DNA of 64,000 nucleotides from Penicillus capitatus (GCA_965649825.1 OZ287696.1:849101-913100); one strand, 5' to 3'; shown: positions 1-64,000, counted from the stretch's first letter. Numbers and translations: made by a program. The notes: generated by a model not told the origin, from the letters alone.

Positions 1-251
1 ATGGAATGCCGTATTGCCGATCCCCCTGCCAGTGCAATCGTCAATCTGTCGAATAGTGTCTTGAAAAGACGCAACCGATCCTCTCCATTCCATCTCTTTC
101 ATGAACTACAGGCGGCGGTGGCCTTGAGGACGCTCTCGTCGGAGCAATCGTGCGGCGGATGGCGTTCGGTACTTACTCCCAATCGTCGTGCTATAGAGAT
201 GAAGCTGGCCATGATAAACACGCAAGTGTCAGGAAGGCGACATCGACAGTT

Positions 252-1368
252 CTACGCAGGCGGCAAGACAGATTCGAGAAAACTCTGGACGTCCTGCATT
301 TCTTCCCGACATGCCGCGTGCGCCATCTCATACTCTGCAAACCGCACGCTCTCCATCTCTTTCTCGAGCACCTGGGGAAAATCCCATGGAGGTGAGCACG
401 CAGAAGTGCACCAGCATCGTCGGTCACTTCGAAAGAGTGCTTCCCGTAGGTGAAGGCAATCATGGGATCGTAGAGTCCATGGCACATGAACACTGGCGTC
501 TTTCTGTTGGCTTCTGATACGCTCGGCTCACCGGAGAGCTTCGGCAGATAGCAGCTCATCCCTGCGGATGAGATGTAGAGAGAGGAGGTGTTTGGCGACG
601 GCATGCACCGATGATGGCAGCAAATTTGTGCGGAGATCGAAGCATGGCCAACGCCATCGCCCCTCCCTGAGAAAACCCAGAGATGACAATGCGTTCTGGC
701 TTGATCCCCGTCCCCATCTCCTTCTCCACCAGAGACGTCAGGAATCTGCAGAAACGCAGAAGTCGTCAGGGAACGGGTGGTCGGTGTGCTGTGACCTGAC
801 GCTCTCCCGGATCCCCTCTTCGTCTGTTCTGTGGTCCTCTTCGCTGAGGGAGTTCACGTCATACCAGGCAGTAGAGGGGAAGCCGCCATTCGTGGTGACC
901 GGTCGCTGTCAGCACGGCCCCACAGTTTAGCGTCCGGGTCGACGAAGTTCGGGTTCCATACCACTGGTGCGGTGGGAAGGACAAACTTCACGTGCGGCAG
1001 GTTTTGACCCCACATCTCTTTGGTGGCCACATCCGACCACCCGTCACACGTGTCTCCCAGTCCATGCAACAAAAACACCGTGGCAGAGTGCTCAGATCTG
1101 TCAGCAAGGCCTCGTTCACGACGGTTACCACTCGACAAACGTCCTCGCCGAACCGGGCAGGCACGACCAGTGGCGTCTTGTAGTCGAGTGAAGGCGGTGG
1201 CATTGAACCGTAAGCCCGAATACCGGCACACACAGACGATACCGGAGACGCTTTCCTTTGGGATGCAATGGAGTGGTGTGCCGTGCTGTTCGTGAAAAGT
1301 CTGGCTGTTGAGCGCAGGGAGAGAGATGTCAGCGGCGCGACGGCTCTATAGACAGGGACGCAATGCAT
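252..1368 (-). CDS. Acyl-protein thioesterase / lysophospholipase (alpha/beta hydrolase), multi-exon, with possible N-terminal targeting peptide
   Basis: Spliced frames give LHGLGD, VKFVLPTAP, GFSQGG (catalytic Ser), HGLYD and MAHAACREE; short GT-AG introns join them in frame. A second Met is at 1203. Confidence 0.9.
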
Positions 1369-1409
1369 CGAATGACGAGGAGAGTAAGGATGTTGTACAC
1401 GTCTATTCC

Positions 1410-1823
1410 ATGGCCACCGACACGACTGTACTGCACAGATGTGTCGACCGTGGCAAGATCAACATTCGAGAGACCTCTCTAACAAGAGGAGACGGAATTG
1501 TCTGCGGAGCGATTACTTCAGAGAACGTACAAATCTTCCGAGACTGTCTGAAAGGGGACGATCGGCAGTGTTGGATCTATCCGTGCGAATTGCGGATAGG
1601 CGGCACCAATTCAGCCTGACCCCACAAAGAATTCGTGGAAGGGAGACACAGGGCAAAAAATTGGAAAGAAAGATGTCGAATCTTTGCGTCCGTCCATCTC
1701 CGGACGGTCGACAGATGCTGCGACGGTTCGATCGAAAAAAACAAGCTAGGCAACGGCAGGGTGTTCGTACAGTTTCCAAAAAAAAACAAACAAGGCGTGA
1801 GAGGGTTCAAGCAAAAAACGTGA
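1410..1823 (+). pseudogene. SAND-domain-like sequence interrupted by an in-frame TGA (1617-1619)
   Basis: IVCG...EFVEGRHRAKNWK resembles the SAND KDWK/KNWK signature; moving one A by ~22 nt restores FSLTPQEF. Confidence 0.4.
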
Positions 1824-2010
1824 TAAGAATAGACCTCATCACCCGAGAGACCGTTTCTGAGACAACAAACACATGTCACGATGCAGATCGTCACTTCTAC
1901 CGCCTAAACTCCTTTTCACGTACATTGAAACATTTGACCTCACATTGAGCGTCAGGTATCGAGTGAGAGAACACGTGCGATCTGCATCCTGTATGATCAT
2001 TTCCTAGAAC

Positions 2011-2538
2011 CTAATGGCCTCGCCGATACAGAGACGTCAGAATTGCCGCCTCGTCGGACGTCAACGACTCGAAATGCCACAGCACATGTTTGATCAAGAC
2101 ATCGCGACGGACGCGCGATCCGATGCCGAGTCCATGGAGGTGGGCATATCGCATCAGGGCAGTGGTGCTGAGCTTCTGCAGGTTGACACCGCCGGCTGTG
2201 CGCGCCTTTGCCGAATGGAACTCTGAGCATCCACGCGTGCTGGATCGCTCAGACGGCGTCGAGTCTCCTTCACAGCAGCTGCCGGGTGCGACGCCATCTG
2301 CCAGACAGAGCGCGTTGCGCTGCACTTTGACAGTGGTGCCGTTCTTAAGCTCCAGCCAGTGCCATCCGCCCAGACCGACCGTCTTGATCACAATACCTTC
2401 CTGGCCAGTAAGCGACGCCTGCGTCCTTTTGTTTCCAATAATGCGAACGTGCGTATTGGCTGGGTAGACGAGCACGTTGTCTGCGTCTGCTGCTAGACCC
2501 CAGCATCCGTAGAAAGCCAATGGAGCGTCCGTCGGCAT
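2011..2538 (-). CDS. Plant-type SAP30-related histone deacetylase complex subunit (Sin3-binding domain), intronless
   Basis: NTHVRIIGNKRT..VGLGGWHWL..KVQRNAL N-terminal motif and C-terminal VNLQKLSTTALMRY..LIKHVLWHF SAP30 Sin3-binding motif. Confidence 0.85.
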   Translation of the reverse strand: MPTDAPLAFYGCWGLAADADNVLVYPANTHVRIIGNKRTQASLTGQEGIVIKTVGLGGWHWLELKNGTTVKVQRNALCLADGVAPGSCCEGDSTPSERSSTRGCSEFHSAKARTAGGVNLQKLSTTALMRYAHLHGLGIGSRVRRDVLIKHVLWHFESLTSDEAAILTSLYRRGH

Positions 2539-5500
2539 CGGTGCGGCAGAAACGCGAAACCAATACTCCGTGCACGACTATTGTGAAACCCGGCAAGTGG
2601 CGTTGCCGCTGTCTGACCAAAGACTGGTTTGGACGGACGGGAAGACGAATGAACCAAGCGCTGCCAGGCCGCGTCGTAAAAAGCATCTTCGATTGCATGG
2701 AGAAGACGCGCCGAAGCTCTGCCAGCCACGAATGCATCGCCCGACGTAATCGAATGCGGCGTGGACGGCAGACAAACTGCCGAGATGTGCCTCTATGGAC
2801 CACCAGGAGATCACTCCGTGCTTGTCTGTCCGAATGCATCAGGTAACGATGACGGCAACGCGCTGCTCGTCATCGACTGCCAGAGGCCGCGAGAAGAAAG
2901 AATCCTCGAGCAGGTTACACCCGCTGGATGGACAACGCGGGGTGTGGCTTCGCTGAAGGAAGGGGGCGTGAATCGGCCTCTGCAGGAGGCGCGTCAGCTG
3001 TTCGGGAGGCCATGGATAGCGTCTATTGAAACGGACGCGTCGAACGAAGCGCTGCAGAGTTCGGACGGAAGGACGGACGACCTCTTAGCTGCCTAGAAAT
3101 CCACCGTGCTGCGTGGCTATGGTTGGTCAGTCGCCAACGAGGCGTCATCGGCTCGTAGCTTACAGGTGAGATTGGGCAGCATATGTCGGCGGAGTTGCTC
3201 TGGCGATCGCCTGTGATCAGGAAGAGCCGGAGACGCATTGCCGACGACTGAGAAGAAATGGACTGACGTCCACGATCGAGACGGGTGGGGATTCTGGTCC
3301 CGGAGCAGAGATCTCATCGTAGACATTGCGATAAAGACGAGAAGCGAGACGTGTCTATGAATGCCTTCGTGCAACAAGTCTGTCCCACTGTTGAGAGGAT
3401 GATGGACTGACAATGATACCTCCTTCCACTTACCGCTGCTCCTTTGCGTTGTCGATGCGACACTGATGAGCCTGTCGACCAAGTTCTCTTCTTGTCATGC
3501 TGTGTGTCCGTGCCGTGGGTGGATGTTCCTTTTGACATGTGTCGTTGTTCTGTGTAGCACAACATTTCATGACGTTCGAACTTCATTCATGGAAGGACGA
3601 TGTGTCCGAAACGCCTCTCCCACGAACTGCGTCGTATCCGGCCAGCATGCAGTCATGTGTGTCTGGGAATTCACACTCTGATGATAGCGGTGCTTGTCGC
3701 ATGACGTGCATCACCACTTGTCAAGGCGATAGCGTCTGCAGCGGACACCAAGTGTGAGAATGCCGGAGGATTCTTCCTCGAACGAGTGGCGTTGTAAAGA
3801 GCGATCGCATCGGCGGAGGGCAATGCACAACCAGTGACTCTGGTCGGCAGTTTAGCTGCAGGCGGCAGAAACCTTCGACGGGGTGGACCTGAGCAGACGT
3901 TGGTTTCTCCCCAAATAGCCTCGTCCACGAAGGTAGGAAGAGAATTCACGGAAAGCCTTCACTGGGCATGACCACTCGTTCAGCGTCCTCGCACTGGCAG
4001 CCGGTTCGATGACTGCAGCGTCGACTGCCGACGACAGCAGACTCCATTTGGCCTCTCTAACGTTTTCGCACATATCCTTTCGGCCGGAGAAAGAAATCTG
4101 GCCGCCCCAGCTGCAGTCTTTACTTGATCGTGGTTGTCCGCGCCGCCTGCCATCCGGTTTGCGTTCGACGTTCTTGTCTTGTCAAAAGCACCACAGACAG
4201 ATCCAGATCTCTGGAAGCAATCTTTCACAAACTCTGACGCTTCTTCGCAGTGTTCGGTGAAAACAAGTCGCCGATGGCTTCACAGACAGAAGATCCTGCT
4301 CGGTAATGTAAAACGCGATTGGCTTTCGTTGGCCGGAGCGAGCGGCGACTTCCGAAACACACGACGCCGAAAGCGAGCGTGAACGGAGACCACGGTTCCG
4401 GTTGTCGTCTGGCTGCCGCAGATGGCCGGCAGTTCTGTGCTGCTTCCTTCCATGTCCGAGGGAGTTAAACCACCGACAACTCCCGAAACAGATTCGCGTT
4501 ACACTGTCGAGAAACGCTCTCGCGGCCGCATTCTCCGATATAGCGTCCGAAACAGACAGCCGACATGACAAAGAGCGCTCGCCGCCTCTGCCATAGAGAA
4601 CGCCTGCCTCATCGCTCCGCTCAGGCAAAGCAGAGCCGATTCGAACGGTTCGCCGTTCGGAGATTCGCCACAGAACAGCCGCGGAAACGCTTGCGAGTTA
4701 CACCTAGAGGAGAGAATGCGAACAAACTGCAAAAAAAAACTTGCCTGTAAAACACATTCCAGAGCAGCCAAGAGCGCTCTCCCGTTCGCGTTGCGCATAC
4801 CGGCGACAGTATCCTGCGTTTCTGGCCGTCTGGCGGCCAGTTCTCTGTCCGGCGGCGCATGCAGGCGCCGCCAAACGGCGACAGTTCCGATCCTCCGTTC
4901 GCCGCCGCGGCGCGGCAACCGAGGCGGCCTATAAAGGTCCTGTCGCAGGCCCTTCCGCACTCGAGTTTCCGAGTTTTGCTGCCTGTTTTTCCAGCGAGCG
5001 ACTTGCGACGACATGGCTGACACCAGAATGACGACGGAGGAAGACTACGGCTACCCCGGGAAGCCGTAAGTCCTGCACTCATGCTGCGACGCGCCACGCG
5101 CCGCGGAGCTCTTCGTTCTCTGCGTGGACGCTCTGCACGCACATGCATGCGCCTCGCTCTCTTACCTGCTTTCTGTGTTTGCTTCGTGTGCCCGAGCCTG
5201 TCTTCTGTGGCCACGATAGGTCACACTGCTGACGCAGTAACGCTCTCTGAGTGTTCTAGGTTCTCAGAGGTGACGCTGGGAGAGGTACGGGGCAACAATC
5301 CGCCCAGAGCGTTCCGCAACATGGGGACGGCCGAGCGTGAGCAGTTGTTCTGGGCCTTAAAGGCCCAGACGACTGCTCAGAGGGGCCAGGATCTGCTTCG
5401 GCAGCAGGCCCCTCCTGTTCGGTTCGGCCCCAATAGGGGCCAAACCGAGCAGCCTCGGCAGGGACGGCGGGCGAGGGTCCTCTCCGCCGAGCAGCGGAGA

Positions 5501-5879
5501 GAGCGACTGGCCCAAGAGGGCCAGTCCTCCATGGACATCGGAGGTGGAGAGGTAAGCAAACCTCTCTTTTGTCCGAGATCTCCTAACAGGTCTGTGTTCT
5601 GTAGGCACACCTACAGCCACCTGCGTGCAATCCACCTCCGACCTCGCAGCCGCCTATCCTTCGGCATCCACGTCTCCGCCGCCTGCACAGCCTCCCTCCT
5701 CACGGCCTAGCCAGCCGCCACCAGCCACATCGCAGCCGTCTCCTGCAATGCCGCCGCCGGCCACACAGCCGCCTGCTGCCATAGCGCAGCCCACCCAGCC
5801 TCATGCCTCGATGGAGTGGTCCCCGTCCCCGTCTCCTGCTCCACAGCCAACACTTTCCACTCCCTCTCCACAGCCTGAT

Positions 5880-6470
5880 AGGCCTCCTCTCTTCCCCCCG
5901 CGACCTCAAGTTTACTGTATTCCTGCCTCCCCTCCTCCCCTCATTCCTTCTCGCCCCTTCTTTCTCTCCCTCCCTTCCTCCCGTCCGCCAATTTGGCCAC
6001 GGGTCTTTAAATACTCCCTCCGACACCCTATCTTTCCTCCCCGTCCTTACCTTTTTTCTGTCCCTTCTCATCCTCCTCCTTTCCCTCCACGCCCCTCGTT
6101 AATCTCCTTCCACGCCCATCCAGGTGCTATCCCGCCACGCCCATCCTTTCTCTCCGGCGAATGTGTAAGTCTCATCCTTTCCTATTCTCTCTTATTGTTG
6201 ATTTTTGTGTAGGTTTTCATCCCGGATTTTTCTCTGTGAGGGAGGGGCATTTTTTCCACTTTGGTTGCTGTTTTCCCGGGGGTAGGAAAAAATTTAAAAA
6301 GAAATAAAAATTTTTCTTTTCACACGTATCACACTTTTTCTGTGTGATATTTTTTTGAAAAAAAAAACTAAAAAAACAAAAAAAAATAAATAATGAGGTC
6401 ACACTCTGGAAAGTGTGACCTAAAAATGAAAAAAAATAAAAAGTTATGGGGCTGTTTTCTGTTTTTGCCG
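5880..6470. repeat. Low-complexity tract: pyrimidine-rich segment then A/T homopolymer-rich segment with two TCACAC/GTGTGA inverted repeats
   Basis: Composition is read directly from the sequence; hairpins at 6327-6349 and 6396-6421. Confidence 0.75.
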
Positions 6471-6719
6471 TTTTCCTGCCAATTCACCTTCGCTTTGTTG
6501 TGGTTGGCTTGTTCATGGTTATCCTGGCTGTGGAGATTTGAGTGTTTTTGATGTCTTACTGTGGGTGGAGATTGTGGTCGTGTGAACAGTTACTTTGCTG
6601 CACGGAGGCTGTGGCTGTTTGAGTTCTTGTTGTACACCATTGAGGTGTCTTGGTTCTGCTTGCTGACTTGATCGTTCGAGGCTGTTATCGACCGATTTGT
6701 TACTTTGCTGCGCATGGAG

Positions 6720-9700
6720 ACTGTCATGATTCTAGCTAACGTTTGTTGTGGACTGAGGCCGCTGTCGTCTGCTTTGCTGTTTTGCCGCTGGAGCTTTTTA
6801 TGGTTTGCTCTACTTTCTAGCTGTCTTTGAAGCTGTCATTATTCCACTGACGTTTTGCTGTGGACGGAGGCTGTCGTTTGACTTGCGATCTTGCTGTGCC
6901 TTGAGGCTGTCATTGTCAGATCTCTTACTTTCCTGCATGGAGGCTGTCGTCCGATCCACTAACTCATTGTGGATGAAAGCTGTCATGGTCTGGTTTGCTA
7001 TTTTGCTGCATGGAGGCTGTTTTGCTCGATTTGTGGTGTTGGCCCTGCCTGCTGTCTTGATCTTTGTGGTTGTCATGGTTCTATTTGCCGTTCACTACCT
7101 GGAGGCTGCTGTTTCCTGCTATTTGTTCTGCCGTGAATGGAGGCTGGAGTGTCCTGTTTGCATGTGCTGCTGAAAGAAAGCCCTTTCCTCTTCTCGATTT
7201 TCTGTCCCAGTATTACATGCTGCAAGACGAGACAAATGGAATGTCGTCTTAAACGCTACAACGAGAAAGTGCTATTCGGACTGTGTCCAATGACATGAAT
7301 AAAGTGAGTCGTTCTTTGTTCACTTTCAGATCCCCGACTGATTTGCCAATGTAGACTGGTCATAAGAAGCAAACAAGTTTGCATAGACTTTGGTCTTTCG
7401 GAAGCCGTGAAGCATTCTTTGGAATTCTGTTGGAATCTGAACCTCGTTTCTGTTTATCAGTGAATGGACAGCTGCGAATCACAATGACCGAGAAAGCATT
7501 GAGCGTGACAAAGGACCGCATGGATTACAGCACACTTACCGACAAAGGAGAGTGAAGAGATCTGTGCTGAATGGATGTGAAGAGAGGCTGTCTTTCGAAC
7601 ATAGGCTCTATTCTGGAACACACCTCTGGCTGCTGAACGACCGACATGGACAGTTATTCGTTGAATCCTTTACAGTAAGGCCTGTCGTGTTTTCTGAATG
7701 CGTTTTGAGTTAGCTAACACAGAGAATGTTCAAAGCAAGGATCCGGTTTGTGCACTTGCAAGACATGAAGAACTTCATAACAAGAGGATCCAGTCGAGCG
7801 AGCATGTGATCACACATCTGCAGAAGAGAGCAAGATACCTGGTATTGAGAAGCGATCTTAAGGCGAAGCAGAACCGGTCTTCACTGCATGAGGCTGGAGT
7901 AGATTTCGCCGACGTGTTTCGGGATCGAGCGAGATGCATGGAAACGTTCGTCTACATGCAGCTGACGCTCTTCAACAACTGAAGCTTTGGTATTTGATAG
8001 CGTGCCTGGATCGATTGAGCTCGAGTTGAGATCTATCAGGGACCGAAGCCTGTTCTGCCCCGAGGACATCATGAGCGACCAGAATCCGTTGTGCTGACCT
8101 GTGTCGAGTACAACCAAGAAATCTGGAGAGCATGTTCGCAGAGTCTGCCTTGAGTCATCCTTGACTCTCTCCGAGGAAACAGAAACCAGCTGCTCAAGAT
8201 CAGAACCAGAAGAGCAGTCGATCTCGTCGGGACCCATGAAATCTGGCATCATGCACGGAGGCGTCCACCTGAGGACAACGCGCGCAGTTTGCTTGACGTA
8301 CCGGGCATTCAGCACTCCGCGGAGAAACTGGGTCGCTTTTGGGAGTGGTCTCTGCGAGGACACGCCTTACCCCAGTTTGAAGATGTCACGCTCCCTCAGA
8401 GAGTTCCTTTGTGTGACCGACGCGAGAGATCTTATGATAAAATCTGGAAAGGACGTTCGGAGAAGACTGCCAGAGTCATCCTTGATCCTCTCAGAGAATG
8501 CGAATAAAATCCATCTGACTGCCAAGACGAGTACGTGAGATTTGATCTGGCTGGGACGCAAGGAACCCAGCTGATGCACAGTCGCATCCATCCAAGGAAA
8601 ACAGGACGTTCCTTCCGGCGACAATGGCATTCTGCACCTTGCAGAGGAGGTGAATTGCATTTGGAGTGAGTGACCTTGCAACAACAAGCATTCCGCCAGC
8701 CGGTTTGAAGATGTCACACTTCTCTGAACTTGCCTGTGTGATTGTCATGAAAGCTCTTCGCAAAAGATTCTGGAAATCACGACTAAAAAGCCTCTCAGAG
8801 TCACTCTTGATGTTCTCGGAAAACGTAAAACGACAACCGTCTGTTCAAAATTGCCAAGATGAAGCAGTGGCTCTTGCCAGAGCGTAAGGAATCCGGTTGA
8901 TCCATGGAAGGATGCATCCAAGTGAAACAAGCGCAGTTTATTCGGCATCACGGGTGTCCAGACCCGGTCAGAGCTGGATTGACTTCCGAGAGAGCGCTGC
9001 AAGAGAAAGCATTTCGGCAGTCTGGAGATGCTACACCTGCCGAGAATTCAATGTGTGCTGACTGGCAGGCAGAGAGTCCTTTCGAATGCTTATGCAAGTG
9101 TATCTCAATAAGCCTTGATGAAATGACGACAATTCTCTACCCACAGGTGAGGTCATTGAAACGACTCTCATGGTTGAATGATGTTTTCCAGGCCCTTTCA
9201 AAGATAGGGGTACTGTTGTCGAGGAAGATGGCCATGCCTCTATCAAGGCAAGATAACAGGCACATCAAGCGTCGAAGCAAAGCGGGTGGCATGATGGCAC
9301 TGTGGTACTTCATGAATGGCAGGTGAAGCTTCGTATGGATATGACCACCAAAGCACACTGACAGAATCTACACTAGCCGTATATCCATGCTCGAATGCCC
9401 AGACGCCCAGAAGAAAACGTACCACCCTCAATGAGGTCATACTTTAAGTCTTAGTGCTCGTTTGATGATGTTCTGACAGACAGTGGAAGAAAGTCTGCCA
9501 AAAAGTGGCGCAACGCATTCAACTGGGATAAGTGATGAAACCCAGCCCAGTCAGGGCTTTTCTGCCAGATGACGATACGTTGTTCACTTGACTGCCGACA
9601 GCCTGCAGCGGACTGGACATCTTTCCCCACTACCGATACCACTGGAAAGGAGATGCCGATCTGTGTACAAAGCGAATCGTCAACGAAACCTGTTGTGGAT

Positions 9701-9851
9701 CAAGACTGCAGAAACCAGTGAGGTCTTAGACTGTTTCAGACATCAACAGTGCCTACTCAAAGGATGCAACCTACAGGTTAGCCATTTATCACTCCCTCTC
9801 CTGTCTAAACGATGTCACAGTCCATGTGCATTAGACGGATCATTATTCTCT
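6720..9851. repeat. Segmental repeat B, copy 1 (degenerate minus-strand coding sequence of unknown repeat protein)
   Basis: Colinear direct-repeat similarity to 17858-20529, both ending at ...GGATCATTATTCTCTG. The minus-strand frames are protein-like but broken by stops and frameshifts. Confidence 0.9.
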
Positions 9852-11639
9852 GTACACCCAGACGCTCTGACTCGGGAACTTCGGCGACGTCATCGAAGGA
9901 ATATCGCGACGACTGTGGGGCAGGTCAGAGATTCGGCAGCGGATACGGCGAGTGAAAACGGACCTTCGGCTGAACCATGACACCGTCGTCATCGACGGCG
10001 CCAACGTCGCAGGATACCGCCGTGAAGAGCCTGGCGAAATCTCTCGAGAATCGTTTCAGGTTGAACGGCATCGCCGATAATATCCTGGCCGTCGTGGTCG
10101 AAAGAGCAGCGGCGGAGAAACCCGTCGTCGCCCGTGTTCTCACGGCAGTTACAGATTCCATCACCTCCCGCAGCGAAGTAGTGACCTATCCCACTCTCCT
10201 GAGCGGACTGATCGCAGCGCGAGCGACAAGGCGCAGGTAGTCCACTGCGACTGCGTGATGCATCCGGGTCGGAGACAGAGAGAAGAAGTTGTCGGCGCAG
10301 GACCACTGTCACGCCGTAAACGTTGCCAGGTACGTTCTAAGATTGAGATAGTCGACAGTAGAGGCCCTTTTGAAGCACTCACGTCGTGGACTCGAAGCCG
10401 CATCACCAGTTCGTAACTGCACCGTCGATTCTCATGGCATGTCAGCCTTCTCTATCGATTTGAAGTACCCCTGCGGGGGATGAAGTGAAGCCCCTACTTC
10501 CTCGAGACAGCACTCGGAAGTGAACAGCGTACCCTTGCATCGAGATCACCGACCGTCTTTCCCTCATCCTGACAGGCAACTTATTCCCTACTGCCACATC
10601 CGGGATCGATGAGCAAAGGTTTCCGTTGCTATACTGCTTTCGACTGTCAAAGTGTTCTTGATCCGATGCGATGCACATCGCACATCCGGCTCTGCTGGGC
10701 TGGCCTTCCTTTCTTTGTATTGAACCTCACCATGTCTCCCTGTCTCCGTGCTTTGTGGGACGGATGGAAGGAGACTCCTTTAAGTATGAAACCTATGACT
10801 TGAAGACGTGCTAATCAGATCGTCTCGAAGGAGGGCGGTCAGAGAGCCAGGAATACGAGGTTGTCTCTCACGGTGCTTGAGCGAAATCGGATCTTGTGAC
10901 GTTTGATCGCGGCTCCTTCTTACACTTCTGCAGAATGTTCAGTGACGTGGCCCACGGCCAGAGAGAGACACACATTGTATCATACCTGCCTTAGATGCGC
11001 ACAGATGAGTCACTCGAGCGACTCCGTCCAATACCGAGTCCCACTACTCACATTGACTACTCGCGATCTCAAAGTGGACAACATCTGACGTAGGCAGGGT
11101 ACATCCAGTCGACGCACAAGCGTGTTTGCGCTTCTCCTCTGTGACGAAGGTAGGTGCGGGAGATCCATTCACCATGAAACGCCGTAACCTTGCATCACTT
11201 TGCGACGTTCGTTCACCTGACATGTGAACCTCAGCCGACACTGTTCTTCTCAGGAGGACCGTCAGACATGTATGTAGCTGAACCATTGGAACAGGACAAT
11301 TCACACTAAAAAAGATGCATGGCGCAGACACCTATGGGCTGTTATCTTGTCGCATGTGCGGTACATGTGATAGCAGCGCGTCTTTCACGGAACCATGACT
11401 TCGTTGAAGACTCTGCGTTAGTGACCATCAACAGCAAAACAACGTACTCCACCGACATTGTTTTCATACTGTTAGAAACGGGGAGAACAGTAGGACCACA
11501 CCTAGATTATCCCCTTTCAGACGCAAGGGTCCAGGAGGCCTGTGTATCTTTAACGAATCTTGCGACAAACGAAGGGGCAAGCATTGCTTCACAAGATCCT
11601 CTCGCCAGCTCTGTCGGGTGACCTGTCAGCCGAGCAGTA

Positions 11640-11820
11640 GATTACTTGAAAGACGGGCTCGGTATAGAATTTCAAGTGCATGATAATCTGTGGGACACGA
11701 CAGAAGGTCAAATGGCCGCGATAGACGCAGGTAGAGACACACCTGATTGAGAGAAATCCCGACAGAGACGCAAGAGAAGAGTGCGGCGATGACTTTCGCT
11801 GCAACGCTGTCGCTTAACAT
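11640..11820 (-). pseudogene. Duplicated exons 1-2 of the TMEM184 gene (MLSDSVAAKV...FYTEPVFQ)
   Basis: Nearly identical to 37325-37504; the rest of TMEM184 is absent here. Confidence 0.85.
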
Positions 11821-11974
11821 GGTTGCGTAACGCACGTGCTGAGTTGAAAATTGATTAACAATGGATGATGCGTCTGAACAGATGTCACATCGAAAAGAAC
11901 GACATGTTTAACAGCTGTCGCATCAGAAAGAACGACATGTTTAACATACACACAAATCAGTAACATCTCACACA

Positions 11975-12460
11975 TCATGTCACAATTAGGAAACAGACTA
12001 GAGCGTTCGTTGGATCCTCTGTCTCACCCAATCCTGTCAAACTCGATTCTGAAGCAGGAACAAGATAGAGAGTGATGTTGAATTCATGGAGATGCACAAC
12101 ACCAGCGGCTTCGCGTTCCTTGAGATGGCTCAGGAGTTTATGAAAGAGGCGATTGGGTGCAGTGGGAGTGATGTAGAAGAAATAATGCTCGAGATCTTTG
12201 ATCTTTGGACCTTCAGCCATTCCGAAAACCGACGTCATGGGAGCTCTTGATTCAATTGTGCGTCGAGGAGGTAATGGAATGGGGCATTCTGCAATGGCAC
12301 CAGCGGCTTCGCATTCACGGAAGAAGATTTTGCCACTCCATGCATCGTCTGGAGGTTGCTGAGGGATGCTTGGCTGGGCCATTTGAGCAAGATTGTCAAC
12401 GGATGTCTTGTACATTTCTTCCAGGGAGGCGAGATGAGGAAGACGACTCGGGTAGGCGTT
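11975..12460 (-). pseudogene. SPOC-like domain coding segment, out of frame with the upstream gene
   Basis: WSGKIFF..LPPRRTIESRA..F.ITP..FHKLLSHLKEREAAGVVHL..TLYLVP matches the FPA/Spen SPOC pattern (W.G.L..F..YL.EK.RAGV.L..TLFLVPP). Confidence 0.65.
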
Positions 12461-12480
12461 GTTCCAGGCTTGGACTGTTA

Positions 12481-12712
12481 TGCCATGTGCAGGACTGCGT
12501 CGATCTGCATCGAGGCAGATCGACGGCAGACTCGTGCACATGGCTGTAGCTATGGGCTGTAGCTATGGCATCTTGAGCCGCCTCCATGTGCAGGACTGCG
12601 TCGATCTGCATCGGGGCAGATCATCGGCAGTCTCATGCACATGGATGTAGCTACGTGCAGGACTGCGTCGATCTGCATCGAGGCAGATCGACGGCAGACT
12701 CATGTACATGCC
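12481..12712. repeat. Triplet of ~70-80 nt palindromic hairpin repeats (array 1)
   Basis: Core GTCGATCTGC-ATCGAG-GCAGATCGAC inside CATGTGCA/TGCACATG arms. Confidence 0.92.
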
Positions 12713-12723
12713 TCCTTCCAAGC

Positions 12724-13540
12724 ATAATTTGGTATGCTTCATCTGTCATGGATTCTGGACGTTCTGATGCAGGACCGTGGATGCGGCTTTCTAGACGGCG
12801 CTTCACTGGAGTGACAAATCCAGGTTGGGCTTCATCTGACATGGATTCTGGACGTTCTGGGACAGAATTGTCAACGGGGCTTGATGGAATGTGCTTCACT
12901 AAAGTGACGAATCCAGGTTGGGCTTCATCCGGCATGGATTCTGGCTATTCTGATGCAGGACCATGGATGTGGCTTGCTGGACGGCGCTTCACTGGAGTGT
13001 CGAATCCAGGTTGGGCTTCATCTGACATGGATTCTGGACGTTCTGGGACAGAATTGTCAACGGGGCTTGATGGACTGTGCTTCACTAAAGTGACGAATCC
13101 AGGTTGGGCTCCGTCTTCGCTTTGCATGCCATATGATTTCTGCATGGCTTCGGAAGGTTCTGATGCAGGATCATGGATGCAGCTCGATGGACTGTTGCGA
13201 TGAAATGGATTGACAAATCCAGTTTCGGCTCTGATCTGCACGGCTTCAGGAGCTTCTGGGAGACGATCGTCGATGTGGCTTGATGGACGGCACGCCATTG
13301 GAGTAACGAATCCAGGTTGGGCTTCGTCTTCGGTCTGCATGGCGTCTGATGTCTGTATGGCTTCAGGAGTTTCTGATGCAGGGCCATGGATGTGGCTCGA
13401 TGGACTGTTGCGATACAAGGGATTGACAAATAAAGTTTCGACTCTGATCTGCACGGCTTCAGGAGCTTCTGGGAGAGGATCGTCGATGTGGCTTGATGGA
13501 CGGAAAGCCATTGGAGTAACGAGTCCAGGTTGGGCTTCAT
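12724..13540 (-). repeat. Coding tandem repeats: 93-bp x4 (alternating subtypes) then 213-bp x2 (DEAQPGFVT motif)
   Basis: Anchor AATCCAGGTTGGGC recurs at ~12817, 12910, 13003, 13096, 13309 and 13522. Confidence 0.9.
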
Positions 13541-16500
13541 CTGCCATATTTTCTGGCAATTCTGGTGCAGGGTTTTCGCTGGCGCTTAACTGGTGGAGTT
13601 GGTGCAGTTGAGTGACATTATCAACGTCTGCTGGAACGGCTTCATGTGACTCAGGTACATGCGCATCATGACGTTGATGATCTGAGTGTTTTCCTGCAGG
13701 ATCCGGCGAGACATACTCAGCTTCATATTGTGTATCTTCTTGTGACACAGGCTCAGGATCGTGGTGATGATCTGAGTATCTTCCTGCAGGGTCCGGTGTG
13801 ACGAACTCGGCTTCGGCTTCGCCTGGTACATACTCTGGTGATCCAGGTTCCGGTGTGGAGAACTCGGCTTCGGCTTCGCCTGGTACATACTCTGGTGATC
13901 CAGGTTCCGGTGTGGAGAACTCGGCTTCGGCTTCGCCTGGTACATACTCTGGTGATCCAGGTTCCGGTGTGGAGAACTCGGCTTCGGCTTCGCCTGGTAC
14001 ATACTCTGGTGATCCAGGTTCCGGTGTGGAGAACTCGGCTTCGGCTTCGGCTGCGGCCCACATGGCTGCAAAAACTGCAGCTACATGATCACGACCTTCG
14101 TTGCTCAATGGACTGTCGTGCACTGAAATGTCGACATCAAACTCGGCCTCGAAATGTCCATGTAAATCATCACCCACCATGCTCATTGGACTGTCGTGCA
14201 CTAGAGTTCCGGCCTCGGCTGCGGCTGGGCCTTGTGCACGTTCTGATATGTCAGGCTCCGGTGTGGCAAACTCGGCTTCGTCTGGGTCATCGTAGTCTGG
14301 TAACTCATCATCGGAATCACTGGGATGGGCGGCCTCGTATTCATGCAAATGCATGAATCTCACTGGCGGGGCTGCATGCAAAGGACGATGCTGCCCTTCC
14401 TCGGTTGTCAAGGCGCCTGGTGTTGAGAATAGACGCGAAAGCTCTTCGATGAGGAGGGACGTCTGGTCATAGTCGTGTCCAGGTTGTTGCTCCACATTAG
14501 GTGCCATGAACATTGGAGGCTCTAGATGGCGGTATTCTCTGCGGCCTGGACAGGTTTCTTCTTGTCCAGCTTGCTCTTCTTCCGCATCTATCATCATCGC
14601 TGTTGAAGGCTCAGCAGCAATGCCTTCTCTAATACTCTGCCAGACATCTTCATCTACAGATTGATGCCTCTCCGGAGCATCTGGCAAGGCTTCAACGGAC
14701 ACATGTGCAGGCTCTTCTAACGGTTGGTTCTGCGCCAGATCAGCTGGCATCACCGTTGAAGATTCGGTAGGAGCGTCTTCTCTATGGCTTGATGGTGCAT
14801 TTTGGTGTCCAGGTTGTTGCTCCACATTAGGTGCCATGAACATTGGAGGCTCTAGATGGCGGTATTCTCTGCGGCCTGGACAGGTTTCTTCATGTCCAGC
14901 TTGCTCTTCTTCCGCATCTATCATCATCGCTGTTGAAGGCTCAGCAGCAATGCCTTCTCTAATACTCTGCCAGACATCTTCATCTACAGATTGATGCCTC
15001 TCCGGAGCATCTGGCAAGGCTTCAACGGACACATGTGCAGGCTCTTCTAACGGTTGGTTCTGCGCCAGATCAGCTGGCATCACCGTTGAAGATTCGGTAG
15101 GAGCGTCTTCTCTATGGCTTGATGGTGCATTTTGGTGTCCAGGCTGTTGCTCTTCTATTTCGGTTGCTGGGACTGTCAAAGACTCGATCACAGGTTCTTC
15201 TCTAGAACTCGAAGAGCGGGTATCTCCAACTTCAGGTTTCTTGTCCTCTACGTTTGTTTTTGTTTCTGTTTTAGGAGCGTCTTCTCTATGGCTTGATGGT
15301 GCATTTTGGTGTCCAGGCTGTTGCTCTTCTATTTCGGTTGCTGGGACTGTCAAAGACTCGATCACAGGTTCTTCTCTAGAACTCGAAGAGCGGGTATCTC
15401 CAGCTTTAGGTTTCTTGTCCTCTACGTTTGTTTTTGTTTCTGTTTTAGGAGCGTCTTCTCTATGGCTTGATGGTGCATTTTGGTGTCCAGGCTGTTGCTC
15501 TTCTATTTCGGTTGCTGGGACTGTCAAAGACTCGATCACAGGTTCTTCTCTAGAACTCGAAGAGCGGGTATCTCCAGCTTTAGGTTTCTTGTCCTCTACG
15601 TTTGTTTTTGTTTCTGTTTTAGGAGCGTCTTCTCTATGGCTTGATGGTGCATTTTGGTGTCCAGGCTGTTGCTCTTCTATTTCGGTTGCTGGGACTGTCA
15701 AAGACTCGATCACAGGTTCTTCTCTAGAACTCGAAGAGCGGGTATCTCCAACTTCAGGTTTCTTGTCCTCTACGTTTGTTTTTGTTTCTGTTTTAGGAGC
15801 GTCTTCTCTATGGCTTGATGGTGCATTTTGGTGTCCAGGCTGTTGCTCTTCTATTTCGGTTGCTGGGACTGTCGAAGACTCGATCACAGGTTCTTCTCTG
15901 GAACTCGAAGAGCGGGTATCTCCAACTTCAGGTTTCTTGTCCTCTACGTTTGTTTTTGTTGCTAGTGAAGACTCAGTTTGACAGTCTTCTCTAAGACTTG
16001 ATGTTTGCGCAGGATAGTAGTTGTCTTCTGGCTTTTCCAGAGATTCTTCACTAATGGAATCCGCTTCTATAATGAAAAAGCAATTTCCACTATGGTTACA
16101 CGACAGGTTCTCTTTACTTTGGGTTGCTGTGTTCGTGTTTTTGTCCTTGGATGCCGCGTTACTTTCATGAGCCTCCGATGTTGTGGATGTTTTGGATTTT
16201 TTCTGAGCTTGCTCGTCTGTACTGTCTCCAGTAATATCTTTCGTTGATGCATCGCACGCGTACGGGGCAGACAAGGACAGAGATCTCGGCTCCACACGAC
16301 GTTTCTGAGTTGTCTCTTCTTCCTGAGGATGTAGATCTGAAGTCGATGTGAATGCATCGTTTCTGGATCTCTTCTTCTGAGAAGGCCGAGGATCCAGATT
16401 CCTAAGAACAGGCTGCAGGTTATGCACATGCTCCATGTACTGAGGGGAGTCCGGACACTCCATGAGCTGTCTGCCTACACAGGTCACACAAAACACATCA

Positions 16501-17382
16501 GTCACGTCGCGTCACATCACTGTGGATCTCACTTTCGATGACGCTGTCGATCCTGTCGAGTGTCCAGGTGCGGAGATCTTTATCGGATTTGTGGATTTCG
16601 TACGCCAGAGTGTATTGATCTGATGTCTCCGGTGGCAGCAGGATGCGATGGAAGAAGTCATAAGCCGATTGATGATACGGCTCGGACATGTCGGTCCAGA
16701 TGCGAAGGCACTCAGACAGGATTTCTCTGGGGTAGCGTGTAAGTCCTTTGGCCAGGACATCCAGAATTGTCCAGCACTCGCGTCCAGGAAGCAGCTCAAT
16801 GTCGATCCCGAGGCTGGTATATGTGTCCTTCATGTACCTGCGGAGTTTGGACGATTGCCTAGGATTACAGACGTCACATCATAAAGTTCGGTGCGAAGTC
16901 GCTTACCGGAAGAGATGCAGGATGATCTTCATGAATTGAGGCCTCACTTCCAGCGTCGTCCAATCCAGCATATCGTCGAAGACGGCCAGTGCCTTGAAAC
17001 GCGTCTCTTCACAGAGACTGCGTCGGTGCTCGCTTCGTGTCTCCGGCCGCCAGGCGCTGATGTTGATCAGCGCCGCCACTGTCGTCTCGATCTTACCTGG
17101 GTACTTTGGAGCCATTCGGATTAATAGCTGCGCGGCCAGACGTTTCGCCTGTGGCGTATCTGACCGCGCATGCTCTAGTACCGTGTCGTACCAGGCATCT
17201 TCGAATGGCCCATCCCCAGGTAAGGCCGCCTTCAACAACGTGAGGATCTGCAGTAGCGTCTGAAGGGGCTGTCGACAGGGCGGCGCCGTCGTCTCGACGG
17301 GATTGCGCCGCGGACGGTTCGTTGGCGGACTCGAAGACGGCTGCGGAGAACGTTTACGTTTACCGCTGGCTTCGTGATCCAT
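12945..17382 (-). CDS. 1447-aa protein: API5 (apoptosis inhibitor 5)-like helical N-terminus plus long acidic disordered tandem-repeat region
   Basis: Exons 17382-16907, 16858-16521 and 16474-12945 are joined in frame by 48- and 46-nt GT-AG introns. AKRLAAQLLIRMAPKYP resembles API5 KRLAAQFIPRFFKHFP, and SAYDFFHRILLP aligns with API5 (REKVLSFIRDKVFP). Confidence 0.7.
13800..14045 (-). repeat. 57-bp coding tandem repeat x4 (AEAEFSTPEPGSPEYVPGE)
   Basis: Identical units at 57-bp spacing. Confidence 0.95.
14476..15960 (-). repeat. 330-bp x2 and 174-bp x5 near-identical coding tandem repeats
   Basis: Anchors at 14479/14809 (330 bp) and 15111/15285/15459/15633/15807 (174 bp). Confidence 0.95.
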
Positions 17383-17857
17383 CCTGAAAAGGAGAACGCG
17401 GAAAAGTCGCTGTTCGCAAAGTTGTCGCAAGAGTTCGCGGGGAAACTCAGTTCGCAAGAGTTCGCAAAGAAACTCAGTTCGCAAGAGCAAACGAACGAAC
17501 AAACGCACAGTCGCTTAAATATACATCAAAATGGACAATTTTCTGTAGATTTTTGTTTGCCGACGTGATGTTAACAGCCAGCCTCGGTATCTAAGCGCGT
17601 CCGCAGCCAATCCCGCGTTTCGATCACCACGAACGAAAACTGAGATCGACGGCATGGAAGGGCAACATGCATCGCCAGATGAGCGATGCGAAGAAGGCAT
17701 GGATCGACCACTCCGTCTGTCTTGCACTCGGCGAAGCTCTCCAGACATGTCGTGGCATGACATCCAGCGTCTATGGTGATTCCGACGTACGTTTGCCAGC
17801 GCCAGAAGGTCGGCTGAATGAGAAAAGGTGAACCACAAGGGTGATGCTGATGATGGC

Positions 17858-20529
17858 TGTCATGATTCTACCTCACGTTTTGCTGTGGATGGCTGGATGC
17901 TATCGTCTGACTTGCTATCTTGCTGTTCCTGGAGGCTGTCATTGTCAGATCTCTTACTTTCCTGCATGGAGGCTGTCGTCCGATCCACTATCTCATTGTG
18001 GATGAAAGCTGTCATGGTCTGGTTTGCTATTTTGCTGCATGGAGGCTGTTTTGCTCGATTTGTGGTGTTGGCCCTGCCTGCTGTCTTGATCTTTGTGGTT
18101 GTCATGGTTCTATTTGCCGTTCACTACCTGGAGTCTGCTGTTTCCTGCTATTTGTTCTGCCGTGAATGGAGGCTAGAGTGTCTTACTTGCATGTGCTGCT
18201 GAAAGAAAGCCCTTTCCTCTTCTGGATGTTCTGTCCCAATAATACCTGACGTAAAACAAGAGAAATGGGATATCGCCTTAAAGGTTGCACCGAGAAAGTG
18301 CTATTCAGATTATGTTCAACGACATGAAAAAAGTGAGTCACTTTTTGTCCATTTTCAGATCCCTGACTCATTTGCCAATGTAGACTGGTCATAAGAAGTA
18401 AACAAGTTTGCATAGACTTTGGTCTTTCGGAAGCCATGAAGCATCCTTTCGCGCTTTGTTAGAGGCTGGACATCGTTCTGTTCTGTGACCGAGAGGGCAC
18501 TGAGTGTGACAGAGGACCGCATGGATTATATCACACTTTCCGACAAAGAAGAGTGAAGAGACTTTGCCTGAATGGACATGAAGAGAGACCGTCTTTCGAG
18601 CGCAGAGTCTATTGGAACACACCTCTGGCTGCTGAACGACCAACATGGACAGTCATCTATCGAATCCTTTACAGTAAGACCTGTCATGTCATCCAACTGT
18701 GTTTCAAGTTAGCCAGTACAGAGAATGCTTAGAGCAAGGATCCGGTTTGTGTACCTAAGAGGTGAAGAACTTCATATCGAGGGGATCCAGTCAACCGAGC
18801 GTCTTCTACGTGCGTCGGCAGAGGAGAGCAACATCTCCGATCTTGATTAGACATCTTCCAGAGAAAGAGAATCGGTCTGCCCTTCATGAGGATGGAGCAG
18901 ATTTCGCTGACGTGTTTTGTGATCTAGCAAGATGCGTGGGAATCTGGTCTACATGCAACTGGTGCACTGTCGCGAATGTGGAGCTTTGGCATTTGATAGC
19001 GTGCCTGGATCGATTGAGCACGAAAGTGGAGATCCATCAGTAACGGAAGACCCTGTCGTTTGAGGATGCCATTTGCGGGAAGAATAAGTTGTGCTGACCT
19101 GTGTCGAGTACAACCAAGGAATCTGGAGAGCATGTTCGCAGAGTCTGCCTTGAGTCATCCTTGACTCTCTCCGAGGAAACAGAAACCAGCTGCTCAAGAT
19201 CAGCACCAGAAGAGGAGTCGATCTCGTCGGGACCCATGGAATCTGGCATCATGCACGGAGGCGTCCGCCTAAGGACAACGTGCACAGTTTGCTTGACACG
19301 CCTGGCATTCAGCACTCCGCGGAGACACTGGGTCGCTTTTGGGAGTGGTCTCTGCGAGGACACGCCTTACCCCAGTTTGAAGATGTCACACTTCTCTGAA
19401 CTTGCTTGTGCGATTGTCATGAAAGCTCTTCGCAAAAGATTCTGGAAAGCACGACTAAAAAGCCTCTCAGAGTCAATCTTGATGTTCTCAGAAAACATAA
19501 AACGACAACCGTCTGTTCAAAATTGCCAAGATGAAGCAGTGGCTCTTGCCAGAGCACAAGGAATCCAGTTGATCCTTGGAAGGACGCATCCAAGTGAAAC
19601 AAGCGCAGTTTATTCGGCATCACGGGTGTCCAGATCCGGTCAGAGCTGGATTGACTTCCGAGAGTCAGCGCTGCAATAGTATACACTCGGCAGTCCGGAG
19701 ATGCCACACCTGCCCAGAATTCGATGTGTGCTGACTGGCAGGCATGCAGTTCATTCCGAATGCACCTGAAAAGCACAACTCAAGAAGCCTTGATGATAAG
19801 ACAACAATTCTTCACCTCACAGGTGAGGTCATTGATACGAACGACTCTTATGGTTGAATGATGTTTCCCAGGCCCTTTCAAAGATAGGGGTACTGTTGTC
19901 GAGGAGAAGGCTATGCCTCTATCAAGGCAAGATAAGGTGTCCATCAAGCATCGAAGCAAAGTGGGTGGCATGATGGCACTGTGGTACTTCATGAATGGCG
20001 TGTGAAGCTTCGTATTGATATAACCTCCAAAGCACACTGACAGAATCTACACTAGCCGTATCCATGCTCGAATTCCCAGACGCCCAGAAGAAAACGTACC
20101 ACCCTCAATGAGGTCACACTTTAAGTCTTAGTGCTCGTTTGATCATGTTCTGACAGACAGTGGAAGAAAGTCTGCCAAAAAGTGACGCAACACATCCGAC
20201 TGGAATAAGTGATGAAACCCAGCCCAGTCAGGGCTTTTCTGCCAGAGGCCGATACGTTGTTCACTTGACTGCCAACAGCCTGCAGCGGACTGGACATCTT
20301 TCCCCACTACCGATACCACTGGAAAGGAGATGCCGATCTGTGTACAAAGCGAGTTGTCAAGGAAGCCTGTCGTGGATCAAAACTACAGAAACCAGTGAGA
20401 TCTGAGACTGTTTCAGACATCAACAGTGCCTACTCAAAGGATGCAACCTACAGGTTAGCCATTTATCACTCCCTCTCCTCTCTAAACGATGTCACAGTCC
20501 ATGTGCATTAGACGGATCATTATTCTCTG
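17858..20529. repeat. Segmental repeat B, copy 2
   Basis: Colinear with 6720-9851 but lacks a 327-bp internal unit. Confidence 0.9.
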
Positions 20530-23500
20530 CTAAAGAGACACATCCCAGCATACATGGTTCGAGGAAGAGACCGTTATAAGAACTCCTCCAGTCATCAACA
20601 GATTCATATGGTCTTCATTGGACAAAGGAGGACAGGAATCAAAGCCAGTGGTCTCCAAGGACCGGAGAGACAAAGCTTGGAGGCCTGACCAAGTTCAGCA
20701 GCTCGCGAAGAACACTGTCAGCTCATTGGTGCTACCATGGACTCATGGCCAGTCGAAGCGGTCTGTCTCGTTACGCATCTCTGCCGTCGACAAAGCAGAG
20801 ACCTAACGACAATCCACCTAAAAAGAGGTAAAACTGACTACCCATCTTTGCTTTTGGTCTGACATGTGGTTGAATGATAGACTCAGGATGATAGACTGGC
20901 TGAGCATTCAGAGAATCAAAGCATTGTGGCAGACAACCAGCCACCAGGCAACATTGGGCACGGTCCGTGGAGCATGAAGAACATCTGGTTCCAGATCCAG
21001 AGCATCAGAGCACCGCATCCGGCATCCGCACTCCAGTGATGTACCGCTGCTTCTCCACCCCGAGGCAGCGGCGTCGACCATCCTTCGCGGCACCAGCGGG
21101 TAGGGCCTTGGCGACCTGTCCGCCTTTCGGGGTCGCGCACAAGAGGCAGGCGAGTGTATACTGCCGATGAACGGCGGTATCGTGCTGCTCTCAGACACCC
21201 GGGACCGTGTTTTTTCATCTCTCTTCCCTCCCGGGTGTCTCTTGTGTCTCCCCCTGCTTTCTATTTGTCGTCTTTGCCTTTTTTGTTTCTTCCTCCTTCG
21301 CTGCTTACCTGTTACATGCATTTTCCTTGTATGTTTACTGTTGATTTTCCTTTTCTGCTTGTTTGCTCACCTGCCTGCGTGTCTGTTCTGTGTTTTTGTT
21401 GTTTCCCTTTCATGTTTGTTTTTTCATGGGTCCCCTTTCCTTCTTTCATGTCTGGACCCCTTACATGCATGTCTGCGCTGCGCGTCGTTCATCGAGAGTG
21501 GCACGACTACCTCCTACTAGTCGAACATCAGTTGCATTTCGTTCTCCTTGCGCACCCTGACTGGAATCGGAGCCAGTGCTCGTTCGGGGTGACCTCCCGC
21601 GCCGCATTGCGAGGCGCCGCTCGCCGACCGTAAGTCATTCCATCTCTAACACATAGGTCTCTCACTCTTTCTTTGCTTGCAGACTTTGTGGCGGGGTGGA
21701 CATCTGTTCTTCTGTGCACCGCCATTCTAAGACCTTTTCACTGGACATCACACTATTCAAAAGTGTGACATTTGGCAAGTGTCTTTGAGCCCCCATCGTT
21801 ACACTGGTTCGCTGTGCAACACACTTGTAACACTTTTTCTTAGTGCGACACACGTTTCCGAAGAGTGACATTTACAAACATTGTTTAAACAGTCAATCTC
21901 CGTTTCCGTTACGTTGCATGCACGCGAATTGCAATTTAACGACAGAACGCTTAATCTCCGACTTCTTCGTGATTGCTGCGGAGGCTGTTGCAGGACGCAT
22001 GTCGTCGTTAAGCTCATCACTGTCTTCTGATCGAAGACTTCGGGAATCCACGGATCTCTTCATCGCATTCGCTGTCGTCGACAGACAACACAACGCCGAC
22101 TCCGAGCAGGCGCCGTCGATTAGGTTTCCTAAACCCACCAAGCACGTTGCGACGTATGACCGCCGACAACTGCTCATCTCGCTATCTGCAGCATTTTGAA
22201 TGTCTGCTGACATTACCGTGCCAGGCTTTTGTCCGACTGGCTTGCACTCGAGTTCCAGAGATCCGTGCAGTGCCTGAGATGTTAGAGATGTGAGTGCACA
22301 TGAAGATAGACTCGAGGCGGCTGCGTTGGCGGATTAGCGATAGGAGAGTGAGAGCCGAGAGCCTCGTCGATGCGCCAGACGGACTCTTAGGTAGTTATAG
22401 CTCGCTCTTCCAGCTGCAAGTCGATTCGAACCAGCAAAAGGTCGAATGTCTCTCAGAACGGCGACGGCACGTCGGCCATGGTAAAACATGAAGACGTCGC
22501 TGCTTGTCATCCACAGCAGACGATGCACTCTGAAAAGGGGGCGCGCGACGAACTATCGCCATTTCGAAGTTGTCTACACAGTGAGCACGCATGATTCGGC
22601 GTGGACGCTATCTACCGTCTGAGAAGTGTATAACAGTCCGCGCAGCTTTTCGAGGCAAAGAAGAGAGAGCGCACTGGAATGACGATCCTGTCGTTTTCGT
22701 TCTATCGCCTTGGCGACTTCGCAGTTCGAGCGTAGTACAACAGAGGAGGTACACGGAAGACCTTTACAGAGACGAACAGATCATACAAGAACAGCGTGAA
22801 CTCCAGAGAACGCCGGTCACAGGAGGCCGTCGAGTGCAAAGCCTCCAGGAACCATTGTTCGATAGATCAGATGGCGTCAACTGACTGCTTCTGCGCCATT
22901 CAACGCATAGAGCGACATCTCTGCCGCCTCACTTTCAGGGCGTCATCTCCTTTGGGTAATCCGCCTTTCTCCAGTCCTCGTTGCTCTTTCTCGACAGATT
23001 TCTCTGAGGAGGCCTGTACGATCGCTTGTCGTTCGCTCCGACAACGACAAAGAGGTCGATGCGTCTCCGCGTACCGCTCGTCGGATTTGAGATAGCCGGA
23101 ACGACATTTGAACGCTCGTCTAATGGCGACGCCTGAACGTCGATGTCACCGACATGGCAAGACGATTGAGTCACGTGTATTACATACACGAAGACAAGTT
23201 TGCCTTTGTTTGTTTGCTGATGCGATCGGCGTCAGCAGGTGATTCCTGAAGTGCGAAAACTTAACGCCTAGGAACAATGATGACGCCATGCAACTCGACA
23301 ACCAAGTGATCGATACGGAAATGTGTTGTGTCCTGCATGACACATCTGTCCCACGGACTAATCAACGCAATAATCTCTGGAAAATGGATATTCGAAAGAA
23401 ATGTGGCCGCAAATAGTCTTTCCTCGTCGACCATCTATTCGACAAATATAAAATTTGCATCATTGCTTTGTAAGTGCTTTGGCAGGCTGCTGCCTTCTGA

Positions 23501-23784
23501 GCAATGACCACAGGTGAAAGCCACGAGACCACAGTTTGCATGAAATCGAAAAGTGCAAATGCAATGCAAAGAGAGTGTTTCAGTGTGTAGCGCAGTAAAT
23601 AGATGAGTATATGAAGAAGCTGAACCGATCACTGAAAATAGCATGGAAGACGATGAAACCGAAGGCGGAGTATCCGCTACAGGCTAGAACAACACAGTGC
23701 GGCAAAGCAGAACAGGTCAGATGCATCTCGGTCGTCGAATCCGCATCCATCAGTTCTCCGAGCGGGGCGATCGCGTAGACGCAT

Positions 23785-24477
23785 TCAAAGGACAGAAACT
23801 GAATCCGCGGCTGGCATCATCTCCCTCTGCTGCCTCGTCTCGACTCGCCAGCCGAAACACCGAGGAACGGACAGCCACATCGCTCCACTTGCCGGAAGTG
23901 GCGAATGGCGCCGCACCTCTGCCATGTCCACACCTTGCGTCTCCCCGATCTCGGTGTTTCGAACGCGTCCTCCATCGACCGAGTTTGCGTCGGACATCTC
24001 TATCGCCTTTCTGTCGGGAATCCTCGTTGCGAGAGACGGCGACTTGCTTGGAATGGCCAGAGGCGCACTGGGTCCAGCGGCAAACGGATCTGAAGACGCC
24101 GCCGAAAGAGGTGCGCACGGAGGCGAGGCAGGCATCCTGACATCCGGAGGAATGTCGATCGTGACGTCAAGCGGGATACGGAGAGCCGTCTCGTACAGCT
24201 TCCACGCGGAGGTCTCCATCACGCCTTGGCTCGTCAGGCAGTACTTTACAAGATCCTCTCGCCAGCTCTGTCGGGTGTCCTGTCAGCCGAACAGTAGATT
24301 ACTTGAAAGACAGGCTCGGTATAGAATTTCAAGTGCATGATAATCTGTGGGACACGACAGAAGGTCAAATGGCCGCGATAGACGCAGGTAGAGTTACACC
24401 TGATTGAGAGAAATCCCGACAGAGACGCAAGAGAAGAGTGCGGCGATGACTTTCGCTGCAACGCTGTCGCTTAACAT
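23785..24477 (-). CDS. Candidate chimeric gene: TMEM184 exons 1-2 spliced to an unrelated 145-codon Pro/Ser-rich ORF
   Basis: ATG and intron 1 are intact; the intron 2 donor plus acceptor TGTAAAG|TAC puts EPVFQ in frame with YCLTSQGVMETSAWKLY. Expression is unknown. Confidence 0.35.
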
Positions 24478-24871
24478 GGTTGCGTAACGCACGTGCTGAG
24501 TTGAAAATTGATTAACAATGGATGATGCGTCCGAACAAATGTCACATCGAAAGCAAACATGTTTGACACACAGACATCAGCAAAATCTCGCACATCACAT
24601 CACATCACATCACAATCAGGAAACAGAAGAGGGCGTTCATTCGATCCTCTGTGGCAGGCAATTCTGTCAAACGCGGTTCTGAAGCAGGAATAAGATAGGG
24701 AGTGGTGTTGGATTCTCGGAGATGCAGAACACCAGAGGCTTCGTCTGGAGGTTGCTGAGGGACGCTTGGCTGGGCCATTTGAGCAGGATTGTCGACGGAT
24801 GTCTTGTACATTTCTTCCAGGATGGCGAGATATGGAAGACGACTCGGGTAGGCTCGTTGCTCCAGGCTTGG

Positions 24872-25096
24872 ATAGCTATGCCATGTGCAGGACTGCGCCG
24901 ATCTGCATCGAGGCAGATCGACGGCAGACTCGTGCACATGGCAGTAGCTATGGCATTCTGAGCCGCCTCCATGTGCAGGACTGCGCCGATCTGCATCGGG
25001 GCAGATCGACGGCAGACTCGTGCACATGGAGTAGCTACGTACAAGGTCTGCGCCGATCTGCATCGAGGCAGATCGACGGCAGACTCATGTACATGC
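24872..25096. repeat. Triplet of palindromic hairpin repeats (array 2)
   Basis: The first unit ATAGCTATGCCATGTGCA...TGCACATGGCAGTAGCTAT forms an ~80-nt fold-back. Confidence 0.92.
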
Positions 25097-25841
25097 CCTT
25101 GCTAACCATGGGCTGGTCTGCATGCTTCTTGCGCGTCTCCTCCTTCGACCTCCTCAGCCACTCCGGATCCGTCCCGCGTCGTACGCTCGTTCGCTCTCCA
25201 CTTCGGAGACTGTATCCTCCGTCCTGCGCGCAGCATGATGAGAGGGATCCCTGGCAGAAAGGATGGGTACCTCTTGGCAAACTTCTTCGGTCTCTTGTGT
25301 TTTGGCTTCCTGGCAGCTCGAGGTATGACTCTGCCGAGCCTTCTTCTTTTCTTGGTCTCCTTTGCATCTCTGGCAGCCGGCAAGCAGGACTCCATCAGCT
25401 GACGGTGCTGCGAGAAAACGGACTCCAGTCGCATCCAGTAAGCTTCGAGGCCCTCCGCCGTGTCGAGGGCGCATCGAACGTGCCTCCGGTGTGTCGGATT
25501 CGTTCGGTCGACTGCTTCGGGCTCCACGATGATTCCTACAAACGCGGTTGTTTAGCAGACTGTCTTTCGTCTGCGGAGGCGGCGATACCTGTGTCGTGTT
25601 CGATGAACCTCGAGGATTCCAGCAGCCACGCCCCGCTCGTGTTCGCGGAACGCTGCCCTCGATCAGCTGCAGCCGGCAGATGAGGTCGAGCAGATCCGCC
25701 AGCCGGTTGCGGGACAGCCGATCGACGAGGAGCTCGGGCTCCTTCGGCTGCACCTGGTCCATGCGCCGAGCGCGGCGGGCGGTGGACTCGATCCCCTCCG
25801 ACTCCTTGCTCATTCCCACCACCTGGAGGTGGAGATCGGCC

Positions 25842-26930
25842 GGGAAGGAGCTCTGGATCTGCCGGGTCTTGAGCTTCTTCCCAGACGCTGGGGAAGCACG
25901 ACTCGGCGGCGCAAGTGCTTCCCTCCGGCGCCGCAAAGCCGCCGGCCTTCCAGTTGCTGCTAGACACACACCCAAGTGAAACCGAACCAGAGAGAGACGG
26001 AGCACGTACCTTGTGACGAAGAACTTCTTGTGGTTGGAGGAGGCGACGGCTGCGTATCTGGCAAAGCGGCACGTCTTGGATTCGGCCGTGAAGGAGTCCC
26101 GGAGCTGCCGAGGGGTGAAGGCGTAGTCCACCGCGAGCAGTGGACGTGCTCCGTCGACCCCTTCTCCGCAGACGCCTCTTCTCTTGGCGAGGGTTGCGAT
26201 TCCCGGCGAAGGGATAGGTCTTGGACTCGTCCGGGAAGGAGTCCCAGAGCTGCCGGATCTTAAGCTTCTTCCCAGACGCTGGGGAAGCACGACTCGGCGG
26301 CGCAGGTGCTTCTCTCCTCCGCCGCAAAGCCGCCGGCATTCCAGTTGCTGCCAGACACACCCTATGTTAGACCGAACGAAAGAGAGGGAGCACGTACCTT
26401 GGTGACGCAGGGAATTCTTGTGACTGGTGGAGGCGACGGTTGCGTGTGCGGCGAAGCGGTGGGTCTTGGACGCGGCAGGGAAGGAGTCCCAAGAGCTGCC
26501 GAGGTGTAAAGGCGTAGTCCACCGCGAGCAGTGGACGTGCTCCGTCGACCCCTCCTCCTCAGACGCCTCTTCGCTTGGCGACGGTTGCGTGTCCCGGCGA
26601 AGGGGCAGGTCTTGGACTCGGCCGGGAAGGAGTCCCAGAGCTGCCGAGGGGTGAAGGCGTAGTCCACCGCGAGCAGTGGACGTGCTCCGTCGACCCCTCC
26701 TCCTCAGACGCCTCTTCGCTTGGCGACGGTTGCGTGTCCCGGCGAAGGGGCAGGTCTTGGACTCGGCCGGGAAGGAGTCCCAGAGCTGCCGGATCTTGAG
26801 CTTCTTCCCAGACGATGGGGAAGCACGACTCGGCGGCGCAGGTGCTTCTCTCCTCCGCCGCAAAGCCGCCGGCATTCCAGTTGCTGCCAGACACACCCCA
26901 TGTTAGACCGATCCAGAGAGAGAAAGAACA
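25842..26930. repeat. Nested tandem repeats of ~145-bp and ~245-bp units sharing the anchor GGGAAGGAGTCCCAGAGCTGCC
   Basis: Anchor variants at ~25842, 26088, 26233, 26478, 26624 and 26769. Confidence 0.9.
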
Positions 26931-27714
26931 CGTACCTTGGCGGCGAAGGATAAGTTCTTGTCGCTGGAGGACCGCGCCCGAATAAAGTTGTCGTCGAGGG
27001 GTCCTTGAGTGCGCGCTTGGGAAATCGGCGCACAGTCCGGAAAAGCAGAAATGCGAAAACTGGTATGGCGTCGCGCGTTTTGTAGTCGAGGATGTGACAT
27101 TTTCAGCAAATTCGACCGCGGTTAGCCAATCAGAATGCGCGATTCTCTTCGCGGCAGTCTGACGTCAGACGAAAATGGGCCGAACGTCACTTCGCTCGGC
27201 AGGCAACCTACCACATCTCCAGTGGACTGATCTCGAACGGAGAGACATCGAGACGATGAGGGTCGGCATGGCCTCTTCCAGGAAGACCAGATCTCTCGTC
27301 TTCTTGTGCTGCATGGGCAGGCGAATCTGCTCACTACACCCCTTTGCAACCGAGAGACGGATGGAGGCAAAGAGCATGGAGAATGTGACAGACCTTTGGT
27401 GAGTCTTCCCCGTCCCCGACCTCCTGAGACGCGTCGGGAAGCATCCCGGAGTGTACATAGGGTAGAACAGTGAACTGCCTGCGACTTCTTACTCGAGCGC
27501 TTCGGCGCGTCCTCTCGCTATGAAGATTTGGAAGTCGTCGTGGTGGATGTTGACGAGGGACTTCCGTATGAGCGTCTTCAGTTCTGTCCCCAGTCGACGA
27601 CAGCCGTTGATGGGAAGCTCTTCCTCGAGCAAGCTCCAGAAGCGACTCAGAGAGCAACCTTGCATCGGAGCACGCGTTAAGCCTTCGTGCGATAACGCAT
27701 TCGTCGAGACGACG

Positions 27715-28050
27715 ACCCGATCTCTGAAAAACAGAGCGTGAGAGAAAAGGAAGGATCCATGAGAGGTTGGTGCTTGCTGCCTTTGGTGCTGTCTCATCCA
27801 CTGTCCCAGAATCTCTTCCGAACGTCCGTGCGTTTCTGAACATTGTGGGACCGGGTACATCTCTGCGGTGTCGAAGAGCGTGACGCCGTTCTCGAATGCA
27901 AAGTCCAGCAACGCAAAAGACTCCTCATGAGTGTGATGGGATCCCATCGTCATGGTCCCTGTCACCAATCGCCTTTTGACCCCTCCCCACCATCTCACGA
28001 GGAATACCCAACGAGAGCTTCGAAACTGGCAGATCGTGGTCGGACAGTCA
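27715..28050 (-). pseudogene. 5' fragment of a Tas-like aldo-keto reductase, truncated
   Basis: DLPVSKLSL|GTMTMG..LLDFAFENGVTLFDTAEMYPVP..GRSEEILGQW..RDRVVVST, then unrelated sequence; an in-frame TGA lies just upstream of the motif. Confidence 0.8.
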
Positions 28051-28365
28051 GCTGTTGCGAATCCAGTGACCGTCGCACGTCTCGCACCACCGATCATGCG
28101 CTCCTCCAGACGCAACCGCCGTTCCTCTGAACAATCGACGAAGGGTCGGGTCCCTTGACTCGCAAGGGACGTACGCATCATGGGTCTCTCGGCCAAGGGG
28201 CCGCAGAACGATCGCCGTACATTCATCGGATCCATCAACTGCCGCTGATCGAACGCTTCAGACCAGTCTCGTCGCGTACGACTCGGACGAGCCATTTTCG
28301 TTGAAGTGGCCGTTCTGACGCTGCTCATCGTCGCCGATCTCGTTCACACCGACAACGGCGTCTTC

Positions 28366-29557
28366 ATGTCGGATTGGGTGCAGGAAATCGAGTCGCTCGT
28401 GGGAGATCGCCGAGAGGTGACTTTGTCGACGACTTTCTGCGACATCTGCTCAGACGACGTGCTGACTAGACGGTGTCCTGCAAGTGGCTGAGGGAGAACT
28501 TCAACATACCAATTGACTTTGCCAAGAAGTACGTGTCCTCGCCCGACGCTACGACATTTCGCGTTTCTGGCGAGGAGATATGCAAAACACTCTCCTTGCT
28601 TGACAGGATTCTCTTTGAGGCATTCGAGCGACACGCCCCTCGCTGCGATGCCGTCTTCTGCGTCGTCGGTGTGATGCATTCTTCGGACGGTCGAAGCATT
28701 CAACTCGTCAAGCATGAAGATCTGACAGGTGTGGATCGCACACAAGACCGCATACACAGCTCATTGCTCTGTCCTCAGCGTGTTTGAAGAAGTACAGAAG
28801 AGTGAGCTCCGTACACATACAGTGGTAATGCCGTTGGACACGACTGGCTGCTTCGAGTCAATCGGATCCCGTTGCTTGCAGTCTGGGTCCGAAGAACAGT
28901 ATCTCTGTGATTAACTTGGTCAACATGAAGGGCAGCGAGCTCGAGTGCTTTTTCGAGAAACTTCGACTGGGACCCTCTGCTACGTCCGTCAAGACTGAAG
29001 GCGAGTCTCGGGGAAAGGAGATGGATGACATGACATCGTGTTCTGTTGTGCAGCATCGACGGAGATGAAAGCGACAGAGGTTAGAAGGGCTTCGAGAGAA
29101 ATGGCATCGCGTAAGAAGGCGTCCAACTCGATCGATGAGAGCGAGTTGACAAGTCCATCGAAGAGACAGATCAAAGACCGAAACGAAACGGGCTTTGGCG
29201 ATCGGATGGTCAAACGGCGACCTTCAGACGAGAAAAAAGATTCCGCAAAGAAGGCAAAGAAGACCAAAGTGAAAACCAGCTTCTATCCCCACAGCTAAGC
29301 GTATGCGATGTGCCTGTCAGATCAAGCACGAAGAGGGCATCGACACAGGAGTAGAAACAGCAGACCGTGCGGAGACAGACGTGAAAAAGGAGATCGTCAC
29401 TCATGCACGTGCGATCTTACAAAGCAATTCATGTGTGAGAGATGCTCGAGTGGGATGGATTGTAGGGAGAGAATCTGAGAGGATTCGATCGAGTATTCGG
29501 CATTTGAGCAAGGAAAAGAAACAGACGTCTCTCGCGTCGTTTTTCTCGAAGAAATGA
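28366..29557 (+). CDS. POLD3: DNA polymerase delta subunit 3 (CDC27), multi-exon
   Basis: N-terminal VSCKWL..NIP...AKK winged-helix motif, Lys-rich tail and C-terminal PIP box KQTSLASFFSKK; internal exon borders are approximate. Confidence 0.75.
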
Positions 29558-29581
29558 AAAAATGTGTGGCAGTGAGATTGA

Positions 29582-30460
29582 TCATGACGACTTTGCTTTC
29601 CCATCTGCTTCGAGTAGTGCATTCATGTGAAACCAAACTGTCCAAGACTCAACGTAGAGTGCACACAAACGCCCGATGGCCAAAATCGCGCCAAGAACGC
29701 TGTGCGAAGGCCATGCTTCTGGGAGATACCTGCCATCCACTTTGGTTTTGGATCATCCCAACTGGCGATGCGTACTTTCGGCTGTAGATCCATAGAGGAA
29801 ATCCCATGAGGCCACAAATCGTGAAAGCACCCAGCGGTGTCTTGAACCCGTTCCGTAGGACGGCCTAAATGCATGACGTCTGTCTCATGGGATGGCACGA
29901 GTGGACTCCACCTGGACAAAGGATGGCGATTGAGCATAGTACGTCGTCTTCCACTCCGACCCACCTCGCTACCAAAAAGAATGAGTCTTATTGAAGTTGT
30001 GTCTATCACGTTGCCTACGCTGTGAATGCAGACAAAGACGAGCATCTCCATGAGGATGGGCATTGCAGAATAGGGTGCATCTAGACTACTGACCCACAGC
30101 ACTCCACGTGCAGCATTGTCAATCAACACATCGAGAAACGCCCCGAAACCTGAAGTCTATGACAGACAAACACAAAACGGCCATGTGCATTGCACGCTAT
30201 ATTCCAAGGCAGCACCTGGTTGAGAGCACGTGCTAATGCTCCATCAACATAATCGAGTGAAAACTGAACCACACTGAACCACAAGACGGCGGCGTAATGG
30301 TGTCTTATCTGACAGAAACACGTGTAGAGCAATAACACGATGCGTCCATAGCCGACGAGGTTCGGGACAAACCACACAACCTAGAAACATGGGATATGGG
30401 TTGCTGTGATGCAGCGCCGTCGTTGATGATCACTTTGTGTTGTGTCCCGGTATCGTTCAT
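29582..30460 (-). CDS. CDP-alcohol phosphatidyltransferase (phosphatidylinositol synthase-like)
   Basis: WFVPNLVGYGR and LDYVDGALARALNQ..FGAFLDVLID signature; GT-AG introns give a continuous frame. Confidence 0.85.
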
Positions 30461-30546
30461 TTTCCGTCTTGTCACTCCAATTGCATCCGAGTCCCTATAC
30501 GCTCATCGTGTCCAGTGTCTAAACAGAAGCATTTGTCAGTATCGCG

Positions 30547-31596
30547 ATGGGCAAGAGATGGCGTCGGTTTAGTGAACGCGTCATCAAGGCCCTGGTATTG
30601 CTGCCTCCATCGTAAGGGATATATCTGTAGGTCCGCCAACGCGTAGTTGCTCCACATTTTCAACCAGCATCGACGGAGCGTAACCAGATGATGTTTCGTG
30701 AAGCCACGACGTATTTCTATCATTTCAAAGCGGTCATCAAAAGAGTAGCACGTCTCATGAAGGACTATGAAGGTGAGATAGGAGACAGAGAATGGAAGAG
30801 AGGCGGTGCTGTCTGTGTATACAGATATGACAGACACCATCTATAGACTATTGCAATGTCGTGTCCCTCGTATGTACACCGTCGAATCGGATGGAAGCGT
30901 CAATGCCGAAATGAGGGACGGAGATACTTGCCTCGGAACAGGCGTGCAGACAAATCGATTGGCCACATCGACGCAGGCTTTACAGAGACGCATGTCCGAA
31001 GAAGTCATCTCGACGCTGCAACAGTGGTTCAAAAGCTACGAACGATGCAAAGTGGGTCCCAAAGTGGAATGGACGTGAGATGATGATGGATGACAACATC
31101 TCAGGTGTCGCTGAGCGATCTTGAAGAGCTGAAATTTGAATTGGATTCCCGACGCCGCACGGTCATCTCATTGGACGAGAAATGCACTTCACACGAAGGA
31201 AAGCTGAAAGAAGGCGATGCCAGTCAGGAACTGTCTCTCGCCACGACATCGGAAAAGCTGAAACATAAAGAGCGCAAATATGATCTCTGTTTGGCCGAGT
31301 TTCAACACAAAGAGGAAGATCTGAACCAAACTCTGAGGGCACTGCTGTCGGAGGTCCGATCACTGGCAGAGCTCATTGGGCATCTCTATCAGATACTGAG
31401 CGATGCACCGAGCGATGCGCATCGAGCCTTTAAAGAGGGGACGTCGTTAGCAGTCCAGCCACCTGTTCATAGCACACGGCACGAAATAAAGCGAAGCCCC
31501 GAAACGGAGTCCGTTGTGCAAGCGGATCCGTCCAATCCCTTTTTGTCGATGATATCTGATTCGCCGCCATCTGTCCCCCGTGTGACAACCATCTGA
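30547..31596 (+). CDS. Coiled-coil protein, BAR-domain-like
   Basis: Helical heptad segments (LEELKFELDSRRRTV..KYDLCLAEFQHKEEDL) across spliced exons; the 5' exons are uncertain. Confidence 0.45.
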
Positions 31597-32251
31597 TGCT
31601 CTGTTGCTCTTTCTCTTATCACAGTTAAGCAGACCTTATGCAGCTCTTCGTATTTTGATTCGATTTCTCACACTCACTGTGCATCCATCACCACTAGTCC
31701 ATGTACGAGGAGGCCTTTACGAGTATGGCGGAAAAAGATTCTGTTGTGGACCCGTTCGTTATGTAAAGAATGAAAAAGCCTCCATTGAGACGCTCCTCCT
31801 TCACCATACCTAGCCAGATGTACAAACCCCAGATTCCATGCACTCCATACTTTCGGCCGGCAGCCTCCGATATCGATCGATCATATGTCGATACTGCGAG
31901 ACGGGTAGCAGGTTTGGCTCTGGTTGCAGCATCGGCGGCTCGTTTGTTTTGGTATGTCTACGGAATACCCGGCCGTTTGGAGTTAAGAGCGACCGCAGGT
32001 GATTCACACAACGACCGTGCAGAACACGAAAACGCATCCTGGACAGTGTACGTCCCTTTCCGCGTTGCACCTTTCCCTTCAGCACTGACGCGATTCGCAA
32101 CCTTCTGAGCCCGACCCCTTCATTATTCGTCTGTCGTTAAGTCGCTCCATTTTGAGCTCTCTGACGGTTTCCTCCAAACCGTCTTTTCATCGAAGCACGC
32201 CCCAAGAGAACACTTGCTCGTGAATCCTGTGACCGTTGCCTTTGCCGACAA

Positions 32252-34818
32252 ATGGCTTTTCTTCTGCCATTTTTTACGGCTCTACTATTGTTGGTTTGCC
32301 AGGACGTCACCTCGGATAGTCACACAACGAGCGTCGTCAGCGACTGCGCCGAACTTCAGGATGCTCTGAACAAGAACCACGTGACAAAAGTCATCGTGCA
32401 CGGCGCCATTCGCTGCACCCGTGACGATTGGCAGGTTCCTGCTATTGTCCGTCGAAGCCTTGAAATCACAGGAGACCCGGCCGAAACGAACACCTCTTGG
32501 GCAGACAGGGGATCCATCGACTGGACAGACACAAGCCATGTCGTCATTGCAGAGCGCGCCTCGCTCTCCATTCACGATTTGGTGATCAAGCAGGACGACT
32601 TGGGGGTTGGCGGAATTAATCTGGCATTCATTCATGCACGAGAAGGGTCAGCCGCTGTCCTGTCTGGCATTGTACTCATGGTCGAACGCTGTTCGAAACC
32701 TGTCTGGGAATATGATGAACTGATTGATAAAATTCGTCGTCCGGATTTTCTGGCAGGAGATCAAAGGACGCAGGCACTAGGGAGCACCGTCCTTCTGCTG
32801 CAGGACGTTGCCATCTGGTGGCCATTTCTTGAATCCGTCTGGCAATTGTGTAACTCCGTCATCTTCTGTCTGGATGACTATCGTGGGGAGATCCGTGTCG
32901 AAGACTATTACTTGAGTGGATTGGTCGTCAATAACTGTGCAAAAGTGGTCGAACCGACATCCACCGCTATTGCTTTGCTTAACGCATCGAGTCCTTTTCT
33001 CAACGATCGAGTGCCGGAAGCAACGAATGAAGCGGAAGAAGAGCAGGCGGAGAGAAAAAGTGACACGGTGACCACGATTATCATTGTGGCTGTTGTGACT
33101 GGAGTGATCCTCTGTATCACGATCGCCGTTTCGATCAAGTGCATTCGCTGCGGGGGCCCGCGACCCGATGATCCATCCAATCGTTCGAGAAAGGATCACA
33201 GTTCGATGGGAGACACCTCCCCACGAGGTAATCGCCCCTCTGTCAGCAACACAAAGCGCCTTATGCGCACTGTCATCTAGCCGATGGCACAAGCTCGAGA
33301 TATCTGTCCAACAAGAACGACATGGATTTGGATTTCTTCGAGAGGGGTATCAATGTCCCTCTACAGGATGTCGTTATTGGAAGCCTCTTGGGCCGAGGCG
33401 GATTCGGTAAAGTTTACAAAGGTGACTGAGATTCGTTGCTCCGCAATGCGTGATCTCATTGGAGAGATGCGATTGGATGACAGGGACGTGGAAAGGAACG
33501 GCTGTTGCTATCAAGGTTATTGAACATGGCGAGTGTCTGCTTCAGAACGAGCTCAAGCTTCCCTTCGAAGCGTACCTCAGTCGACATATATCCCATCCGA
33601 ATGTGGTAGGTCTCCCCTCCACCTCTTCTGCTATGATGGCTCGGTGGTCATCCATTTCAGGTACAGACGTTTCTCATATACACGAGACAGAGAGACAGTC
33701 CAAACGGCATCACTGTGGATACACTGGATCTCCATGCAGATTCACCATGTTCTGGAAAAAAGAGTGCTTCTGCACCGTCTTTGGATATTTTCAGTCATAT
33801 GGCATCTCCAGACGTCTCGGGCCGCGATGGAGGAGATATCTTCCAGACGTGGTTGGTTCTGGAGTTCTGCGATCGTGGATCTCTGTCTCGATCGATTCGG
33901 AAAGGAGATCTCTGTCATCGAGACACAGCGGAACCGCTGCTGGATCATATCCTGCTCTCCGCCTTGGACGTTGCAAATGCCATGAACTATTTGCACTCGC
34001 TGGGAATTACCCACGGTGATCTCAAGGCTCAGAATGTCTTGCTGAAGAGTGCCAGCACAGATCGTCGTGGGTTTTTCTGCAAAGTCAGCGATTTTGGATT
34101 GAGTCGGTATATTGGGAACGATGACCATTTACAGACATTTACATACGGCACCATTACGCACATGCCACCAGAACTGCTCAAGAATGGCGTTTTTTCAACG
34201 GCGGTCGATGTATATTCGTTTGGAATTCTGCTCTGGGAGTTGCTGGCAACAACACCTCCGTATCCAGAGAACAATCCTGGACATATTCTGATGACAGTCG
34301 TCCATGAAGGAAGACGACCACAAATCACAGATCGATACCCTCAGATGTATGCAGATTTGATTAAGGATTGCTGGAAGCAAGATGCTGCAGAACGACCGAA
34401 GTTCGTACAGATCGTGCGTCGGTTGAAAGGAATGTTGGCAGACTTGGAGATCGGCAACAGTTGCCTCAGAAACGTTAATGACTCGGCCACCTCACAAGAG
34501 GCAATTGCTCGAGATAGACTAGTGGAGGAAGAAGAACCTTCTAGGGCGACAACAACAGCAGAAGACTTATCGCCGACGATCCCGGACACCACCCCATCAG
34601 CACTACCATCGTATCGAAATCTGCCGCCCAATGCGATGATCGTCACCGATCCCACGTCATGCCGTATAAGAGAAGCGCAGCGAGAGCGAAACGGCGGCTT
34701 ATCGATTGAGCTTCCACGTTCAAGACGGCAGTGTTCTTTGGGATCCGCAGCAACAGCACTTGCCACCAGTCCAGAATCCGTAGTGCATTCCTTTGCTGAT
34801 ACACATCAGGTTACCTAG
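32252..34818 (+). CDS. Single-pass receptor-like TKL protein kinase (signal peptide, ectodomain, TM, kinase)
   Basis: Hydrophobic N-terminus, TM IIIVAVVTGVILCITIAVSI, and GRGGFGKVYKG, VAIK, HGDLKAQNVLL, DFG, HMPPE, DVYSFG; three short GT-AG introns join the frames. Confidence 0.92.
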
Positions 34819-35146
34819 TTTGATGATGAACCGCATTTATTCACCGAGATTTTAATTTCTTTGCGTGCATTTGCAGATCTCTGACTGTTATCAAGTTTGT
34901 ACCGGCTCTGACTGAGTGTTTTTCTTGTCTTTTTGTTCTATGCCTTGCCAGTGCCACCGAATGGATCTGGATGTGTGTTTTTTGGTCTATGGTTCAAGTG
35001 GTAGGTGTATTATTAACGGTATGAACATCGGTCAGCATTCACTCCGTTAATAATAGAAGGGCACAATTCACCGTCATCCTGTTCTGCTCATAAATGGCAG
35101 ATTGCGTCGGGGAACAGATTCTATACGTTAGGCCGATTCCATTCCC

Positions 35147-35875
35147 TTAACTAAGAAATAAAGCACGACATTGCCGCATCGTTTCAGCTGGATCTTTGAC
35201 ATAGTGCCCGATCGTACGTTCTGATGTGAAAATCTCATAGTCGTTTCCTCCTTCGTATGTCTTATCGCCGAAGAAATGCACTTCCTCAAACTCCTCAAGG
35301 AAACGGAGACAGTAGGTCTTGTCCCAACCGATAGGGAACACATCGAAACTGATCTGCCCCCCAATCGAAAATTTCAGCCCATCATCTGCAAACTCCTTCT
35401 CCAGTACCGTCACCATCTTCTTGCGAATCTTTGCCTCTCGATCGTAGGCCTCGAAGGCATCGCGCTCTTCCTGACTGCAATTCCGTCCAATGGGCGAGAC
35501 ATTCAACATACCGTTACGAAACTCAATGAATGTCCCGCGCTTGACAGGGATATCCAATTCCGATAGGTACTTCAGGATGTAGTTGATGAAGGACTTGAGT
35601 TTTGCCTCGCCTAGATGGGCCTTGAGGCTCTGCGTGGCGATGAGCTCACCTCCCTTGTAGGCAACAAGGCCATTCTCTGCAAAGAGATAGTCATACTGTT
35701 TCTCGGCCGACGATCCGAGCTGTTCACGGATCTTGGACAGATCTGAACCGCCCACGATTCCAATGGGCACGATGGACCGAAGGGTCTGGAGAAACTCAAG
35801 CATCTCGCCATCGGCCTTCTGACGTGGTAAGGTGAGTGTCCCGTCCACATCGAACAACGCAATCCGCTTTGCCAT
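35147..35875 (-). CDS. PMM: Phosphomannomutase (HAD family), intronless
   Basis: [64 protein letters not shown]. Confidence 0.97.
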
Positions 35876-35955
35876 TCGACCCACCACCGATGCCGAAAGA
35901 AAACGAACGAACGAACACGCAGGCGCGAACGGGGATCAACACACACAGAGGGATA

Positions 35956-37504
35956 TTAAACGGACGGTGGTGGTGGTGACTGTCGTTGATGAGATGGCAT
36001 ATCAGACGACGTCTCTTCCTGTGGCTCTACAACCGCTGTCAATTCAGTTTCTTTCCCATCTGGCGGAAACGGAACAGAATCAGAACTGGCCAAGAGATTC
36101 GCACGGTCATGGCAACGTGTCGTCTCTTCTCCTATCTTCACAAAGGTACGAGTTCGGACTGTCTTTCTAAGGCACAAAGGGATGCCGATTGTGAAGTATG
36201 GGACGACGGAGATCGTTACTTGTTGGGTTTCTCTGTCGTATCGTCACTGTAGAGGACATAATCGTGATACTGAGGAGCAAATTGATGGACGGTGTCAGAG
36301 ACCACGTCTCGAATACTGATGGCATGACGCACATTACCGGCGCCAAGATTCGCCTCCATGCCCGATAGCTTGTACTCGTGGTAGGGGAAAGCGTAGAGCA
36401 GCAGAATAGCAGCGAAGAGCATTTCCAAACAGATCAGGAAATTCTGCAGATCCTTTGCAGCTTCGGCTGAATCCAGATAACCCGATGAAGCCATCAAAGA
36501 AATCACAAGGCCCTAGGATCACCCAACGATCACACTTATGCATCAACTTCGACAAAGTGTGACACATCATTACCTGCCAGAAGGTCAGGAAAACCACGGC
36601 CTTGATGAGGACAAATTTCAGAAGGGGTTTGAAGGGTGCAAGCAGTGGCTCGGTTCCTTGATAGAAAACCATCAGAGCATACAGCGCCAGTGTATAGCAG
36701 ATGTTGTACAGCACTTGCACCCACAGATACCTGATCACACATCTGTCACATCAACGCGACATTGAGATACCATACCCGTTGCCGACTCCCCAGTCGCCTT
36801 CTTCATAACGGCGTTCGTTGTTTCCATCTCTTATGTTGTAGAGAACCAACGTTACGAGTGCCAGAATGGGTTTGACTAGAATAAACTGCAGGACCTAATG
36901 TTGCAATGCGTGCGTGTGTGCCTTGTTCACAGTAAAGCACAACATACTCCTTGTTTGCAGCGTCGCAAAAACTGTCCATCGATCGGAGCTCGTGGTAAAC
37001 AGCAGGTGCAGCATAACCAACTGGTCTCCAGCGCTCGGCCTTCACATTTAACTACCACTTCGCCTGGACCTCCCACATATGCTAAACATAGCGCCAGGAA
37101 ATTATACAATATCCACGCTTCATACCTAAAAAACGCCACTCAAGCCTGTCCACTTGGACGGAAAGAGATACAAATCGCGAAATGTATCAAAGTAGATGTG
37201 CTGGTGGTGAAAGACAAGAGAGAGGAACGAAGCTATCGCGTACAGAGGCACCATAAAGATAATCCGAACTATAAATCGCTACACTCCACGCCATCCTGTC
37301 GGTGTCCTGTCAGCCGAACAATAGATTACTTGAAAGACAGGCTCGGTATAGAATTTCAAGTGCATGATAATCTGTGGAACACGACAGAAGGTCAAATGGG
37401 CGCGATAGACGCAGATAGAGACACACCTGATTGAGAGAAATCCCGACAGAGACGCAAGAGAAGAGTGCGGCGATGACTTTCGCTGCAACGCTGTCGCTTA
37501 ACAT
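35956..37504 (-). CDS. TMEM184: TMEM184 / OSTalpha (DUF300) organic solute transporter family, multi-exon
   Basis: HLKFYTEPVFQ|RFIVRIIFMVP, YEAWILYNFLALCLAYVGGPG, KFVLIKAVVFLTFWQ, QNFLICLEMLFAA. Confidence 0.93.
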
Positions 37505-37519
37505 GGTTGCGTAACGCAC

Positions 37520-39632
37520 GTGCTGGGTTGAAAATTGATTAACAATGGATGATGCGTCCGAACAAATGTCACATCGAAAGCAAACATGTTTGACACACAG
37601 ACATCAGCAAAATCTCGCACATCACATCACAATCAGGAAACAGAAGAGGGCGTTCATTGGATCCTCTGTGGCAGGCAATTCTGTCGAACTCGATTCTGTA
37701 GGAGGAATGAGAAAGGGAGTGTGGCGTTCAATTCTCGGAGATGCAGAACACCAGCGGCTTCGTCTGGAGGTTGCTGAGGGACGCTTGGCTGGGCGATTTG
37801 AGCAGGATTGTCGACGGAGGTCTTGGTTCGTTTCTTCCAGGATGGCGAGATGGGGAGGACGACTCGGGGAGGCAGGTTGTTTTCAGGCTTGGATGGTTAT
37901 GCCATGTGCAGGACTGCGTCGATCTGCATCGAGGCAGATCGACGGCAGACTCATGCACATGGCAGTAGCTAGGTCTGCTGTAGCTATGGCCTCCATGTGC
38001 AGGACTGCGTCGATCTGCATCGAGGCAGATCGACAGCAGACTCGTGCACATGGAGTAGCTACGTACAAGGTCTCCGCCGATCTGCATCGAGGCAGATCGG
38101 CGGCAGACTCATGTACATGCCCCTTTTTTCCATGGGCTGCTGTCTGCATGCTTCACGTGCGTCTCCTCCTTCGATCTCCTCGGCCACTCCAGATCCGTCT
38201 TGCGTCTTACGCTCGACTCGCTCTCCTCTCTGGAGACTGCATCCTCCGTCCTGCGCGCAGAGTGAGGAGAGGGATCCCTGGCAAAAAGGATGGGCACCTC
38301 TTGGCAAACGTCTTCGGTCTCTTCTGTTTCGGCTTCCTGGCCGCGCGAGGTATGACTCTGCTGCGTCTTCTTCTTTTCTTGATCTCCTTCGGCTATCTAG
38401 CAGCCGGCAAGCAGGACTCCATCAGCTGACGGAGCTGCGAGAAAACGAACTCTAGTCGCATCCAGTACTCTTCGCACCACTCCGCCGTGTCAAGGGCGCA
38501 TCGAACGTGCCGCCGGTGGGTCGGATTCGTTCCGTCGACTGCTTCGGGTTCCTCGATGACTCCTAGAAACGCAGTTCTGTAGACTGTCCTTCGTCTACGG
38601 AGGCACAGAGAGAACCTGTTTGTGTGCGATGAACCTCGAGGATTCCAGCAGCCGGCAGAGGAGGTCCAGCAGATCCGCCAGCCGGTTGCGGGACAGCCGA
38701 TCGACGAGGAGCTCGAGCTCCTCCGGCAGCACCTGGTCCATGCGCCGATCGCGACGGGCGATGGACTCGATCGCGTCCGGCTCCTTGCTCGTCACCACCA
38801 CTTGGAGGTAGAGGTCGACCGGGAAGGAGTCCCAGAGCTGCCAAGGGGTGAAGGGTGGTCCCACCGCGAGCAGTGGACGTGCTCCGTCGACCCCTCCTCC
38901 AAAAGACGCCTCTTCTCTCTTGGCGACGGTTGCCCATCTGGCGAAGAGGTCGGTCTTGAACTCGGCCGAGACGAAGTCACTGAAGCCGCTGGCCCTCGAA
39001 CTTCTTCCAGGGACGCTGGGGACGCACAACTCGGCGGCGCAGGTGCTTCCCTCTGCCGAAAAGCCGCCGGCCTTCGAGTTGCTACAAGACACACACAACT
39101 GAAACCAATCCAGACGATCATGTATGCACGTACCTTGGTGACGCCGACCGGGAAGGAGTCCCAGAGCTGCCGAGGGGCGAAGGCGTAGTCCGCAGCGAGT
39201 AGTGGCGCATAGTTCGGAAAAACGGAAATGCGAAAACTGGTATGGCGTCGCGCGTTTTGTAGTCGAAGATGTGACAGCTGCAACAAATTCGACCGCGGGT
39301 TGCCAATCAGAATGCGCGATTCTCTACACAGCAGTCTGACGTCAGACGAAAACGGGTCGAACGTCACTTCGCTCGGCAGGCAACCTACCACATCGCCAGT
39401 CGATCACAACGAACGAAAACCGAGATTGACAATATGGAAAGGCAACATTCATCGCCGGCTGAGTGATGTGAAGAAGGCATGGACTACTCCACGTGTCTTG
39501 CATTCGACAGAGATCTCCAGACATGTCGTGGCATAACATCCAGCGTCTGTGATGACTCCGACTTATGTTTGCCATCACCAGAGGTCAGTTGAATGGGAGG
39601 CGGTGAACCACAGGGGTGATGCTGATGATGGC
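37520..39632 (-). pseudogene. Cassette A copy 3 at the native locus: degenerate helical-domain fragment, hairpins and internally deleted SPOC-like segment
   Basis: Colinear with copy 2 up to ~39400 and with the right end of copy 1 beyond it; carries stops and a 1-nt frameshift relative to copy 2. Confidence 0.75.
37900..38120. repeat. Triplet of palindromic hairpin repeats (array 3)
   Basis: Same unit as arrays 1 and 2. Confidence 0.92.
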
Positions 39633-39694
39633 AAGATGATGATGCTATGACGTATTTGAATGTCCGCAGACGCGTTTGTGCATGAATCGAATCT

Positions 39695-41337
39695 ATGGCT
39701 CCTCTTCCAGTTGTGAACTTGTGTGTCCTCCGTTTGCCTCTGAAACGCGCAGACGATGCAACATTTCCTTTCAGCCAGTCAACAATTGACGCCCTTCGAA
39801 TAACGTCGAAAAATAAAGCGGGTCTCGATGCGTTCTTCGCTAATGTGCAGGAGCAACGTGCGCTACTGCTAACGCTGCTTGAAAACGAAGAGTCTGTCGA
39901 AAGCGATGTCGACAACGCCTTGGCCATCTACCTGTCGAGTCTACACTATCTTCTAGCTCCCGACATTCCCTTTCGCAATGCCCTGAGCTTTTACTGGAAG
40001 GACGCTCTCTGTTCTTCGAAAACCGTTGTCGCCAAGACAGTCGAATACGAAATCGTGAACATTCTGCTTGCCACCGCTCTCTGGAAAACGAACCATGGCG
40101 CAGCGAGTATGATTTACTCAGAAACAGGGCTGAGTACCAGTTCAACGGCACATGCCTTCTTGCTATATCGCAAGGCTATTGGCATGGTAGAGTATTGTGA
40201 ACATCTGGTGAAGAATGGCGAACATGAAGGCAGTGTTGCGACGACCGATATGGATCCCACAGTACTGGCGGCTCTCAAGCATCTTCTCTACGCAGAGATT
40301 CAGGGAATTACTGTCTTGAGAGCCATTGACAAGGGAAATGCGCCCACTCTTATTTCGAGTCTGTCTCAGGATGCTCAATGGAAGTACGATCAATGCGTGG
40401 AAGAACTTGGTCGGCTTGATGTGACTGGAAGCTATTTGCATAAAATCTCGGCCTATGCTGGCTACAAGGCTGTATGCTTCAAAAGCTACGCCTACCTCTT
40501 CTTTGCGTGGGCAAAGCTCTCGGGAAGCGCAGGCGGAGCGGCCGTCCGTTTAGCTATGGAGGCGGAGAAGGTTTTTCAACTCTCCGCCGAAATGGGAACG
40601 ACATATGACAGAACGTCACCTCCAACAGATAGTACAGAAAGAGACAACTTTCATGTCGTTTGTGTCACAAAAAGAGTGACCATCACTCATGTGCTCCTTG
40701 TGTTGCAGAGAAGTTTGCAGATGGCAGTGACTAAGGTCAAGAGGCAGTCTGAAAGTGATAACCGTCATGTGTATTATGAAAAGATCCCCAACGATCTGCC
40801 AGAACTACCGCAGCCGAAACAGCTCGTCGGTAGACATGCCACATCTCTTTGGCATCCAGCTCATGGACTGCTGCCGTTGTAGGGAGCATACTTTATGATT
40901 ATCCTCATCCAAATCCTTCTGTCGATGCCGAGATCTTTTCGGGAATCAAAGCGTCCTCCACCGTGGCATCATCACCTGAAACCATCGTCCAAATCGTGCC
41001 AGGCACAGAACATCAGCCTTCTGGAGAGACAAAGACCGACGCATCTCGACAGGACACCGCTCAAGCACAAGACCAATCTTCACGTTGGTGGAGATGGCTG
41101 TTGGTTATCATTGCCACTCCGTTGCTCCTTATGACCACCATTGCAGGAATTTTCGTTTGGATCATTTTGATCCCATTCAAATTCATCTGTTGGCCTGTGG
41201 GCATGTTGGCTCAGTTTCTTTGGAATATTGTAGAGTACCTCATCAAAGCACCTCTTCGGGCGATGCTCTGGGCATCAGGTGCTGAATGGCGGCCAGAACA
41301 ATCTGAGAAGACCCATTCACCTCAGAACGCGCCCTGA
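39695..41337 (+). CDS. BRO1-domain (BROX-like) protein with C-terminal hydrophobic segments
   Basis: F.WKDAL..EYEIVNILLA..LYRKAIGMVEY..AEIQGITV..DN..VYYEKIP..LPELP; the spliced last exon carries WWRWLLVIIATPLLL..FVWIILIPFKFICWPVG. Confidence 0.8.
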
Positions 41338-41541
41338 GTGGCAGCAGCCTCAGATCGTGATTTCATTCGTCAAAAGTAGCATCCTTTGCTGTGATTTGAT
41401 TTGCCATTTGGTCCGCGTTTACGTGTTTTTATGTTTCTCGTGCTATTATCTCAAGTAACAATATAAAGGGGCACACATTGAAGTGCATAATCCTGCGTTC
41501 GATGTCAGAGCTGATACATGATGTTTGTTTGATTGATGCGT

Positions 41542-42840
41542 TCATGATTGCTTTTGTTTCCAGGTCCATAGGCGTGTACGGATCATACGGGCTCTCCAGT
41601 ACAATCGTTCATAAAAATACATACCTCCTCCCTCATCCAGTCCCTTTGGAGACTTCTCCTGCCTCTCCCGTACGCGACGCTCACGGTCGGCTCGACGTTC
41701 CTTCTCTTCTCTCTCTGTATCTTCGGCATCTTCTGCGGCATCAAGTGCCACGGCGGCATGCGTCTGCTCAGAAAGAAATCACACAAAGTGGGCATTGCTG
41801 AAAAGAGTGACCTTAGACAGTGGATCTCTGAGTGCTGCCAGAACACCACCTTTGCTGAAGACAGTGGAATCGCCAGTAATATAGACGCGCTGCTCTTGAT
41901 CCGGCAGAGGAATGTCGACACCCAACACCTTCATGACGTATGTCCCCTGGCAAAACCACGAAACCTCTGATTCCAAACCATCACCCCATGTTGCCCACTT
42001 TTCGTTTTTTGGCGTCCAGGAAGACCAGACCATGTCGCTGTGTTCCGTGCACAGGGAAAATCATCTTGACTCGGCGTGCCTGCAATTGCGGCATCCATCC
42101 CTACAGTTTCGTGTCCATGACTGGCGATGGCAGACAGAGTGGTACGGTGAGTTTCAAGCCGCCGCCTGAGAGTACCATGGCTGTTGCCTCGCCGCTCATC
42201 AGTGGAGCACCCATGACTTCCAGGATCCCCGGATGCGTATTCAGTCTTAGCAATGCCAGACGATGGACGGCATCGGGGTTCACTCTGAACCTTCTATTCA
42301 GATAGACAGCAACGAGGGCCAACATCACCACGGTCAATCCCTGGAACATCACACATCCCATCGTTCCGTCAAGGCGCTAATGCAATTTCCGTGCGGTCTC
42401 TGCTGTGTGATGTTACCTCGTACCAAGGAGCCAAGTGTGATGTGCATCTGCGATGCCGTCTGGCTAAAACGACGCCACAAGGCGGAATGGATGGTCCAGA
42501 GACAGCTTCCAGATAGAATGAAAGCCAGCACCATGAGTGAGCGACCATGCCGTTGAGCAAAGGACTCAAATTGGAGTTTCGTGACCTGATGCAGCGACTT
42601 GGATTGCCTCAATCGATCGCCCACAGCTCGAATCTATCCCGACAGACTCAGATAGTGAACGACACCCATTCTTCCGATAGAGATCGAGATCTCACGCGGG
42701 CGAACAGGCCCTCGGCCGAAGATGCGATTCGCGATGGCATTGCTTTGGCAAAAGCTGTCGCGTTTGTCGAAACGGGACGATGAGAGACGAAGACGCCACT
42801 CCTTCGCCAGAGCTACGAACCGCCTATGGTGGATCACACT
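41542..42840 (-). CDS. Plant-type mitochondrial inner-membrane TIM21-like protein (At2g40800 family), multi-exon
   Basis: RFRVNPDAVHRLALLRLNTHPGILEVMGAPL..VLSGGGL, YVMKVLGVDIP, LRDPL; the start is approximate. Confidence 0.8.
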
Positions 42841-43089
42841 TTCTATCGATGCTCACCCGTGCACCAATAGACGTGTGAGACGCTGAGGTCATTCGACGCA
42901 AGAGATCGGCTGCGGCCCCTGCCGAAACGCCTGGCATCGTGACGCCGTGCATCAAACGAACAAAACGCATTGGTCTTCGCATTGGAAGCATTGCGAGTTA
43001 ATTGACACATTGCCGCCGCCTTTTGCGCGACCTGCTCACGTTCCCGTTTGATCTTGAAGAGCGTCCGTTTCGACGGGTGGTGACGAATC

Positions 43090-43785
43090 ATGTCAGACGG
43101 GTAAACGTTTCTGCGTCGCGAAATCCGTCAGACGAAGCCGTTCTTAGTGACGAGCCCGAATCATCTGTCCCCGCTGCTGGCGCAAGCGGCGAGGGAATGG
43201 ACATCAATCAAGCTGTACGGGAGGTGCTGAAGGTGTCCTTGGCACACGATGGTCTGAGACGTGGACTGAAAGAAGTGCTGAAGACTATCGAGTTTGGAGA
43301 GGCCCAGCTCTGTATCCTGGCACAGGTTCGACAGCATCATCACTATGCTGGATGATGACGATCGGCGAACAGGACAACAATCAACCGGATTACAAGAAAC
43401 TGATCGAGGCGTTGTGTGCCGAGAAGGATGTCAGTTTGATCTCTGTTGGCAGCGCTAAGCAGCTCGGCGAGATGGCGGGGGTAAGAAGTGTGAGAGAGAG
43501 TGAGATAGGAAGGATAATGAGGTGTGATGTGACAGTTGTGCAAGATTGATGCGGAGGGTAATGCAAGGAGAGTTGTCGCCTGCGGCTGCTGTGCCATCAA
43601 AGTAATCTCGCATTCTAGATGATGTGACACATTGTGTGCTCACTCGCGCTCGGCATGACAGAACTATGGCAAAGAATCTGAAGGACTGACGGTGCTGCAA
43701 GCCTACATCAACGTACCCATACATAGCATCATTCCAGCTGTCACATCATATCTTATATACATAGGGGGCTGGCGGCGAAGACTAG
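43090..43785 (+). CDS. RPS12: 40S ribosomal protein S12 (eS12), 5 exons
   Basis: MDINQAVREVLKVSLAHDGLRRGLKE, YKKLIEALCAE, LGEMAG|LCKIDAEGNARRVVACGC. Confidence 0.95.
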
Positions 43786-44008
43786 AGAACAGTGTTGGGC
43801 GACGCAAAGAGTTATGGATACGCGCATACATTGTTTTAAAGCGAGTTTCATGATAAACAATGACGGACGGCTTTTTACGAGATCCGCTGTTTGAGTTCTG
43901 TCTCTGACATTTCATCGATCTTGATGAAGTCGACGGGGCTGTCCAGAAACGCGTCGATTCATCCGTTCCATTCCACGCGTCCGTCGTTTCGATCGATCGC
44001 ACCGCATC

Positions 44009-45316
44009 ATGGCGTCGAATTCCAGCGCAAGTCCACACAACATTCGCGCTGACGACTATCCTGACGGCGGCAAAGATTGTCTCCTGTTCTATTGCCGCGA
44101 AACCGAAAAGTTGGCGCACGACATCGCTAAAGCGAGTGAGAAAGTGGAATTGGGAGAGGTTCTGTGGAATCGCTTTGAAGACGGCTTTCCGAATCTCTTC
44201 ATCAAAAACGCTCTGACCATTCGCAATCGCCACGTCGGATTCTTGGCGTCCTTTCACTCAACCGAAGCGATCTTCGAACAAATCTCGTTGATCTACGCTT
44301 TGCCTCGCCTGTTTGTGAGCTCCTTCACTTTGGTGCTTCCCTTCTTTCCGACCGGCACGCACGAGAGAGTGAGAAATCCGTCATGTCAGAATGATGTGAC
44401 AGTTGTTGGCCTAAGATCGAATCCGAAGGAGAAGTGGCAACCGCGTTCACGCTCGCCCGTATCTTATCCAATATCCCTCTCTCGAGAGGAGGCCCAACAA
44501 GTCTCGTCACCTACGACATCCATGCCCTTCAGGTTTGGATGTATGTCTGGATGGATGGTATGCGATGTGTGGATTCAGGAACGGTTTTATTTTGGCGACG
44601 CCGTATTGCCCCTTTTCGAAAGCGGCATTCCTTTGCTCCTGAATGCACTGGCAGAACTGCCGGATGTTGCAGACGTGTGAATGCCCGCTTCTGTATACTA
44701 TGGACAGCGGAAGCCTCTGCAGGTGACGATCGCCTATCCAGATGACGGCTCATGGAAACGCTTTCACACATTCTTTCATCACTTCCCCGAAGTCATCTGC
44801 ACAAAGATCCGAGTCGACGGGAAAAAGATCGTGAAACTGAAGGCAAGGATACCAATGCGCATCTCCACTCCGAAACGGAAGACGATGTGACAGGAGGGAG
44901 AAGTATCGGGTCGTCATATAGTGATGGTCGATGATCTAGTCCAAACAGGAGGAACGCTGATCGAGTGCCATTCCGTCCTGGCCGACCACGGGGCCAAACA
45001 CGGTCAGACAATCAACCCCTTCATCTACGCCTATCCCTGATCGGCTGCTGGCTGTTTACAGTCAGTGCCTACGTGACCCACGGTGTCTTCCCAGATCACG
45101 CATACAAACGATTCCAGCCAGAAAACAACAGTTCCATCCTTGAACGCAGCCGTCTCTTGTGTGAAGGAGTGTTTGTCGGTAGATGATGCGTCGACTGGAT
45201 TTACGAACTTTTGGATGACGGATTCCTGTGCCATGACTGTTCGCTGTGTTCGGAATCGACCGCCCTTCAAGATCCTGTCGCTTGCCGATGCCATAGCGCA
45301 GACGTTGCAGATCTAG
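44009..45316 (+). CDS. PRS4: Ribose-phosphate pyrophosphokinase, class II (PRS3/4-type)
   Basis: [27 protein letters not shown]|[42 protein letters not shown]. Confidence 0.95.
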
Positions 45317-45405
45317 TCTGTCACAAACGTGACGAACTCGTTTCGTATTGTACATACGCTCCAATTTACAATACATCTGCCAGACGTTCTGGCATCCACC
45401 CTCTG

Positions 45406-46604
45406 TTATCTTGCAGCCTTCGATTCAAATGCCATCGACCCTGGCTCGACCGATGTCTGCCTCAGCACAGTGTCCTGGTGCTCAGGCACCATCATTGTCT
45501 CGGCCACATCTTGGCCGTCCATGAGATCTTCTTGATCCACTTCCTTTGTTTTCTGTTCTTTTGCAGGGTGTTCTGAATCGCTGTCGTTTTGGAGAAGCTG
45601 CGAAACGTTGACGGTGCAGAGGGCGCGTTTCTTGACGTCTCCCAGAAATACACAGTGACCGTCCTCTTCTCGGACATTGATGGCGACGAGTTGTTGATGA
45701 AAGAGCCAAGGAGTGCCGCAGCTCACATCCAGCACGACCTCTCCCATCTTCAGACACACTTTCCCGCTCTTGTAGATCTGCAACTTTCCGATTTTTCCAT
45801 CCGGCAGATGTCGCTTCGCATCGCCATCTGTCAAACCCTCATCTCTCGTGTGTCGCCTGGCTAGGGGCAGACCAGACGGTAGCTGAAACAGAATGGCGCC
45901 AGGATTCGCTACAAACACCGTCTCCCCTGAGTACACGCAGCAAGCAAGGTATCGTACAGGTGTTATCTGCAAGGTCCAGATCGGCGGCGGTGGTCACGTC
46001 GTTGTCATCTGAGTCGACGTCCATCAGCCGCTCTTCTAAGTACTGTGGCAGAAGCTTGTGTGTATCTTCTGCCTCTTCGGATGGATCCATAGGGCGAATA
46101 GGAATGGTCGTTGGTCGAAAGGGATCTTCTGGAAACGGATCTTCTGTCTGTTCCTGCTTCTCCTCTTGCTTCGTCGACGGATCTGTCTGAAAGCCCGAAG
46201 CCGCCCAGGCGACCCGTCGAGCATCGTGGGGATAGACGGTTGTTTTCTGCCATAAAGACAGACATCTGCAGAAGGCAACCACATCGATACAGCAATCGCA
46301 CCACAGCGCCTCCAAAAGCAATGCTGGATTTCACATCGGTGTATCGCTGTCTGGGACGCGCCGACCCACGCTGCCATTTCGCTTCCGATCGCGCCGCCTC
46401 CACCAGTTCTTGAAACGCGGCCGATTTGTGCTGGTGCATGAGGCGAACGTCCAAATCTTCGCCCACTCATACAGCAGGTGATACTTCAGATGGTGGTTTG
46501 GGCTGAAGGTCTCTCTTGACGGTCCGTCGATGGCGCGTATTGACGATAGGCACCAGCTTTCGCGGTTTCTTAGGCTTTTTCGCATCACCTTCATTGTCGG
46601 TCAT
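45406..46604 (-). CDS. RPC4: RNA polymerase III subunit RPC4 (RPC53)
   Basis: FQLPSGLP..LPDGKIGKLQIYKSGKVCLKMGEVVLDVSCG..FHQQLV..FLGDV. Confidence 0.88.
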
Positions 46605-46682
46605 CACGCCGCAGCCAATCCGAACGAACGAACGAACCATTGCGCATGCCGTTGACATCTGTCTGACGTACGCGCGTTCGGG

Positions 46683-47069
46683 ATGCCATTAGATATCGAT
46701 CTCGTCGTCGCGACACGAGATTACGCACTGAGGCCCTCTTTACTTCAGAGATTTCGTCGTGATCGAGGGAAGGAGATCGTGAAGCGTATTCTCGACGATC
46801 GATTCCGAGAAGAAGTCGAGTATCGTGCCGATCATGTGTCGACCCTGACGCGCGACATTTCCGATGAGATTCGACGCGAAATCGCCTCCCAGTGGCCACG
46901 TTACAAATTCCTCGTCCAGACATGGATCGCCGAACGGCGTCAAGATATCGGACTCGCGATCGCAAGTCGTGCCATCTGGGATGTCGAGTGCGATGCTCTC
47001 TGTGATGTGACGTTTCGTCATTCGCATCTCCACGGCATCGTCGCCGTCTTTGCCATCTATCTCTATTAA
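46683..47069 (+). CDS. Tctex-1 family dynein light chain, intronless
   Basis: Y.LRP..F..IVKRIL..DISDEIRREI..PRYKFLVQ..IASRAIWD..D..GIVAVFAIYLY. Confidence 0.88.
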   Translation: MPLDIDLVVATRDYALRPSLLQRFRRDRGKEIVKRILDDRFREEVEYRADHVSTLTRDISDEIRREIASQWPRYKFLVQTWIAERRQDIGLAIASRAIWDVECDALCDVTFRHSHLHGIVAVFAIYLY

Positions 47070-47111
47070 AGCCCTTCTGTCTGAACAACGATTTGACTCG
47101 TTTCTCCCGCG

Positions 47112-49037
47112 ATGTCGTCTCTCGTCTACTTTCGTTTCAGTTCTTCGAAGGACTTTGACTACATCTCCTTCGAAGGCGACTTCATTTCAATTGGCGAACT
47201 GAAGTATCTCATTTCTAAGAAGACAGGCGTCTCGAAAGACAGAAGCACCGTTATCGAGTTGTTCGACAGTGGAACAGAAGAGGAGTACGTCGATACGAAC
47301 ACGATGATCGCCAAGAGCTCCTCTGTCGTTGCCAAGCGCAGTCCAGCCGTACGCCCACCACCCATTGCCGCCGCGAGCGTCAAAACCCCAACAGCCATTG
47401 CAACGACGGCGAAAGAACCATTAAAGAACGATGCAGCGGCAACAGTGGAAGAGAACTTGGACGAGGCATTGGGTCCAGGCGTTTTTGCTCCGGAGGCCAG
47501 AGAGGAAGCAGACGACGCGACGATTTCGCAGGTTGTGCGTAGATTTGGCGAAGTGTGGAGGACAGATTTGAATCTCCAGTCCTCTTCGTGGCGACGCGGA
47601 AGGGGACGAGAATTTGGTGGTCGAGGAAGACGAGGTGCTCTCCGTGTCGGGCGTTCCAATTTGCCGCCTCCGGGTTATGTTTGTCATCGGTGTAATACGC
47701 CAGGGCATTTCATAGAGGATTGTCCCACGAACGGCGATCCCGCTTTCGACTTTGTACGCGTGCGCTATCCAACAGGCATCCCATCCTCGATGCTCGAAAA
47801 AGATGAGGAGGGAGGTCTGATGCTGCCCGATGGCCAAAGAGCACGTTTGAAGCCCAATACTGAAAAATTTAAGCAAGAAATGGAAGGGGTTCCCAGTGGA
47901 GAACCGTCTGTGAAGAGATTGCCTGGACCCTCAGCTGGAGAGGCAATAATGGGAGAGCGTTTTGACGAGTTATCAAGTGTCTTAGCCAGAAACCCCTTGA
48001 CGACTTTGGCGCCTTTGATGATGCACGTGCTCCCCAATGGCAGGGATGACGATGTTCGTCGAGGGTTCTTTTGTGGACAGCCCTTCGATCGTCACACATT
48101 TCAGCAGTGCAGAGAAGAGCACGTGAGAGCAACGGTGTATGACAGTCATGTCACGCCGCCGCCGCCAAACTGGACACAGCCGCCGCCTCCCGGTCCACCC
48201 ACGTATGACAATGGTGGGCATTGGAGAGCGCCGCCGCCGAATGATTTTTATGGAGATCGGCACTGGACACAGAAGGGTAGTCATCATCCCTTTGTAGACT
48301 ATGGACCTCCAAGAAAACAGCCTTTTACGGAACCGCCGCCACCGCACTGGAATCCGCACGTGCGTGTTCCTTACTACGACGCTGGATTTCCACAGCCGCC
48401 ACCCTATGCAGCAGATCGATACGCTCCAGAACCGCCCGTGGCTTATCCCGCTCCAGCATCCGATGCTGGTCCATCTCTGCCTTCTAAAATTGTCCGTCCT
48501 CAGCCAAATCTGCCAGCAAAGGAGATGCTAACAGCATCCAACGAAAATGGTCGTCATTTTGTCGAAGACGAATCTAAGAAGGACTTGCCTTATGGATTTG
48601 AACGATCCATGCCAGAGATGTCGATCGACAAGCCAGAAGATAATGAAGAATACCGTCCCACTCGCAGTCGATCTCGATCTCCGCCAAATAAACCTCACAG
48701 AAGACGTTCTGAACACACAGATACGTCCGATCGCTCTCCATCGATCAAAAGGTCAAAAGCACATAGGCGAGATAAAGAGAGGAGCCATCATCATCGTAGA
48801 AAGAGAGACAAAGAACGGCGCGGCAGTCGAAGAGACGTGCAGGACAGATCCCCAGCTCTATCCGATCGAGAGGCAAAACGACAGAACTATCAGGTCCCGC
48901 CCACCTCCCATCCCTCTCCACAACCCCTCACCCACCCATCGTCTCTCCAGGATGATGGATTGGATCGTTGGGAACTTGAGAAGACAGGCTACGATGATGA
49001 AGAATTCATGGAGGTAGAGTTTCAAGACACAAGGTAG
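47112..49037 (+). CDS. DWNN domain + zinc knuckle protein (RBBP6/Mpe1-like), Pro- and RS-rich tail
   Basis: VYFRFSSSKDFDYISFEG..ISIGELK DWNN; PPPGYVCHRCNTPGHFIEDCPTNGD knuckle; TGIP motif. Confidence 0.9.
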   Translation: MSSLVYFRFSSSKDFDYISFEGDFISIGELKYLISKKTGVSKDRSTVIELFDSGTEEEYVDTNTMIAKSSSVVAKRSPAVRPPPIAAASVKTPTAIATTAKEPLKNDAAATVEENLDEALGPGVFAPEAREEADDATISQVVRRFGEVWRTDLNLQSSSWRRGRGREFGGRGRRGALRVGRSNLPPPGYVCHRCNTPGHFIEDCPTNGDPAFDFVRVRYPTGIPSSMLEKDEEGGLMLPDGQRARLKPNTEKFKQEMEGVPSGEPSVKRLPGPSAGEAIMGERFDELSSVLARNPLTTLAPLMMHVLPNGRDDDVRRGFFCGQPFDRHTFQQCREEHVRATVYDSHVTPPPPNWTQPPPPGPPTYDNGGHWRAPPPNDFYGDRHWTQKGSHHPFVDYGPPRKQPFTEPPPPHWNPHVRVPYYDAGFPQPPPYAADRYAPEPPVAYPAPASDAGPSLPSKIVRPQPNLPAKEMLTASNENGRHFVEDESKKDLPYGFERSMPEMSIDKPEDNEEYRPTRSRSRSPPNKPHRRRSEHTDTSDRSPSIKRSKAHRRDKERSHHHRRKRDKERRGSRRDVQDRSPALSDREAKRQNYQVPPTSHPSPQPLTHPSSLQDDGLDRWELEKTGYDDEEFMEVEFQDTR

Positions 49038-49435
49038 CGCACCCTCCCTCTATCTCCATCCACTGACGGACAGACCTGTCCCTGTGGCGTTCCTTCAAGA
49101 CACAAACACCGAACGGAGAGACGCAAGAGTCGATATGAGAAGGAAAGAAGGTCCAGGTGTGGGAGTGATGTGTGAACTATTATCTTCGAGATCTAATAGT
49201 GATGAGATGAGATGTGTATCAGATTGTTACACTGTTTGCTGTTTTCTCTTTGGGTGATAAGCGCAAGCAAGATTATTGTAGAAGCGTCTAATCCAACACT
49301 TGCTAGTCGTGCGTGATTTTCTGGACACTGTTTCTGTCCTGCAGCCCTCGCTCCTCGACCCGTGCATATAGACAGAACGCTTTGCCTTCCATTTAATTCA
49401 CAGTTGTAAACCGGCCAGGGACAAGAAAGATGTGC

Positions 49436-51178
49436 TCAATCGTCTTTTTGCGTTTTGGGCTTCTTCGACAGATGCACGTAAGTATCCAGCATCCTCTGCA
49501 GTTTCTGAGAGCAGAGGCCGTTTTCATCAGGAAACACCAGGGCTTCGAGGTTCTCTTGTTTCAGATCTTCGAGAGATCTCTTGCCGAGAAAACCGTGGAA
49601 TCTGTGCAGGCGAGGATTGCCTGCCCTGTCTGACGGTATCCTGTCATCGCGATCGATCTCCATCTGAGTCTCCCCACGGACAATCTGATCCAGCGTCTCG
49701 ATCTGTTCATCGCTAGGAAGTAACTGTTCTTTGGAAGTGAAAGACGGAAATGTAAAATCTCGCACGTCTTCGAGAAACGGCGTTGCGTTCATCAGGAAAG
49801 CGTCCGGATGTCGATTGCGGTCCACAAAGGGAGACAACACTCCGAGGAATACGGAGGAGCCTTTTCGCAAGGCACACTGAACGATGGCCACTTTGTCCTG
49901 CTCCATAAATGCCCGGGCCAAAGCGGAGAGCGCCAGCTGAGAGGCTTCCTGCATCTCAGGCAGCACCATGAATGTATCTTTAAGGTAATGATGTCTCGGC
50001 ACTTGATCTCTCTTCACAAAGCCTTTCAGTCTCATGCCTTTTAGCGGCACATATGCCGATTGCTTTTCGACATCCAGAGGCAGCGGAACTGTCTGCACGC
50101 CATAGTTGTAGCCGCGAACGTGGTATTCAGGAGGAACGGGCTCAGATGGATCTTCGCGACGTTTGTGCTCCACTTCTCTCACCACCTGATGCGTTGCACT
50201 GGACGATTGCTTCCTGCATATGTCGAAGGTACTGTATGAGATCTGAAGGCTAGGTATGATCACACCTCATAGAATATGGACTCGGGCTCGGCATCCCTTC
50301 TCGGGCTGTCTTTTTGAAAACACGCACAGACAACTGCATCATATCGCCGATCTCCAAAGCGCCCCTACAGCCGCAGCCACGCCTGTCCTGCAACAACTGC
50401 TTCGTTTGATAGATGGCCGACCTGTACATCGTGATGCTGTTCACCGGTTTGACGGGAAAGAGAGCATAGAGTTCCATCTCCGACAAGACATTCCTCGTTG
50501 ACAGATCGCCTTTCGTCAGACCCAGGGTTTCTCGCACATTCCATCTCTTCCCTCTCGGCGAATCGGAACGGTAATCGATTGCGAATGCCTCCAGTCGAAT
50601 CTGGACATCCATCAATGCATCGTCCAACGCTGCCGAAAACTCTGGTCTGGCACGCACGGCCTGCACAGCACTCCGCGTCAGTCTCATCCCATTTCGTGAT
50701 CTCACACTTTCTTCAAGAAATCTGAAAAGATGAGAATGCGTTTCAGGTATCGAGAGGGATCTTCTGCCTTTGCCAATCGGCGTTTCATGCAGTCAATGGC
50801 CACCGTCAATGCATTGACATAGTCAGATTCACCCTCCTCTGCCTTGATCTTCTCGATGGCGTCGAGATAGGATCGATCTGGGACGTGGAGGCTCTTCAAC
50901 TGTGAGATGTGTCGATACTGTCCCAGTTTCTGCCGCGTCTGCATTTCTTTACTGACAGCGTTGTTGGTGGCATCCGAACCAAAGAGAATCAATGCGACTT
51001 CGTTGTTCGGTCGGAACATGATCTGAGAATTGACGAATGTCGTGAGAGACGACGACAGTGGTTTTAAATAGGCGGCCATCGACGAGGAGACGTCGATGAC
51101 GCAGACAACGAGCTCCTACACACACAATGTGCGCCGCGAAGACGCAAGAGATGCACCTACGGATATCCGATTCGCCAT
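49436..51178 (-). CDS. KU80: Ku80 (vWA + beta-barrel core), short C-terminus
   Basis: VVCVIDVSSSM vWA, GYNYG..LKGFV..ALSALARA..PFLEDVRDFTFPSF..PSDEQ..NPRLHR. Confidence 0.88.
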
Positions 51179-51367
51179 CTCGCAACGATCGTCCAGTATC
51201 GCAGCACGAAGAGCGAAACAATCGGCAGGCAGTAGACGCACGTCCCCGTCTCCACAGGGAAGGTGTCCATCGCGTACGATCGATCTCCTTTTCCCCGTCT
51301 TCCGCGTGATGTGACCTGTGACGCGACGTGACCGATGAGCGTTGTGCGATTCAAAGGGAGGCGGAGA

Positions 51368-52484
51368 TTAAGTGCTCTTGTTTTTGACAAATTCAGGTTT
51401 CAGCTCATATTGTCCATTGTATGGACCGCTGTGATGAAGGTCAGCAATGTCATTCAGTACTTCCTTCAACCAGCTCGTGGGTTGCTTGGTGCGTTTCTGC
51501 CCAGGATCACACAATGAAGACCTGCCAGATGTTCATCACGACAAAAGAGTGACCTGCAAGGAAGTGAGTTTCCATCTTTCTTGCGTCTCGAACAGTTCAA
51601 ACAGCAATCTCTCGACGTCACTTCTGTCCAATCTCGACCGTTTGTCTCTCTTGCCCTTGTCTTGTGCATAGAGCTGATTCTATTCAGACAGAGCCAAGGA
51701 AGGATCAGAAAGTGTGATGGAGTGCGTGATCGGTGCGTGTACTTTGCGTTTTCGCATGCGCATCGAAGGGAGAAGGGTCATGCGATCTCGACCTGACTTG
51801 AAAGACAGTTCTTTCGTCGAAACGGCCTTGATCTTGCGTTTCTCTTCGGCATCTTTCTCCCGTGCCAAACGCATAACATTCTTGTCCAGTTCCATTTCAC
51901 CTGGCCCACTCACGCTCAAGCGTTGCGCCCTTTCTCTCTTGATGGTACCTGTCTCAGGATTGCGCTTCCTCAGCTGCACGTTGGTCTTCATTTGCAGCAC
52001 AGGGCCAGAAACGCCTGTAGGCAGATGTGATGCCATGCAGATGTCGTATCGATGAACTGACGGATCGATGTTGCTTGTGAATGGATAGACGGATCCGGTT
52101 CTTCAAAGACACGCATGTCGCCCACCGATACCGTTCCGTTGAAATCTTTGGGTAGATCCCTGGCGTACTCTCCTATACCAAACCCATGACGCTCATCCTC
52201 CCTTCCAATCGAACAAAGAACAGAGATATCTACCCTGGAGCTGCAGAGAGACAGCCGGCGTCTGTCACCCATAAAGGTTGTATTAAAACCTTCAAGAGAA
52301 TGAATGCGACAACGCACTTCGCCTCCTTGTATGGTGAGCTTAGCAAGCGTCGTGTCTTGTGCTTCTTTCCATCGTTCAATCACATACGAGGGCAGCTAAA
52401 GCGGTTGCTTAGCTGTTGAGAAGCTATTGGCGTTATTCTTGCCTGGACAACGAAGACGGGGTATTCGTCGCATTCGAGTCGCAT
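51368..52484 (-). CDS. GTF2F2: General transcription factor TFIIF beta subunit (RAP30)
   Basis: [15 protein letters not shown]-terminus and C-terminal [35 protein letters not shown]. Confidence 0.88.
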
Positions 52485-52517
52485 GACGCGTCGTTGTCAC
52501 GGATTGCGTTCGTCTGC

Positions 52518-53182
52518 ATGATGAGATTTGCGAGATCGGAGTCGCATTTCTGTGGTGCCTCGGTGTCGCATGGCAGACGGATCGGTCGCTTCTACGGCAC
52601 GCCGATCGTGTCAGAGACCAAACATCAGCGCTCGCAGCAACGAGCCTCGCGCTCTTTCACAAGAGTCCACTGTCTGACGGATATTATGGAATCGAATTTC
52701 GAAGAGGAAGTCCTCAAGGTGGCGCATTTTGTTCGTGCAGCCATGACATCTGCCGTGATGCAGAGCGAGGTGCCCGTTCTCATCGATTTCTGGGCAACAT
52801 GGTGTGGACCATGCAAGCTGCTGGAACCCACAATGAAGTGGCTGGAGAAGGTTTGTACTCAATCCAAGACTCCCCCCTTGCATTGCTGCATCGCAGGAGT
52901 ACGAGGGGCAGCTTCGCGTGGTGAAGCTCGAAACGGACAAAAATCCGAATCTCATTGAGCAATACAAGGTGGTAGATCTACACCAAGTGCTCGTGTCGTT
53001 AAAAGTGTGACCAGGTGTATGGTCTGCCCACAATTATGCTCTTTAAAGACGGCAGAATGGTGGAGAAGAGTCATCGAGAAGGGGCAGTAACGCGGGATCA
53101 AGTCATTGCCTATCTTGAGCAGTTTGGCATCGTTCCGCAAAAAGAGTCCTCTTTCAATTCTGCCTCACCTGAGGAAGCTTAA
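52518..53182 (+). CDS. TRXx: Plastid thioredoxin, x-type, with transit peptide
   Basis: [15 protein letters not shown] and [22 protein letters not shown], typical of Trx x. Confidence 0.88.
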
Positions 53183-53529
53183 ACCCCACACGCTTTGCTG
53201 TCTTCTCTATCAGCTCTCTCTGTTGTGCATCTTTGTCTGTTGTAATGTTATACGATTCCAACAAGCTCTGCAACAGAGAACGGACTGGCTACCACTGCTG
53301 CCCAGGTGCGTGTCATCAGGACCTTGTGGGATTGAACAGAGTGAATGAGTTCGGCGTATTGCCCGGCACAGGTGATCCAGTGTTGGATCTCTTGTTGACT
53401 CTGTCCATCCGTCTTTCGGCGAAATTCCTTCAGTAGATAGTTTCGCCAGAGTCCATTGCCGTTGTGCGAGGTGACATGTCGGTCGACGAGACGCAACAGG
53501 CGGCGCAGGACGGAGCGCGTCTGGCACAT
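53154..53529 (-). CDS. Small LYR/FMC1-like mitochondrial protein
   Basis: VLRRLLRLV..LLKEFRR..YAELIHSVQSHK|[18 protein letters not shown]; one GT-AG intron. Confidence 0.6.
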
Positions 53530-53762
53530 AGGAGGAACGAACGCAAACGTGTTGCATTATCGACTGACGTGGCACGACGCAATTTCCTTGCACGGAAAAT
53601 CCCACCGGTTCGAGTATCCGGCAAGACATTGGTCAACAGAACCCTTTCGAGCAGTAGAGATCCACAAAAATTCCCCGGGCGATTGTATCTCCATACTGAA
53701 CCCTGTTTGTTCAACGGCGTAACGGTTGGCGTTCGACTGAAGCCCTTTTCATTTGTGGGATC

Positions 53763-55115
53763 ATGCTCACTTCGGTTCACTCGACGAGTTCGGAACCCGC
53801 ACCGACTGGCGAGCTTCCTTTCTTCGTTTGCGTCCATGTCGGTGCGGGATATCATGCCCCAGACGACGAACGAAGCTACCGACGCCTGATGAACCAAGCC
53901 TGCCGTCGGGCTGCGGTTGTCTTGTCGCGCAATGGCGAACTCGTTGACGCAGTGACGGACGCGATTTCTGTTCTCGAGGTGACCTGCCGTCTGCATAAAT
54001 GCTCGAGAGAAGGAGAAAAACATGGTGCACAGGATTCCGACCTGACGAACGCGGGACACGGAGCGAATCTCAACGAAGCGGCAGAGGTGGAATGCGATGC
54101 CAGTGTCATGACGGGATCCGGTGTCTTCGGTGCTATTGGTGCCGCTGCAGGCGAGACCCCATACACAGCGTATGCAGCAGAGCACGTTATTGGCTACCTA
54201 GGCGTCAAGAATCCGATCCAAGTTGCCTGTCAGTTGGCAAGAAGAGCGACAGAACCCATGGCCTTTGGACGTGTGCGTCCAATGTCAGACATCGCCTCTT
54301 CTTGGACAATGGCGCCCGATGTGTGTTTTTAGTTTTCTGGCTGGAGATGGCGTGCGTCAGTGGGCATTGAATCAAGGACTGGATGCTGTGGAGGAGCGCA
54401 CGAATGCCGGGACGCTTCATGTGACGGAGCCTTCTCTAAAGCGATGGCGGGAGTATCGAGAACTGATCGAATCTGCGCCGACACTTAACGGACAGCCGCC
54501 GGCCAAGTTCTCGCGAACACTGAACGATACCGTCGGCTGTGTCGTCGTCAATGCAGCAGGTCTGCTATTGTCGCACTCTTTTGCCTTCTCATAAACATGG
54601 CCGGTCACATAGGCGAGGTGTGCTCCGGGGTGTCTTCAGGGGGGATCGCGATGAAGGCACCGGGCCGCGTGGGTGAGGCCGCGATGTATGGCGCCGGATG
54701 TTGGGCACAGAATGCCGAGCGACGCAATGCATCGTCGATCGCGTGCTCGGTCTCGGGGGTCGGAGAGGTTGTCATTCGCGGCTTCATTGCGCGTTCGTGT
54801 GCCGAATCGCTGACAAAGGACACGCCACTCGATGCCATAAAGGACACAATTGAATCGCACACAGCTGAATTGGGCGAACCCAAAGATGTTGGCGTCATCT
54901 CTGTGCGAACATCGACGGCCAGAAAGAAGGGCCAACAGGAAAAGCATGTCGAGCTCTGCGTCGTGCACAATGCATGGTCGATGGGATTCTCTTACTTGAC
55001 GGCCAATTCCCGACCCGCGACGCGTTTCCTTAGACATGGCGGCCACAACGACGACGCGATCGCCGAGTTTGGAGCATGCGTTAAATGGCCAATGGATGAG
55101 ACAGGAGACAAGTAA
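53763..55115 (+). CDS. TASP1: Threonine aspartase (Taspase-1, Ntn hydrolase)
   Basis: VHVGAGYH, TNAGHGANL..VECDASVM, VKNPI, DTVGCVV, SSGGI..PGRVGEAAMYGAGCWA, SGVGE. Confidence 0.93.
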
Positions 55116-55184
55116 TGCATCCACACACATGACATAGAATTCTCAGCGTGTTTCTCTGTTTTGTTGGACAACCTTGTAACAACA

Positions 55185-58100
55185 TTACTCAGGCAGTGAC
55201 GCGCTCTTTGCGTTGAGCATTCCGCGTCCAAACCAATCGGCCACGACAGCAAAGCCATCCTTCTTGCCTTTCAGCTCCATGAAAAACTGATCCTGGTGCG
55301 CAGCGCCTGCTCGCATATCGCGACGGATTCTGAGCGTCTCTCGGTAACGGGGCGCACAGGTCGGACACTCGGTGGGATTCTCTTCGATGGTTTTGAGGTT
55401 GTAGGAATGCCTGCAGAGAAAATGCACGGCTGGGAGTTCCAGTTGCTGCGCTGTACGATCATCGATGCTCTTGTTAAACACTTGAGGCTCTGTCTTGAGC
55501 TCGTGAATGCGTTTTTTCAGTGCGGCAGATTCTTGTTGCAGACGTTCGATTTCGGATCGATCTTTGTCGATCGATCGACTGTCTCGCGCGATCTGTTTGG
55601 TGATATACTCTTTGACGATCTTCAGCTTCAGCGTCGGGTTTTTGGACAAGGTGTGGAGCACGACGAGCGGTGGCAGTACCTCCTCGCGCTCGATGTGCTG
55701 TAAGACTTCCTGGATCTGTTGCGTACAGTCCTCTTCGTTTGTGCTAAAGTACTGCAGCGCTTCGGACCAGAGCAGAGGGTCACCTCCCGTCGAGGAATCG
55801 CCATAGGATCGACAGGCAGAGATGATGCCGTCATAGTCTTTGGCATCGATGTAGACCTACGAACAGTTTTGGACACTTTGAGTGAGAAAGTGTGAGAATG
55901 TGTGAGACCTGGAGGACTTCGCGTAACAGCGATTTGCGTTCGTAGAGAAAAACGAGGCCGTCTTTGAAGTGGTACATGCGACAAAGGACAAGCATATGCT
56001 CTGGATCGTACTTTGGGCTATCGCCCGGCATCCATCCTTCCTTTAAGAGACCCAAGGCCTTCTCCCTCTTGTCTTCTTCTGGCGGCAATGCGCCAAACTC
56101 TCCACTGGCACAAGGATCGACGTCCTCCTCCACTATGGGCTCTTTGGAATGCTCACAGCCATCGCTCAGGAAACTCTGTGCGAGAAAATGCGATGTCTCT
56201 GTGAGATAAAGCTCAAACAGGGTGTGAAAGAGTTGATCTTCTCCAGGAGGAGAGGAAGAGAGATCTTTGTAAACATGGAAGACAAACTCACACAACTCCA
56301 TCAACGCCTGAGGCCGGTCTGTATAGAGATGGGTGAAATCGGCCACACTTGCTTCGAAAGCCGACTGTGCATCTGCACACGACGTCGATGCTCTGAAGCA
56401 TGAGGACGATGACAGGGACGGGGTGGGTTACCTCTGTTCAGCTCCTCTCCTTTCTCCGGAACGCAGAGCTTCATGAGACATCCTGTGCTGTCACGCGGTT
56501 TATTGGCTACAAGGACCTTTCCGTATTTTCTGAAGATATCGGCCGCCTGACGCCTTGGCAGGCCAAAAACGAATTTGATGCCTTCGTCGTACTCGCCGAG
56601 ATCCTCTAACAGAATGTCCACATACCAGTGCGGTTCGTTTGCCGAACGCGCCACTTCCAGAGCATGACTGTAGTACCCAGCCGTGCGCAAAACCTAGAAA
56701 CAAGGCGGAACGGTGTCGATCGAGAAAAAGGTGGAGGAAACCTTGACAGCTGTCTCCACATCAAATCTCTGGCGTTTTCCAGAGTGCGCCGCATAACTGT
56801 GATCCTCGCCCACGCCCACAAAAGAGTTCAGTTTCTCCACGTCTTTCATTTTGGTATAGCAATTGAGCAGAAGCGTCGTGTGATCCGGAATCGCCTGTTC
56901 TTGATCGTGGAGGGCTTCCAGATACAGAGCCAGTTGCTGAATGCGCTGTCCATCCAAGTAACGACGAATGACGTAAGAAGGCTCCAGATGACCAATCGTC
57001 TGAATGTACTGTTGCATCGCAGCGTCGTAATCCTGTTTGTCGTTGTAAAGATAATCCGCAAACTGGTGATGGATGTATCCCATCGTGGCAGGAGAGGCGC
57101 CCTCGGCCTCTGCCAGTCGCAAAGCAACGCCATGAGCATTGCGACGAAACAGAGCTTCGAGCTTCGACGTCAGAGGAATCTCACGAAGCGTCACGATCGT
57201 ACCATCCCCTATCGACGACACCCAGCGCCTCTATAGAGAGAAAGGGAGCTGTTGCGGAGGATGACCTTGAACGATGACGATCATGCCCCAAGCGGTGAGC
57301 ACGTGACGGACATTTGATACCGTCCGTTCCCCAACGGAGAGCTTGTTCGCCAGATCATAGATCTTGATGCCTTCCAGCACAGCCCCGGTATCGAGTTTGG
57401 TATTGAGCGCCTGTGTCAGTAGGTTATGTGCTGTTTTATCGAAATGTCGCTGGCCGCACCACGACGAGATTCCGTCCTGTCGTTGCCAAGTGATGGTGAT
57501 CTTCTTGAAAGGCGAAACAGGCGCCGCGTCCTTCGATGTTATAGAAGTAGAGTGCTTGAGGACGCGAAACGATCAGTTGTCCGTCTTCCTCCATCAGCAC
57601 ACAATGCTCCTCTGCACCGGCCTCATCCAATACAATCTATGCATCGTCGACCACTCGATGGCAGCCGTGAAGTTGGGCGGCAGTACTTTAGTGGTGTTGT
57701 TCAGATCGAAGATGAGGGTCTGCGATTCCGTCACGACGTACATATGGAGCTTCTCTTCCTGTTCTGCATTGTATCGTCACGAGGCGCGTCGACATGCATC
57801 GGTTACGACTACCGTAAATGCCAAGTCCTTTCACGCAGAATTTGTCGGAGCTGCCGGGAAGCTGAGCGCTGAGTTTTTGCAAAGCGAATCGATCTTTGAG
57901 CAGGTCTCCCTGTGTCCAATAGACCATTCCCGATGCCAGTCCCACAGCAAGAACCGCATGTCCATTCGGGCGCTGATTGAGGGCCATCGTTGTGATGTCC
58001 GACTCCGGAAACCGCGAAGTGAAGAGTTTTTGTGAACGGAGTGGCTGTGGCTGCTGTTCTCCATCCGCAAAGAGTCTATCCACCGACCATAGTTTCAGCG

Positions 58101-58368
58101 TCGATGACGAGACCCCCGGTTCTTCCGTCCCAAGTGTGACCAGTATGTTCTGGGCCTTAAGGAGGTGTATTTGCAGGACGCTGTGTGCGTATGCCACAAA
58201 GGCGAATGTGGTTGCGAGTGTTTGGTCGAGTATCAGCACCTGTCCACCTTCGCAACCGAAAAAGAGTTCTGTCGCACTTGCGGTGCAGCAGAGCGGAGCG
58301 GCCGGAAAATCGACGACGCGGGTCTCTCCGTCCTGGAAGAATTTGAAACGACGCCAAGAGATCGTCAT
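55185..58368 (-). CDS. VPS11: Vacuolar protein sorting 11 (HOPS/CORVET core)
   Basis: MTISWRRFKFF start, beta-propeller, QYIQTIGHLEPSYVIRRYLDGQRI, HTTLLLNCYTK, C-terminal VHFLCRHSY..CPTC RING. Confidence 0.95.
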
Positions 58369-61300
58369 GGAGACGCATCAACAAATCGAAATCGTCTTCG
58401 GAATGTCTCGTCGTAATCGCGTCCTTCGCTCGGGACAATGAAGTCCTCGAGGAGACGCAGGTCGTCGGCACTAACATCCGGTGGACCGCCCGTCTCTCGA
58501 AGACAGGCTTCGACAAAAGCGTGATGGCGACGTCTCTGTCTCTTAGGCGGAGCCACGTCGTCAAACCACTCACGCAGATCCAGAGAAGTCAGCGCAGTTG
58601 TCGGCGCGTCAAGGGTATAGACGTAAGACTTGGACGTCGTCTGGATGAGACCTTCCGGCGCTCGATGGGTCTTGGGAAAAGAGGGATGAGGAGAGTGGCA
58701 TGACGAAGGCGTTTCTTCCAAACAGGGCCGAATCCACACCGGAGCCGATGCGTTTGCTGCTGAAAAGAGTGAGAAGCGGAGAAAGAGTGAGAATGTACCT
58801 GTGGTGTTCTGTAGAATGGCTTCGATGGGTGCGCGAATCTGAATAAAATCTCTATCCGTTGAGGGCTCAATGGTGTCCAGAAAGGCTTCGATCTTCTCGG
58901 CAGCAACTCGGATCAGATGAGGTAAAAAACAAGCATCTCCATCGCTGTGCTGCACGAGTCGCGTTTTCTGTAGGTGCTTAAGAGAAAGAGATGTTCATTC
59001 GATCGAAATGAACTGGGCGAGTCACTTACGTGCAAGACTTCTGTGATATAGATACAATAGGTCTGCATCGTATCGCAAAGATCTGCCGTCCATTCGTGGG
59101 TTGTGGCTGTTCCGGACGCGAGTCTTGTGTTATGGTGTGTGGAAATGATGGAGATTGCCAGAAACGCCAAGACCTATGTGACACATGCGACACAAACGCG
59201 CGTTCGATGAATGATGACCTACCTCTTCTAGGTGCTCTGCATCTCTGCCAAACTGCAGCTGGTGTAATAGGTGTTTGGTCATATCTGGCAGCCTTTCTTG
59301 CACACAAAGAATCCTTGTGATTGGCTTAATCTGGAAGAGCGTTGCCGAAGGATGCATTCTGTTCCCCGTACGCATCCACTGCTGCAAGCACTGCGGCCAT
59401 ACGGTCACGTCGACCTCAAGGGATTCGGCAGCAACAGAAAGCAGTCCGCATCGCACGAGTGCACTTGTTGGGCACGTTAGCAGCCACAGTTCATGAATGT
59501 TCTCGGCACAGATCGTCGTCACGACTGGATCTCTCTTTGCTGTGATCATACATCTGAGGGTGCCTTCCAGAAGCGGCAGAAAAGGATTGTGCGGATTGCT
59601 GACTTCTTTTTGACGCAACGCAGCACAACGACGACCAACAGAGATCACAAGATCCATCATTTGCTTTTTTGTATACGGATCATGATCCTCCACACAGCTG
59701 TCACGATTAGGCGAGTGATGATGGAACTGAAGAGTGAGAAGTGTGAGAAACGCGGAAAACGGAAACTGTCCTGTGCACTGTCGCAACTGTCTGATTGCCT
59801 TTTCCTCTCGATTCCAGACGAACTGTCGCGCGGAAGACAAGATCTGAATCCTTTCTGTTGGGGAGAACAGATCGAGGGCGGTTGTGAAGAAGGCTTCGTA
59901 TTGATCGGTAGGCCAGATGCGTAGAAAGGCATCCAGTAGCTGAAACAGATACCTTTTGCAGAGCCCGACGGCATCCACGTCAGCCTTAAACGCTTCGGTC
60001 CATTTCCTGTACATCGTTAAGGCGAGACTGAAGATCCCCATCGGGTTGTCGGATCGATCCATTCGCACACCGATCACCAGCTGCAGCACCTCCAGCGATG
60101 CGATCTTCTGAATCTCTGTCGGCGTCTTGACGCTCGAAAAATGGACGGCCCACTGTTGGAGCAGTTTCTCAAGTGCTCGAGTGCCGATCAATGTCATTGA
60201 GGATTGTTTCTCTGATTTTGCATCTGCCCCCAACAGATCACGTCTTTGAAAATGCACATAAAGCAGTACTGACAGTGTGTCTTCTTGGGCAAACCCCACA
60301 TCAACGGTACGCCCTTCTGCATCCGACACTTCAAGTTTTGACAATAACGCATCTCTGGCACGCGTGCGAAAGTCTGCATTCATCGCACACTGCTCAAGGT
60401 ATGCCTGTAAGCACGAGAGTTTGGCGCGTTGCTGATAGATGGTGCCCGAGGCATCAAGCGTCCAGACCAAGTGCGGCAGAAATTCTTCTTTGCTAGGAAC
60501 CAGCGGCAGTAAACATCTCAGTACATAAGCCATCAATGCACCACTGTCTGATGCTGTGTTACGATCCATGTTCGTCAACTCCTTCAGGAAATGTTGTCTC
60601 AGAACGTGCCCAGCGTTACGAGACATCCATTGCAGCATCACGGCGTCTACAGAAGTGACGAGAAGATCACCCAGCCGCAGAAGGAAATTCCGGATAGATA
60701 TATCGCTGCCCGAAGTATCGAGCATGACAGAAATGGCTGTCGGAATCACAGAGAGCTGCGATGCATCCGCTCCAATAAAGGCATTCCACTTCTCCAGACC
60801 GTTCAAAATAAAAAAGCCACACACAGAAAGCTCAAGGCATCCTTGTGCGATCCACGGCAGAAACTGCTCGATCAGAATGAGACTGGTCGATGGTAACGTT
60901 AAGGAAACGGGCGCCAAGATGGCAGCTGTCAACAAACGCGAGATCGATGAACCTTGAGCCAGACATCGGCCAAGATCGCCCTGCATAAAACTGCACAGTC
61001 CTGTCACATCTCCCTGTTCCACACTCTCCCACGTGTAGTCGATCAACACCTGTGCCACGTGCATCGAATCTGCGCATTTTGTATGTTCGTTCGGTCAGCA
61101 GAGGGCAGAAGGAGAGGAACTTCGAGAAGAGAACCGTCTGAATAGGACCGAAAGCAACGACGCTGGACGTCGACGCAGTTGACACAACACCTGGCCGTGT
61201 ATGTCGCTGTTGGAACGGGCATCTCTTTCGCTATCGAGACGATCGATCAGACGTCGAAGCGACGGCGATTGGCGATCGGTTTCGCAGCTGTTCGAGGAAG

Positions 61301-61551
61301 ACAACGACATTTCTGGCACGCTGTTCAGCGTTCGGCACCGAGTCATGTCATTTGGCGTACAGTCGAACGGTTCGTTCACAAACGTCATGTCACTCTCAAT
61401 GAACACTCATCTTTCATGCAGACAACAGAGTATCAGCCTATCTTGGCACAGGCGTCTAGCAGATGGTTTAACGCTCATCATGATCGATTTTCAGAAACTT
61501 CCGTATCGCACCCGCCCACTCAGATTTGCAACGATTGGTTGACGATTGCAT
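58365..61551 (-). CDS. Large helical (ARM/HEAT-like) hypothetical protein, multi-exon
   Basis: 644-codon central ORF rich in Leu helices, plus flanking open frames; exon joins at both ends are not fully resolved. Confidence 0.55.
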
Positions 61552-61784
61552 AGAAGACAGTGCCCATATGGAAACTACGAACCAAGGACATATGCGAAGA
61601 AAGTTGAACAAACGTTAAGGGAATACTAAAAACAATTCAATTCCTTGATACAGACAGAGCGCGTGAGATTGGTGATCTAAACAGTATTCCTCGATCTTCT
61701 GTTTTCTGACCCAACAGCACTGGAAGTGGTGGACGGATCACTCTGTCAAACGGCGGCGCGTGGAGGTGTTCTGACAGCAACGTT

Positions 61785-63087
61785 CTATTCGATCAGAAGC
61801 TGACGCTTCCAGATCTTCGTGCGCTTCTTTTCGAAAATCTTTGGATGAAGGAGACTATCGCCCACCTCCCGTTCGCTACAGACATTTCCACGTGGATATG
61901 TGCTGAGTAGTGAGATTCTCTGTGTTACCTTGCCGGTTTCAGCGTCATCTTCCAGAATTCGAACATCGTGAAGAAGGCAGCAGACATGACAGCGACTTGC
62001 GTCACACGAGGCGTCATACCAGCAAAGAGACCTTTGACGCCTTTGTCCTGATAGATCCACATCAGAGAAGCTTGCACAGATCGTTTCTGCGTTCCACACT
62101 GCATCGTCGTCTTCACAACATCCAGAGGCATCGTTGCGATGGCAGCAACGGCACCAGAGAAACCGCCCAGGATCAAATGCTCCCACGTGTGCAGTTTCTT
62201 GTCCGCGCGCTTAGCGGAAACCATATGACGCAGTCTGATGTCACACAATCGTAACGGCACAGTGGGTATGCGCACGCACTACCTTTCATAGAGGGAAAAT
62301 TGCAAAGCAATTTCGGGGACGTCTCTCAACACCGTGGGCATGAAGCCAGCATAGAGTCCACGAATGCCCTGCTTTCTAACAATAGCTGAAGCCGATTGGA
62401 AAACGTTGGGATGCATGTAGGCTTGCACACGATGACGAATCGTGTCTGTTGGAACGCGTACAACGCAAGAGGTGATCGCGCCGCAGGAAGCTGAAATCAC
62501 ATGTGTCAACGGACTATCCCTACACCCCCACCACACGTCACACGCGAGAACGGCATCTGATGGCGCACTTCAGGCCGGACCAAGTGGATTCGATCCAGGA
62601 TTTGCATCCCTCGTAGGCAGCGAAGTAGGCAAGGCCAACTGGCAGAGTACCAAGAATCGATCCCGTGACCCCGAGGTAGATATCGCCGGGGCCTCGGATG
62701 AGCCAATTACGGAACTTGAAGACCTTTTTGCCCCGTACAAGGAATCTGATTTGATTTTTCTTGATGCTCTTTTTCCAGACCTTCACCGCTTTCGGGGGAG
62801 ATCGCACCTGGAGTCGAGTCTTAATCGTGTCAATCGGGTGGATGAATGTCTGCGCCATTGTTCTGGCAAATGTGCCGGCAAAGACGTGACGCACCTATGT
62901 CATTTCCATTACGTGTGTGATCACACGATAGCAGCAGTACCGCATCCGAAGCCGCCAAGACAGCCAGCGGTCGCTGGTACGGCAGAAACACAACAGATGA
63001 AGGATCAAAAGGCGTCCTTGCGTTTAGAAACGTCGTCCCTCCTCGTGGCATGTCGTCTGTCTCGACAAGATTGTGACACTCTTGCAT
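61785..63087 (-). CDS. Mitochondrial carrier family protein, S-adenosylmethionine-carrier-like, N-terminal extension
   Basis: Three PX(D/E)XX(K/R) motifs: HPIDTIKTRLQ, VPTDTIRHRVQ, MPLDVVKTTMQ; RDVPE..F..YE; the start is approximate. Confidence 0.9.
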
Positions 63088-63208
63088 TCGTCAAGTGACA
63101 GAATAGACGGAAATCCGTTCAGCCTTGCAGCACCACGGCTGTAATTCCAAACACCGTCTATTATCGATCGAGTCGCGACCGAATTCCGTAAGCGGCGAAG
63201 AAGCACAG

Positions 63209-64000
63209 ATGAAGAATGTATCGGCGACGATCGCCGACTGGCGAAGGCTCTTGAATATTCCTCCGCAGATTCCGCAGACGACGATGGGAGGAATATCCCG
63301 TTGATGAACGGTCTTTATCAACGATGTGACTCGGCATACGGAAACGGACACCCAGGTGTACGGCGATTTTTCCAATCCGTTGTGCCGAGAGGATGAGTGC
63401 CGGGCAAGAGACGCCGATGCGGCAGAGAGCTTCGAACGACACGTCTTCTCTTGGCTCTCTATCCAGACGCTTCATGGAATTTGTGGAGACGCGCGTGGAC
63501 GGTGTCATCGATCTCAACGAAACCGCGCAACGACTCAACGTAAGACATCTTCGGCCGGTTATCTCGACCCGGTCCGTCGGTGCAGGCACACAAGCGACGT
63601 GTCTACGATATTACAAACGTTTTGGAAGGTGTCGATTTGCTGGAGAAGATTTCGAAGAACAATGTGAGATGGATGCCGCCGTCGCGCACGGATGCGTCAG
63701 AGCACGAAAGAAAAGTCGCGGCGCTGCAAAAGCACATTCGCCATCTCGAAGTGAGCGACGCGCCATCCGCTTGTCTCACGCGTCAATATACGCGAATAGG
63801 AATCGGTGCGAGTCATGGACGAAAAGATCATGGGCGTTTACGCGAATCTACGAGCATTGAAGAAAGATGCCGGCATGGATCGACTTTACATACGCAAGAG
63901 CGACATCGTGGCGATGCCGAGTTTAAAACGAAGACGGTGTTTTGCCATTCATGCAACAGAGGGTGCTCACTTCCACACCAAATCCATCTCTAAACACCAT
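63209..64000 (+). CDS. E2F: E2F transcription factor (partial, runs off window)
   Basis: [50 protein letters not shown], then a coiled coil; the start is approximate. Confidence 0.92.

Follow-up and report, generated by a model that had tools for sequence, protein, structure and literature searches.

The window analyzed here is a 64,000-nucleotide stretch of DNA from Penicillus capitatus, and the locus of interest occupies positions 11,975–17,382, entirely on the minus strand. A frame of 1447 codons begins with an ATG at 17382–17380, is assembled from three open reading frames joined by two short predicted introns, and closes at a TAG at 12947–12945. Exon 1 (16907–17382) contains the start codon, a basic KRKRSP motif that looks like a nuclear-localization signal, and the first half of an API5-N-like helical domain; exon 2 (16521–16858) contains the second half of this all-helical N-domain, which is kept in Caulerpa P0014 and in P0013. 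Both introns have GT..AG borders; intron 1 (16859–16906; 48 nt, GTAAGC..CCTAG) carries in-frame stops and is shared in position and length with a related locus, L001, and intron 2 (16475–16520; GTGATG..TGTAG) is 46 nt. Exon 3 (12945–16474) starts with a basic KKRSRN segment followed by an acidic low-complexity region with five families of tandem repeats, the periods of which are all multiples of three (174 nt x5, 330 nt x2.1, 57 nt x4.7, 213 nt x2.8 and 93/186 nt x4). The predicted product is a 1447-residue acidic, probably nuclear protein with an API5-like domain and without an RRM or SPOC domain.

Several features follow the stop on the same strand. The repeat array continues in frame for 97 codons (12651–12944) to a second TAG at 12653–12651, and this stretch is homologous to coding sequence in L001 and a further related locus, L002. 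Next is a palindrome array (12483–12707) of three imperfect 57-nt units (12707–12651, 12640–12584 and 12539–12483). In intact relatives there is a 59-nt version of the unit, coding VHESA.DLPLDADRRSPAHG, so that each 57-nt replacement shifts the frame by -2. The 21-bp palindrome stem is 90% paired, and the hairpin is kept with compensatory changes across loci near synonymous saturation. The array is followed by a linker remnant (12401–12482), from which 85 codons present in L001, L002 and L003 ('APTDP...FIRQQSLLLDAY...') have been deleted with a change of frame; the same deletion is found in copies B and C (see below) and in contigs P0006, P0007 and P0009. Overlapping the array and the linker is an intact ORF of 188 codons (11975–12541; ATG at 12541, TGA at 11977–11975) in a frame different from that of the 1447 codons, and it includes a SPOC domain at ~12355–11978 with 74% identity to the C-terminus of L001. 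These features agree closely with the initial annotation, which had proposed that two canonical introns fuse three ORFs into a 1447-residue frame (confirmed by joining the exons in silico), that the frame stays open for about 98 codons past the TAG at 12945, and that a hairpin array and a SPOC-like segment follow on the same strand.

The N-domain was compared with the PDB using a family profile of ten sequences (A5), and only API5 was matched, at E 4e-8 over API5 residues 7–125; the matches are the API5 chains 3v6a, 3u0r and 6l4o (E 4–5.5e-8), with the next match at E 0.3. Alignment of the N-domain with API5 by hhalign gives a probability of 92% (E 5e-7). The AlphaFold2 model of the domain is all-helical with a moderate pLDDT of 62.8, and in a Foldseek search with it 3v6a takes second place, its TM-score of 0.42 being the highest among generic HEAT/ARM matches, at E-values no better than 0.025. 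API5 is also the top Pfam match of the window sequence alone (E 0.047, 13 bits), and PF05918 matches recur at one model region in five family members, all of them below the gathering score of 27.4 bits (11–13 bits for the window, 22.4 for the best family member). The Pfam matches are confined to model positions ~4–70 of 536 and the profile alignment ends at API5 residue 125; by sequence, what the two have in common is limited to the first HEAT repeats of API5, and the N-domain in the window is not a full-length HEAT plus ARM-like API5 protein of ~500 residues. The N-terminus of the window gene, as judged from these alignments, is an API5-N-like domain and not an API5 orthologue. The API5-like N-terminus that had been suggested is nonetheless borne out by the family profile, by hhalign and by the best Foldseek TM-score, and API5 was retrieved by both hhalign and Foldseek in the profile and structure comparison advised for this part.

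SPOC is the top Pfam match of the window sequence alone at the other end (E 0.01, 16 bits), with PF07744 scores of 16.2–16.7 bits for the window segment, below the gathering score of 25. It is the only Pfam family matching three of the four orthologues (best E 1.3e-4), and a distant family member from Scenedesmus (P0017) clears the threshold with 30.3 bits over model positions 9–152. Among solved structures, the C-terminal profile (A6) matches the SPOC domain of FPA (5KXF, E 5.8e-5, 114 columns), with weaker matches to those of RBM15 (7z27, E 0.032) and PHF3 (6ic8, E 0.11). In the HMM alignment the Arg of 'TIESRAPM' in the window, L001, L002 and P0017 aligns with FPA R477 (chain numbering matched to K447, T478 and H486 as in PMC4981400), which is equivalent to SPEN R3552 and PHF3 R1248 and has a role in phosphoserine binding (PMC10111866). 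The FPA match and the conserved Arg uphold the proposed SPOC-like nature of the downstream ORF, and the AlphaFold2 model of the segment, built on a six-row alignment, is unusable (pLDDT 45, pTM 0.33) for judging the distorted seven-stranded beta-barrel fold typical of SPOC. The ORF has a dN/dS of 0.22–0.28 relative to its relatives (0.25 against L001). This low ratio and the intact frame fit continued use, and are equally expected under a recent detachment because most of the divergence predates the break.

Two related metagenomic loci, L001 and L002, served as the intact comparison. In both, the N-domain, RRM exons and a final ORF with SPOC are colinear on one strand, and the final ORF runs without a stop through the repeats, hairpin, linker and SPOC. 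Between the N-domain and this large ORF there are several frames and stops, suggesting further introns; when the P0013 and P0014 RRM regions are used as tblastn queries, RRM exons appear at 11347–11833 in L001 and 11529–11702 in L002, and the structures that the RRM profile matches in the PDB are almost exclusively RRMs. L001, from the same sample with 22x coverage vs 36x, may belong to a different organism or may be a paralogue within one genome. The more distant, named homologues are from green algae only (Caulerpa lentillifera, Scenedesmus sp. and Dunaliella salina), and Caulerpa P0014 has an N-domain, RRM and SPOC within 665 residues, with its Pfam matches each below threshold (RRM_1 E 0.015, SPOC E 0.008). 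API5-like and SPOC domains thus do occur in one gene of a related alga, a check that the initial annotation had recommended. Its proposal of an ancestral API5-SPOC fusion stands insofar as both ends are colinear in L001 and L002, and requires amendment in that an RRM also lies between them. Its view of the architecture as an unrecognized one does not stand, as the same three-domain combination is already described in plants by Appel et al. (2023, Genes Dev 37:140, PMC10111866).

The window copy departs from this organization in several respects. Searches by tblastn with the P0013 and P0014 RRM regions found no RRM exons in the window or in L003, and the RRM segment of the relatives is absent at ~16415, between 'HVHNL' and 'QPVLRNLD'. 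The RRM and SPOC that Spen-family members have in one protein do not occur together here, the RRM being absent and the SPOC detached, and the C-terminus of the window polypeptide is not a SPOC domain, since the TAG at 12947–12945, the -2 frameshifts and the 85-codon deletion intervene. None of 102 frame-compatible GT..AG pairs that could form a joining intron has a donor resembling the known ones. The stop, frameshifts, linker deletion and lack of a plausible joining intron contradict an API5-SPOC fusion in the window gene itself. This copy is not fused; it is genuine though degenerate, and belongs to a known family.

There are additional copies of the locus, both complete and partial. L003 is a second full copy, inverted and tail-to-tail ~53 kb away on the same contig, with flanks 96–99% identical to those of the window copy; it has a TGA at the codon where the window has TAG, and its SPOC is frameshifted. 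The 3' module is present twice more within the window, on the minus strand. Copy B (24235–25097) includes the downstream flank, a SPOC with a 228-bp core deletion, and the hairpin array, and is joined to GC-rich DUF7647 repeats at 25100–26900. Copy C (37289–38125) has the same 228-bp deletion and lies at a site syntenic with the intact L002 gene, and close to it is a copy of the 5' flank (39400–39632, minus strand; 83% identical to 17620–17857), also at the ancestral locus. Synteny with the L002 flanks covers window positions 48899–39699 and 37575–32357, and thus the original site (~37.3–39.6 kb) holds only the remnant copy C. The hairpin arrays of L003, of copies B and C and of the window copy all contain the 57-nt unit that shifts the frame. 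Every copy, along with L001 and L002, retains ~400 bp of conserved sequence 3' of the SPOC stop, and the counterparts of the SPOC ORF in L003, copies B and C, and L005 have suffered a frameshift or a deletion. Between the window copy and L003 there are 28 non-synonymous and 14 synonymous differences (pN/pS 0.58, p = 0.07), and the probability that both 4.3-kb ORFs would have stayed open under neutrality is ~0.035, which weakly suggests that the truncated ORF is kept.

A likely explanation for these observations is that the window gene (17382–12945) is a lineage-specific dispersed duplicate of a green-lineage gene with API5-N-like, RRM and SPOC domains, the SPOC end of which has become detached. 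Duplication would have placed the window copy away from the ancestral locus, with its N-domain under some constraint. The copy would have lost a ~1-kb RRM-encoding segment, its acidic tandem repeats would have expanded, and its frame would have come to end at the TAG at 12945. The sequence beyond the stop would represent the detached former 3' end, composed of the tail of the repeat array, amplified frameshifted palindromes, a shortened linker and an intact SPOC ORF. By analogy with API5 and the Spen family, the helical domain of the intact relatives may dock protein partners, the RRM may bind RNA, and the SPOC may read phosphoserine motifs such as those of the Pol II CTD, from which we infer that the intact relatives act as Spen-type RNA factors. 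The truncated product may still be used (e.g. as a scaffold or decoy), or the copy may be a young pseudogene.

Other explanations deserve consideration. The two frames could still be expressed as a functional API5-SPOC fusion, through splicing of a long unannotated intron, readthrough of the stop codon, or a programmed frameshift at the hairpins, and the intact SPOC ORF of 188 codons with its key Arg and low dN/dS (0.25 vs L001), as well as the strong hairpins between the frames, are in keeping with this. However, a joining intron would have to be at least ~380 nt, compared with 46–48 nt for the known introns, and would need a donor unlike theirs at any of the 102 pairs; TGA codons close the frame too, such that readthrough or reassignment of TAG alone misses the SPOC, and stop-codon usage in the genome is ordinary. 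Given that in L003 the frame stops at the equivalent codon and the SPOC carries a frameshift, and that copies B and C have lost the SPOC core, we regard such a fusion as quite improbable. Expression of the SPOC ORF by itself (ATG 12541 to TGA 11975) as a small stand-alone protein seems somewhat less remote, if still unlikely: the frame is intact with its own ATG, it encodes a conserved domain that retains the key Arg and shows a low dN/dS, and the conservation of ~400 bp past the stop extends to all copies, L001 and L002. Nevertheless, the ATG is part of a palindrome unit and opens a frame that arose by decay, the N-terminal 45 residues are out-of-frame former linker, frameshifts or deletions affect the counterparts in L003, copies B and C, and L005, and survival of an ORF by chance is expected over roughly 1–2% divergence.

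Two further possibilities have very little to recommend them. Tandem repeats and palindromes abound in the locus and the contig derives from a metagenome assembly, so the break between the repeats and SPOC might be an assembly or sequencing artefact in a gene that is really continuous; we give this hardly any credence, as the independently assembled L003 has a stop at the same codon (TGA vs TAG), the 57-nt unit and the linker deletion recur in other copies (the former in copies B, C and L003, the latter in copies B, C, P0006, P0007 and P0009), and the window and L003 flanks, at 96–99% identity, give no sign of collapse. It is similarly far-fetched that the API5 and SPOC likenesses are chance profile matches of a fast-evolving orphan gene. 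From the window sequence alone neither Pfam score reaches the gathering cutoff, PDB searches with profiles of four sequences retrieved no member of either family, and the Foldseek E-values are poor (0.025 at best), but the deeper profiles are specific and exclusive (API5 at E 4e-8; the SPOC domains of FPA, RBM15 and PHF3), the SPOC score of P0017 exceeds the Pfam cutoff along the full model, and the relatives have an RRM between the two domains, giving the very combination described in plants.

The hairpin in the coding sequence immediately before SPOC could conceivably be a functional cis-element, although we think this rather doubtful; it might act in the mRNA of this RNA-binding factor as a structure for autoregulation, or in the DNA as a palindrome promoting recombination. 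Its amplification in this genome may have turned the hairpin, SPOC and 3' flank into a shuffling 3' cassette, and in copies B and C, where the cassette adjoins GC-rich DUF7647 sequences unrelated to it, new chimeric genes may arise. Annotators should avoid a model of the window locus that fuses API5 and SPOC. The comparison adds chlorophytes (Caulerpa, Scenedesmus, Dunaliella and uncultured relatives) to a little-studied API5-RRM-SPOC branch of the SPOC proteins, and documents the decay of one such gene in one lineage by duplication, RRM loss, repeat expansion and SPOC detachment at a palindrome. The family is reasonably suited to studying the contribution of an API5-like domain to a Spen-type factor; the window copy itself opens no new question.

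Three known systems resemble the locus to different degrees. API5 (AAC-11/FIF; PF05918, PDB 3U0R and 3V6A) has similar N-terminal HEAT repeats, including the motif KRLAAQ..P+..YP. However, it is a stand-alone protein of ~500 residues with HEAT plus ARM-like repeats, whereas the helical domain here is ~235 residues, of which only the first half is detectably API5-like, with all Pfam scores under the gathering score. Among solved structures, the C-terminal profile best matches that of Arabidopsis FPA, a Spen-family protein with RRMs and SPOC (PDB 5KXF), and the Arg corresponding to FPA R477 and SPEN R3552 is retained in the window lineage; the basic patch is only partly left, the positions of FPA Y515, R521 and K447 being occupied by His, Ala and Phe, respectively. 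The relatives described here likewise have an RRM upstream of SPOC. FPA itself lacks an API5-like domain, and its N-terminal RRMs number three. The closest resemblance is to the plant API5-RRM-SPOC family, which we presume may include Arabidopsis SPEN3/At1g27750. The domain order (API5-like helical domain, RRM, SPOC) is that of L001, L002, P0014 and Scenedesmus P0017, and the named homologues likewise belong to the Viridiplantae (Chlorophyta); the likeness is to the family as described rather than to a land-plant sequence. The window copy differs from that family in having no RRM, in its SPOC lying behind a stop codon, frameshifts and a deletion, in an API5 similarity that spans only the first 70–120 API5 residues, and in acidic tandem repeats specific to the lineage, ~1000 residues in all. 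Judged by its domains, the family would consist of nuclear RNA-processing factors of the Spen/FPA type that have gained a HEAT-like domain at the N-terminus.

The gene in the window lies on the minus strand, and the initial annotation had described its layout accurately. A frame of 1447 codons opens at the ATG at 17382 and closes with a TAG at 12947–12945, and is built from three ORFs joined across two short canonical introns, one of 48 nt (16906–16859; GTAAGC...CCTAG) containing in-frame stops and one of 46 nt (16520–16475; GTGATG...TGTAG). There is a 48-nt GT..AG insert at the position matching intron 1 in L001, which with L002 is one of two related metagenomic loci with intact genes. Most of exon 3 is filled with tandem repeats (174 nt x5, 330 x2.1, 57 x4.7, 213 x2.8 and 93/186 x4) whose periods are all multiples of three, and a Pfam search of the repeat region gave no match. 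Past the TAG the same frame is open for 97 further codons and then reaches three imperfect palindromic units on the same strand (12707–12651, 12640–12584 and 12539–12483), and a 188-codon ORF with likeness to SPOC (12541–11975, minus strand) follows in a frame that differs from that of the upstream gene.

With the window sequence alone, API5 is the top Pfam match of the N-terminus (E 0.047, 13 bits, below the gathering score), and five members of the family give the same match, sub-threshold each time and limited to about positions 4–70 of the model. The PDB matches of a shallow four-sequence orthologue profile did not include API5. A 10-sequence profile of the N-domain matches API5 structures only (3v6a, 3u0r and 6l4o; E about 4e-8, the next match being at E 0.3), with positions 4–124 pairing with API5 residues 7–125, and hhalign aligns the domain with human API5 over 69 columns (probability 92%, E 5e-7), so that the API5 likeness proposed earlier is borne out. 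The AlphaFold2 model of the window N-domain is all-helical (pLDDT 62.8). Among mostly generic HEAT/ARM proteins Foldseek ranks API5 3v6a second with the best TM-score (0.42), although there is no match at E ≤0.001. Taken together, these results show homology between the first half of the N-domain and the initial HEAT repeats of API5; the window protein is not an API5 orthologue. Word-indexed homology searches returned nothing beyond near relatives in the same few metagenomes, and an exhaustive search with the N-domain profile found more distant relatives, of which the named ones are green algal: Caulerpa lentillifera (P0014), Scenedesmus sp. PABB004 (P0017, KAF8056742.1) and Dunaliella salina (P0018, KAF5842240.1).

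The C-terminal ORF behaves similarly. SPOC is its top Pfam match with the window sequence alone (E 0.01, 16 bits, below the gathering score) and is absent from the PDB matches of a shallow four-sequence orthologue profile. The SPOC assignment is upheld by a six-sequence profile, which matches the FPA SPOC domain (5kxf; E 5.8e-5, 114 columns) and more weakly those of RBM15 (E 0.032) and PHF3 (E 0.11), and by the Scenedesmus relative P0017, which at 30.3 bits exceeds the Pfam SPOC threshold and covers the model from end to end. AlphaFold2 gave no usable structure for the window segment (pLDDT 45). In the profile alignment the arginine of the window motif TIESRAPM pairs with FPA R477, the counterpart of SPEN R3552, a residue essential for phosphoserine binding (PMC10111866). 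FPA residues Y515, R521 and K447 are replaced in the window lineage by His, Ala and Phe.

The N-domains of L001 and L002 are 62% and 52% identical to that of the window, and in both loci the large last ORF is uninterrupted, running from the repeats through one 59-nt hairpin unit (encoding VHESA.DLPLDADRRSPAHG in frame) and a roughly 100-aa linker (…AFSMFQEDGQ…FIRQQSLLLDAY…) into SPOC. L001, at 22x coverage against 36–41x for the window's genome bin, may come from another organism. Between the N-domain and the last ORF lies a segment of ~1 kb that is missing from the window. It can be aligned with the RRM regions of two distant relatives, Caulerpa P0014 and P0013, both of which have Pfam RRM_1 matches (E 0.001–0.015). 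Nearly all PDB matches of a profile of the L001/L002 segment are RRM structures (best E 9.4e-6), and Pfam gave no match for the L001 RRM exon alone. The alignment of this segment to P0013 and P0014, together with the PDB profile matches, indicates a family architecture of API5-N-like + RRM + SPOC. The ancestral API5-SPOC fusion envisaged in the initial annotation is therefore incomplete; all three domains are colinear in L001 and L002, but an RRM also belongs between the two ends. We note that the segment missing from the window (L001 10889–11930, L002 11030–12100) encodes, in addition to the RRM, a conserved stretch (…RNVLIRIQEAERKRE…LPPTGPVPYAPQIPATPIDDP…) that has no Pfam match. This stretch and the RRM exon are read in different frames, which points to further short introns in the relatives, and the gene models of these loci between N-domain and final ORF are provisional.

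Relative to these intact genes, the window copy carries five lesions. The RRM segment is absent, leaving the junction HVHNL|QPVLRNLD, and there is a stop codon within the terminal repeat array. In place of a single hairpin there are three 57-nt units, each of which shifts the frame because its loop is 2 nt shorter than in the 59-nt coding version; 85 linker codons are lost with a change of frame, and the first 45 residues of the SPOC ORF are former linker read out of frame. Two ways in which the main ORF might still reach SPOC were considered. Splicing is one, and 102 GT..AG pairs are frame-compatible with such a rescue, but none has a donor resembling the known ones. The other is a variant code in which TAG is sense, and it was rejected. 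The stop codons are used in the ordinary way, taking TGA as the sole terminator lengthens ORFs only little, and the frame is in any case shut by TGA before it reaches the SPOC segment. The genetic code appears to be standard. The window gene belongs, in degenerate form, to a known family; its kind is ordinary, and its domain loss and module shuffling give it mild interest; what was first observed at this locus is confirmed, and its interpretation was right only in part.

The hairpin is a palindrome of ~57–59 nt with a 21-bp stem inside coding sequence, kept with compensatory substitutions in the window (12483–12707), L001 (14962–15110), L002 (14750–14895) and L003, a second full copy on the window's contig (14490–14548 and 15693–15919). 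The 59-nt version is in frame in the intact genes, and the amplified 57-nt versions are in decayed copies. Thirteen units from these four loci, taken by alignment-based extraction and representing few independent lineages, share the same stem, with 90% of alignment cells paired (26–48% in slid controls), five pairs changed on both sides, and a covariation score reached by none of 500 shuffles. A hairpin-core pattern with an 8-nt loop matched only at chance level, but it did not suit the window units, whose loop is mostly 6 nt long, and Rfam gave no family match anywhere within the 64-kb window. The point of rearrangement in the gene coincides exactly with the palindrome. Because the lineages are few and DNA-level processes can also keep palindromes, a function for the hairpin is only a possibility.

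The window sequence is contained in ENA contig ERZ25074695:ctg340460 (844,522 bp), and L003 lies on the same contig (record 774,201–794,806), inverted and tail-to-tail relative to window 9845–17856, with 3′ ends about 53 kb apart and flanks 96–99% identical. Its stop is at the same codon (TGA vs TAG), it has an additional internal duplication in which the linker is retained, and its SPOC segment is frameshifted and about 10% diverged from that of the window. Synteny between the neighbours of the L002 gene and window 48899–39699 and 37575–32357 places the ancestral site at about 37.3–39.6 kb, where only a remnant is left: the 5′ flank of the gene (39400–39632), a GC-rich insert containing DUF7647, and a copy of the 3′ module (copy C, 37289–38125) in the position syntenic with the intact L002 gene. 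Another copy of this module (3′ flank, SPOC and hairpin array) is at 24235–25097 (copy B), and both are 83–89% identical to the main copy and have in common a 228-bp SPOC-core deletion. Each adjoins GC-rich (57–60%) repeated sequence (25100–26971 and 38126–39403), which near copy B contains 391-nt and 145-nt tandem repeats; its ORFs match Pfam DUF7647 (33.2 and 28.9 bits; cut-off 27), and it may represent either a mobile element or the body of a chimeric gene. A further decayed fragment in the same sample (L005; ctg340516_41x, 8189–10639) keeps the 5′ flank, N-domain scraps, and the linker followed by a SPOC segment that is 76% identical and frameshifted at its C-terminus. The remnant site, copies B and C, L003 and L005 together show that the gene at 17382–11975 is a dispersed duplicate and that the family is breaking up in this genome.

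The contig around the gene is a patchwork of recent duplications, and segments flanking the gene are duplicated within the window (9014–9852 with 19687–20529, 92%; 17856–19000 with 6832–8001, 83%). Some 400 bp directly after the SPOC stop (window 11578–11975, L001 15868–16230, L002 15816–16200) are kept in every copy and both relatives with 78–86% identity when translated, and may represent a 3′ UTR element or else, on one strand or the other, a small gene. A minus-strand ORF at 49436–50263 strongly matches the Ku70/Ku80 beta-barrel (E 1.9e-28); Ku is in the same structural clan as SPOC, and this is an unrelated neighbouring gene.

Between species, dN/dS is 0.27–0.44 for the N-domain and 0.22–0.36 for SPOC, and the genes are fast-evolving yet constrained, whereas flanking genes are far more conserved (75–95% amino acid identity vs 52% for the N-domain). 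The window copy and L003 differ at 28 non-synonymous and 14 synonymous positions (pN/pS 0.58, one-sided p = 0.07), and under neutrality two 4.3-kb ORFs would both have remained open with a probability of about 0.035, figures which weakly suggest continued maintenance of the truncated ORF and fit a functional truncated protein or a young pseudogene alike. The intact window SPOC ORF is uninformative on selection over so short a time.

By analogy with Spen/FPA and API5, the RRM of the intact proteins would bind RNA, SPOC would read phosphoserine motifs on partners or on the Pol II CTD, and docking of further partners would fall to the HEAT-like domain. The predicted window product is reduced to this domain and a long, acidic and disordered region, with putative nuclear localisation signals (KRKRSP and KKRSRN), and could at most be a scaffold or competitor; a suggested coupling to mRNA export or defence found no link to either for this product. 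The architecture had been thought unrecognised, but the API5-RRM-SPOC combination is already described for plants, as a little-studied family (Appel et al. 2023, PMC10111866). The algal members found here extend that known plant family. Its land-plant members may include Arabidopsis SPEN3/At1g27750.
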